A stretch of 64,000 nucleotides of DNA from Folioceros fuciformis. Lineage: Eukaryota. Made by a program: the position numbers and the translations under genes. A model generated the notes under the pieces. The model saw only the letters and a program-made list of their open reading frames with translations. It made no database searches and had not been told where the DNA came from. The stretch is taken from positions 201,108-265,107 of the forward strand of contig JBNGIO010006294.1 in the NCBI GenBank assembly GCA_049999805.1, read 5' to 3'. Below, in pieces: positions 1-64,000 of this stretch; the stretch's first letter is position 1, and every line of letters begins with the position of its first letter.

Positions 1-979
1 TAGTGCATTGGCAGTGCAAAACTTCTCCTCATTCCAGGGCTGCAATACAAGACCAGTGCCACTTCTTTCAGAAATGTGATTTTTCAATAATTCCTTTCCT
101 ATTCTGTTTGGAGAACACCAACCAGGTTGTGTCTGTTGTGATACGTGATCGCCAGGAATTTGACTTGCCGAGGTGTGCGAAGAGGCTGGAATTCTGTCGT
201 CTACTTTTATGGCTGCAACATGTAGACGACCGGTCGGTGTTGTGAAGATGTGGAACAGTTTCAGATTTGGAAGCACATGTTTGTGTGCAGGTGAAGCACG
301 CCCTAGTGATGGAAACTCCAGGGACTAGCAGCAAATGTTTACCATCCACAGTTCCTAGTCGCTGAAACATGCCGTTCTGGTACTGGCCTAAAGTTCACAC
401 CCGGCTCCTGCTCGTCATTCGAATGCCGGGCCTGGTCAGTGCTACCACCGCCTCGGCGAGCTCCAGCAGCGCTTGGGCTCCATCGAAACCTGTTCCTCGT
501 AGAAATCCTCTCAGTCTCCTTTAACACGAAAATGAGAATCGGGAAGTGTGCCTGACGAAGCGGGAAGTGTGCCTTTGAGCTCCTCGACAGTATCTCAAAC
601 GGTATCTTCCACTCCACGCGATGTGCTACATTTGCCGGCAAATGCAGCAAAACGAGCCCCTATGAGCGGCAGAGACATGGTATCATTGTTGCAGCGCATT
701 CACAGTCACCTGAGCTCGAGACTTGACCTTAACATGCACGATCGACTACAAGCATCCTGACACATGATTTGGATATGGTGCAGCACCGGTTTCTTAAACA
801 ACAACTCACTTACGATGCTCCGCCCAATTGCACCGATTTGCGTATTCCCAAGGGCCATGAAACGTTGATATCTTTCCAAACCGCCCGCCACAGCACGCTG
901 ATCGAGGCGTCCCACTAGCTTCTGAAGAGGTGGCCTCATAAATGAGCCTGCTTATGTATCAGCTCGCAAGCAGAGTGAA

Positions 980-3076
980 ATGAGCCTGCAGCTCCAACAG
1001 AATTATATCATGATGATGAACTGCTCATCGAGCTGGACACGGGCGGCGTCTTCCATCGTCGTGCTGCTGATCTTCCTGGTTGCCCTGAGCCAAGTCTCTT
1101 GTAGCGGCTACCCTGGACAGGTGAGATCATTTTTTCGCCTTCAAGATTTGGCCACACAGAGTCTTGTGGGGCTTCACGTCTCACATAATCTGCTGGCTGT
1201 TGGGAGTGGCAGAGGAAGAATGAGCGAGGCGGACGACAACACCAGCAGCATGTCCATCCCTTCAATCCCTCCAGCCAGGTGAGATGATGCAATCCCCTCC
1301 CCACGTTGTTCTGTGAGTTCCCCTGATCACACCTACCACTGCGACAATGCTGGGGCCTTGCAGTGGCCGAACCACGGAGGCGGTCTGAAAAACCAGCGGC
1401 ATGCATCTGCCTGCGCCGACTCCAAAATCAACGCCGCAGCCGCCAAGAATCTGAAGCGGAAATGGGCATTCGTAGCCGGCGGGTCCATCACAGCCACACC
1501 CGCCATCTACGACGGCACCCTGTACTTCCCCAGCTGGAACGGGATGCTGTACGCGGTTTGCGAGAAGGATGGCTCCCTTCTGTGGTCCAAGAATGTGACG
1601 CTTCTGAGCGGAGTGCTCGACCCGCTCATCCCGCAGCTCTTCTTGGGCCTGAGCGGAACCGTGGCCAGGGCCACTCCAGTGGTAAGCGGGGATGTACTCC
1701 TGGTGGGCACATATGGCCCGGCCTTCATCCTGGGCATTGATCGGCACACCGGGAGCCTCCTCTGGTCAACACAGCTCGACTCCGCCGTCGCAGCAGTCGT
1801 CACCCAGTCAGGAGTGGCATACAAAGGGTGCGATCGAGTCCTTGCCCTTTTGAGCCTCGGGGTTCAATCCGAATCCCAGGTCTAGTGCCCAATAACAGGC
1901 AGACTGATCCACGTCGTACGTGGTGAGTGGTGATGAAATGCAGATTCTACTACGTGGGAGTGTCGTCCCAACAGGAAAGCATTGCCCCCGAGCTCTGCTG
2001 CACCTTCATCGGGAAGTTCCTGAAGCTGGACATCGCGACGGGGGCGGTGGTGTGGAGGACCCTCATGCTGCCCGACAACGGGGGGAAGAGGGCGCTGTAC
2101 AGCGGGGCGTCCATCTGGGGCAGCAGCCCAGCCATCGACGAAGCGCGGGGCCTGGTGTACATAGCCACGGGGAACGTGTACTCCGTGCCCCCCGACATCG
2201 AGGCCTGCGCAAGGCAGCAGGCGCAGTCCCCCCGTGTCCCGGACCCCTGCCTGCACCCGGAGAACCACGGCAACTCGGTGCTGGCGCTGCGGCTGGACAG
2301 CGGCAGCATCCACTGGGCCAGATCGTTGGGTCCCTACGACGCCTGGACCATCTCCTGCTTCCTCCACCCCCCGAACTGCCCCGCCGGCCCGGCGCTGGAC
2401 TACGACTTCGGGGAGGCGCCCATGCTTGTCACAGCCACCAACAGCACCGATATCCGGAGCGCGCATGCCCACCGCACCTTCCGTGACATTGTGGTGGCGG
2501 CGCAGAAGAGCGGGACGGTGTGGGGCTTGGATCCTGAATCCGGGGACATTGTGTGGAGCACGGTGGCGGGGCCGGGGGGGTCGCTGGGGGGCGCNNNNNN
2601 NNNNNNNNNNNNNNNNNNNNNNNNNNNNNNNNNNNNNNNNNNNNNNNNNNNNNNNNNNNNNNNNNNNNNNNNNNNNNNNNNNNNNNNNNNNNNNCGTGAA
2701 CAACGACGGCAAGAATTTCACGCTCCTGCCGTCCAGCGATGTGACGACAGGGGGAGGCTGGGTTGCCATGGACGCGCTCACCGGGAAGGTGATCTGGTCC
2801 ACGCCTACCCCGAACGGGAGCCTGGCCTTCGGTCCTGTCACTGTTGTGAACGGCGTTCTGCTGGTCACGTCCACCAGCCCGAATGTATACGCCTTGGACG
2901 CTGCGACGGGGGATGTTCTCTGGCATTCCGCCGTCCATGGCACCACCGTGTCCGGCGGCTTCTCCGTATCCGGCAACTGCGCCTACGTGGGAGAAGGCCG
3001 GTTTGCCGCCTTCGATGGCACGCGCTTCTTTGCTGACATCCATTCCGGCACCGCCCTTTCCGCCTTCTGCGTCTAG
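980..3076 (+). CDS. Secreted PQQ-binding beta-propeller protein, polyvinyl-alcohol dehydrogenase-like; 3 exons (to 1120, 1364-1827, 1944-3076 with an N gap)
   Basis: Signal-like IVVLLIFLVALSQVSC. GT-AG introns 1121-1363 and 1828-1943 join GYPGQ|WPNHGG and YKG|FYYVGVSS in frame. Repeated Trp-docking blades (DGSLLWS, TGAVVWR, TGKVIWS), plus SGASIWGSSPAID, IATGNVY, DYDFGEAP and vicinal CC. Start ATG uncertain (980 or ~1010). Confidence 0.85.
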
Positions 3077-6000
3077 AAAGTTAACATCTCGTTGCAGCAG
3101 CAAGGCTGCCTCGAATCCCTTCTCGATCGGCCGCTTTGCATTCCGCACTTGCTTTTGAAATCACAGTCACGTATACGGTTAATTGGTCCATCGTCCCGGA
3201 ACCACCACTGGTCTCTCCATGGTGATGGCTTCCAATGCAGGTTGAGGGGCTAGCCGGGGATTGGAAAGGTCCGGGACACTGTCAGCCATGAACACGAAAC
3301 CGCCCCACTCTGTGCTGCAGCCTCAGTCGCACACAGCCTTAAAGTTTGTTCTTAACTACTGGCCATGGGAAGCAGCACATGGCGCCTTCGACTTGCATCT
3401 GGGGCCAGATAACGCATCAAGTCTACAAGAGCGATGAGAAAAACCATGCTCCTAATACCTGTTGTACCTTCACCCAGGATCATCGACTGGTGTACAGAGA
3501 AGCGCACGGTCAGTTCCACTGGGTAATCACAGCATCGGGGTTGCTAGTATGCACAACGAGAATCGGTACGTGTTCGTGTCTGTGGTGGACAGGTATGTTC
3601 CCTTTGTCAACCGGACTGCATTGCCAAGATCAAACCGAGCACAAGGTCAATCAGGCTGGGACTGCAAGCATGTTGTACAAGCTGAAGACCGGGCTGTCCT
3701 GGACACTGCCGATTGGGTGCAGACAGACTAGCTCCTATGGCTAGGGCCAGCTTGGATGGTCTTTAGAGGCCTTAAGTGTGACATGTTTGATGTGCTTAGT
3801 GAAGGAATCCATGGGAAGAACATCGTTCTCGTACGCCCCGACTCCAAAGCACTGTAGAACATGCAGAATGGGGGCCGGGGACACGAGCGAAGTAACCATG
3901 GCGACGGACAGTGTTCTACGAGGTAGCGCCGGCCCACAAGAAAGGACACAAGTCTAATAGCGGTAACGGAAATGGTAATGCACATCTTGGTGTTCACCGG
4001 GCTTGCCCTTCGTACGCTTTTTGTGTACAAGCTCGCCCTGCAGCGTGCGGTCGGAATCGTCTTCTGGGGCCCCACGGTTTGTTTGGACCACGCTAATGGT
4101 GACCTGGCCACTGGCATTGGGAGGCCTTCACCCCACCTCGTGCACCTTCTGTTCAAAAGGAGGACCACGTTGCTCGAATGAAGGATAGGTATACACATTA
4201 GAATTCTTCCCTGATCAGGCTGCGCTGATCACATGCCTATCTTGAGGGATCAGACAGGTCCACCATCGCCACGGCAACCGTGCATATCTTGCCAACAGCC
4301 TTGACAGCCGGGGTCACGGTTCTCTCATGTCCCACGGGAAGGCGGAATGCCGGACATGTTGTAGAAATCTACGTCACCATGCATGAAACGATAACGCTCT
4401 TGTCTCATCCAGTCTCACCACTCCAATGCGCTGCATCGGCAACTGCCACTTCTCCGTTTTAGATAGCGCAGGCTTATCCCGATCCCAGCCTCTATCTGAG
4501 AGTCCACTTCCCTATCTTCAGTTCGCACATCGCACTCTTCTTCCAGGTTTCCATGGACAGCAAGAACTACAAGAAAACCCTAGCCAGCTAACCCCAGCTG
4601 GAGCCTCTCACGACCCAGGCGCTGTGCCTGTCAACATACGAAGCCGCAGTTTCCAGGACCACGTGCCCGGCATGAGCAACAACGATGCCTGGCCCAGGCC
4701 CCGATCTGCATTATCCGTCAGAGGCTCCCAGCCGTTACACAGCAGTCTTCTCCATTCCACGGCAACAAGCCACGCCACACCGCAAACTGGAACTCCAGTT
4801 GTCCACGAACTCCGCACACGATGCATCAGCACAGCGCACAGCTCCCTCATAAAATCCTGATCCGACACCAAAATTCCCAATCCGATAACTTTCTGGCAGC
4901 AACCTTAGCAGCAGCCCCAAAGTTGGCGAGCTGGCAAGCCCTCGGCGGCGGCACAGCCTAGAAAGCTTGCCCGCGCCTGCTAATCCTATCCATTTCTCTA
5001 TTGCTACCCTATCCGCTTTTTCACGCCCTTCGGCAGCGCAGTGATAAACGCGAGCAACAGAACCTATCGATCTGTCCCGCCAATCACACGCCTCCATCGC
5101 GCTTGCGTGAGTTATCCCTTCCCCTCACGTTCTGGAAGTCCCCTTCGCCCGGGTAGCCCGCTCACGGGTACGTAACCGGGTATGCAGGCCGCTTTATCTT
5201 GTGCGAGGCCGAATTCGCGCGGGTGCTGTGAAAGCGTTTTTTTTGGTTCTAACGCTTCATCCGCTTTTGAGCAGGTGGTCGAGAATTGGGCAGGCAGGCC
5301 AGGGAAGGGCAGCGCAGAGTATTATTATTTAGCACCGACCAGTGGCGAGGCTCCCTTATCCGTGACCTGCACGTACACGGGTTCAGCGCGGTTAGGTGGA
5401 CGGATAGGGGTGGTGCGGCTTCCCTGCCGCTCTTGCGCTCCGCTTTCTTTCCCGCTCTGTCCCAGGCGCATTTGGGGACGGAGGCGCGGCGCGCGCAGGC
5501 GAGGCCAGGTAGGGGCCAAGGCACAGCACAGCACAGCGCCTGTTGCCGCGTCGCCTGTCTGTGTCCTGACGCCATTCCGGCCCTGTAGCGCAGACGGACC
5601 TGGCTGCTGCCCGCCCCTGTTGCTGGATGCGCGGCGAATCTTCTTCCGTTGCCCGCCTCACACGCAGGGCAGGCCTGCGCGCTGCCGCACAGCAGCAGTA
5701 GGAGCAGCAGCAGCAGCCGCGCGGGGACCTGCAGCAGGAGGGGCATTGCACCGCACCGACCTGGGATTGCGGTGCGGTCTGGCGGGGNNNNNNNNNNNNN
5801 NNNNNNNNNNNNNNNNNNNNNNNNNNNNNNNNNNNNNNNNNNNNNNNNNNNNNNNNNNNNNNNNNNNNNNNNNNNNNNNNNNNNNNNNNNNNNNNNNNNN
5901 NNNNNNNNNNNNNNNNNNNNNNNNNNNNNNNNNNNNNNNNNNNNNNNNNNNNNNNNNNNNNNNNNNNNNNNNNNNNNNNNNNNNNNNNNNNNNNNNNNNN

Positions 6001-6650
6001 NNNNNNNNNNNNNNNNNNNNNNNNNNNNNNNNNNNNNNNNNNNNNNNNNNNNNNNNNNNNNNNNNNNNNNNNNNNNNNNNNNNNNNNNNNNNNNNNNNNN
6101 NNNNNNNNNNNNNNNNNNNNNNNNNNNNNNNNNNNNNNNNNNNNNNNNNNNNNNNNNNNNNNNNNNNNNNNNNNNNNNNNNNNNNNNATTGTGGTGTAGG
6201 TGGTGAGCAGGGTTTCGGAGGGCAGGGGAATTCAGGGAATGAGGTGATTCGGGAAGGGGGAATTGTGTGCGGGGGCGTGTTTGTGGTTGTGTGCCGTGGA
6301 GGGGGAACCGATTCCCAGGGTCTGGTCTCTAGGAGACGAGGTTTTTCGCTTAGGGTGCTTGGACGTGGATTTCTGTCTTGTCCTTCCGAACCTGTGTTTC
6401 TTGAAGTATCCAGCCCTGCCGCTGTTAGGGCAAGAGGTCCGTGTCTGGAATGGCCTCCTTGATGATTCCATACTGGCATAGGGTTTAGTGGATGGCATTA
6501 CATCGGGCGGCAGGGTTTTTGTGGATGATATTGGTAAGGGTTTCTGTTTTGGTGAGCCTCAGTTGCGGTTACATACGTAAGGCAAGGGCAAGGTAGCGGA
6601 ATTCGAGAATACTCCATAAACAGTATAATACTCCTTCCAGGGAAGAAAAC

Positions 6651-8472
6651 ATGTTGGCCACACAGCAGGCGTTTTCAGCTATGGTGAAGCCGGAGTACGT
6701 GGAAGCCTTCTTTGCCGTGATGGTTAACCTCGTGCCGTTCTGGCTGGCTCTATCCCTGGGTTTGATTGTCGGGTGGATTTGGCAGCCGAGGTGGGTTAGC
6801 TTGTTCCTGTTGGGACTCAGGAACAGGCCTAGGTTGGTTTGGAGCACTCCTCCAGGATTTGGAGCTCGGCGGTTTTGGCTGGCTGTGACTGCGTTGTCTG
6901 CCTACCCCTTCCTTCGGGGTGCGTGGCAAAAGTTCAGCAGATGGATGTGGCCACGTGAGAAGGAGGTTGAGCAACCTAGGTACTTCTTCACCGTGAGTTT
7001 CATTGTGTGCATGATGTATTGCCTACTGTTGAATTTTGGTGAGTTTGTTGTAGATTTTGATATTGTGAGTTCAGTTCATTCGCTGTACGTTGTGAATTGA
7101 AGTAGCTGATTAGCTGATGACGCTTGCAGACCCACTGCAGTTGTCAGTGCTGAAGTTCCTATATCGAGTGAGGACCTGCAGAACTTCATCACGTTGCTGG
7201 AGGGCAATGATGGTGGAGCCCCATGGCAACTGATGATGGATCGGTCAACTAGTGGAATGGCATATCAAGCATGGCGGCGCGAGCCTCTGGTACTCATGCA
7301 AATCTCTTTATATCCACACAGCTGGGAGTCTTTGAGGCAGTTAAGACGAGTCACTTGTGTCTGTGTCTGAACTGCTCGTCCTCCTCCCTCTGCAGAGTGA
7401 TGGGCCAACGGAATATCGGAGTAGGACGGTTCTTGAAGATGTAACCCCTGCGACGATGAGGGACTTCTTCTGGGATGATGAGTTTCGTTGTGAGTGGGAT
7501 GACATGCTTATCTACTCTAAGACATGGGAGAAGTGTGAAGACACGGGCTCAATGATAGTTCAGTGGGTTCGGAAGGTATGGCATGGATTGGTGTCTGTTT
7601 GATTGAATGGATATCACCGGCAAGTGTCCGACTACCGATGTTCAAGATGTTGAACCTGTTGTGCACATTGCTCCTCAGTATCCGTTCTTCTGCAAAGATC
7701 GGGAGTACATTGTTGCTCGTCGCATTTGGGAGTCCGAAAATGTTTATTATTGCATTATGAAGGTATGGCTTTGAGATGAGCTCCTGGGTCGCAAACGGGT
7801 CTCTTCATTGCTTTCTAACGAGCCATCTGAATTGCCCTAACCCGATACCTGCGTTTGTTCGTCAGGCTGCCCCATACGAAGCTATTCCCAGGCGTCACAG
7901 CCCTAGGCGTGTGGACAACATGTACTCGAGCTTTCGCATTAGAGCAGGTAACATAGGGCTTAGGACTGCACAGTTGACATCGTGTAGCCATGCGCTTGTG
8001 CTCAAAGCCGTTCGATCCGGGTGCAGTGGAGTCAAGGAGAGGAGATGGACAGCTTACAGCCTGTGAAGTCATGCTTTTTCACCATGAGGAAATGGGAATT
8101 CAGAGGGATCTGGCCAAGCTCGGCGTGCGACAGGGCATGTGGGGATGTGTTAAGAAAATGGAGCCTGGTATTCGCAAGTATCAAGCCTGTCGCAAGCTCG
8201 GAGAGCCCCTATCGGGCAGTGCCATGATGGCCCAGATCAACACGACGCTTTGCCCGACAGAGTTAAGGGAGCTAGGTCTCACGGTCGCGGACCCCCAGGA
8301 GTCTGAGGTGGACAGTGCCGAGAAGGAGCGATCCTGTCAAGGGAACGCCTTAAAGTGGGCTATTCTTGGTGGCGCCGTCATTCTCGCGTGCACCGTCGAT
8401 AGGGGAGCTGTTGGGAAATTGTTGGTTTTTGGTCTAGCGAAAAGGCTTGGCAGGATTGGTCGGAGGTTGTAA
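6651..8472 (+). CDS. START / lipid-transport (polyketide cyclase superfamily) protein with N- and C-terminal membrane segments, multi-exon
   Basis: Exonic motifs WQLMMDRS..YQAWRREP, GPTEYRSRTVLEDVTPATMRDFFWDDEFR, YPFFCKDREYIVARRIW, PRRVD and HHEEMGIQRDLAKLGVRQGMWGCVKK, separated by GT-AG introns. Confidence 0.9.
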
Positions 8473-8880
8473 AGTACCTGGCAGGTTGCCACGGCAGCCA
8501 TGTTGGTACGTGTATTTTTAGGCTCAGCTTCAATGGCTCTATTTTGGGTAACCGGGGGCGAATTCAGGGGATCCGTCTAACCTCGTGGCCCACTGGCGGG
8601 TCCCAAATGAATGTGCACCAGAAGTTTGTTCCTCGACTCCAGGCAACTACCGACTCTGGACGTCGATTGCTGTAGGCATCGGACAGATTGCTGCAGGGTG
8701 ATTTGTCGAACCGCTGATAAATTGATCACGAACTCAGATACTATGAGGAAATTAGTTGAGACGAACAATCCTTTGATGTATAGAATAAATCATGGTTTGC
8801 GTTGTATGGTTTGCGCGAACCGTATTTGAGATTATGGTGAGCATTCTCAGGCTTGCTCTAGTCAGGCTAGGAGGAGGAGA

Positions 8881-10424
8881 TTATGTCCGCATGTTAAGTC
8901 GTGGAAGGCCGCCCTGACGTATGTGTCCTAGGCATTTGCTTTCCTGATTCCAACTGTGGCGCTGAGAAAAGGTGCGCTTGCTTTTGCATCCTGCCAGAGT
9001 GCACTGGGATTGCGACTGCGACTTGGCCTTGTGCTTAAGGTTGGGACGCTTGACATAGTAGTGCAGCTCTCCGCTCTCGACGCCATAAACGTCTACCTGC
9101 ACAACCAGCAGAGGAAGAGGCAGAGGGAGGCTTCACGAAGGCAAGGCGTGTGCCAGTGCACAAAAGGGAGACTTGGTGTTTGCCTCTCTACCTTGCCACA
9201 GAGATGAGCTGCCAGAGCAATCCCGAAAAATCCCGCCGACATCTTCCTCAGAGACTTGTCCCAAGGCACCGCAGGTTGGTCGTAGGCATCATGCTCTACA
9301 ACAATTGAACTCAACTGCCAGTAAGCCATGGCATACAAGAGCATTTCGCTGGTACCATTGATAGGTCGACAATGGAACGCATTCCTACAACTTGGGGCTC
9401 AAACGTGTTCAGTTGATCCACAGCAGGAGGAGGAGGAGGAGGTGCTGTAGCAGGAGTTTTGCATGCATGCGTATTATCCTTACTTGGCTGACATCTCGAT
9501 GTGCCCGTTCTTCCTTTCTTTTGAGGTGTAGCGGAAGCAGAACTCGGACGGATGTTCCCTGAATCCGCAGTAGATTACGTTCTGGATGCGGAGAGTAGTT
9601 CTGGATCCCACCCATTTCTCAAACCCTTGCGTCGGTGCATCATTGAATCGGATCACCACCGTGTGCTCATCTATTTCAGTGCCCAACGAACGCCCGGAAT
9701 CTCTGAGCACAGACGAACTGCTGCCCACTACAGCACACGTACTGAAATCCGTGATGTCCTGGATATTGCTCCAAAAAATTCGTGCATTTCCTGCTGAAGA
9801 GCTCTTCGTCTGCAGAGTTCTTTCCGGCAAGGAGATGTTCCGTTGCTGTGCAAACAGGGGCAACCTGCGGCTGGTGATGGGCGTGATGCATCCGGCAGCC
9901 ATGCCTGGAGTTGGACTCTCGCACAAACTGTCTCCGGAAAACAAAACCGGGCAAACGCAAGCTTCCTGCACGCACAGCTTCTCGCCCGGGCAGTCCGCCG
10001 CCCCTCGACACCCATGCTCCAGGCCTCCTTCTAGAACCGAGCTCGGAGGCAGAAGAGGCGCCAGAGCATGCTCGCCAGATGACTCCTCTCCTTCACTCCG
10101 CACCTCCCCCCGAACTGGTGCTCTGGACCTCCTTTGCAGATCGATGGCTTTCTGCATCACGCTCAAGTCTAAGCCACCAACACCCCCGATCCCGATTCCG
10201 CAGTCATTGCTCAGGCACCACACTGCTTCCTTCGCCTTGAACACTAGCATGCAAGCCACCGCAAAAATACTAGCAAGGAACACCTTCTTGGTGAAGCTGC
10301 TCCTCCACAACCCATTGCTCTTGCCTGCTGCGTCCTGCCATTTCTTTGCACCTGCACCACCGCTGCAGCATTCTTGCCTGCCTCCAGGAGCAGGAGACAC
10401 GCTGCTCTGCACCTTATCCCTCAT
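8881..10424 (-). CDS. Glycosyltransferase family 29 (sialyltransferase-like) type II membrane protein, 3 exons
   Basis: TM anchor VFLASIFAVACMLVF. Sialylmotif L (CAVVGSS...GTEIDEHTVVIRFNDAPTQGFEKWVGSRTTLR), motif S (SAGFFGIALAAHLCGK|VDVYG), motif III (HYY) and motif VS (HSWNQE), linked by introns at ~9385-9484 and ~9097-9191. Confidence 0.88.
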
Positions 10425-10847
10425 CTTGGCACTCACCCAGTGCACTCACAGCCATCGATTAGGACATGAGCGCTCTCCTTCCACGTCAACCCAGTGCAAC
10501 TTTGCACCACAATCCCTCCATCTCCGCAGATCTTGCTCCGACCGGAGCATCTACCTGCTGCTCCTCAAGAGCCTGTGGGCCATGGTCACCTGCAACATAC
10601 CTCTCGTGCTTCCCCGCCCCCAAGTTGATGTACCAACCATGGTCCATCTCTCATCATCTTTTAGCTCGTTACCTGCCCTCACATCACGTTACAAGAAGAT
10701 GGATAGATCGAGGTGCATTGCATTTGGAGCCTGATCCAGTGTGTTAATCAAACAGTGGGGCCCAAACCATCGAGCTCTCGAGTGGACAGTCCACACTTGG
10801 GGCTTGTTTACTCCACAGCTAGCCTAACAGGAGGTAGCAGCGTAGCA

Positions 10848-12447
<1,600 letters not shown>

Positions 12448-12569
12448 TAATGTGCAGCTAGCTTCTGGCGCCATCCATTCCACTCAATTGCTCCTCACTC
12501 AGTGAATGAACGTGATACACCTCTTTAGGAGACCTGAATCGACGCGCACCTGTTTTCGACCCCCTGAAT

Positions 12570-12800
12570 CAGCCTCGTGTCACCTAGCGTGGCTCCATGT
12601 TATACGTCCTGTGACACGCAAACCAAAAATCGTACCTGTCACTTGTTCAGCATAGCACCACCCAGTAGAAATCCCTGGGACCCCCACTTCTTGTGTTGTG
12701 AAGCAAGGCTAGGTGTTGCACTCGAAGACCAAGACGCGTCCCGACACGAAACCTGGTTTAGGCCATCGCTGCTTGAGGTAGTCGATTGTGGTGACGTGAG
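12570..12800 (+). promoter_or_regulatory. Cluster of ABRE/CE3-like cores upstream of the Em-like gene
   Basis: CGTGTC (12576), GCGTGGC (12587), GACACGC (12613), ACGCGT (~12734), GACACG (12743) and GACGTG (~12793), all within ~330 bp of the ATG of a member of an ABA-inducible family. Confidence 0.35.
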
Positions 12801-12900
12801 CGAAAGGGCCCCTCCATGGCGGCCCACAGTCCATGAGCTGAATAGGCTTTCGTTTCCTGTAGCTGAATTGTCCACAATTCCAGTGAGTTCACACGACACC

Positions 12901-13113
12901 ATGTCGCAAGCACCTAAGGAGACGAAGGAGGGGTCGGAAGCAGGGCAGCCTGTGCATCCGGAGGCCTCTCGGGAGGGGCTGCAGCAGCGTGCCAGTCAGG
13001 GCGAGACTGTCACCAACGGGGGCACCGGAGGGAAGACTCTCGAGGCTCAGGAGAACCTTGCCAAGGGTAGAAGCAAAGGCGGTCAGTCTGAGGGCACGCC
13101 AACAGGGAAGTGA
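12901..13113 (+). CDS. Em-like / group 1 LEA small hydrophilic protein, C-terminally short (70 aa)
   Basis: [34 protein letters not shown] matches the Em N-terminal signature ([29 protein letters not shown]). Confidence 0.85.
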
Positions 13114-13648
13114 CAGCCCGCACAACGTTGTGACAGCCCACACAACGTTGTTGGTCATGTACAGCATGCACGCGGTTGTATGAAGAGTTGGCTTTAACGA
13201 TACAAATCCCTGCTGTTCGAAAATTTTGAAGTTTCCTCTTGACAATCTTACTCATGACGCACTAGCGATCAGGCCGGACCTACTGTTGAAACAGGTGCTG
13301 AAAGATCCCAGACTGAGATACCTTGAAACTGAGATCCGAGTTCAACAGCATCTCAATCTGGGAACTTGGATCGCCTAGTTCACTTTGAGAATCTGCTCGC
13401 TGCGGACTTCCGTAGCATGCTTAAGGAGCCCCTCGTTCGGAAGATGCCAAGACGTTGTTCTCGTTGTTGAGTCTTCATAGTTCCCTGCTGTATCTTCCTT
13501 TAAACGTAAGGCAAGGTCGGATCAGACACATCGAAAGGAAAACTCAAATTGCTAAAAGGACAAATAAATCACCAACAAGTGTACAGCACAGTAACCATGT
13601 AAAGCTTTTTCAAGTGTTTCACCCGTTACAGAAACATTGCAAATGCAG

Positions 13649-16279
13649 TCATCGCAATGTGCGCTGTGTGTCCTTGAGCACCTCCTCCATTTGCAGCTGA
13701 TCGCTGACCTTCAACAGCACGTCGCACAGTTGTGCATACTCAGGGTGTTGGCAGTCTCCTATTGCGAAATAGTGGACTTCTTGCTCGTACTCAATCCAAC
13801 TTTGTCCAGGCTTCTTCCAGGCACCTTCTTTCTGCCTCAAATTTTGCACCTCCTTCGCGTGCTCCAACAGTCCAGCATCAGCATAAATGTGAGCCATCAT
13901 CACATACGCGGATGGATGCTGCGGCTTCAGGTGCACTGCGCACTCAAAGGCATGCTCTCCCATCTCCACATTGCCATGATTTCGACAGGCGCCCAGCAGA
14001 CACAGCCACATGGCCAGGTCAGGCTGCATTTTCATTGTCGACAAGAGATTCTTGACCCTCGAGAAGCATCCGGCTCTCCCAAACAAGTCTATCATGCTCA
14101 CATAATGCTCGATCTCTGGAGCAATGCAAAAATCTTTGCTCATAGATTCAAAGTACTCTACACCTTTGTGAACTAGTCCAGCGTGGCTGCACGCGGAAAG
14201 CAGTGACAGGAATGTGACCTCATCCGGAGTGACATCCGCCAGCCTCATTTTCCCGTAACATTCTATGGCTTCTTCAGCACAGCCATGCTGAGCATATCCA
14301 CCAATCAAGGCTGTCCAAGTAACCACATCTCTTTTTTGCATCTCATCAAAGACACTGCAGGCATCCTGTAGACTTCCGCATTTTGCATACATGTCCACCA
14401 GGCAGTTGCCGATGATTAGATCACCTTCCCAGCCTCGGTCCTGAATCTGAGAGTGAAGCTGCTTCCCCTGGTGTAACGCTCCAACACTTGCACATGCTTT
14501 CAACAAGCAAATGTAAGTGACGTGATCAGGGGGAGTGAGGTCCTCCTGTAGCATTCTTTCATACAGAGAAAGGGCTTCTCGCCCGAGCCCATGCTCAGCA
14601 TATCCAGCAATCATCGCAGTCCATGTTACCGCATCTTTTGTAGCCAGACCATCGAACGCACTACGAGCATCTTCTATGCTGCCACACTTTGCAAACATGT
14701 CCACCAGACAAATGCCAATAACCACGTCAGCTTCAAATCCTCGAACCTTAACTTCACGCTGCAGTTGTTTACCGATCTCTACAGCCCTGACATGGGCACA
14801 TGCTTTCAAAAGGCTGGCAAATGTAATAGTGTCAGGGAGGACAACAACATCCTGTTTCATAACAGCATAGAGATTGAGGGCTTCTTCACCAAGACCATGC
14901 TGGACGTATCCTGCAAGCAACACATTCCATGTCACCACATCTCTTGCAGGCAAATTATCAAAAGCCTTGCGAGCCTCCTCCACACTACCACATTTTGCGT
15001 ACATGTCTACCAGGCAGCTCCCAACAACCAAGTCTGCTTCCAACCCTCGCTCCTGTATTGTGGAATGAAGCCTCCTGCCCTCTCTAAGGGCTCCAATGCT
15101 TGAACAAGATTTCAACAGGCACACGAATGTTACGTTGTTGGGTTCTGTGATCGCCTCTTGTTGCATTGTTGCGTACAAGGCAAGAGCCTCCTGACCAAGC
15201 CCATGCTGGGCATATCCTGCGATCATCGAAGTCCATGAGGCAACGTCCCTTGTGGACAATCTATCAAACACCTGACGCGCATCCCCTAACTTGCCACATT
15301 TGGCAAACATGTCCACCAGGGAATTGCCAATAAATACGTCACCCTCGAGTCCTAGGTCCTGTATATGTGCATAAAGCTGCTTCCCCTGATGCAAAGCTCC
15401 CATACTGGCACATGCTCTCAGCAGGCAGATAAATGTAACATGATCAGCTGGCAGAAGGCCATCCTCTTGTCGCATCCTAACGTAGAGATTAAGCGCTTCC
15501 TGACCCAAACCGTGCTCCACATAACCTGTAATCAAAGCGTTCCACGACACAATATTTCTGACGGGCATGGAGTCGAATAATCTTCGAGCGTCCTCCAAGC
15601 TTCCGCATTTTGCATAGCCCGCAATCATGGCAGTCCATGTGACGACATCTCTTGCCGGCATCGCATCAAATACGCCGCGGGCATCCCCCAAGCTGCCACA
15701 TTTGGCATACATATCCAACAGGGAATTACCAACAAAGATATCAGGCTGAACTGCACTCCTCAAAACATCAGCATGGACCTGCTTGCCTGATGCCAAGTCT
15801 GCAGCGCTAGCACAGGCATTCAGCACTGCCACAAATACATGGCTATCCGGCTGGACACGAGACTCTTGCATCCGTCGATATAGACTCATGACCTCCCCAG
15901 GCTGTCCATGTTCAGCGTGTGCCCAGATAATAGAAAACCAATTGAAACCGTTGGGTGCATCTAATTTGTGAAACACCTGCAATGCTTCATCCAACCTGCC
16001 ATGACAAGCATGCATGCGGATGATGTGGTTGGCCACGAACGTGTTACAGTCATACCCACCCCTTGACGCGAGAAGATGAGCACGCCTCCCAGCGACCACA
16101 TCCTTTTGCGCCATGCACCATTTAAGCAGACAGTAAAGGTGAGCAGCAGAAACATAAGCTCCCTTCTCCACGAAACGGTCCAAGGCGTCGATGGCCTCGT
16201 TGAGGTCTCCATTCGCTGCCTCCCTGGATGGAGCCAAACTGCAGAATAGTCTCCGTATGCTGTACAGGCCCGCTCGCAT
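13649..16279 (-). CDS. PLS-class pentatricopeptide repeat protein with E/E+ extension and no DYW; intronless; putative organellar RNA-editing factor
   Basis: Repeated P-L-S motifs (VVTWTAMIAGYA, TFVCLLKAC, LVDMYAKCG), E domain (HYVSMIDLFGRAG..WLCLLGAC), PG box KKPGQSWIE and E+ (HYFAIGD..HP), then stop. First ATG at 16279. Confidence 0.95.
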   Translation of the reverse strand: MRAGLYSIRRLFCSLAPSREAANGDLNEAIDALDRFVEKGAYVSAAHLYCLLKWCMAQKDVVAGRRAHLLASRGGYDCNTFVANHIIRMHACHGRLDEALQVFHKLDAPNGFNWFSIIWAHAEHGQPGEVMSLYRRMQESRVQPDSHVFVAVLNACASAADLASGKQVHADVLRSAVQPDIFVGNSLLDMYAKCGSLGDARGVFDAMPARDVVTWTAMIAGYAKCGSLEDARRLFDSMPVRNIVSWNALITGYVEHGLGQEALNLYVRMRQEDGLLPADHVTFICLLRACASMGALHQGKQLYAHIQDLGLEGDVFIGNSLVDMFAKCGKLGDARQVFDRLSTRDVASWTSMIAGYAQHGLGQEALALYATMQQEAITEPNNVTFVCLLKSCSSIGALREGRRLHSTIQERGLEADLVVGSCLVDMYAKCGSVEEARKAFDNLPARDVVTWNVLLAGYVQHGLGEEALNLYAVMKQDVVVLPDTITFASLLKACAHVRAVEIGKQLQREVKVRGFEADVVIGICLVDMFAKCGSIEDARSAFDGLATKDAVTWTAMIAGYAEHGLGREALSLYERMLQEDLTPPDHVTYICLLKACASVGALHQGKQLHSQIQDRGWEGDLIIGNCLVDMYAKCGSLQDACSVFDEMQKRDVVTWTALIGGYAQHGCAEEAIECYGKMRLADVTPDEVTFLSLLSACSHAGLVHKGVEYFESMSKDFCIAPEIEHYVSMIDLFGRAGCFSRVKNLLSTMKMQPDLAMWLCLLGACRNHGNVEMGEHAFECAVHLKPQHPSAYVMMAHIYADAGLLEHAKEVQNLRQKEGAWKKPGQSWIEYEQEVHYFAIGDCQHPEYAQLCDVLLKVSDQLQMEEVLKDTQRTLR

Positions 16280-17160
16280 AGCGGGCGAAGAAACCGCAAT
16301 GGAGTGCAGATACCCAGGCCCTAGCAGCTTCTCACCATCTTTACTTGCACGAACAGGATTTTGGATATACAAGGTGCATCTCTAGGTAGAACGGTCCCGT
16401 AGGTTGCACTTACGGGTCTGGAACTACGGAAAACGTTATAATTTTTTCACGTTCGTAAAAAGGGTGGACACATGCAAGCACGTGGACATGCTAAAGCGGA
16501 CATTCTGTCGGTACTAGAATTTTATTTATTTTTCTTGGGTATCTACCAGCATATATGCTTTTGATTCCCCGTGTTCCATCTAATTTGGCAAACCAATCAA
16601 ACCGGTCCTTGCACCGAAAAGGACACACCGTTTGCACGAGCCAGGCATAGTAGGAGGAAAAACGGCCTAGCCTTACTCTTTTCAGTTCCTCACTTCCACA
16701 GGGACACTACAATCTCGCACGAAAGCGCTTTCATGTCTACTTTATGTGGTAGCGGAGAGCATCTAACTAGCATATGCTCTAGGTTTTAGGGTCGAGGCCA
16801 CGCCCACGTCTAAGATTTGCCTAGCTCTCCATGAATCCTTTGCTCTTGTGTGCATTTGCGAAGCTGTTCCACCTCCACCTCATTGCTGGCCAGCGAAGGA
16901 TGTTGTTTGCACAATCCCGAACGTAGTGAGGGCCACATGTTGGAGAGAAGACGACACCAGTGGGACGCTTGGCCATTTGTGTTGATCTCAGCCTCCATCC
17001 CCCCCCTCCCGCCTCTTTCATTCCATGTAGAACTGAATGTTTGCTACTCGCTATGCACGCAAACTATTATGGCCAGCTTTAGCAACCTAGTATTATGTGG
17101 CACAAGTTTTGTGCAAGGTCTCTAGGGGTCGTGCAAGCCCAAATCCCTCCATTGTAAGCT

Positions 17161-17281
17161 AAAAAGCGGCTACTTGCCAAATAGGTGCCAATTTGTGGTG
17201 TGCTGTGCAATTGTGGGAGCTGAAAAGCAGCTACTTGCCAAACATTTACCAATTTGTGGTATGTTGTGCAATTGTGGGAGC
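17161..17281. repeat. Imperfect ~61-bp tandem duplication
   Basis: Two copies of aaaagcrgctacttgccaaa...ccaatttgtggtrtgytgtgcaattgtgggagc. Confidence 0.75.
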
Positions 17282-17922
17282 GCATTTGGAGGTTCCTAGC
17301 ATCTTTCGACAAGTTTATCCACACACGCTTGGGGCTGCAACATGCGTAGGTTGGTGGGGTCAGTCCACCTATTGAGTTGCATGGTCTAGCAGCCACCTCA
17401 TCTCACGGCCATTGCATCTTGCCATTGCTTGGAAGGGGAGGTGAGCACATGCAAGTGAAGGAAGAGGTGACGGCCGGCAATCAATGGCCAAGATCAGAGG
17501 TGATGCGCGCCAACATCTCCAATCGTAAAAGATGGTTATTGTAGGAGGACAGCTGCATTGGGGGGTGTCAAGGAAAGGTGAGGGAAGAGGAAGGAAGGCT
17601 TGCAACGTCATGAGGGTCACACATGTGGAGTGGATGCTGGGAGGATGGAACTCGAACGAGAGTGGGAAAATGTAGGGGGAAACATTGGGGGGAGCTACTT
17701 GATGTAACCAAAACGGAAGTGGATGGGCAACATGGGGCTGGTGAGACATGCAAGGCAAGGAGCTTTGAGTTGCCCTATGCTGTTGTGCCACTAGATTTAG
17801 GGTGGGTTTTATTCAGCATTGAGTTGCCTCATTCAGCTTGTGTGCTGACCTAGAATTTTGTAGTTGGAATCTGCTAACGTATTCAACTTCTTGCCTCAAC
17901 ATTCCCATAAGGAAAGCAACCG

Positions 17923-18056
17923 CTTAAAGCCATTGTTCAAATCATCATTCACTTAAAGCCATTGTTCAANNNNNNNNNNTCAAATCATCATTCACTTAAA
18001 GCCATTGTTCAAATCATCATTCACTTGAAGCCATTGTTCAAATCATCATTCACTTA
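17923..18056. repeat. 29-bp minisatellite interrupted by an N gap
   Basis: Repeated cttaaagccattgttcaaatcatcattca, at least 4 copies. Confidence 0.9.
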
Positions 18057-18583
18057 GTGGAGGGCTACAGATGGTAGAAACTTGCCACTAGCTAATAGCT
18101 CAAATGGATTTCAACTGGTATAACAATTGTGACACAAGTAGGACAACATAAACTAAAAGTAGGTTGAATTTCCATATACCTGCAATTGGTTGACCTCCTT
18201 GACCAACTTATCCAACTATAGTTAATCACTCACTGGCTATTGTGCTAAGAATATGGATATGGTTGCACCTAGCACCTTAGCAATATATACCTTAGTTGGT
18301 GTGCACTCAAGTAAGTGTGTATCACACTAACTCAAGTCTGGCAAACCCGATAAGTTTAATGTTTGTGAAGATGATAACCATTCAGTGATGTGCGTTCTAT
18401 GAGAATGACTCAAGTGCTTGAAATGTTTGACATGCACTATTTTGGGCATCGAATCTTGCAACATTAAAAAGACTTTTAACTAGTACTCACACATAAACTC
18501 ATATGCAACATGAGCACATGTGCAAGAGCCTCACACACTACCAGCACCATTAACTCTAAACACATGTCTCTTCTTCCCAACAC

Positions 18584-20509
18584 ATGGGTTGGTACCCTGG
18601 CTGGATTGATGACATGGGGGCATATGTCACTGCTCCTTCATGCAAAAAGTCTACAAAAAAACTTCAGGCTATGTCTCGTGTGGCATCGGAGTGGGCCTCC
18701 ACGCACCTTGTGGAGTTCGATTCTAACAAGTTTGAACTTATTCATTTTTCCCTGAAGCGTAAGGAATCAACAAAGGAATGTACTCTTTCGTTACCTGATG
18801 GTTCCCTTATCACTCCCTCCGAGTGTATTAGGTTTTTGGGCTTCTACTTGGATTCCAAGTTAACTTGGAACACGCATGTTCATCAGGTTTCGGCTTCCGC
18901 AATGCGTACTTTGTCAGCTATAATCTCTCTTGGGAATTTAGTTTGGGGCCTCAATGCCAAGCTTCTTCGACACTTATACATCAATGTTGTCCTGCCCAAG
19001 CTCGATTACGGCTGCAATGTCTGGTTCAACGGAGGTCGTACACACATTCAACACCTCGAACGGGTCCAACGTCTAGCCTGTAGGGCCATTACTGGTGCGT
19101 TTCGAACTACCTCCACTGATGCCCTGGAATTTGAAGCTTTTCTTCTGCCCACGGAGTTGCGCCTCCAACGCCATTCTTTCCGTTTTCTCCTCCGCAACGT
19201 CTCCTACCCTCCCTCTCACCCCATCCATCAAGTCTTTCTTCCTACGACTAACTACAAAAAACGCTCCCACAATGCTATCCGCAGTCGCCTCACACTCCTT
19301 TCCCCTAGTACTCTGTACTCCGCTTTAGAATTGCCTACCTCCACTGTCATTGAGACTATTTTTTCTCGACTCGTGCCTCCCTGGGCCTCTCCTCTTTCTT
19401 TACCCACAACCATCGTAATTTTACAATCTCCCAATTCTGCTATTGCCTCACATTCCCTACATCTTTTGACTCCTAATACCTTTGCCATTTACATTGATGG
19501 TTCTCTTCTGAATGGTCATGCCGGGGGCGCGGCTATTTTCTACTTCAAAGGGGATATTGTCCATCAATTATCTTTTGGTTTAGAACACTACGGGGTTTAT
19601 GAGGCAGAACTCCTCTTTGTGGTCACAGCAATTTCATGCTTGCCCACCCTCTTTGCTTCCATCCCCAGGATTTCGTCAGTTGCAATTTTCCTTGATAATC
19701 AAGCAGCTATAATGTCTTTAACGGACACTTTGGCTCGCCCAGCCCAAGCCATATCTCTCCAGGCTAGAACATCTCTCCATGCCTTCTCGGTAGCTGATCC
19801 AGAGGTTTCCCTTAATCTCCACTGGATTTCGGGCCATCATAATATTGTTGGTAATGAGCATGCAGATGTAACCGCCAAGGCTGCCACTCTTCTTCCCATT
19901 TCCCGCGAAGACCGGATTCTATCAGTGTCCAGAGCTCGCCAACAAATTCATGCTGCAAGTCTACAGGAGTGGCGTTTACGGTGGGTTTCCTCAACTAAGG
20001 CTTCTGCGCTTAAGAGGGTAGTGCTTGGTGGCCCTTCGGCCTCGGTGCTACAACATCTTGGTCTCCATGACCGTAAGCTCTCATCATTTCTCACCTAGCT
20101 TCGAATTGGGCATATGGCTATTGGGGCTTACTATAAGAGATTCAACATTGAAGAGGATCCATTTTGTCGGAAATGCAGGTCTTCATAAGAAACTCGGCAC
20201 CACATCCTTGGCCAGTGTATGGCCACTCGCAACACTTGGATCCAGATGTTTCAAGGCTCTTACTACAATATCCGCCAACTTCTTAGTGTTCCCAAACTCA
20301 GGGAAAAACTTCTCTCTTACTTCAAGGCGATTGACGATTACTTAACTTAGGCTTATTGACATAGCTATCTAGTTTTGCTATTTTGTTTGCTCTAATCCTC
20401 TTTCTTTTGCGCTTTTCTAAAGTGTCCATTCAATCATGTTTTTGATTCACGTTCCGCCATCATAGCCTCACGGCTGCATACGCCTAATGATAAATAAAAA
20501 AATAAAAAA
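18584..20509 (+). mobile_element. 5'-truncated non-LTR retrotransposon (C-terminal RT, RNase H, Cys/His motif, 3'UTR, A-rich tail), degenerate
   Basis: RT motifs WIDD, KFELIHF, IRFLGFYLDSKLTWNTH and ACRAITGAFRT. RNase H motifs IYIDGS, YEAEL, IFLDNQAAI and LHWISGH..GNEHAD. After an in-frame TAG at 20096 the frame continues LRIGH..CRKC..ETRHHILGQC. Tail taaataaaaaaataaaaaa at ~20491-20509. Confidence 0.92.
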
Positions 20510-21599
20510 TGGGATGTACTAGTATTTGTGACTAACAATTTCACATGGATAGGAAATTGTCTGCTTTTATAGAAGCATGTTGTACTTATTGTTCTAATTT
20601 GGTGTTTCGAGTGATAGCATTATCCTTGCAATATGCTTGAAATAGTTGGTTTACTTTTGCAGTCAAATATGGTAATAACCAATCCTGCCTTCGACTTTTC
20701 AATCGCTTCTTAGTCAAAGAAGCTATGGCTTTTAAGTGACTATGATATGGCTCTATACTTGAATTAAAATTCTATGAAATGTATGACACAATTCACATTG
20801 CTACCAACAACATAACAATAATAAGATCCTATTCCTTTCGAAAATAATTGATAAATAATGGTGCAATTGTGTGAAACTCCATATACAAATTGGTAAAGGC
20901 AGCTCATCTTTTTTGTATGCTGCAATTAGTATATATAATATATGGAAAAGCCTTATACAGTCGTTTCCTCACTTCTAGATCACGTACCTTTTGCAAAAGA
21001 TGTCTATACCAGCATATGCTAACATGCCACAAACATCCATACACTAGCATACTCTCTCCAAAAGCTATTTGAATAGCGTTTATTTGCGCTTGGTAATCAT
21101 CAATAAGAAAGAAAGGAAGGAGTCCAAGTAAGGTGCTTCAATAACATGTGGATCCAAAGTGCATGTAACAACTTTTAAATTACTATCTCACTAAGATGGA
21201 AAAAAGTTGTTGATGTAAAACCAAAAGAACACTAAAGTTAGAAAACTTCTATATTGTGACCTTAAACTATAATGTCACGTGCCACTTACTCACTTTTTGT
21301 TTGTTGGACCAAGAGGTTGCATTTATAGATAATGAATTATTTATCCCTCATTTGACAAGCATCTCCTCTTGAAAAGATGACTGCATTCTTAAGGAAAAGA
21401 TAGAATGTTCTTCCTAGAAGTGAAATACAACGCCATGGTGCATAGCAATCCACAAACGGAAACTATCCTCCTTACAAGCGGCCAAGGCGTAGAAGTGAGC
21501 ACTTGCTTGTCTTGCATTATTGTCAACATCCTTTCCAATGAGACATTCTTCTCGTGAAGGCATGAGTGTAGCTGACATGTGCTCATCAATCAAATAGCA

Positions 21600-22173
21600 A
21601 TAATCTCTTCATAGACTTTGAGAATTTGGGCTCTTGGAACCTTACAAAACACCCTATAATTCACCCAATTCCAAATATCCTTTGATAGGTGAGGAGACAA
21701 GTCAGTTGGGTTCTTACATGGTCAATTATGACAAAATTGGCCATTACTATCCATAAGGGAGCCTACAAAAATCTTAATTTCAACAACGCAAGGTCACATT
21801 AGAAGCTGCCGTACCTCAAAATTATATTGACACCCCCTTTTGATGTTGTCCCCATGTTTCACCTTTGATTGTTTGTTACCCACGTCGGTCTTTGGATTGT
21901 TGACAAGCTCTATAAACACTTCTTCCCCTTTTAGACACTTGTCTTCACAACCATATGCACAAAAATGCTTCTGTAAGCTCATGTGTGCAGGGCATGACAA
22001 AATGGAGATGCTTTGTTCATAGGGGTGTGAGGAGTGTAACGTTGAATGTGCAGATTTGTCAAGAAGCCTTCCAAGGTTTCCTCCCCTTTCACAAAATCAA
22101 CAACTCTCTCAAAAGGAATGAAAGCAACTTGCACATTCCTACAATGACTACCATATATATGTTGCTCAAGCAT
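21600..22173 (-). pseudogene. Decayed N-terminal part of a SWIM/MULE transposase-related gene (At4g13970/At1g60560-like)
   Basis: Frameshifted fragments VAFIPFERVVDFVKGEE, FCAYGCED, IKRGCQYNFEVRQL and NGQFCHN..LSPHLSKD are colinear with the recalled family N-terminus. Stops and frameshifts present. Confidence 0.6.
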
Positions 22174-23617
22174 CCATAGATGTGAGTTCTTGTTGTGTGA
22201 AGGGGCCTACCTAAGGTTGTGAGAGTGCCTAGATGGTAGGCCAGGGAAATGTATAAGAGGATGACACATTGGTATTGCACAACAAAGGAATATGCTATAC
22301 AAGTGAACGGCAGACTAGGGTCAAAAATGAGCACAAGGAAATGTAGAGGGGGAGAATTTATGGATTGCATGCATACCTCACATTCTCTACCATTCCTAGG
22401 ATGTGGAATTTCATGCAAAATTCCACTGCAAAATTCCACTTCAAACAGATCACTAGATATTTAGATACTTTTCAGAGGTAAGTTTTCCATCTTCGGCACA
22501 CACCTGCCCTTTGAGTAGCTGTCTAATGAGTCTCCATCCCATGCATTCTTTCTTGCACTCTATTACAATGTCTGTGCTTGTCTATACCTGCTCCAGTGCA
22601 TGTATTCCTTAGCATCCATTTAGCTGTTCCTTAGCATCCATTTAGGTGGTGTATTCTAGATCCTCGCCAGGGGGTGTTCAACATCTCAGGATATGTTCAA
22701 TTAACTTAGGACAAGGTTCATTATGTATGACATTAACTAAGGGCACATTTCCGTACGCGTCGATACCAACCGGTGACCGGTCAGGAGCGAAACTAAACCA
22801 GGGACTCCTGGACCCCAGAAGGAAGGAGATTAATAAATTGAACATTTAATATACTAATAAAAAACCTAGGGGATTGTGACCCCCCCTGAATTCAGGCAAC
22901 TAAGTACTCGGGCTACATCCCATCAGGCCTGTACCAGGCAGCTCCTGAGAATGTTCATGACTGTGTTACCTCTGCACGTTGGACCTCCAACTTGGTCAAC
23001 ACCTGTTTCAAAGTATGTGCAACTTGGGACCCCCAGCTGTGTGGCCACAAGGTAGTACCAACGGTCCTGTACGTGCTGAAGACACGAGCAGCACTCACGA
23101 CTCGATTTTGTTTGGCCTCGCACTCCGCTTGGGCCCTGAGCCGGCTTTGCGGTGGATCGTGTTGTTCCCACCAACCTCTTCCTGACGACACTACCCCATC
23201 CGAGATCCTGGACATCATCCTTTCTGGCTCAAAACGGAGGGCGCGGTATGGAGGGACATTGGTGGACCAGGGCTGTGGAAGTCTCTGAAGGTGGAGGAGT
23301 TGATGCTCAGCTGCCCTCCTTGGGTGGGAGATCTGATCAACCTTGAAGAAGTTATTCCGCTTCTTTTTGGTTCTGACCTGGCTTGAGTGCAGACTTCCTT
23401 TCATCGTCTTCAGCTGCTCCGAAACCTCATGGAGATCCTGCCTGGAGTTCTGGTGGATTGGGAGCTTGTGTGGATGGCGTATTCTGCCAAGATGCCCGAA
23501 TTGGAAGTGTAGCTGCCTATCCACAGACAGAAGCATCTGGACACGACAGTGACAGGCATGAGAAGGAGTAATTAGGCAGCAGTGCGTTAACAATTGGCGA
23601 GCTTGCAGGCTGTGGGC

Positions 23618-25402
23618 ATGGCCGAATGGAGGAAGCGGAGGTTAAGAATCAAGACATTTCTAGGACTTCTGAAGGACCAATTGGAAAAAGGATTGGCATT
23701 CGCAACCAGTACCTTTGCAGGCATGCATATAGCAGTGCTCATGGCAACCAGCCATGAAGAGTGCCTCCCTGAGGAAAAGCATGTTCAAACTATCCTCTCA
23801 GCAGGGACGGGGTCCAGGGTACGAGTGGCCTTCAGCGTAAGGGCCCTGGTGAAGAGGTTGCAGAAGACAAGGAAATGGGCTGTGGCATTAAAGTGTCTCG
23901 TGGTCATCCATCGCACACTCCATGAAGGGGGGTTCCTGTTTCAAGATCATCTCGCTGCCCTTGCTAACGGTGGCCGTGACTTCCTCAACCTGTCCAATTT
24001 TAAGGACGACTCTGGACCTTTGGCTTGGGCACTTTCCTCCTGGGTGAGAAGGTATGCTCATTTTCTAGACGAGCGTCTGATCTGCTGCAAAGCAGTGGGC
24101 TCGTTTCTGGACATCAAAAGCCGCATGGGTCGACGGGTAGGGGAAAGGGTGCCTTACTTAGCAACAGAGGAGCTGTTGGAGGATATCTCCGCTCTACAGT
24201 CTCTCTTGAAGCAAGCTTTTGAATGTGAGGTAGATAGAATTGCGGCAGAAAATGAACTCATTTTGGAGGCTCTGAGGCTAGTGGTTCGAGATAGCTACCT
24301 TGTACAGGAGGAGATCAGCTATCGACTAAAAGAAATGATGGCAAGATTAGATGTCTTACGGCTTGCTGAGGCCCTGCAGCTCCTCCACGTCTGCAGGAAA
24401 GCTTCTGAGCAAACAGAGAGGCTGGTCGAATTCTGTGAACTATGCGAGGCTACTGGCATATCAGAGGCTTGCAGGATCCCTGAGAGGATTGAATTTTCAG
24501 ACCTGGATCTCCGGAAGGTGAATCAGGCCATCAAAGCAGCGTCGATACAGCCTTCAATGATATCCTTGCTCCGAGCTGAAACTCTAGGTAGACACACAGG
24601 TGCGACAGGGCGCTTTTCATTCAGCAGCGCTCCGGAGGCAGGTGTTCAGGGCTTGAGAAGATCTCGCTCGAATTCAGAAAGAAGGTCGGGCAGCGTTCGA
24701 GCTCAGTCATCCCCTGCTTCACAAATCAATGGGGTGTCAGTGACGGAAGTTGGAGACAAGCATGCAATTCAAGGCATGTTGGCTGAATTAGCATCTCCAA
24801 GAGGAGACTTGCAGCCTGGAGCAGTGGGATCGCTCCAGGGTCTACTACCCCCGATGCCTCCCCTGAATAGCTATCAAGGTTATGCTGTCCAACCGTCTCT
24901 TGGGGTCCCCTGTCGATCTTCGCAGCGTAATGGAGTGGGTGTGAATGATGTCAGAAACTCCCATATTCCTGTATTGCATGGTTCGACATCACTTTTGGCA
25001 GAAAAATCATCTGAAGGAACAGAATGGGAAAGCACACTCTTGGAATCTTTGAAGACCTTAGAGTGGACAACAGGTCCTTCACGTCTCTTAAGCTGGAGTG
25101 AAGGGGGAATTAGCTTTGCAGGTACATCAAATCTAAGCTCCACCACAGCGACCCACATCCAGCAAGATTCTAAGGGTGCCACCGAGAGCTTGGACATTCA
25201 GTCATCTATACCAGCTCCTCAATCTCAGGCAGGTCTAACTCGACGACATCATCGTTTGAGTCTGGAACATGATCTGGTTCAGGTGCAGCGTCCGCAACAG
25301 CCAGTAGCAGGACCTCTCCTCGCACCTCAACCACTGTATCCTGACTGTTTCGGATGCGTTCTTGTAAACGGCAATGGGTTGGCTGCTCCTTTGCCTAGAT
25401 GA
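23618..25402 (+). CDS. ANTH-domain clathrin assembly protein (PICALM-like), intronless
   Basis: LGLLKDQ, IAVLMATSHEECLPEEKHV, RLQKTRKWAVALKCLVVIHRTL, FLNLSNFKDDS..SSWVRRYAHFLDERL. C-terminal low-complexity region with WESTL. Confidence 0.92.
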   Translation: MAEWRKRRLRIKTFLGLLKDQLEKGLAFATSTFAGMHIAVLMATSHEECLPEEKHVQTILSAGTGSRVRVAFSVRALVKRLQKTRKWAVALKCLVVIHRTLHEGGFLFQDHLAALANGGRDFLNLSNFKDDSGPLAWALSSWVRRYAHFLDERLICCKAVGSFLDIKSRMGRRVGERVPYLATEELLEDISALQSLLKQAFECEVDRIAAENELILEALRLVVRDSYLVQEEISYRLKEMMARLDVLRLAEALQLLHVCRKASEQTERLVEFCELCEATGISEACRIPERIEFSDLDLRKVNQAIKAASIQPSMISLLRAETLGRHTGATGRFSFSSAPEAGVQGLRRSRSNSERRSGSVRAQSSPASQINGVSVTEVGDKHAIQGMLAELASPRGDLQPGAVGSLQGLLPPMPPLNSYQGYAVQPSLGVPCRSSQRNGVGVNDVRNSHIPVLHGSTSLLAEKSSEGTEWESTLLESLKTLEWTTGPSRLLSWSEGGISFAGTSNLSSTTATHIQQDSKGATESLDIQSSIPAPQSQAGLTRRHHRLSLEHDLVQVQRPQQPVAGPLLAPQPLYPDCFGCVLVNGNGLAAPLPR

Positions 25403-25654
25403 CATGCTATGTGACGCGGACAGTCTACTAACGACATCTAGCGTCGTAGTCGAGCGCTTTTCATTTTCTCCTGACAAGGTCAGAACTCCTGCCGAGGCTC
25501 CACAGGGCAGATTAGACTAGGGCTTGATCTCTACCCAAGCTTGTTCCTGATTTAAGCGAACATCAGGGCTTGGATCTAGGGCAACGGAAGTACTCCCGAA
25601 GAGAATCTGCATGGATCTCTCGGTGCCGGGGGCAGGTTGTAAACACCATTTATA

Positions 25655-25803
25655 AACATGCACTGTAACATTCCCTGTTCATAAGAACGCATTGTAACAT
25701 TCCCTGTTCATAAGAACGCATTGTAATATTCCCTGTTCATGAGAACGCACTGTAACACTCTGTTCATAAGAACGCATTGTAACATTCCCTGTTCATAAAA
25801 ACG
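25655..25803. repeat. ~30-bp minisatellite, 5 copies, between convergent 3' ends
   Basis: Repeated gcattgtaacattccctgttcataagaac. Confidence 0.92.
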
Positions 25804-25897
25804 CTGCAAAGGAGGAAACAAGTTTTCGGTAAGGAGCTGCAGGCAGCTCTGTTGCGACTAAGACTTTTGGAGAGTGGAGGAGTACCTGGCAATACTA

Positions 25898-26530
25898 TCA
25901 GGTTGCAGCCATCGCTATCATAAACTCTTCATACTTCAGGCAACCATCATGGTCCAAGTCGAGCTCAGCAAACGCCTGGCTCGCTATGTCTCTCCTGACA
26001 AGGGGAGCATGTTTCTTCAGAGTTGACAGGAACTCCTCCAGTGTGATAGCCGCCTGACCTGGCAAGCCATGGCGAGATCAGACACACAACACGACACGTC
26101 GATGCGTCTACCACTCCACCGGCCATACCAATTCACAGCTTGCCTTTGCGGGTCACGAGGGCCTCAAATGCGCTACGGAAGTGTTCTTGAGGTTTCACAA
26201 ACTGCACTCTGTCCAGCATAAGCCTCTCAAACATGGCCAGATCCACCATCTGATCGAAGGAAGCTGCAAGGATGGCAAGCACTTCTGCCTGCACCGTCTC
26301 CGGCAAATCATGAGCACATGCCTTCTCCTGCATTGACTGAAATCCGCAGCTCGAGAGCAAGCAAAGCGCAGCTGTGGCACCTTGGATGGTTTGCGTCCGA
26401 AAAGCGAGAGCATAGCGCACTTGAGCTGGTTCTTGGACAGGCAACCGCGCTTCTCCTTGTCCCAGGTCTCAAACGTGCTCCTGATGTCGCTCTTCCGCAC
26501 ATGTGGACAAACACGCTTGTCTCCCACCAT
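25898..26530 (-). CDS. EF-hand protein resembling EFCAB11; 3 exons (26530-26381, 26288-~26144, ~26058-25898)
   Basis: Spliced product FETWDKEKRGCLSKNQLKCAMLSLFGRKPSK|AEVL...FRSAFEAL...ITLEEF...HAPLV...AFAELDLDHDGCLKYEEF parallels recalled animal EFCAB11 (LFGYKPSK..VFREVDRDSDG). Confidence 0.75.
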
Positions 26531-26609
26531 CCCTGTCAGGACCGGTGCCGCTGCTTGCCAGATGTTCGCCAGCGGCATCGTTCCAAAGGGAATTGTGCCA
26601 GACTGCCGC

Positions 26610-26645
<36 letters not shown>

Positions 26646-29223
26646 TGGCCGAGCCAAGAAACGGAGCAGGCGGTTAAGAGCCGTTAAGCCTTCAGCTGCA
26701 ACGGACAGACACGCCACCGGAGCCTCGCCTCCTCCGCCGGCAGTTATCTCCCCCTGCGCCTCGTCTTCCCTCCTCCCCTCGTCTTTTCCCTGCTCCACCT
26801 TCTCCGCTTCTTCGCCCTTGTACATATCCTCCTCTCTCCCCGCCACTGCTTCCCTGCATCGATCGCCTTCTCTGTACATTCTGTTTTTTGAGGGGCCTGT
26901 CGGAGCCAGTTGCTCCGGAAGCGCGTTTGTTTTTGCGTTTCTTTTCTTGTTGTTGGAGCTTTTTGCACATCCTCGATAGATAGATAGATAGACAGACAGA
27001 TACATACATTCTGTGTGGCTCCCGAGGACTTTGCTCCTCACACTTTTTGCTTGTTTCTTCACACTCGTTTGCTTTGCTTGCACGTGCACATACATTTGAC
27101 GACGCGTTTCAGGATTTCTTGTAGGATTGCTGTAACATAACGTTGTTACCTTTCTTTTGTGTAAACATCTTCTATGCACGATCGTCCTGAGGCCTGTCTT
27201 GTTTGTTTGCTTCCGAGGGACGATCCGGATTGTGAATAAGGATTTTGAGATTGAGAAGCTTTGTTTAGGTTCTGAGCAAGCGATCTGTGTCTGTTTTCTG
27301 GACACTTAATCTTGACCTTGCGCAGAAATCAGTTTTGCAAAGAAAAACGTAGGAGAAATGCGGAGTGTAAAATTTGTCAATAGAGATTCACGCTGTAACA
27401 TATATTAGGCGGATTTTGTTTTTTGTTTTTTGTTTTTTTCCTTTTTTTTGGTTTGGCTAGATCGACGTTCCTCCAGTTTTTCAAGACGTACTATGGCATT
27501 CGCAGGAAGCATCTTTGTTGCTTTGATCCTTCCTGACTCGGCTAAGCGATCACCACCATACCATCGGTTTAGGAATTTCGCACACCATTACGGGAATTTA
27601 GCAGCGTAGGAGAAGTTACAATAGAACCTGCTAGTCTGTATGGCTGCAGATGGACATAGGATAGCTGAATGTAGGACTGATTTGTAATGTCAACACGTCT
27701 TGGAAAGAGTTGGTGCAAATGGAGATCGGAACGGGCATGAAACCTGGACCGGGGCTCGGTTCCAGTCTGTTGTCTCGGATTCTTGATTGATGCTTTAGTG
27801 TAGCGTTGTTTGTTGCTTAATTTCTTTAGGCTTTCAAAGGTCTGACGACTCTGCATGTTCATTCAGGTCAGCCAATTGGTTGTAGGATAGATCTCCATTT
27901 GCTGCTGTAGTCTGTAGAGCTTTCTTTCGAGTAAGCTACGTCAGTGTAGACTAGAGTAGAGAGGAGAGTGGAGTAGAGTAGGAATTAGTGTGAAAATTAA
28001 GAAGGCATGAATTCTCGGCAACAGCTGCAAAGCTCATCTCCATCGACAGGATGGATTCCGGCATTGAAGTTCATGTGGCGATACTTGAGGGCCACGCCTT
28101 GGCTGTGTGACGGGGTTGTTCTAGGCACCACCGTTGCTGCCATCTCTTCCACATCCGCGCTTGCCTTTTCTTCAGCTTTGATGAGGTATCGACATCGATG
28201 GAGCAAGTGACTTGTTAGTAATCCACCTGTTGCTGTGGCCTAGAGGAAATCGCAGAGAATGGCATGAAATCTTGTTGCAGTGTCGGATTGTCCGTTGAAC
28301 GAGAGAGAGCATTACTAGTCCCGTCATGCATGCAGAGTGCACTACATTAGAGTCGGTGGAAGAGCTGTTTGAAAAGCTCCCCCGCCTCGTGTGATGTGAA
28401 CTTACGTAACTGGTGTTGTTGAAGGTTTCCGAAATTGAGCGGTGGCACGTCGATCTCAAGCGCGACTGCTTTGCGGCAGGCGGTGTTTGACACAGCCTGC
28501 CATGAATGCAACGCGTTGCGACTCTTCTCGTTAACCCCAAGGCCCTCGACCAGCAACTCAGCAGTGTTAGGTGGCCACGTCTCCACTCTGCTGGGATTCT
28601 CCACCGACACTCTCATCACCGAGACCTTCATGTCATTCCTCATTTCCTTCATCATAGTCACGTTCTCCGTTTTTCTGGTGAGGGAAATGAGATGAGGAGC
28701 TTAATCAGCCGGACTAGCGTACTCCAATGGCCAAGAGAGTCTGCGAACACAAGCTGATGATACTTCCAGGAACAGCACTTTCTGCATTCCGGACGGAACA
28801 AGATTGTAATCAGAGCATAAAATCGTGAGTGGAATGCTGTCCCTTTGCCCTCAAACCAGTCAAAATGTTTTGTCTGTGCTCGTGATCAGATTCCTTAATG
28901 GAAGTCAAGTCCTAATCATGCCAAGCTACTTTTACGTTGAAATGGAATTGACGCCTTGCATGCAGGCAGGCAGCCAAGATGGAGAAGGACGGCGTGACAC
29001 AATCGACAGAAGCAGAAGCGTGCAACATATGTACACCGCATGTGCCCTTGTGCTCGCTCCATTGGGTGAGGTGACTGGAAACACTGTAGCTGGCAGTGCA
29101 GCACAGTGTTGAAGGACTGAGTTGTGTGCGGCTTGTGTAAGGGTGTGGATGACTGACACCTTGGCAGTTGCACCTGCAGGACGGGAAATAAGATTTACAT
29201 ATAGGTTTTGGTGGAAGGAGTGA

Positions 29224-29305
29224 AGGCAAGGCAGGGCAAGGCAAGCCAAGGCAAGGCAAAGCAAGGCAAGGCAGGGCAAGGCAGGGCAAGGCAAGCCAAG
29301 GCAAA
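29224..29305. repeat. (GGCAA)n-type pentanucleotide microsatellite
   Basis: aaggcaaggcagggcaaggcaagccaaggc... Similar pentamer tracts at ~32396 (GACTC), ~32488 (GCACA), ~35063 (AGAAG) and ~35580 (GCTTG). Confidence 0.9.
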
Positions 29306-30563
29306 GCGAAACAAGGAGGCCAGCTAATAAGAGGCCCCACCTTGCGCCGGCCTGGCTGCAGCCATGGATTTGAGGAGTCCTAATTTCCATGAATAGTATA
29401 ATAGGTAGGAGTTTCAGTGAACGTGTGCAAGGAACGGTGAGGCCAAATGCAAAGTGATGGTCCGTAGGCCGGCAGGGAAGGGTGGCAGGGAGAGGGGGGG
29501 GGTCAACATGCTTGCTTGTCAATATGACAAGCTCCATGGGAATGTGGTTCCGGACTCGGGGACTGCAGTGCACCGGCCAGCACATGGCCCCGTGGGGGGT
29601 GGGGACCCACGCCTTTGGGGCAGCCTGTGATCCTCAAGAACTTTCGTCGCCCCACAACTGTCCAGGACACAAACATGTCTCGCATCTGGGCCAGGAGCGT
29701 TGCTTGCAGCTTGCCGCAACTGGGCCAGGGCCTCCAAGGCCCTCGCGGACCTCCAAGCTCCTGTCCAGTCCTGTGGAGTGCAGTGTCCAGTCTGAGTCAC
29801 CAAATGGGTGGCCCACCCGTACGGACTGGCCCCAGTGTCAAGAACCCCTGAACCTGTGAACTCCTTGTCCTCGTCGCTGTACACCACATGACATGACTAG
29901 ACACGTATTGACGGTAAATTGTTTTAGCTACAGTCCACATGTATTGAATCTCATATAATAGATCTTAACAAGTCTTTTTGTCTTGTATAACGGTACTTTT
30001 AACAATTTATTAGAGATTATATATTTATGTATCTAACTGCTAACTTGGTGTGGATAATATGCACAATATGTACAAACTAAAACTCAAACACCATAAATCA
30101 TATAGAATTCAAGTACGACAAGTGGGAAGAATCTATCTCTTATATACCCTATCATGAATTTAGGATTTAGGGTGGGGAATGATCCAAGTCTTAACAATTT
30201 GCCTAGGCTTGAAAAGAAATTGGCAATGGATTTCTTGAAGGAAGAATGAACAGTGGTAATAGTTACTACATACATATGCAGTGTGACCGAGACAAGTTTG
30301 ACAAATCTTTTTGTCTGAACTTACCTACCGTGCACGATGAAGTCCTTTTGACTTTGAGAAGGCCATTTTCCTGTACAGTTGTGTGCAACCAATTAGAATT
30401 GTTGGGTTGGGTTGTCCAGATCCAAATTGGCCACCATGTTTCTTTTCGTTTTGTACAACTTCGTATGCATTTGGCATAATATCGTTGAGTTGTCACTTTG
30501 GGTTGTCGAACCGACAACCCGACAATATTATTCCAAATGCATTTGTAATAATATCTGGTCGAG

Positions 30564-30752
30564 TCATGTCATGGGTCACGTCTTGTTATGTAACGTCATG
30601 TCATGGGTCATGTCAGGTGACGTTGAGTCCTAACAAATGTCATGGATCATGTCGGGTCAGGTGGAGTCCTAATAAATGTCATGGGTCATGTCAGGTCATG
30701 TGGAGTCCTAACAAATATCATGGGTCATGTTAGGTCAGGTTGATTCCTAACA
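30564..30752. repeat. ~40-bp degenerate tandem repeat, about 4 copies, in an AT-rich TE-like block
   Basis: Repeated tgtcatgggtcatgtcaggtcaggtggagtcctaacaaa. Confidence 0.85.
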
Positions 30753-31316
30753 TCTTGTCGGGACTAAACCTGATTGAACATAACATGACTTGATGCGATT
30801 CGTATGTACAATGTACCATCATTCCTTTAGATATGGGTGACAATGACTTAACTAAATGTGGCGCAGTCTAGTCTCCTGTAGTGGAATCTTAATGTGATAA
30901 AGTCATGGTGACATATGTTATGTATGTACATGTAATGGATTTGTATGTTCCTTTATGGATGTACAACCAAATGTGGTGTTGTTTCGAAGAATGTCTGGGT
31001 TGGGTTGTGAGGACGTTGTGTACTTTTCTTTATGTATGGAGAGTCATATGTACTTTGTTGTATGCTGTTGTGTAGTTGTCGTTGTCGTTGTCCACGTAAC
31101 TATGGTTTACATATTTCTAACCACCCAATATGTATGATAGCTTTGTATGCATATATTGACATACATAGGTGGTTTGTAATCATCGTTTGTGGGGCTCGCA
31201 AGAAGCTTGAACATAGTACAAAACACTTACAAGTCACTAACATACACTATCTCTTGGTTACATACAATATTTGGAAGCCTTGATTTGAACAATGTAGAAA
31301 TGGAGACCACATACCC

Positions 31317-31940
31317 AGACTAAGGTGACCGTAAGCATGAACTTTGAAGACTAAGGTGACCGTAAGCATGAACTTTGAACTTTGAGAGCTGTACCATAGA
31401 GTAAAAGTTGGTAGAGAGTTTGGGACCTATCACCAATCCTTTTGGGACCTATCCTTTTGAAAGATCACCAATCCTTTTGAAAGATCACCAATCCTTTTGA
31501 AAGATCACCACCATGGCTTAGGTCCTATCACCACCATGGCTTAGGTCCTTATCACCACCATGGCTTAGGTCCTGGGCTCTCTCTTAGGTGCTGGCCATGG
31601 CTTTTTGGCTGGCCATGGCTTTTTCGTTGGCCATGGCTTTTTGGTTTTTGGCTGGCCATGGCTTTTTGGCTCTCTCTTAGGTCCGAGGGCTCTCTCTTAG
31701 GTCCGAGGGCTCTCTCTTAGGTCCGAGGGCTCTTTCTTAGGTCCGAGGGCTCTCTCTTAGGTCCGAGGGCTCTCTCTTAGGTCCTGGCCATGGCTTTTTG
31801 GCTCTCTCTTAGGTCCTGGCCATNNNNNNNNNNTTAGGTCCTGGCCATGGCTTTTTGGCTCTCTCTTAGGTCCTGGCCATAGGTCCTGGCCATGGCTTTT
31901 TGGCTCTCCCTTAGGTCCCAGGGCTCTCTCTTAGGTCCTG
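31317..31940. repeat. Compound minisatellite of 30-, 21- and 20-bp units, containing an N gap
   Basis: agactaaggtgaccgtaagcatgaactttg x2, atccttttgaaagatcacca x3, atcaccaccatggcttaggtcct x3, ggctctctcttaggtccgag x6, and repeated ggccatggcttttt. Confidence 0.92.
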
Positions 31941-34900
31941 GCCCGGGAGTCCAACTAGGGAGAGTAGTGGGGTCATGGCCATAGCCTTGTAACATCTGAA
32001 CAAGGGCCTAATAGAGTACTCGTAATTTTTTGGGCCTAATAGAGTACTGGTAATTTTTTGAGAAAGAGTGTGTGATGGCTGGGTGCCTGGGTGGGTGGGT
32101 GGGCAGAGCGAGCGAGAGCTGGAGCTGGAGCTGGAGCTGTAAAAGAGTCGAGCTGGCCAGCGAAAAAGCATGTGAGAGAGCGATGTGAGTAGACTACATA
32201 ATGTACGTGAGTTGGCAGGGGGCGGTTGCGGGTTGTCGACGGGTCGCTTTAGACACGCACAGACACAAACAACCGGACAGAGTGGGGTGGGCTTCGGTGG
32301 GTAAGGCGAGGTCCGGTGGGGACCCTCCTTCTGCTCGGCGTGCTGTGAAATGGACGTCGTCCAGTGGCATTTATGGATGCCACTGTTGGGGATAAGACTC
32401 GACTCGACTCGACTCGACTCGATTGGAGTAGAGTCGGACTCCACTCGCAAACGCTGGCACCTCGGCATGCATCAATGTAGACTAGTAGCACAGCACAGCA
32501 CAGCACAGCGGACAGCCGAGCAAAGGAGAGTAGAGCAGAGAGAGGTACGCTGGGACATTGTCCCATCTGCACACAGGGCTGCGATGTGCTGTGCCGTGCT
32601 GGGCTTGTGCTGTGTGCTCTTCGTCTACCTCCACTTCCACTGCTGCTGCTGGCTCGGCCAGTCGACAGTCGGGGTGAGTCGTGGCCAGCCCCCGGGGCTC
32701 TGTTGCACCTGGCTTCCGTGTGTCCTCTTCAGTGTGCGTTTGCTTTGCTCTGGTTTGCTGTGCCAGGAGTAAGAGACTGGACAATCCGGACAACGCAAAG
32801 CAAGGCAACGCAACGTAACGCAACGGGGGAGGGGGGCTGGGGCCCAGATCTTCCAGGGTGTGGGGAGAGAGAGGAAATTAACGGGGGTAGCTCAGTGGAC
32901 CGGACTGTCTGCTCACAGACATGGACATGGACATGGACAAAGACCTCTCGTCTCGTCTCCTCTCTCGCTTGTCTGTCAAACCACAACCCTCCCATATGCA
33001 CGTCATATCCTTTCCTTCCCTTTGGCTCTTCGCCTTTTTTTTTTCCCCCTTTGGACACAGGCTTCTTTTTCCGCCAAGCCAACGCCACGCAACGCCGGTC
33101 TGGTCTGGTGTCTCGATGATCTGGTAACAGGATATCTTCATCTCTATCCAGCCAGGGGCCAGGGGCCGGGGGCCAGGACTCCAGGAGCCAGGCTCCCAGA
33201 CCTCCCCTCCGCCTCCCGCAACCTCTGGCGCTACTCCATGATTGCTGGGCTCCAGGCTCCACCATTGGCCCACAAATATTACCAAGGCATCCAGGCAACC
33301 ACGTGAAGCCGTGTGTCAGTCACGTATGGCCTGGTCCCACACATGGGATTCCTCCCTCCGCTTTACCGCAAGGGAAGGCTGGCCTCTGCGGGAAGACAGA
33401 CAAGCCAGACGACGCGGACAGGACGGGAATTTCCCTCTCTTCCCCAACCAAACCCTTTCTTTCTTTGCAAAGCCCAGCCCCAGTCCCCAGTCGCCAGCGC
33501 CATTCTCTCTCTCTCCGCTTCCTCTTCCTTGTCCCTCTTTTCCTTGGTATGCACGAGCTCCCAGAAGGCGTCCAGGAAGAGAAGAGAAGGGAAGGGAAGG
33601 CAAGGCAAGGATAGGGAGTAGAGTCTGCCCGCTCCCCATATGTACTGTACTATACTGTACTTGTACCTCACACAGACCTTTCTCTCCTCCTTCCGCCAAA
33701 CCAGGAGCAGGAGGCAGAGGCAGGGGCAGGAGCCGGAGCCGGAGCCGGACCCTCCGCAGTAAAATCGGGCGCAGGCTCCCAGGTGCTTTGTCTAGCAGAG
33801 GCTCCCCTCAGGGGAGCCTCTGCTAGCCTCTGCCTCCCCTCCTCTTTTCCCTACCCAGTTGTCGTGTACTTGGCGGCCCCTAGCTTTCGAGGGTTCTCGT
33901 CTCCCTCCCTTCACTGACCACCCCTCGCACGAGCAGGGGGCAGGAGGCAGGGGCAGTGCAGGGCAGGGCCAACCAACCCCTGGGTTTGTTTCTGCAACCC
34001 CAGACCTTGTCCCCGTCCCGTCTCCGTCGCGGTCCCGAAAAGGGAGAGAGACGGGGACACCTCATCTATGCCCACTGTTGAGCTTACTACGCCAATACTG
34101 TGACCGTGGGCGCAGCAGATAAACAATCTCGGGATCTCGCCTGCCATTCGTCCCGCGACTCCCGCACCGTGCGTTTCGGAAGATTCGAGCCCGGGTCGGC
34201 ACAGACGCAGTCCCAAAACTCTACCATGCGGCTGCCGCAATCTTCATCCCAAAACTGTATCCAAATACGCAATATACCCGGCGTTAAGCCCAACTGTGTG
34301 GATCGACTCTCCTAGCATCAAATCTGCGCAAGCATCTTCCCTTCCCCTTTGCCTTTGCCGTTGCGGCCGCAAACAAACCCGGGTGGCACGTACTGGACAC
34401 AGACCCTCTAATCCCGGACTCATCACCTTCCATTCCCTACCCTTCTTCTTTTATTCATTCTTAACTTACCAAAGTGCTGGCGCTGCCGCCTTCCTGGTCT
34501 GGTGCGCTAACTTGCCGTCGGGGCTTCACGCCCTCTAGAGGCCTTCTATGCGGGTAACCGGTCACCGGTTCAGAGGGGACGTAGGATTCCCCTCACCTCA
34601 TCGAGGTTAAACATTTAGCCATGGTCGGACGGGCGGACGGACGGACGGGCTGCTAATCCGTGTTTGGTGCCTCCCATACTTGAAGCAACAAGGAAAGGGA
34701 AGCGTGTGTGTGTGGCGACGCTAGAGCACCGGCCCCCCCCAGCGCGCTGCCCTCCTCCTCCCATTTCTCGCTTGCCGCTCTCGTCCTTGCAGCTTACCGC
34801 ACTCGGCACACCAGCCCGGCTCCCACAAATTCTGCGCTTCTGCATACATACCTAGTCTCGCTTCTCACTCCCCTGTATTAAAGCCTTTCCTGCTGTGCTC

Positions 34901-36568
34901 GCAAACGCGGTGTCGGGCAGGTGCGGAGCTGCGGATCCCCACTCCGGAATTAGAGCTTGCTTGCAATTCTGCTTTTTCCTTTCTGCGCTTGCCTTGCTCT
35001 CTCGTGGACGCGGCTGCTGAGGCGCCGACATTGTCTTGCACCGACCAAGCGTGGTGCCTCTCAGAAGAGAAGAGAAGAGAAGAGAAGAGAAGAGAGGAGA
35101 GGGGGCAACTTTTGCAAAGGTTGCGACGAGGTGTCGGGATACCGCTGCCACTGCTCCTGCTCCTGCTGGGTTGATGATTTTTTTCCTTGTTGCCAACGGC
35201 GGTGGAATTGACTGTCTGGAATTGCTGCTGTGCTTTCCTGTTTCATCCACTCCGGACCAGCGTCCCCTGAGCTCTGTTTTTTTTTCCCCGCTTCTTAGAT
35301 CTCTGCTGCCGAGGAGAGTCCCGACTCCGAACCCGCTGCTCCTCTCTGCTTTGAAAGGCGTCGGCTTTTCATTGGTATGGCAGCGGCCCTTGCTGCCTTC
35401 CACCCCAGTATCAGAGGCTATAAGATGCGGAGCACTCTCGAATGCAAACAGATGTTGAGGGAGTTCCTGCTCCGGCCGCGAGTCTGGTGGTAGCCGTCAC
35501 GTCGACCTTCATCCAGCTGCGTACCTGCTCAGGCTCACTCTGGTATGTTTTTTCTTCCGACTCTGCGGCCCGACTTCCTTGCTTGGCTTGGCTTGGCTTG
35601 GCTGTCTTCGCCAGCTACTTGTGGTCTGTGTTCCAGCCGCCTCTTAATTAACTACTGTCACCTCTCTTCCAACATCTTGAGCGTTGCGCTTAGATGAAAC
35701 GAATGGTACGGGTTCGTCGCCTTGCATATCCATGTACATGAACAGCCCCTCTGTAGCGATCAGGTCTTCACAAGTCTGTCTGTCAGGCTCGGCTCAATGG
35801 TTTGCCGTTGCAGTGCTTTCTTCCTTCTCCCACCAGAAGAGGAGGAGAGTGATCCCGTCAATGTAAGTAAAAGCTCAATTGAAAGCAGCTTAGATGGCGA
35901 CGTCGCTTGCTGACCCAAGCTCGCTTCTCCATGTTCCAAGGTAGGATTTGGTCCTCTTTCCACCACTGTCTGTCGTACTGCTGCCGTCTGCTTAGCTACC
36001 TTAGCTACCTTGGATGGTCACTGTCAAATGGTGGCCAAGATCTCCCTTTCCCTTCTACTGTACTACTACTCCACTTGTGTAAGCTCTCACCACTTTGCTA
36101 AGTCCTACTCCGGCAATACTTCGGAGCAGTCGGTTGAATTGGCATGCCCCTCCTCTGTCTTGCCTCTTCTAGTCACCCATGAGGTATCCCCAAAATTTTT
36201 CATTTGCGCCTAACCAGCTGTTCAAGCGTACTGGTCGCAGCCATAGGCCACAATTTTCATGTGTCATGCCCTCATTGTGATTCTGAGGCTGAGGCTGAGG
36301 CTGCCTTACACTTTTTCTTGAAGGGCTGACCCCCTTGTATGAATTTCCATTCGTCTCCAGCTCTCCAGTCTAATAGCGATCATGTGTGCAGTGACGACTC
36401 ACCTGGTTTTGGGAAGCTGTCTAGATCTGTCTGGAAGTGGTTTGTTTCTCTAGAAAGTGATGCCGTGGCTACCTGCAGAGAGCTGTGGAAGACGTCTGCG
36501 CTCAATTTATCACAGGACCTCAATTTATCAAAGGGCCGGTACCGGCACTCACTCCGGAGCTTCATCAC

Positions 36569-36991
36569 ATGGCTGTGAAAACGAACTATGAGATGAGGTC
36601 TCATTCCTTTCCTAGCAGGTCGAGCGCTGCCATTCCTCCTCCTGCCGCCAGGACCAGGAGCATGACCGGCATCCCTTCTGCGGGACAGACTGCCTCCTAC
36701 ACTTCACTGCGGGATCTCATGCCATCTGCGGCTCTCTATTCCTGCTACAGCCGCAGGGAGCCTGAGCTATTGGATCTGAAGCAGCTCCGTTTGCGAGACC
36801 GCTTGGTCGAGCACGCAGTCAGAGCTTATCTTAATCCGCAGTTGCAGCCAAGGACTCGGCCACGCACTTCTCGAGGCTTCTGCAGCTTTCTGAGAATGAT
36901 TACGGTGCCTTTGCAGACAACTCACAACCTGCTTCAGACCTTTTTCCACGAGGCAGGGGTCTGGTTCCGCAGGATGTATGTCTCCATCTGA
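36569..36991 (+). CDS. Conserved uncharacterised small plant protein (YTSL.D...LV..A..AYL.P family)
   Basis: SYTSLRDLMP and LRDRLVEHAVRAYLNP match motifs recalled from a land-plant family of unknown function (YTSLKDIL...IRNRLVKQAAWAYLQP). Confidence 0.7.
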   Translation: MAVKTNYEMRSHSFPSRSSAAIPPPAARTRSMTGIPSAGQTASYTSLRDLMPSAALYSCYSRREPELLDLKQLRLRDRLVEHAVRAYLNPQLQPRTRPRTSRGFCSFLRMITVPLQTTHNLLQTFFHEAGVWFRRMYVSI

Positions 36992-38775
36992 CGACGACCC
37001 TGCACGCAATTGCGGGCGTCCTCAAGTGCAGTGCAGGGCAGCCGACTCTTAATTTCCAGCACGGAATCGACTGAAGATTATTTGGAGCCAATGGTGGTTC
37101 AAGGCGAGGCTGCATCAATTCCGGTTCTCCTATGTGGACGGCGGGTTCCGGCAGCCCCCTTCTATTCGAGTTACTCAGAGACTAGAAATCTAGAGTTTAG
37201 ATATCTCCAGGTCTTCAAAGCTCCGTTAACCCGTGTTTTCTGGGATCTGCATTTTGTAGGGAAGGACTTGGATGTAGCTTCCAAGCATACAGTGACCACT
37301 GCAGGTTAGTTAGTTTTGAGGTTTTGTAGTCCAAGTGATCGTGACTGTCTGAGTGTGGTTACCTCGCAAAGGGGACCTGTCTATTTGGCATGGGAACCTG
37401 GTGACGTGCTGAAGGCTTGCGAACACCTGGCACAGCCTGCTCCTTAGGCAGCCCCAGATAGCCGGCTTTCGATTCTGGTAATAAGTTATGTCGAACCTGC
37501 CTGCATATTGGAAAACTACTTATACTTACTTTTGTCGTGTTTTTTAAAGCGCTGGCTCGGATGGAGGTGTATTGCTTCTGACCGCCTCTCGATAAGGAAC
37601 ACGAGAATTCTACGACACGAGACCGGTCTCCGGAGTGCCGCGGCCTTGACATTGTTGCCGCATGTACTGCTTTGCCCGTTTCTAATTGACGGAAGGCGTC
37701 CACCAGAACCGAGGAGGGGAAGGGTGTGATCTGTGGAAGCAGGATGCCGGTCCGTTGGAAATGACCATGAATCTGCTGGCAGGGGGAAGGCCGGGGACTA
37801 GTGTTCCAGTTAGAGCCTTCAGTTCTACTCTTCACTCTCTTGGCTCGTTCGGACACCTAGATGCGGAGAACTCTAGAATGCACTCAGGTGTTGAGGAGTT
37901 CCTGGTCCATCCACGCGTCTGGAGGAAGGTCTGACATGGATTTTCATCCAGGTGCGTACTTGACGGAGCAGACTGTGATACGCTCCTTCTTGTTTCAAAT
38001 CTAGATCTGCGGCTCGACTTCCTTTCTTGGCTGTCCATGTTTTGCCTTCATGAGCTAGTTGTGTTCAGTGCCCCGGCCTTCGTGCCTGGACCTGGCTCTG
38101 GCACTGAAGAAGTATGGCTACCTGCATCTCGCGCAAGAACGTTGCGCTGTGAGAGAGGCGCAAGCTTCGAGACATCAGATTAGTCTCAGAGGCAAGCCGC
38201 GATGAGAGACCGCCACATTCTTCTTGCGCAGCGAAGGTTCACATATTTCACGTCCAGGCACAGGATCCTGTTCGGGTGTTGTCCAAATCATTGGTGCTCC
38301 CTCTACTACAGTGCCGCGGCAACATGGACACCCCCTGTTGTCCTGGAGCTACCAATAAACCAACAGGACTTCTCTTTTTCAGAAACTGACTACACGATAA
38401 TTACGGCGTCATTTAATTACAATGGCTACAAGTTTTCACGGCCAACAGTTGCCCACGTTCATTTTCAATGCTAGAGGGATCGAGACAACTTCACAAAAAC
38501 AGAGGGACAACGGCAACCCTAGCTGCAAAAATTTGGTGATGGTCACTACTGCGGAGTTGATTGCCGCTCTGACCACTAACATTCTCAACAAGCCTCCCAC
38601 CACCTGAGATATAAGGCAATATGAAACCAGTGTCAAACAGCTGGAACTATGACGAGAGAAGAGCAACAAACGAAGCAACCAGTCACTCCGTACCATCGGT
38701 TGCCACAATTGCTGCAGATGGTAGTCCCGGTGTTCGCCATTTCCCGCACTACCAGCACAACAGCTCCAGCGAACG

Positions 38776-41700
38776 TCAAGGTTGATAAACGTATGTGCGA
38801 CTCTCCTCAGAAATTTCTGATCTACCATGAGCAGCTTTCTCCATCTTCTTGACAACTGCCAGTTCCTGATCCCGCTGCCGTTTGATCTCCATCTTCACTC
38901 TCTCCAACTCTTTCAACTTCGACTCGATGTTCATATGCAGTATCTGTGCTTCATCTCTCTCTCTCATCCTCTCCGCCAAGATGCTGTTGTGCTTATCAAG
39001 CTCAGCCTCCAAGGCCATGACACGTTTTTTCCTCTCAAAGGCATCTGAGGCAGGCGGAAATAAACTACATACTTCCCTTTCAGCATAGGGGACAGTCGCG
39101 TACATCAGCCCCACGTCAGAGCTGCATACAGTATGCACAGCACTGACAGTGAGAACCGCTCTCATCAATGCAAGCAACATACCTGTGGACAACGATGGGC
39201 TTTGTACATACCTGCTGCCGTAACCCAATTCCTGACGCCCATTGCTCCTAAATATGGCTTTATCCAGTGATACTGCTCCTTGAAGCTGTCTTCCAACTCT
39301 TTGCAAAGCTGATTTGAAGGCCAATATGTTGCGTTTCGTATCGAAGACCATCAGATGCTTGTACAGATCAAAGAACAAAGATTCCCGCAAACCCACTTCT
39401 TTACCGTCCACTGTTATACGTAGTTGCTCCTCCCTCAAATGAATCAAGTTCACAGCATAGCCTAAAAACCCTGGTGGGCATTGCCCAGTATCCGGCATCT
39501 GAGGGGGACTTATGTTCAACAGCTGTTGGGGATGTCCTCTGAGCACCTGTCCTCTGTACCAACTGTTCCATAACCACAAGGACAATATGTTGTTGTTCCA
39601 ATACTTCTCCACAACATTTCAAAGCCACTTAAGGGAATTTCAGGTCCTTTACCTTACATCAGTGAGAGCTAATGCCGTATACCTCCCTCGGATTTCAAGG
39701 CTCCTCGTCCTTGCAGTGGCATGGATTGAGTGCTCACCGTTGGCCCCACCCGCTTCCAGTGCGTTCACACCCAGCTGGGTCTTGCACACAATCATCAGCA
39801 TGCTTGATCCAGTAAACTCCGCCAGTATCCTGCATACAAAATTTTTTCAGGCTTCTGGCCGTCCAGAACATGGGAGCATTTCAAACCTACAAAGCATATC
39901 AGTATTTCCTACAGTGTCTAGCTAATTACAAGTTCAGCGAGTCGTCCTCCACGCGGCCAAGTGTCGCCACCACCCCAAGAATGTCAGTAGCGGCCTCATT
40001 TCCACCACCAGCGAAAAGATAGCCGCCCTCCATGCGTGCAAACAAGCAGGATAACGCAGCAGCATAACCTCTCCTCTCCCTTCTCTTCTGCAGATCGAAG
40101 AATATTTCTTTTTCGGATCGGTGGCCTTTCTGCCTCTCCATTTCCAGGATGGCTGCATCATCCTGATGGTTTGCAGTAAGTTTCTGGACCTTTTGCCCCA
40201 ACACCTTCATCGCAGCTGTGGGTGCGCAAGAGCAATGCAAGGAAACCCGTCATATGCCAGGTTTTTGAAACTCAACAGCTCACCAGCTTCAGTCTTGCTG
40301 CGTGTCAGCTTAGTGTGATACCTTGTGTTTTTGCTATGAACAGATGGCGCGACGTCTCCGCCTCCTTTATTGCAGCTATCTCACGGCTCGCCTTGGTGGC
40401 TCCATCCTCAATTTCTAAGATTGTCTGTTACAACAGATCTGTTAGAAGAATCTCGCATACAAGAGACATTACTCTAGGCCCTTCAATAAAACGTCTTCTT
40501 ATGGAAGGGAAAACATTCTGAGCCCATCAACCAACCTGCCTATGATCCTCTGCTTCCTTGAGATGCTGTGCAATCCCCTGGGAACTGGTGCGAATGACTT
40601 CAAACTTAGCCTCCAGTAATGGTGCGTGCTGTGGGTTCTCTTGCCTAGCCAAGAAAACTTGGAACTGACACCAGGTGCTTGGGAGATCAAGGTAGAGAAG
40701 GTCACCGAAGACTGCAAGCCCATTGTATACAGTGACAGTTGAGACTTCTGCCCCATCACCGAATTGTAGAGTCAATTGCAGCCCCGAAATTCCTTTACAG
40801 AGATTGCCATGTTGGTCGAAAACTTGCACTGTTAACCCCTGCTGTTGCCAACTTGCTGCTAAGCTTGCTGGAGGTCCATGAAGGATCTGGAAGGGAAGAA
40901 AAACTGGGGGAACAGCTGCCGCGCCACACACGGAAAATTTCACGCGATAATGTCCAACACCAACTGGAGCAGGAATCCTTGAAAAGCTCTCCACAGATGA
41001 GAGTCCTCCATTATATGGAACAGGTGCTACCAGCTCTCCTAGCTGTTGCCCATCGCTGCTGGTGGCATCCCTGTCATGAGGGATTGTCAAAGCCACAACA
41101 ACTCTCTCCTGAATAGCCATGCCATCCGCTGTCTCGACAAAGACCTCGATGTGCGGTAGGTACTGCACGTCTTTACCATCCAGACTCACAACCAAAGATT
41201 GAGTAGCTACATGCAATGCAACTGGATAATTCCCAGGAACAACATCTAATGTAATATGAGCTGCTGCACATACCAATTTGTCACCTGGCGTGATTGAGAC
41301 GCGGTATGTCCCAGTATCAACAGTTACAGGGAAAGGATCAAAACATGCTTTTCCACTTTGTAATGCAGCTGTTCCAGCGCCCCAGCCGTTGCAATCTGCT
41401 ACAGACATTCTGAGAACCGATCTTTCACAATGGCTGCACACGTTTCCAGCCTCATCTACCGCATAGACATCCAGGGCAGGATGCATCTTCAACCTTGGGA
41501 CCTTCACCTTTAACAGAGGCTCAGACTCTACCTTCATGTCAGGTCCCCCTCCCATAAAGGCTAAGAGCTTGTGAGGTGCACCAGCTCTCAAGAAAACCGT
41601 GCGCCTGATCATATTTCCATTTTCGCTTGACTTGATTGACGGGTCTGTCAAATACACATCGTAGACTCCAGCAGGGCCTGTAAGCCGCAACCTAGCTGCA

Positions 41701-44700
41701 TATCCTACATCGCTTGGTTCAATGCCACGAATGCTGACCTTGCACATTCCTATCGGGAGCACATTGCTTGTCGTAGTTGAACTCTTGACCATCTCTGCAT
41801 GAGCTTCAAACTGCAAGATCCAGCACCGAATAATGAACTCTCAAGGGTCCTGCAGGGGAGATCCGTATTAAGAAACAGAAGTCAACGAAAACAAAACAAA
41901 CTGGGCTTGTGCCACATGCCTTCTTAATTCTACTTGTAGAGAGAGTGCCTGGTTGGCCGTTTGCTGCAACTGGGTTGAATTTCAGGACAAACGATTCTTG
42001 ATTTCGGGCCTTGATTGCCTCTTCATGCTTCCTTTCAGCTTCTGCTGTCAGCCGCACAGCAGCATCGATCACCATCTCTATCTGTAAAACAGCGTGTCAA
42101 TAAGCTGATGATCTGAGCAGTCAGAAAGAAGAGACACAGAGGTCACCATAATCATACCGTCAATGTAATTGTCAGGGTTGAACTCTGTGAATGACTGATT
42201 CCACCACGCCAGTATCCAGGTACTGACGGCAAATTGAATGGTGGAAGGAGGCATTTCCCAGCCTTTATTGGAAACAAACTGCTCTGGTCCCAGTCAAACT
42301 GTAGGCAATGCAGGCCGCCATCCATTGAACTGTCGGGAATCCCGTCCTCGTCTATGACCTCGATCACAAGGTCTTTTAGCTCTTGACCCAAGACGCATTT
42401 CTTTGGAACCTAAACGAGAAAACTGTTTTCCAGTAAGCAAAGGATGACGTGTGCACATCTCCAACAAATCCCACAAATGAAATGCCACAGCGATTGCATA
42501 TTGCATGAACAGGAAATGAGAGATTGCCTCAGAAGAGAATCGTAGCATCCTTGAGACTATGCTGAATGGGACTTCCAGCAGCACAGATCCTCCTGTTGTC
42601 TTGATAACCACGGAGCCTACAACCACACGTCTAAGAAGTTACACTGGGCTGGCACTAGACTTAGCCACAGCTACATCAGAAATCTAGAACCTGAAGAACC
42701 GTAGTCGCCAGAAACTTTCAGGACGTCTCCAAGGTCAAGGGAGCCATCATTTTCGAGCTGAAACTGTGAAGTTGGACACACACAGACAGGTGAAAAGATG
42801 AGCAGAACAGCAGTAAGAGCACTACGTACTGTAACAGCCCTAGATCCCCTAGTTTCAGCAGATACCTTGCATTCTCTACTTTGTTTACTCATGAACTCTA
42901 GTCCGTCCAACTCCACAAGGACGCTCTGGCTGCTGTCAACTGTGTTTCCAGCCATATCTAGGCCCTGGAACAGAAGCTCTGTAATCACTTCACCTGGACT
43001 CCATGGTGGTTCCGAAATTTCTGTTTCGCTAGTCTTCATCTCCATTGATACCAATCGTCCAGGAAGAACTAAGCACATACAACCGAATAAATGCCAAAAA
43101 CATATCTCAACTAGCAAGCCCAGACTCTAAACAGAAGGCTCTGGAGTATAGATCGGCAACCTTTGATAGGAAAAGGGCCAGAAGTTTCTCCACTTGGAAG
43201 AGAAAACAGTAAAGCCGCTTCATATTTTGGCTTGATTGGGCTCAGATCCGCCGTGTTGAAGGAAAGATTCTGCAATAAAACCAGCCACAACATAGTCAGA
43301 CTAGTTATTGTGCATCTTCAGGACTTTGAAGTAGGCAGTGTCACTAGGTGAGGATCTTCAACAGTGAATGTCAGAGGGGAGACAGACCAACCTTGATCAT
43401 TAAGATCTCGTTGTCAGCTGTAGGAGCTAGTGCTTTCCAGACGGCCTTAATGTTGAGGACATCATCAAAACGTGTCAGAACCTGGATGGCCAGGTTCACA
43501 TTCGCCTGATCCCTAAAAGACTGATAGTTGCCAAACCCATCAAGCTTCCGTAATCCAAAGCCTGGATCGGCCATCTCCTCCCCAAGTCTGAACGGAAAAC
43601 CTCAAATTGCTGTCACCCAGCATAGGAGAGCCCACCAAAACAGCAATTGCAAAATCAAACATGTACCTAAACTCTGGAGGCGATTCGGGAGGGAAAATTT
43701 CCCACTTCACTGTTTCATCAGCAGGTTCGACTTTCAACTGATATTCCAGTGGGACAACCTCTTTGTACTTCTCGCTGACCTACACAGGAATCAATACCAA
43801 AGCCCACTTCACAACCCACTAAACAAAAAGCAGCCGTACAACTGAAGACTACGATTCTAATAACATGACAAAACTGGCACTCACAAGTGAGAACTGAAAG
43901 ACGTAATATCCTTGTGTTGTAAGGACTTGGCCCAGCCTTGCATTCTTAGTGCTGAAAAGGTAGAGGCCCTTTACGCCCTGCAGTGTTTCGGCCTCAGCAA
44001 TGACCTCATATACCTCCGGGTTACAGCTCTTCCTTGATGGAAACGTTACAGTCATTTTTAACTGCAGAGCTTCGGTACAAATAGAGGCTTGCTTGCTGGA
44101 TCCACTGACATGCTTTACTCGAACCACAGCCAAAAATTGAGAAGGCAAAACATAGCCAGCATTGAACACACTCTGTCCCACTGGAAATGCCTGTAGAGCC
44201 AAACACACAATCACAGACAAGAAACGGTTGCAAAAACTGTTCTATCTACCTAGTGGTGGCATGCAAGTTCTTCAGGTTCGTAATTATTCTACCTAGCTAG
44301 TGATGCAGGGACATGCAGGAGGATCTTGGATGAGTCTTGCATTTAGACATACCTCATTTATCCCTAGCGACTGACTCTCTTGCACATCCAGCAGCGCGAG
44401 TCGGCTTGGAGATTTGTGTAGAATATCCTCAATCCTCCTTTCCCACTGTTGCTCACTCACCCTTTGGCACTGATCACGAAGTTCGTCAGTAACGATCACG
44501 TTCTGTAAGAACCATTCATTGAATTTGATCAAAATCCCAAAATGTGTCCTTCGTCAACAAACCTTGTCAGAATTGAGAACAGCGACGGGGAAGACTATGG
44601 ACTGTTTCAAATCAAAAACCATATCCACTACTCTTAGAGAGCACCCAAGTGTATCTGGAACATCCATTGGTCTGCCATTCAACCAGAGAAATCGATGAGA

Positions 44701-47700
44701 CATGTGTACTGGACAGGGGAGGCAAAACATGTAGAGAAGAGAGAAATACCTGCAGACCATCCAAACCTCACCTGTATCTCAGTTAAGTCAGTCATGCGGC
44801 CATGTCATGCGTCAGCTATTTGATATTTCTAGAGCATAGGAAACCGACTGAAATCACAAACTGAGATTACTTGAGTCGTACAATCAACAATATCATCTCT
44901 ATCGGAGAACTCGTGGAAAAAGTGCTCGATGGTTGCGTAGAGGTCACGTTTGATGGTACTATCTGAACCCTTCTGCAACTTTATCCTCATTGGCACGGTC
45001 GTTAAATCCCATTCGTTCTTAGCATCCTTGATGTGCAGATGGAAACGCAGTGCTGCAATTTACTTCAGACGTCAGAAATTTGGACGACCGTGTACTCATA
45101 AGAAGCGCAAAACAAAAGAGAGGACCTCAGCCAAGGCAGCTCCAATGTGCTTCAACGGATCTTTCAAAGATTCTTCCATGTACCTCTTGGAGGCAACCCA
45201 TTCCTCGTGGGCAAGTTGCTGAGCCCTTCGTGATTCATAACAATCGTTGGCCTATCATTCTCACCAAAAGTAACCTCTTCGTCGAATTTTTCATGCATGA
45301 GTTTCAGCCAGCCCATGTACTCCTTGGCGAGCTTGTCAGGCGCAAGGAATTTGCCATCTCTTCTCAAATAAACCTTAACACCTTCACAGCAGCTCTAGTC
45401 AGCATATTCACCCACTCAAATGAAGTCATGCAACACCGGACTTGTGAGTAGTAACAGACCACATGCCGTTGTTTTTGAGAGCTCTTGCTCAGAAGCACCC
45501 AGTTTTTGTACAGCTACTGTGAACGGATGGTCTCTATCTAACTCTGTCTGCCAACTCCAAATCGAACAAAAAAAAGAAAGAAAAAGGGTCAATTCCTTTC
45601 TAGCCCTGAACAGCTGCATATGCTTGCCAAGAAACGCCCAGTAGCATCCACACCTTTGCTTGAGTCGGTTGGAAGCCAGCATCAGTATCTGAGAAGAAAA
45701 ATAGAATGTTTGGCTAAATCGTAATACTCAGGATCTGCATCAGTGATGCCCTTTCTGCGTTACCGCGAAAGGGCATATCTGAAGACATCAGCAACAGTAA
45801 TAATAAATGACACATAAAACCACCGTACCTAAGAAGGCTTTCACTCTCTTTGTCCACAAGGGTCGTAATGTAGCATGTTGTTTCGGTCGGAATTCCATGA
45901 AAGGAAGTAAACCCTGTGACAACAGCTAGTCAGATATCTCAGCCAATTCACGAGCAATACAAGTGCTAGCAACCAGAGGACGATTCACTGAAGGTCAATG
46001 TACCCATCTCGTTTCTGGCAACAGCCTCCCGAGCCATCGTACTCCAACACGGGCCATCGTTTGGAACGTTTCTCCAGGCCTGATGCTCCTCACGTCCTCC
46101 AGAACAGCATCCAGAGCCTCCTTGCCCTGGCAGCAGAGTAATATGTCACGTACTCTTATAATGCTGACCCGCACAACCAGCGATTCTCACGAATGACAAA
46201 AAAGACAGACCTTAGTGTTTGGAAAATAATGGCAACAAAGTCTTGCATTTGCTTCAGTCTCGCAGTTCGCGCCAAGAGTACTGTCAACAGATTTTTCTGC
46301 CAAGCATGCCAGGGTGCCTAGTCAACGAGTCGGTTAATTGCCTGTTACAGCCAATCAAGTCCAGCGGCATGGGGGAGCCAAACCTTCGAGTGTCATCCTG
46401 AAGTTCATATCTATAACAAATGGCTCTCCTGGGCAGGAATGTTTGTTGGAAGCCGTAACTTCACCTCCTTCCACTTCTGTGAGATTTTGACCATTCACCT
46501 GCAAGACGAATCCCTCAGGATCTCTACCGCAGATGAAAAGGAAAGGTTGATGACAAGCTCACCTGAAACCAAATCAAGCTTGCCCTACCTCAAAAGTCAC
46601 TGGGCACGTTGTTCCTCTGCTTTGGTCGCACTGCAACTCCACATGGAAAAGTTACATAAAAACTGATCAAGTATGCCCAGACAACACTACAGACTAAGCT
46701 AGATATACCGCCCTGCAGCCATGCAAGGCAAGGCATTGAAAACCTCTTAGCTGACATGCCTGGATATACGGTGCGTAGATGTCCTTCAGCATTTGCTTCA
46801 CATGGTTTTCCTTCCAGAGGTTGCCTTCCTTGTCCCCATCTTTCGAGAAAAAGTCATACTGCTTTTGCAACCCAGTTATCTCTACCTGCAAATTGTCACA
46901 GATCTACCATCATCTCCCACCGCAAGACATGGAGAAAGGCCGACGCCTGAAAGAGCTGACTTGCCTCTGACCTTTGTGAAGCTGCCACTGGGTGCTTTCT
47001 CGTGTTCGGATTTGGACATCTTTCGCAGGTTCCCATTCACCTGGACCAGACAATCGGAGTGGGTGTAGGAGCAAAGCATATGCCGACAAGCCACCTAATT
47101 CTCTAGTCAAAATCGCAGATTTCTCAAGATCGCAACTTATATACCTCCCAAAACCTCTCCGCAGGCTCTTCCTTCAAGCGTCCCTTCAGCTTTTCAGGAT
47201 CCAGCACCAGACTGCAAACCATCTTTGACTTGGCAGTCTTGGACCATACAGTCACCTTACTGTAGGTGAACGTGTTAAGATGTGATCGAGAGCAAGTCCA
47301 CCTTCTGCAAAGAATCTATTCCTCATGTACTTGTGACTGACCTTCCAAGGTGCAGAGCCGAAGCAACAGCTCCAGCGCCGTACTTTCCCAAGTATGGCTG
47401 CGCAGTAGCAAGCACCACGTTTCAAACACTGGGAGCGATCCGCAAAAGCAGGAACGTGATGCAGCTGACTACACCACGATGAGAATACCAGCAAGAAGGG
47501 CGGCGGCAGGTTTCTGCTCCCCATGGCTTGGTGGTGCACTACTCGATGACTCGAGCTCCCCAGAGTGCCCCTGCGTGTGAAACATCCCACTGCCATAAGT
47601 TCCTTCGCTGTGCTGTCCAGCCGAGCCCACAACCACCTGTGGCTACGTGAGTCTAAAACGAAAGCTCACCACTTTACAATGCAATTCTCGCCATCCTCAG

Positions 47701-48815
47701 CAGTCATCCCCTTCCCGTTGTCAAAGATGGTTATCTTGTCCCGTTCTATGTCCACACTGTAACAGAAACGGCGACATTCATTCAAACATGAAGCTGCTGC
47801 GCTACGATTCAAGGCCTTTCACCCAAGCTCCAACGATCCATGAACCTGATCAGCCTCTGTATTCCCGTGTTGGTCCAGACGGCTTGGAGTGCATTATCCT
47901 GTAAGAAGAAAATTCCAAAACGCAACAGTGAGCCACCCAGGAATTCCAAGCATCCCAACCAACCCAGACAGATTCCAGCCACGCACCACTTGGTCTGCCA
48001 GAGCTGTCTCCATCTTGTACCCCTGAGGCAGCCTCGTAAGCATGGCGGGCTCGGGAGTGACATTCCACAATTGCTGCACCCGCAGAGCCACCACACACGT
48101 CAATCCACGAGGAACAAGAACGTGCGTAAACGATCCGATTGAAGTCAACACGCACGTTGTCGCCATAATTATTGTTCGGCTGTCCGTCGACCAGTAGCAA
48201 CATCCGGGTGCTCTCAGAAGAGGCGCAAAAGGCAGCAAATTGCTCCTGGGTCCGAATGGCCTCCACACGAGCGTCGCTGGGATCGTCCAGCCACGCTGAG
48301 CTCCAATCAATTTCCCTTTCCCGGTCCAAGGGAGGCTCCCCGCTGCGGGACTCGAGGCGCAGCCGGTCCAGAACCTCCTGCAGCGACGCGGGCCTGTCCC
48401 TGGCTACCTGCACTTTGACGGACGTGTAGTTGGGCAGCAGCACGGTGAGCTGCAGTCCGGGCAGGGTTGCAGTTGAGGGCATCAACGCCAGCCTCGCCTT
48501 CTTCCTCCTGGCATCCGCCTCTTCGGAATTCCGCTTCCTCCTTGCCTCCGTGGCCTCTGGAGTGCTCAGCACCTGCGACAGCCTCATAGTCCCCGGGCTC
48601 CCACTGCTCCTCTCCTGTCGGCGGCGGCTGCCGCTACTGTTGCTGCTGAGAGCAGCAATAGCAGCAGTCCCCCCCATCGCCTCCAGCCCTCGGCCCCGCT
48701 GCTCCACGCGCCGCCTGGTGTAAGCAACAGTCAGGCGCTTGAACTGGGACTGGTGCGGCTCACCAAGACTGGGCACAGGCTCCGCTTCCTTGCCGCCCCC
48801 ATCCTCCATCGCCAT
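38776..48815 (-). CDS. GMI1: GMI1 / SMCHD1-like protein (GHKL ATPase, Ig-like central region, SMC hinge); many exons; 3' end may extend to ~37359
   Basis: N-terminal LTVLLPNYTSV. Bergerat motifs ALADQV|DNALQAVW, ITIFDNGKGM and PYLGKYGAGAVASALHLG; VRWLGRLLP. DMS3-like hinge PPGFLGYAVNLI..GLRESLF..GAVSLD..RSNG, flanked by coiled coils. Confidence 0.88.
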
Positions 48816-49328
48816 CTCCTCCGCCCAAGGAGAGCGCGACGTCCAAATTCCACAATCCGGAATTCTCGCTTCCACAGTCGTCGTCCCACGATCCACCTCT
48901 GCACTGCTTTGCTCTACTATACAGTACGCTGCCCACACAAGAACGGAGCGTAACGCGCAATCTACTCTACACAACACTGCCCACAAAGAAAGACAGACTA
49001 GACTGATTCTACTCGGAGCTTACAGCAGCACTGCAGCAGTGCCAGCAGAGTGTCCCTCGAGTGCGAGAAAACTTCCAGACCGGAGTCCCTTTCCCGCGAC
49101 AGCTGAGAGAAGATAAGCTTCACGCTCCGACGGCATGATAGAGAGAGAAACGAGTTGTTTGTACTCCACACACTGTACATTCATAACTTCGCCGCCGGCC
49201 TTGCAGTGACTGCTGCTCCACTCATTATGAGTGGCTCATTATGAGTGGCGTTGAGTGTCATTAAGTTGGTCATTAGGCGCAATCTTTCGTAATCACGGGA
49301 AAGTGGAACGGCAGCAGAGTAAAATGGG

Positions 49329-50682
49329 GGCTGTGTCTCAATCTCCGAAGCGATGAATGCTTCACTCGTCTGAAATCGTACGGGGCATGTCATGCCCCGT
49401 CCATCCAACTGCATACGCCGAAGGCTGGCCAGCAAACATACGGTTTTGCCGCGACGCATTGTGCCATAATCCTAAGCGGTAGGCCTTACTCTTCTCTATC
49501 TCTCGTCCTCTCCTCCCGCCGCCGTTTTGTGTCTGCCCGGTGAAGACCGGTGAAGAAGCACGGGGAGAAAGTTGAGATTTTGGTTTCCTCACTCCGCTGC
49601 CAGGCTTTTGATGGGAGAGGATTACTCAGATGCATTTGTTTACGTTTTCACTTCCATTGAAGTTTGAATTCTAGACGTTCAGATCAGGTTGCAACCTCCT
49701 CTGCAGATGCCAAGCCTAACCAACTTCCTCTGCAGATGCCAAGCCTAACCAACCTCCTCTGCAGATGCCAAGCCTAACCAACCTCCTCTGCAGATGCCAA
49801 GCCTAACCCACATTTCGTACCATGTACATATCGTCTCAGATCAGGCAATGGTGAGCGGTGTCGTACTGAGTCCCGCCAGCCTCGTTCAAACGATCGAACT
49901 CACTCAATTGAAACGTAAACCCACTACTCCCTGCTGTCAACCGAGCCAAGTTCTGACTGCGAAAGCAAGCGTGGTGCATTCCATGGACTGCTTGGGCAAT
50001 TCTCGATCGACAGTCTAACCTGGCAGCACAATCATACTTCTCCTGAAACAAATTTGCAGTCTATTCATGGAACGTAGGCGATCTTAAAATCCTTCCTCTC
50101 CAGCCCGACCCCCTCCCGTCCTTCCTCTTCCCGGCCCGATCTCGGCCTCCCTCTCAAGCCTGAACCCCTTTCTCCGCCAATTCCTTCACCTGACCGAAGC
50201 CGGCACTGCCGACTCTTCCCGCTCGATCCCGAACTCACCCTGGTATCCTCCCCTTCCCCCTCCTCTCACCCCGCCCTCCCCCCAGCTCCCACCTTCCCCT
50301 TCAGTGAAGCTGGACAGACTCTCGAAGGGGGAGTGGACGCAGGCCTGTGCTGGAGGAATTTGTGGAGGGACGAGCGGACACAGGCGGGCTCAGGAGGAAC
50401 GTGTGCCGGGGCTGTCGAACAGGAAGCGGACAGGATGAGGAGGAAACGGGTCACGGCGAGCGGGGGCGGGAGGGGAATCGTGTACGCTTCGTTCAGCCCG
50501 CCCGGTCCATTGCCTGCGCTGCGTCGGTTACGCGCATGGTACAAGGCGTCGCGGCAAAACCGTATGTGTGCTGGCTACCTTTAGGCGTATGATGTTCTTC
50601 GGTTTAGGGTTTAGGGTCATAACATGCCACGTAGGATTTCACACGAATGAAGCATTTATCGCTTCGGACATTGAGACGCAGG
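49329..50682. mobile_element. Non-autonomous DNA-transposon-like element with ~140-bp imperfect terminal inverted repeats
   Basis: 49331-49468 (ctgtgtctcaatctccgaagcgatgaatgcttc...catacggttttgccgcgacgcattgtgccat) is the imperfect reverse complement of 50535-50681. AGTAAAATGGG occurs on both flanks (49318, 50688). Confidence 0.75.
49693..49810. repeat. 29-bp tandem repeat x4 inside the TIR element
   Basis: Repeated aacctcctctgcagatgccaagcctaacc. Confidence 0.92.
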
Positions 50683-50748
50683 CAGTAAGTAAAATGGGCA
50701 TACAGTATCATCCACTCCTACAGCACCGCATGCATGTGCGCAAGCAAG

Positions 50749-52943
50749 TCATGAGATTGAGCGTCTAACGTACTGCTGTACCATCTCCTGGGAGAAGGGG
50801 TAGAGGTGCGCTTCGCGGGTGCCCAGGAAGGTGCTCCAGATGAGGTGCACGCTCTCTAGCTTCGGGCACGCACGCTGCAGGCTTGAAAGGTGCTCCAGGG
50901 ACAGAGGCGGCCTTGATTCCAGGCGAAGGCGTTTCAGGGAAGGCAGGGTCCACGACTCGAACTGGCACAGCTGGAGGTCCCCGAACACGCCCAGCGCTAT
51001 GGCTGTTAGGGAGCCCAGATCCTGCGTGCAAGAACCAGAGAGCCCACATGAGCTGGCATAGTACTTACACCTGACACGGTATGTGGTGGAGGAGGGAAGG
51101 ATGGGGGTCTCATAGTGACGGACCTTGAAGTATGAGGCCACGGCGGGAGGAAGGCCCGGGTCCGAAGGGGGCTCCACGTCGCTGTGCAGGTCGATGGCCT
51201 GGGATGGAGAGCGTGGTCAGACAAAGCGTCAGCCATAGGACATAGTTAGTGATGCGCATGAAGGAAAGGGAAAGGCACTTTGAGCATTACTACTTCTCAC
51301 CTCCAGGTTGGGGCAGGCTGCGGATAATGCTTCAATAGTTGCCCCCGAGAGTTCACATCGATTGATTGCTATGGCTTGGAGAGGTGGAGGGCCAGCTTCG
51401 ATCAACGCCATCAGTTCCTGCACATGTAACATGTTACCACACGTCCTCGGCTGGCTCCGTTACACAAGAACATAAACGGAAAGGGGGCTGGGACTGCGTT
51501 TACTCGGTTGTCTAACCTTGTCACCACATCTAGCGTGCTCTTGCCAAATGATTTCCGACTTCATCGACTGTCCGAAAGATCTGTGGAAGAGCTTGTGGTC
51601 AGCACATTTTTGGGGCATCAAGGTGAAGAAAGCAGGTGATGTCGATGACTTACGGCATTCGCAGTTCTATGGAAAGAGTGTTTAGCTTGGGGAGCGCTCC
51701 AAGCTCAGCCAAAATCCTCCGGTACACAATTCTGAAGGTCACATGCTGGAGCCATTCAATAAGCACAGGAAATGGACATTAGAAGACAGGACGGAACTCC
51801 AAACATTATAGAGTGAGCTGTATTGGTTCGACACTGAAATCCACATGCCTGCAACACAAGGGTCACGGAGGCCAGGTCAGGGCAAAGCTCATGGATGTCT
51901 GTGAACGCTTTGTCGGTGAGTTGGCCACAGCCGCAGTGTGTCACGAGAGACCCAGTCCTTTCGAACTGAATGTCTCCATTTTGGAGGAATCCAATTGTAC
52001 GATTTGACTGCCGGCCTCCACACACATGTTGCAGCCGCAATGTGTGCAGGCGTGGGCAGCTCTTCAGAATAAGCCTGTCATCAGAAATCTTTTCGAGCCA
52101 TCAAAGAGGCGACTACCCTGGGCGAGCCTGCAACAATACCAAGCTAACATCTATCACCAGCAACAGCAACAGGGATTTGATAGACCTCATGGTATCAAGG
52201 AGGACAGGCAGCATCTTCATGGTGATGACAAAAACAAGGATGCCAAGAAATGACTCACTGCACGGTTTGATCACTCAGGCGTGAGGAGCTCACATCCACA
52301 TCTCCCAAATACCTGCGGCCAAAAAGCACAATCATCCTCTCCACAACGTACGTCGAGGAAGCAGCACTCTTCAACCGACGGCACCGGCACCTTCACCTCA
52401 CCTTCCCATAACCATCTTTTCAGCAACAATCTCCAGGAAGTTGTTCCTGTGTACCAAGGACTGCATGGGAGACGGTGTGCGAGGAGAGCAACCAGCGTCA
52501 TCCCACTGGACCGGCAGAAAGTCCACATTCAGAGGGTTTAACAGGGAACTCTGCAGGCTTCTTGGAGTTTTGAACTTGGCAAGAGGTGAGTGTGCGGCAG
52601 GGTTTATCCACTGCTTTGGAAGCGGCGTCTTCGGGTTCCTGGGAGGCACTGACGTTTCGGAACCTTCCTTCCTCGGAGCATCATCGTCCAAGGCCCAGGA
52701 CCGGAGCAGCGAGGAATCCTGAGCCACATCCCGCCACGTTCTGCACATCAGGACCATTGATGAGCTTCCATCGGCGTGCCAGAGCACGGGCCTGCCGAAC
52801 CAACACCGCACCAAATACATATCGACTTGCCGGGACAGCCAGACATACTTGCACACAGCGGCCGCTGCTACAATGTCCCTTGGAGCCGTCAGGCGCTGGA
52901 TGATGAACGCCACCACGTCGCGCACACAAACCGCTGTTTCCAT
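50749..52943 (-). CDS. F-box / leucine-rich-repeat protein, multi-exon
   Basis: F-box-like N-terminus (DVVAFIIQRL...AAAAVCK|TWRDVA). Cys-containing LRRs: CGQLTDKAF..ELCPDL, CELSGATIEALSAACPNLE, LQRACPKLESVHL. Confidence 0.75.
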
Positions 52944-54076
52944 CCCTCACCACCGGAAGCTCGTTCCCAAATCAAGCTCCGACCGCCTTCAACACTACAA
53001 TCTGCCGATTCTCCTGACGCCGATCAACCCTCATCGCGGACACACGCTTGCAGCCTCCACCCCAGCCGCCATCAAACCATCCCAGCGAGAAAACATCTCA
53101 TCCAACATCCCGACTACACTCCCTGTGGACTTGAAAGGAATAACGGCTCCTACAACGGAAGAGATATTTGAACTGCTCTGGTGGAATGGTCAATTCGATT
53201 GAACCAATATTTTTTAGTTGAACGGCAAAATCCTGGTTGGGAATCGAACCCACGTCGACTAATGGATGCGAGTGCGAGGTATCATGTCTTCCAGCTGAAT
53301 CTTCACAAAGCTCAGTTCTCACGCATCCCTGTACTACAAATATCATTAAAATATATGAAATTTTTATCTAAATTTACTAGATATAGCATACTATATACGG
53401 ATTATTTAAGAACAATAGTCAAAGAAGAGAAATGTGTAGAAAGACCAGTGATGCCTCCTTTCCTCTCCAGCACGTATTTTAAGCTGGTCATGTATGTACG
53501 TATCGTATGTGAGTGATTTTCATACGTATGGTGCTGGTATAATTCACAGGCGTACGTCTCAACAAGCTTTACGCCACATGCTCTCCTTATTGGGGAAATT
53601 GTTATTACCTTGTTTCCTTGGTGCCTTCTGGACAGGCGATTGGCGAACATGTGGTTACCGATCCAGCGACGGAATCTCCGTGTGAGACGACGAAAACGAA
53701 CCTCACACGTGGGGATGCTGGCAACCAACGCCAGAAACTGGCATCCAGGAAATGCGTCTGCCGTGGAGGCTGTTACTGAGGATCGAGACACAGGATCTTT
53801 GTGCATGATCGATGCGTCGTTTGTGTCTCGTTCCCAACCTCCACAGCAAAGGCTTCCAGGGCTCGCCCCGTCTGCTTTGCAAGAATTCGGGAGCTTCATT
53901 TGTGGATGTAGGCATCTAGCAGCGAGAGCAGTTGATTCCAAGTGGAAGAATTGCTCCGGCGGCGGAGGAAGGTGCGGTGCTGGTTTCTGTTTCTCGAAGT
54001 CAGTAGCCTGTGCCTGAGTCTAAGCGGAATTCAGTTTTTCCTCATTCGTGTGAAAGGCGTGTCACTGCAGTTCAGG

Positions 54077-56694
54077 ATGACGAGAGACTTTGTGGTCATG
54101 CATCCCGTGCTGTGGATGGAGGATCGGATGAAGGATCTGGCAGGCGGTTTGCTGGACGTGCAGAGACGAAGGGACCACTTCGAGAGTTTCCGAGCGCTTG
54201 CCCTAAGGAAGCATCGGACCGTAGAGCGGACGTGGGAGTTTTGGAGCCGAATGGTGGATATTTATGCTGGTTACAAGGTGAGGGACGTCCTCCTTCACGA
54301 AGATACGTTTTCAGCACTATCACGTGCTGCTGCAGCCTCATGCTTTGTTGCCGGACCTGACGATCGTTTCGCAGTTGACGCAAGTTCGGTCGGCATTCGT
54401 GACGGATAAGGCTGAATTGGACCGGATATGGGACCGACAGCATGAGAAGGGTGCCGATCAGCTCTATTCCATGTGTGTGGAGATGAAGGGCTTTTTCCTC
54501 AAGGTCGGCCTGCTCTGGGGAAGTGGCTTGTACTGCGGTGTACTTTTGTAAGGGGTCTTGCTGACTCGTATGCTGTTGAATGGACGATGACAGACAGCTC
54601 AAATTTTAGCTAAGCCTGACTTGGCACCGATGCAATGGGTCAAAAAACTTGTCGTCCTTTGCGACCAAGCACCAGAGACTCCCTTTGAAGTCGTGCAAGC
54701 AGCTTTGGAGAGTCAATTTGGAATGCCACTGGGCGTTGTGTTTGACAGGTTTGACAGAAAGCCTATCGGATCTGCATCTGTGGCTCAGGTTTGCTGCCTC
54801 CTGGCACGACACGACTAGGTGTTTTCAGGAGCTGTTGCAATGGGGTGCTGCTAAGTCTTTGTCTTCGGGCTCTCAAATGTTGTCCAGCTCACGAGGTTGA
54901 ACTCCTGCAGGTTCACAGAGCACGTCTGAAGGGTGCCTTAGGAGACGTTGCTGTGAAGGTACGTGGGAATACAACACCGGTGTGTTGGCAGGGGTGTGTA
55001 AACGAGGAAGAGGTGAGCATCTGTTTTGCGGACTTTGCAGGTACAGCATCCAGGGGCTGAGGAGCTCATGATGACAGACATTAGGAATCAGAAAGCGTTT
55101 GCAGGATTTCTCCAACGATTCGATGTCAAGTTTGATCTTGTCACAGTTGTACAAGAAATAGAAGATCAGGTATACTGGTCTTCATAGAGCCTACGCAGGC
55201 CTTAAGGTTGTTATCCATGATTCTGTTCTTCGCGATTGAAGACTATTCAAGGGTTCCAAACATTTTGCAGGAAGAATAATGTATCCTCATATGCTGAACT
55301 TGTTTCAGGTAGCGCATGAGTTTGATTTCAGGAAGGAAGCACGTTCAATGGATAGAATTGCTCAAGCTCTGTCGGTCAACGGAAAGTCACCGGTTGCTGT
55401 GCCTCGTTCTGTTCCAGGGATGGTTTCCAGGTGAACAAGAGCGGGTTTGGGCCCTTCTAAACTGGCGTGTTGTTTTAGTTTAGTTGGTCTGCTTGCTGCT
55501 GAACGAGTCTGAGTGACTGTGACCGCGTGATTGATGACTGTCTTATTGTCATGCAGGCGAGTGTTGGTCATGGACTTTTTGGAGGGAACTCCAATCATAA
55601 AGTTAGGAGATGAAATGGCTAAGCGAGGAATCAACCCCAACGGGAGGATTGCAACCATGGCCAAGAAGTAAGTGATCGGCTTACAGCAAGCAGTTTAGAC
55701 AAGTGTGTGGGGGTTGATCAGTGCAGCGGCTGTTCGACGAGTCGTGTACTCATCCGGCTTTTTGTTGCAGGAATATGATAAAAGATTTAACGACGGCGTA
55801 TGGTCAGATGATCTTAAGAGACGGGTTTTTCCAGGCAGATCCGCATCCAGGAAATATTCTTGTCAATGGCCAGGGAAAGGTATGTGGTCGTCACAGACCC
55901 TCTGCTTGTAGCTGCCAGTCCAGATGCTTGCAAGCTGATAAGCAGAATTGGTGTGAGGGTCATTTGCTCCTTCTAGGAATTGAGAAGCTGATGAAATTTT
56001 TGTTGAAAGGTTGCACTGCTGTGTCACAGAAGCTGACAAATTGTTGGTGAAAGGTTGCATTGCTGGACTACGGACAGACGAAGGAGTTAACGCGACGGGA
56101 GCGACTTGGATTTGCTAAGGTCGTTTTGGGGCTGGCAACCTCCAATGTCACTCAACTGGGTACATCGTTCAAGTATGCCTGTCTGCTTTGACTGTGTTCA
56201 GACCACGTACTTCGCTATGGTATGTGCTACTAATGGGTGAGCGTTGTGGCTGGCAGGGAGCTCGGAATAAAAACCGACAAGTCTGCAAGCGAAGACCCGC
56301 AGTCGTTCAAGACCTTGGCTACGCTCATATTCGACACCCAACTGCCTCCAGGAATGACGGTAGCAAGCCCTTTCGGCGACGACACGATATTGAAGGCGAT
56401 CTCTGTGGATGTGAGCACCCACCAAACCTCTTTCTACGGTTGTGACGCAATTTGGATTCACCGCTTTGTCCTGCTGTGCAGAACTTTCCGAAGGACATGT
56501 TCTTCGTATTAAGGACTGTGCACTTGCTGAGGGGATTGAGTATGGCCATGGGCGTTCCGTACTCGTCGTCCCAGATGTGGAAATCTCTGGCCGAAGAAGT
56601 ATTGACCTCTGCAGGCGAATTGCCAAATCCTTCTCCCTCCTCCCAGTCTCTAGGTAAAGGCCCAGTCTTTTCAGCAATCTGCAGTCACAGTTGA
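54077..56694 (+). CDS. ABC1/UbiB atypical kinase, ABC1K10-like (At5g50330/At4g24810 type), multi-exon
   Basis: FWSRMVDIYAGYK, GFFLK, LCDQAPETPF, PIGSASVAQ|VHRA, VAVK|VQHPG, EFDFRKEA, GFFQADPHPGNIL, LLDYGQ, FPKDMFFVLRTVHLLRGL. Start uncertain; a possible upstream exon ends at ~53971. Confidence 0.92.
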
Positions 56695-58974
56695 ACTGTT
56701 GTATCAACAGCAGTTTAATTTTCTGCGGCTGTTGCAGATCATCAGTTGAGGTCTGCGAAGTCAAAGGAGGGAACTCCTAGGAAATTTATGCGGGACAAGA
56801 GGAGAACATACCGCAGAGAGTCTGAATCATCCTAGGCAGGCGTATTCTGTACCTTCGCAAGTTGGTGGGTGGACATGCCCCACGGTCTCTGGCCATCTCT
56901 CTTTCTATGTATCTGTAGTCGGTGACGTCATTGGAACAAAATGCCTCCTCCCGAGATTCTTTCATCTTGGAATAATTTATGATTCCATTTATGGAAGCGC
57001 TCCCGGGTCTAATTCCCATTGCCTTCGGATGCACTGAACGTGTCAAGGTACATAGTCCGCGATGGACGTCAGTTGTGAACATCTTCAGCAAGTGAGCTAT
57101 GGACAAATCCGTGGAAGAAGATGTCCCCGTCCAAGGGAGCACGACATTGGCTGCCGCAGAGAACACGATATTGAAAGAGGTGCTTGACAAGCAGGAGTCT
57201 CTCGTAGAAGGGCCCGCAAAGGTTAGCTTGCCTGAGGGTGAAGCTACAGCAGCCTTCCAAGAGGACGTGCGGCGACAGGAATCTGCCTTGGAGCAGTATC
57301 GAAAAATTCAGGAGCAAAGCTTTCCAGACCTACCAATCATAACTGGCCAGCAACTGCTCAAGCTGGTCGCCACTGTGAGAACGTCCAAACACTTGAGTTT
57401 GCGATAGCTAGACGTGTTGCTTGCAAGACAAGCCCTTGATCACTTCCTTTCGTTCGCAGAACTCCGTTGGACTCGAGAAGGGTGCGGTATTGGTGGATTG
57501 CCGATCGGATGCTGAACGCAAGGTTCATGAAGCGTGACACATCGCACATGTTGCAGACTCTTCCGCCACCAGGGCTGAGCACTTGGATTGAACGCAGGTT
57601 TCCATCATCCCGGGCGCAGTGGGGAAAGCAGAGATAGAAGGAAAGTTCTATCAGTTTGCAGATAAGGAGGTCATCGGCTACTGGTACGCCTCACACAAGC
57701 TCCTTTTACTTTGAACCTGTCGCAGGCTTTTCCTCACCAGATCCTCGCTGTCTGCAACTCAGTGCGATTGGAAGGCGATCCGGCAATTTCCTCAACAACC
57801 TGTTGAAGAGGCATCCCCAGCTGAAAGTTCTGAACCTGGCAGGAAGTCTGGTGGACTGGGTGCACCTGGGAGGTCCCCTCGTGGATGGTGTAACTGGGGC
57901 CCCAACAACCCGGCTTGACCTCGGTGGCAACAGTTGGCTCCCCTACTTGCCTACTACCAGAAAAGTCCACTTAGTGACCGAAGCAACGTGACGGTGCATG
58001 TTACATACTTCAGATGTTCACAATTCACTCGAGAAGAAAGTACTGTACCCATGGACGTTGATCACAGCAGCGGCAAGCATCTTAGATAGGGACATCGTTC
58101 ATGATCAAACGCGTGGCCAGACATTCACACACACCAGCCGAAGCATTGTCTCACATAAAGTCATAGAAAAGGAACTATCACACGAATGCAATTTGAGAAC
58201 TAGTGTCATTGTGTGGACAAGACGTAGCTCAACTGTGGCATTTTGGCACTTGGAGAAAAACTGCAAGCCACTGCGACTTCTGGCCACGAGATTATTGCGA
58301 AGCTCCAGCTGCAGTCACGAACAAACGACCAGTCCCACAACCATTCTGTCCACAACACTTGCATCCATCTATCCCGGGGGAGCTGCATGCTCCCTGGAAG
58401 CACGTCAATTGTCCAAAACAGGTCCATATCTTACAGCTGCAAGTCCAATCACAACAGATAACACTCTCAGGTACACGGCAAGCAGACGTTACTTCCATGC
58501 ATGTCTTCAAAAAACTGAAAAGGGGTAGGTAGCCCTGCGAGAAACCTGCACCTTGGAAGGTCTACACGAATCGACTCGTTTACGGACAGCACAGCCTGCA
58601 TGGATGAGGTTGAGATTCTTAGCCAGGAATGCCAGACAGGGCAGGGAAGCAAGAGTACATTTTCATCGGAAATACAGCTGCAAGTTCAGAACTTGCACAA
58701 ATTGCTGATTGCTATATCTGCCTTTTATAGTCCTTGCTGGAACTCCCTCCGTCGGATGTTGCACGTGAATTGCTGTCCAAAAGGATCAAATAAATCAACA
58801 TTTCATACAAGAAAACACCTATCAATCCGTTTTCAGAAGCAAGGATATAAATGGATGTGGCTGTTCTTCCTTGGTGAAAGCCTGGGACGTATGACGGGTT
58901 CCCTCCAACGAGACGCCCAACTTGTTCTCTAGACAGCCTAAGCAGAATTCGTCACAACATGACTGTTTCGCATG

Positions 58975-59516
58975 GCGAGCTGTGAGCTCGCTTGCAAAAA
59001 AAATGTCGTATAACCAAAAAAACAATATATGGGAAGCATGTGTCACACAACTATGAGCCGGCTTGCAACCAATGAGAGGCTGAAGGTCTTACAGCGGAAA
59101 ACTCGGTACATGGCAGTCATACCTTACCCATCCGTGAGGTCGCTGGCAAAAGATAAGGCTGACAGTCTAGCGAGAAAAACCCGCTACATGACAGGCATAT
59201 GTCACCATCTGTGAGCTCGCTGGCAAAATATTAGGATGAATGTCTTACAGCAAAAAACCGCTACATGGCAAGCATATCTCACCCATCCGTGAGGTCGCTG
59301 GCAAAAAATAAGGCTGAATGGCTACAACAAAACCAGGTACATGGCCAGCATATCTCACGCATCCGTGAAGTCGTTACAAAAATTACAACAGAATGGCTAA
59401 AATAAAACCCGCTACGTGGCAGGCATATCTCACCAATCTGTCAGGTCGCTGACAACACATAAGGCTCAATGTCCTACAACAGAAATCTGCTACATGGCAA
59501 GCATTTCTCACCCATC
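58975..59516. repeat. ~75-80-bp degenerate tandem repeat, about 7 units
   Basis: Consensus ccgctacatggcaagcatatctcacccatccgtgaggtcgctggcaaaaaataaggctgaatg..acaacaaaa. Confidence 0.92.
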
Positions 59517-59669
59517 TTTGATTCTTTTCAGAAAACTCTCAGCCATCCTTCGAATGACTTTATTCAATTTGTAGCCAACAAATACTCCAATCGTGAAACT
59601 TGCAACTGCAACCTTGGAGCAGGTTACGGCTGACACGGGAGTATTCCGGTTGATGTTGAGCATATTCAT
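59508..59669 (-). CDS. 53-aa single-pass membrane microprotein of a conserved land-plant type
   Basis: MNMLNINRNTPVSAVTCSKVAVASFTIGVFVGYKLNKVIRRMAESFLKRIKDG has a TM helix and basic amphipathic tail, resembling recalled plant microproteins (GVFVGFTLKRRVRRWASKLLKRLKDD). A CAG acceptor just before the ATG suggests a 5'UTR intron. Confidence 0.65.
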   Translation of the reverse strand: MNMLNINRNTPVSAVTCSKVAVASFTIGVFVGYKLNKVIRRMAESFLKRIKDG

Positions 59670-61236
59670 CCTGCCAAGGGAAAAAGGTATCAAAAACTGA
59701 TATCAGCGTGTAAACCAGGTTAGGCAGGCGCTCGACACAGAAATTTCAGGCAGTGTCAGAGTACAGACTACTACTGCATGTGCTTCCACTAAAACAGGTT
59801 ACCCTATCAACCTGTGAATCCAGGAAATTAAGAGGACAATTTTGGTCGAGCCTCAAACACAGCGTGACTGACGCGAAGTCTGGGATTCCAAACTAGAATT
59901 TTCTAGGTTGTACCTTCCTTTTATTTGTTCTTTCAGCTTAGATTTCTTGCCTCCAGGGGCCCCCCAAGGGAGGAGGCCTTTGGAGACACTAGCCGGGGCT
60001 GCCGTCTTATCTGCCTTGCTCCGTTTTATCCCTCGGAACTTGTTCGTGTTGCTTCTGCTACGTTAAACGCACTTTCATGCAAAGTACTGGCAGCCATAAA
60101 TGAGTCTATCCTAAGAGAGTAGTTCCAGACAGATCATGACCCTGAGATACTAGGTTAATCTCGAAGATCTACTCCCCGACTGAATAAAGCTTCCCCGTCA
60201 GACAGCCAAGAAACATCTGCAGTGCGCAGTCCTCTTAATTTGCAAGCCAGCTGTGACTTTGCAGACAAAAGCGCTGCTTTCGTGCCTTCTTGTAGATCTC
60301 TATCCCATACTTCTAGCGAAAAGCATCCAATCGCAGAAAGGAGTTCCCACCAGCCACGCGGAGAAAGAAAAACAAGCGCTGTCTACATCCACGACAAAAA
60401 CTACCTCCTCACAGAACACGCTACACCTTCCCTTCCGCCGCGAACTCCTGTTCAATTCCGCTCCAACAGAACCAGCGAGACCTAAACACGACAAACACCA
60501 ACGAATTGTTCATCCATTGCGAAACCGCACATGATCCACCGTTTCAAGGAACCAATTCTCCCGCAACAATCTCAATTCCAGCCACGCCACCCACATCACA
60601 GCTACGCCTCACCACATCAACTGCCGCCTGACACCACTCCCGCCACACCCGCACCTCCCCGTGCACGAATGCCGGCACAGAACATAACCAGCCTCCTAAC
60701 CGGGATTTGCACAGCGAGCAGAGAAGAGATGGCGCATTCTCCACAGGCTAAAGCGCCGAGGAAGACGAGAGGCGAAGCTCATTCTCAGGCGCGCCCTTCT
60801 TTCGCTCTCTCTGTATCTCTCCACGCCCAGCATCGTGGCCGTCCAGAGCCTCGTCCGGATCGGACGGTGTGCCCCGCTCGGGTCCGAACCGGCGTGCTTC
60901 GGCATCCAGGCTCGGAAGAATCTGAACAAGATAGAAAGGAGAGAGGAGTAGATGAGAGATCTGGGCGCCTCTAATGCGCCTGCTTTGGCTGCCCATTGGT
61001 AGCGTTAGGGGAATTGCGGCGCCTGGTGATGCCCTTGTGCTGCAGTTGATCTCGTTCTGCGCTTGTTTTCTTTGTCTCAAATCCAATCTTTAGCTATGCT
61101 GAATGCACAGATGCAAATGCAGATGCAGAATCGAATGGAAATGCGCAGCATCTCCGTTGTGTCGCTGTAGGCAGGTGAGGATCTGTGCGTGCGGCAGCAT
61201 CCAGGGAAAAAGCGCTAGAGGAGGAGAAGCAGAAGG

Positions 61237-62823
<1,587 letters not shown>

Positions 62824-63432
62824 TGGTCGAGAACCAAGCTTGGACGTATATCTGGCAAGCTTCCCCTAATATGGCGAGTGACAATTTTGACGGATCATGA
62901 AGGCTATCCTGACTCCTGTGGGCTAGTGAAAGTTGGGTCCATATTTTAGAGGTTGCCTGCCATATGCTGGCAAAGCCAATTCTGTTGGAACACCGACATA
63001 ATTGAGTTCGGTCCCACTCAAACACTTCATGATGCGATGCGATGGCACTGGCGACTAATGCAAGACCAGTGGATACGACCATCTCTTGTACTAGGCGGAA
63101 TCAAAGTGGTTTAACAGTACAAATTTTCAATGGATAACAAAGGAGGAGATAGTGAGGATCTGCGCACAATGCTCTGCCTTCCCGCCAGAACCAGCTCTTT
63201 TGAAGCCCATTCTGTAGACGCAGGTCGCAGGTGTATCTTGCCGCATCATCGACATGGCCTGCAACTGTTCCCATGAATCCACTAAGCATACCTGGATATG
63301 GCAACCCACACAAGAAACTAGTTGTAACTTTTGCAAGAGATGGAGGCGTAACACATCTGGAAAACAAGGACACCAGTGGAGTGGGTATCAACGCAGACAA
63401 GTGACGTACCCACTGGCAAACACATAAATTAG

Positions 63433-64000
63433 TCAATTGCGATGATTAGCACCCTCCACGGCCATCAAACCCTCAGAAGCAACCAGTTCCGGAAGATTCA
63501 AACCCTCGCCGATAGCTTCATTGAACACGAAATCAATCACAAACGTATCACCGAGGCTAAGCTCTTGCTCAAAGTCTAGATCAGCCGCTGCCTCTGGTGC
63601 CGCCTCCATGAAAATTGCAAACTTGTCATCCTCGTCCCCAGAACATGTTGGATAAGGGCGGGCTGACACTTCTGGTGTAGGAGGGGAAACCCGAAATCTT
63701 TTCAAACTCTGGCCGATATAATCATCGAGGCTGAGCTCTGTCTTGAATTGGTTCAGTAGTTTGTCCCGTCGGGAATTAGGGTCGCTTCCAGCAATGGTTG
63801 CTGCGGGGTCATTGCTCTCCCAAAAGTGACGACACACCCAGCCCAACAAGTCAACCTCAACGTCTAGATCAGCCGCTTCCTCTGGTGCCACCTCCATGAA
63901 AATTACAAACTCGTCATCCTCGTCCCCATAACATGTTGGATAAGGGCGGCGGGCTGACACTTCTGGTGTAAGAGGGGAAATCGGATATTTTTTCGAACTC
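63433..64000 (-). CDS. 3' part of an unknown acidic protein with an internal repeat; ORF open at the window edge
   Basis: Frame is open from the edge to the stop at 63433. Segments 63575-63710 and 63863-64000 are duplicated, encoding ISP.TPEVSARPYPTC.GDEDD.F.IFME.APE.AADLD. Confidence 0.5.
   Translation of the reverse strand, partial: SSKKYPISPLTPEVSARRPYPTCYGDEDDEFVIFMEVAPEEAADLDVEVDLLGWVCRHFWESNDPAATIAGSDPNSRRDKLLNQFKTELSLDDYIGQSLKRFRVSPPTPEVSARPYPTCSGDEDDKFAIFMEAAPEAAADLDFEQELSLGDTFVIDFVFNEAIGEGLNLPELVASEGLMAVEGANHRN

Follow-up and report, generated by a model that had tools for sequence, protein, structure and literature searches.

Within the 64-kb stretch of DNA analysed here (the window), the end of a conserved plant microprotein gene runs into a degenerate tandem array of ~78-nt units, and this array is most probably an old, decaying minisatellite located in the 3' UTR or 3' flank of the gene. 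Most likely, the repeat begins at the genuine stop codon and is ordinary non-coding DNA. A sequence-only reading of the same region had taken the array for a cassette of mini-introns and skippable 15-nt microexons able to vary the C-terminal tail of the protein. The motifs and coordinates on which that proposal was built were all reproduced, whereas the splice-like pattern itself is not beyond chance. The window is nuclear land-plant DNA with a G+C content of ~50%, and the features that we located in it are listed in Table 1.

Table 1. Positions of the features described in the text. A1 is the alignment of the repeat units, TRF is Tandem Repeats Finder, and a slash marks a candidate splice site.
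Feature	Position	Strand	Description	Evidence
Pentatricopeptide protein, PLS-type with E motif	13652-16381	-	intronless, 910 aa
ANTH-domain protein	23591-25399	+
Open frame downstream of the array	58822-58989	-	55 codons and stop, in phase with the terminal GG/ of the gene
Degenerate tandem array	58980-59521	-	~78-nt unit, seven copies and 11-nt stub	TRF, A1, nhmmer, pairwise identity matrix
Repeat unit u0	59521-59449	-		A1, nhmmer
Repeat unit u1	59448-59374	-		A1, nhmmer
Repeat unit u2	59373-59298	-		A1, nhmmer
Repeat unit u3	59297-59220	-		A1, nhmmer
Repeat unit u4	59219-59143	-		A1, nhmmer
Repeat unit u5	59142-59062	-		A1, nhmmer
Repeat unit u6	59061-58991	-	badly decayed	A1, nhmmer (match 59057-58992)
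Partial unit CGAGCTCACAG	58990-58980	-	11 nt, closes the array
Overlap of u0 with the gene end	59508-59521	-	last four codons and stop (ATC AAA GAT GGG TGA)	nhmmer, A1
Donor-to-acceptor stretch 1	59449-59511	-	63 nt, GTGAGA...GTCAG
Donor-to-acceptor stretch 2	59433-59374	-	60 nt, ends TTGTAA (no AG)
Donor-to-acceptor stretch 3	59358-59298	-	61 nt
Donor-to-acceptor stretch 4	59282-59220	-	63 nt
Donor-to-acceptor stretch 5	59205-59143	-	63 nt
Donor-to-acceptor stretch 6	59127-59062	-	66 nt
Donor-to-acceptor stretch 7	59046-58991	-	56 nt
Block 1	59448-59434	-	15 nt
Block 2	59373-59359	-	15 nt
Block 3	59297-59283	-	15 nt
Block 4	59219-59206	-	14 nt
Block 5	59142-59128	-	15 nt
Block 6	59061-59047	-	15 nt
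Microprotein CDS (MNMLNI...KRIKDG)	59508-59669	-	53 aa, single helix, including TGA stop at 59510-59508	ORF list, homology
Porphobilinogen deaminase (HEMC-type) gene	61237-62826	+	five exons, four introns, 401-codon frame
Porphobilinogen deaminase intron 1	61539-61638	+	100 nt
Porphobilinogen deaminase intron 2	62045-62135	+	91 nt
Porphobilinogen deaminase intron 3	62340-62436	+	97 nt
Porphobilinogen deaminase intron 4	62615-62710	+	96 nt

The array and its units

Tandem Repeats Finder reported a repeat with a period of 78, 5.7 copies, 74% matches, and a score of 420 at 59077-59516, and it also gave a 153-nt reading of the array. The unit boundaries in alignment A1 were set by hand, and an nhmmer search with a profile built from units u1 to u5 stretched the array to 58991-59521. 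The repeat of intron-like units previously noticed at 58975-59516 is therefore real, as Tandem Repeats Finder, alignment, and nhmmer all confirm. Units u1 to u5 matched the profile with E values of 6e-19 to 7.5e-24, which are not independent because these units built it; the independent matches were those of u0 (E = 3.5e-13) and u6 (E = 0.087). Pairwise identity among the units ranged from 54 to 81%, and a 30-mer from the array core had three matches at three or fewer mismatches compared with none in 100 shuffles.

The array has the properties of a minisatellite: its copies lie head to tail, its unit falls in the range of 10 to 100 bp, the repetition has statistical support, and no conserved protein is encoded, the host family ending before the array. 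Stop codons interrupt each of the six frames that cross the array, and the seven unit lengths (71-81 nt) follow no fixed multiple of three. Coding on the plus strand was rejected because every plus-strand frame is interrupted. An nhmmer search of the rest of the 64-kb window with the unit profile revealed no convincing second site; the best match outside the array had E = 0.05 (17222-17258, inside a different, 61-bp repeat), and a dispersed repeat or transposon fragment was therefore rejected as the identity of the array. The 61-bp repeat itself (17157-17281) consists of two copies with 87% matches, and the likeness of its core (ttggcaagtagc.gcttttt) to that of the array (ttgccatgtagcggttttt), which underlies the nhmmer match, is probably chance. 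Tandem repeats are frequent locally, with 28 Tandem Repeats Finder rows in 64 kb, so an array that abuts a coding end is not surprising here.

The host gene and its stop codon

The open reading frame next to the array has 53 codons (59669-59511). A single-sequence word search with its product found no word-sharing relative of 29 to 93 aa, and phmmer against 1.84 billion representatives returned seven matches, the best with 72% identity over all 53 residues (E = 8e-17). One protein, P0004 (1186 aa, no aligned stretch), was probably matched through its composition and was left out of the family set. A profile made from the microprotein and its phmmer relatives (alignment A2) retrieved 216 land-plant proteins with E values down to 3e-29. 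The source names among the best 120 of these 216 include "Transmembrane protein", Arabidopsis T29M8.11, "like AT1G19240", Selaginella LOC112347779, Calypogeia fissa, and Ginkgo Gb_29641, and the closest named relatives among the same 120 are those of Selaginella (59%), Calypogeia (58%), and Ginkgo (56%).

Judged by this homology, the microprotein belongs to a family of small transmembrane proteins that is spread across the land plants and that one source describes as "like AT1G19240". The similarity is significant and full-length, the motif ...SKIA.ASF..GV.VGY.L....RR.A...L..IKD is shared, and the window protein ends at the family C-terminus. It differs from the family in being shorter at the N-terminus (53 aa compared with about 90-110 aa in angiosperms) and in its last residue, Gly instead of the Asp or Glu of most members. 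Mitoregulin (Pfam PF22002, MTLN) was rejected as an identity because the window protein scored 21 bits (E = 3e-4), below the gathering cut-off of 27 bits; four of six tested relatives scored 14 to 21 bits, and the hydrophobic helix was the sole matched region. The best score in an ESM Atlas search was 0.79, under the lead level. This functionally uncharacterised family has a strikingly fixed C-terminus (...RRWASKLLRRLKDD); judged by titles and the opening lines of abstracts, a full-text literature search for AT1G19240 retrieved no paper about the gene.

It had been suggested that the apparent TGA stop of the microprotein lies within a canonical splice donor, and the family speaks against this. 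Among the best 120 of the 216 relatives, which are 58 to 123 aa long, all 120 have a C-terminus within one residue of Gly53 (protein end relative to profile end of -1 in 12, 0 in 105, and +1 in 3; a second weak domain of P0051 accounts for a 121st row), and all 120 close with ...KD(D/E/G). The longer length class (133-2000 aa) contributed 11 family matches. Eight of them (P0124-P0128 and P0130-P0132) are unannotated open reading frames that run past KDD with W directly next, which fits TGA read as Trp by the ORF caller, so that these extensions look like database artefacts; two of the remaining three are NCBI models that stop at KDD, and one diverges mid-domain. No credible C-terminal extension was thus found among the 120 members of 58 to 123 aa and the 11 longer matches. 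Because the relatives end within one residue of Gly53, the TGA is the ancestral stop codon and no part of a splice donor. Aligned with its family, the ...IKDG-TGA of the window reads as the family's normal end, and the donor-like GG/GTGAGA arises by accident where the Gly codon GGG runs into TGA and GA.

Junctions between the units

The gene ends with ATCAAAGATGG, followed by GTGAGA, and a script confirmed that the array starts within the final codons (AAA GAT GG/GTGAGA), as the sequence-only reading had it. The nhmmer alignment of u0 begins at profile position 6 (59521), and the part of the gene end that overlaps the unit consensus TCACAGATGG is identical to it at nine of 10 positions. On the other side of the array, the flank opens with CGAGCTCACAG and continues with CTCGCC. 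The blocks between the candidate introns read CGA(C/G)CTCAC(A/G)G+ATGG; in them, the first bases of the right flank are joined to the last bases of the left flank, and the join shows a microhomology of five in six bases (TCAaAG at the gene end, TCAcAG in the flank). This chimeric anatomy is the expected signature of a ~78-bp tandem duplication reaching from the gene end to the right flank, and the 15-nt blocks are duplication junctions, each made of CGAGCTCACAG from the right flank and ATGG from the left. The gene-side copy is ancestral, given the family-wide conservation of IKD. Duplication of a unit had been proposed as the origin of the cassette, and the chimeric blocks bear out that part of the proposal; the duplicated segment, however, comprises the gene end and 3' flank and not an exon end, an intron, and an exon start.

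The following history would account for these observations. A founder segment of ~78 bp, beginning with the final coding bases (...ATGG, with the stop as G-TGA), reaching ~65 nt into the 3' flank and ending in ...CGAGCTCACAG, would have been duplicated head to tail. Replication slippage or unequal exchange, with the junction in the microhomology, may have produced the first duplication, and amplification to seven copies would have followed. Each copy would then have inherited the donor-like stop-codon context GGGTGAGA together with the acceptor-like, T-rich ...TTTTGCCAG end, and the supposed microexon would be the junction between two copies. The array would be transcribed as untranslated sequence and would undergo no regulated splicing. 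Signs of drift are present, namely, the loss of one acceptor-like AG, a 1-nt deletion, and a distal unit that is nearly unrecognisable, and the decay looks neutral.

Conservation across the unit

Conservation is clearly higher in the first half of the unit than in the second. Mean pairwise identity among u1 to u5 was 0.81 in the block, 0.85 in the first eight bases of the candidate intron, and 0.77 in the next 22 bases, compared with 0.59 in the middle and 0.65 in the final 15 bases, acceptor included (the column windows are offset by one base). The better-kept half could be a repeated cis element. An untranslated but functional array, in which a multiplied 3'-UTR element alters the choice of the 3' end or the stability of the mRNA, is nevertheless an unlikely explanation. 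Candidates for such an element would be a polyadenylation region containing UGUA and T-rich motifs and, in the conserved core GATGGGTGAGATATGCTTGCCATGTAGCGG, a binding site for either a protein or a small RNA. By eye, most units contain one or two TGTA motifs and then a T-run, a combination that resembles the far-upstream and near-upstream polyadenylation elements of plants, and the first ~45 nt of the unit are those that are better kept. Uneven conservation can, however, also stem from uncertain alignment of the T-rich half and from gene conversion. The array has no conserved secondary structure: predicted folds differ among the seven units (z from -4.4 to +0.56), and z is -1.45 for the array as a whole, with eight of 100 shuffles folding as well or better. 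A structured RNA was rejected on the grounds that no fold is common to the units and that Rfam gave no match anywhere in the 64-kb window. A scan for bacterial-type promoters and terminators is not meaningful for a plant locus.

The sequence-only reading had also stated that GT and AG are kept while other positions diverge. GT is indeed kept in seven of seven units and AG in six of seven, but 25 of 73 alignment columns are invariant, and GT and AG are no better conserved than their neighbours. Both columns were invariant in nine of 72 adjacent pairs across the seven units. Among random pairs of pairs, 186 of 4970 (3.7%) were at least as conserved as GT (7,7) with AG (7,6), a nominal p of 0.037 for dinucleotides that were picked after the fact from a consensus holding five GT and six AG. 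GT and AG thus surpass random column pairs only marginally, their special conservation is not convincing, and GT falls in the best-kept stretch of the unit, GGTGAGATATGC. The supposed exon and the interior of the supposed intron are similarly conserved, and the acceptor region is less so, which is not what would be expected of a working exon-intron unit.

Candidate introns and microexons

Splicing of the array is very unlikely in the form in which at least one of the 56- to 66-nt GT...AG stretches is removed together with the stop codon, and the 15-nt blocks are included or skipped to yield tails such as ...KDGDLTDG-stop or substrates of NMD. The lengths of the candidate introns and the lengths and coordinates of all six blocks agreed exactly with those first reported. 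Splice-like termini with T-rich, pyrimidine-rich interiors toward the 3' end occur in six of seven units (59433-59374, which ends TAA, is the exception), and all but one of the six blocks measure exactly 15 nt, which keeps phase 2-2. Translated in phase 2, the blocks gave GDLTD, CDFTD, ADLTD, and GELTD, in agreement with the (G/C)D(L/F)TD-like peptides predicted for them, and after block 1, 2, 3, 5, or 6, a copied stop comes immediately, so that inclusion would lead to short, defined products. The nominal conservation of GT and AG, in the top 3.7%, is a further point in favour.

For comparison, introns of the window were taken from the chloroplast-type porphobilinogen deaminase gene (9e-73 to Arabidopsis 4HTG). 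Its four introns were derived from 4HTG alignments combined with a frame-consistent GT-AG search, and their removal left an uninterrupted 401-codon frame. Pfam scans of 148, 78, and 85 open reading frames of the window for more introns gave scattered exon matches (PQQ, GT29, LEA_5, and ABC1) with no exact boundaries. The donor-like GG/GTGAGA and the acceptor-like TTTTGCCAG/C of the array look no weaker than confirmed sites such as GAG/GTTGGT and GCTTGTCTAG/G, and the candidates are as T-rich as the confirmed introns or richer (T, 30-46% compared with 31-39%; AT, 52-68% compared with 42-55%). Their length, by contrast, is ~60 to 70% of that of the confirmed introns (91-100 nt), a reference of four introns from one gene; the caveat attached to the original proposal, that the mini-introns would be shorter than others in the window, was well placed. 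Older work by Goodall and Filipowicz reportedly put the lower limit for efficient plant splicing at ~70 nt. A published source (PMC11078188) states that minimum intron lengths exist.

Against the proposed cassette, with its variable C-terminal tail, stand the short candidates, the end of the family, fixed in 120 of 120 relatives (the best 120 of 216) with no real extended form among the 11 longer matches, and the state of the blocks, three of six of which are compromised: block 2 lacks a preceding acceptor, block 4 breaks the frame with its 14 nt, and block 6 has diverged to RLIVV. Moreover, all GT and AG copies come from one founder unit through duplication and thus represent one event, not seven, so that they are not independent evidence. 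It is accordingly highly improbable that the stop-spanning duplication created spliceable mini-introns and 15-nt exons that are used for acidic tails of the DLTD type or for NMD. If this were true, the locus would hold a natural microexon cassette born from a minisatellite, replacing an otherwise invariant C-terminus, and would show duplication creating introns and microexons in a single step.

A further reading, which we consider extremely improbable, is a single 521-nt intron (59511-58991) joining the gene to a second exon (58990-58822) that would add 56 residues (ELTARHAKQSCCDEF...KTD); 55 full codons are open after the last acceptor-like AAG/C, in phase with GG/, but at least 56 codons are open ahead at 20.6% of random window positions, the downstream peptide matches no Pfam family, GC by codon position does not clearly set this frame apart as coding from the two alternative frames, and no family member among the best 120 of 216 and the 11 longer matches has such a C-terminal extension. 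The downstream frame was accordingly judged to be chance and is unsupported as a real exon.

Relation to known systems

The ordinary minisatellite is the closest counterpart of the array. As in minisatellites (VNTRs) of 3' UTRs or 3' flanks, non-coding units of tens of bases are arranged head to tail, here in seven copies; divergence rises toward one end, and the array is one of many within 64 kb. What sets it apart from an ordinary minisatellite is that its first unit extends over the stop and into the last four codons of a conserved gene, and every unit consequently carries a fossil stop-codon context. As it stands, the minisatellite matters little, being one of many arrays in a repeat-rich plant window and leaving the protein unchanged. 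It is a caution for scans that work from sequence alone, because a repeat seeded at a Gly codon and stop (GGG TGA GA) makes every unit donor-like, and the GT...AG pairs and the constant length of the supposed exon are then copies of one accident.

Micro-exon genes, such as those of schistosomes, have symmetric exons a few codons long whose combinatorial inclusion is possible. The array blocks are similar in being 15 nt long, phase-symmetric, and in tandem, but their peptide is not conserved in 120 homologues, one of them has 14 nt, and one has no acceptor. Neither a homologue containing the peptide nor a variable tail was found, as all 120 homologues end alike within one residue. A length divisible by three is kept by five of six blocks and lost in block 4, and this length was inherited from one junction.

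Intron gain by tandem genomic duplication is set out in the AGGT model (Hellsten et al. 2011, PMC3265369), and a potato RdRp gene is a case of it (PMC4974935). In the model and in the array alike, duplication sets a GT start and an AG end in series and provides donor and acceptor pairs in one step, with no need for the signals to evolve gradually. In the AGGT model, however, splicing removes one duplicate and restores the message, whereas use of GG/GT in the array would delete the conserved stop and change the protein: any splice from 59512 would take out both the TGA and the last base of the Gly codon, and the frame and product that preceded the duplication would not be restored. The duplicated segment of the array is also mostly 3' flank and not exon.

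Other features of the window

On the plus strand, exon fragments of an ABC1 atypical kinase (Pfam ABC1 positions 2-46, 60-106, and 170-206) lie at 54591-56047. This gene is convergent in orientation with the microprotein gene, and the array may therefore lie between two facing 3' ends. A 512-aa open frame at 18560-20095 (plus strand), which encodes an RNase H domain (E = 6e-9), adjoins the stretch of lowest GC (20001-22000, 0.378) and may be a retroelement remnant. At 63436-63999 (minus strand), an open frame without a Pfam match runs off the window end and contains a protein-level duplication, ...SP(L/P)TPEVSAR(R)PYPTC.GDEDD.F.IFME.APE.AADLD... occurring twice. Other repeats include at least nine different short tandem repeats with periods of 13 to 31 bp and 91 to 100% matches, packed within ~750 bp at 31317-32060, and an (AAGGC)16 pentanucleotide microsatellite at 29223-29304.
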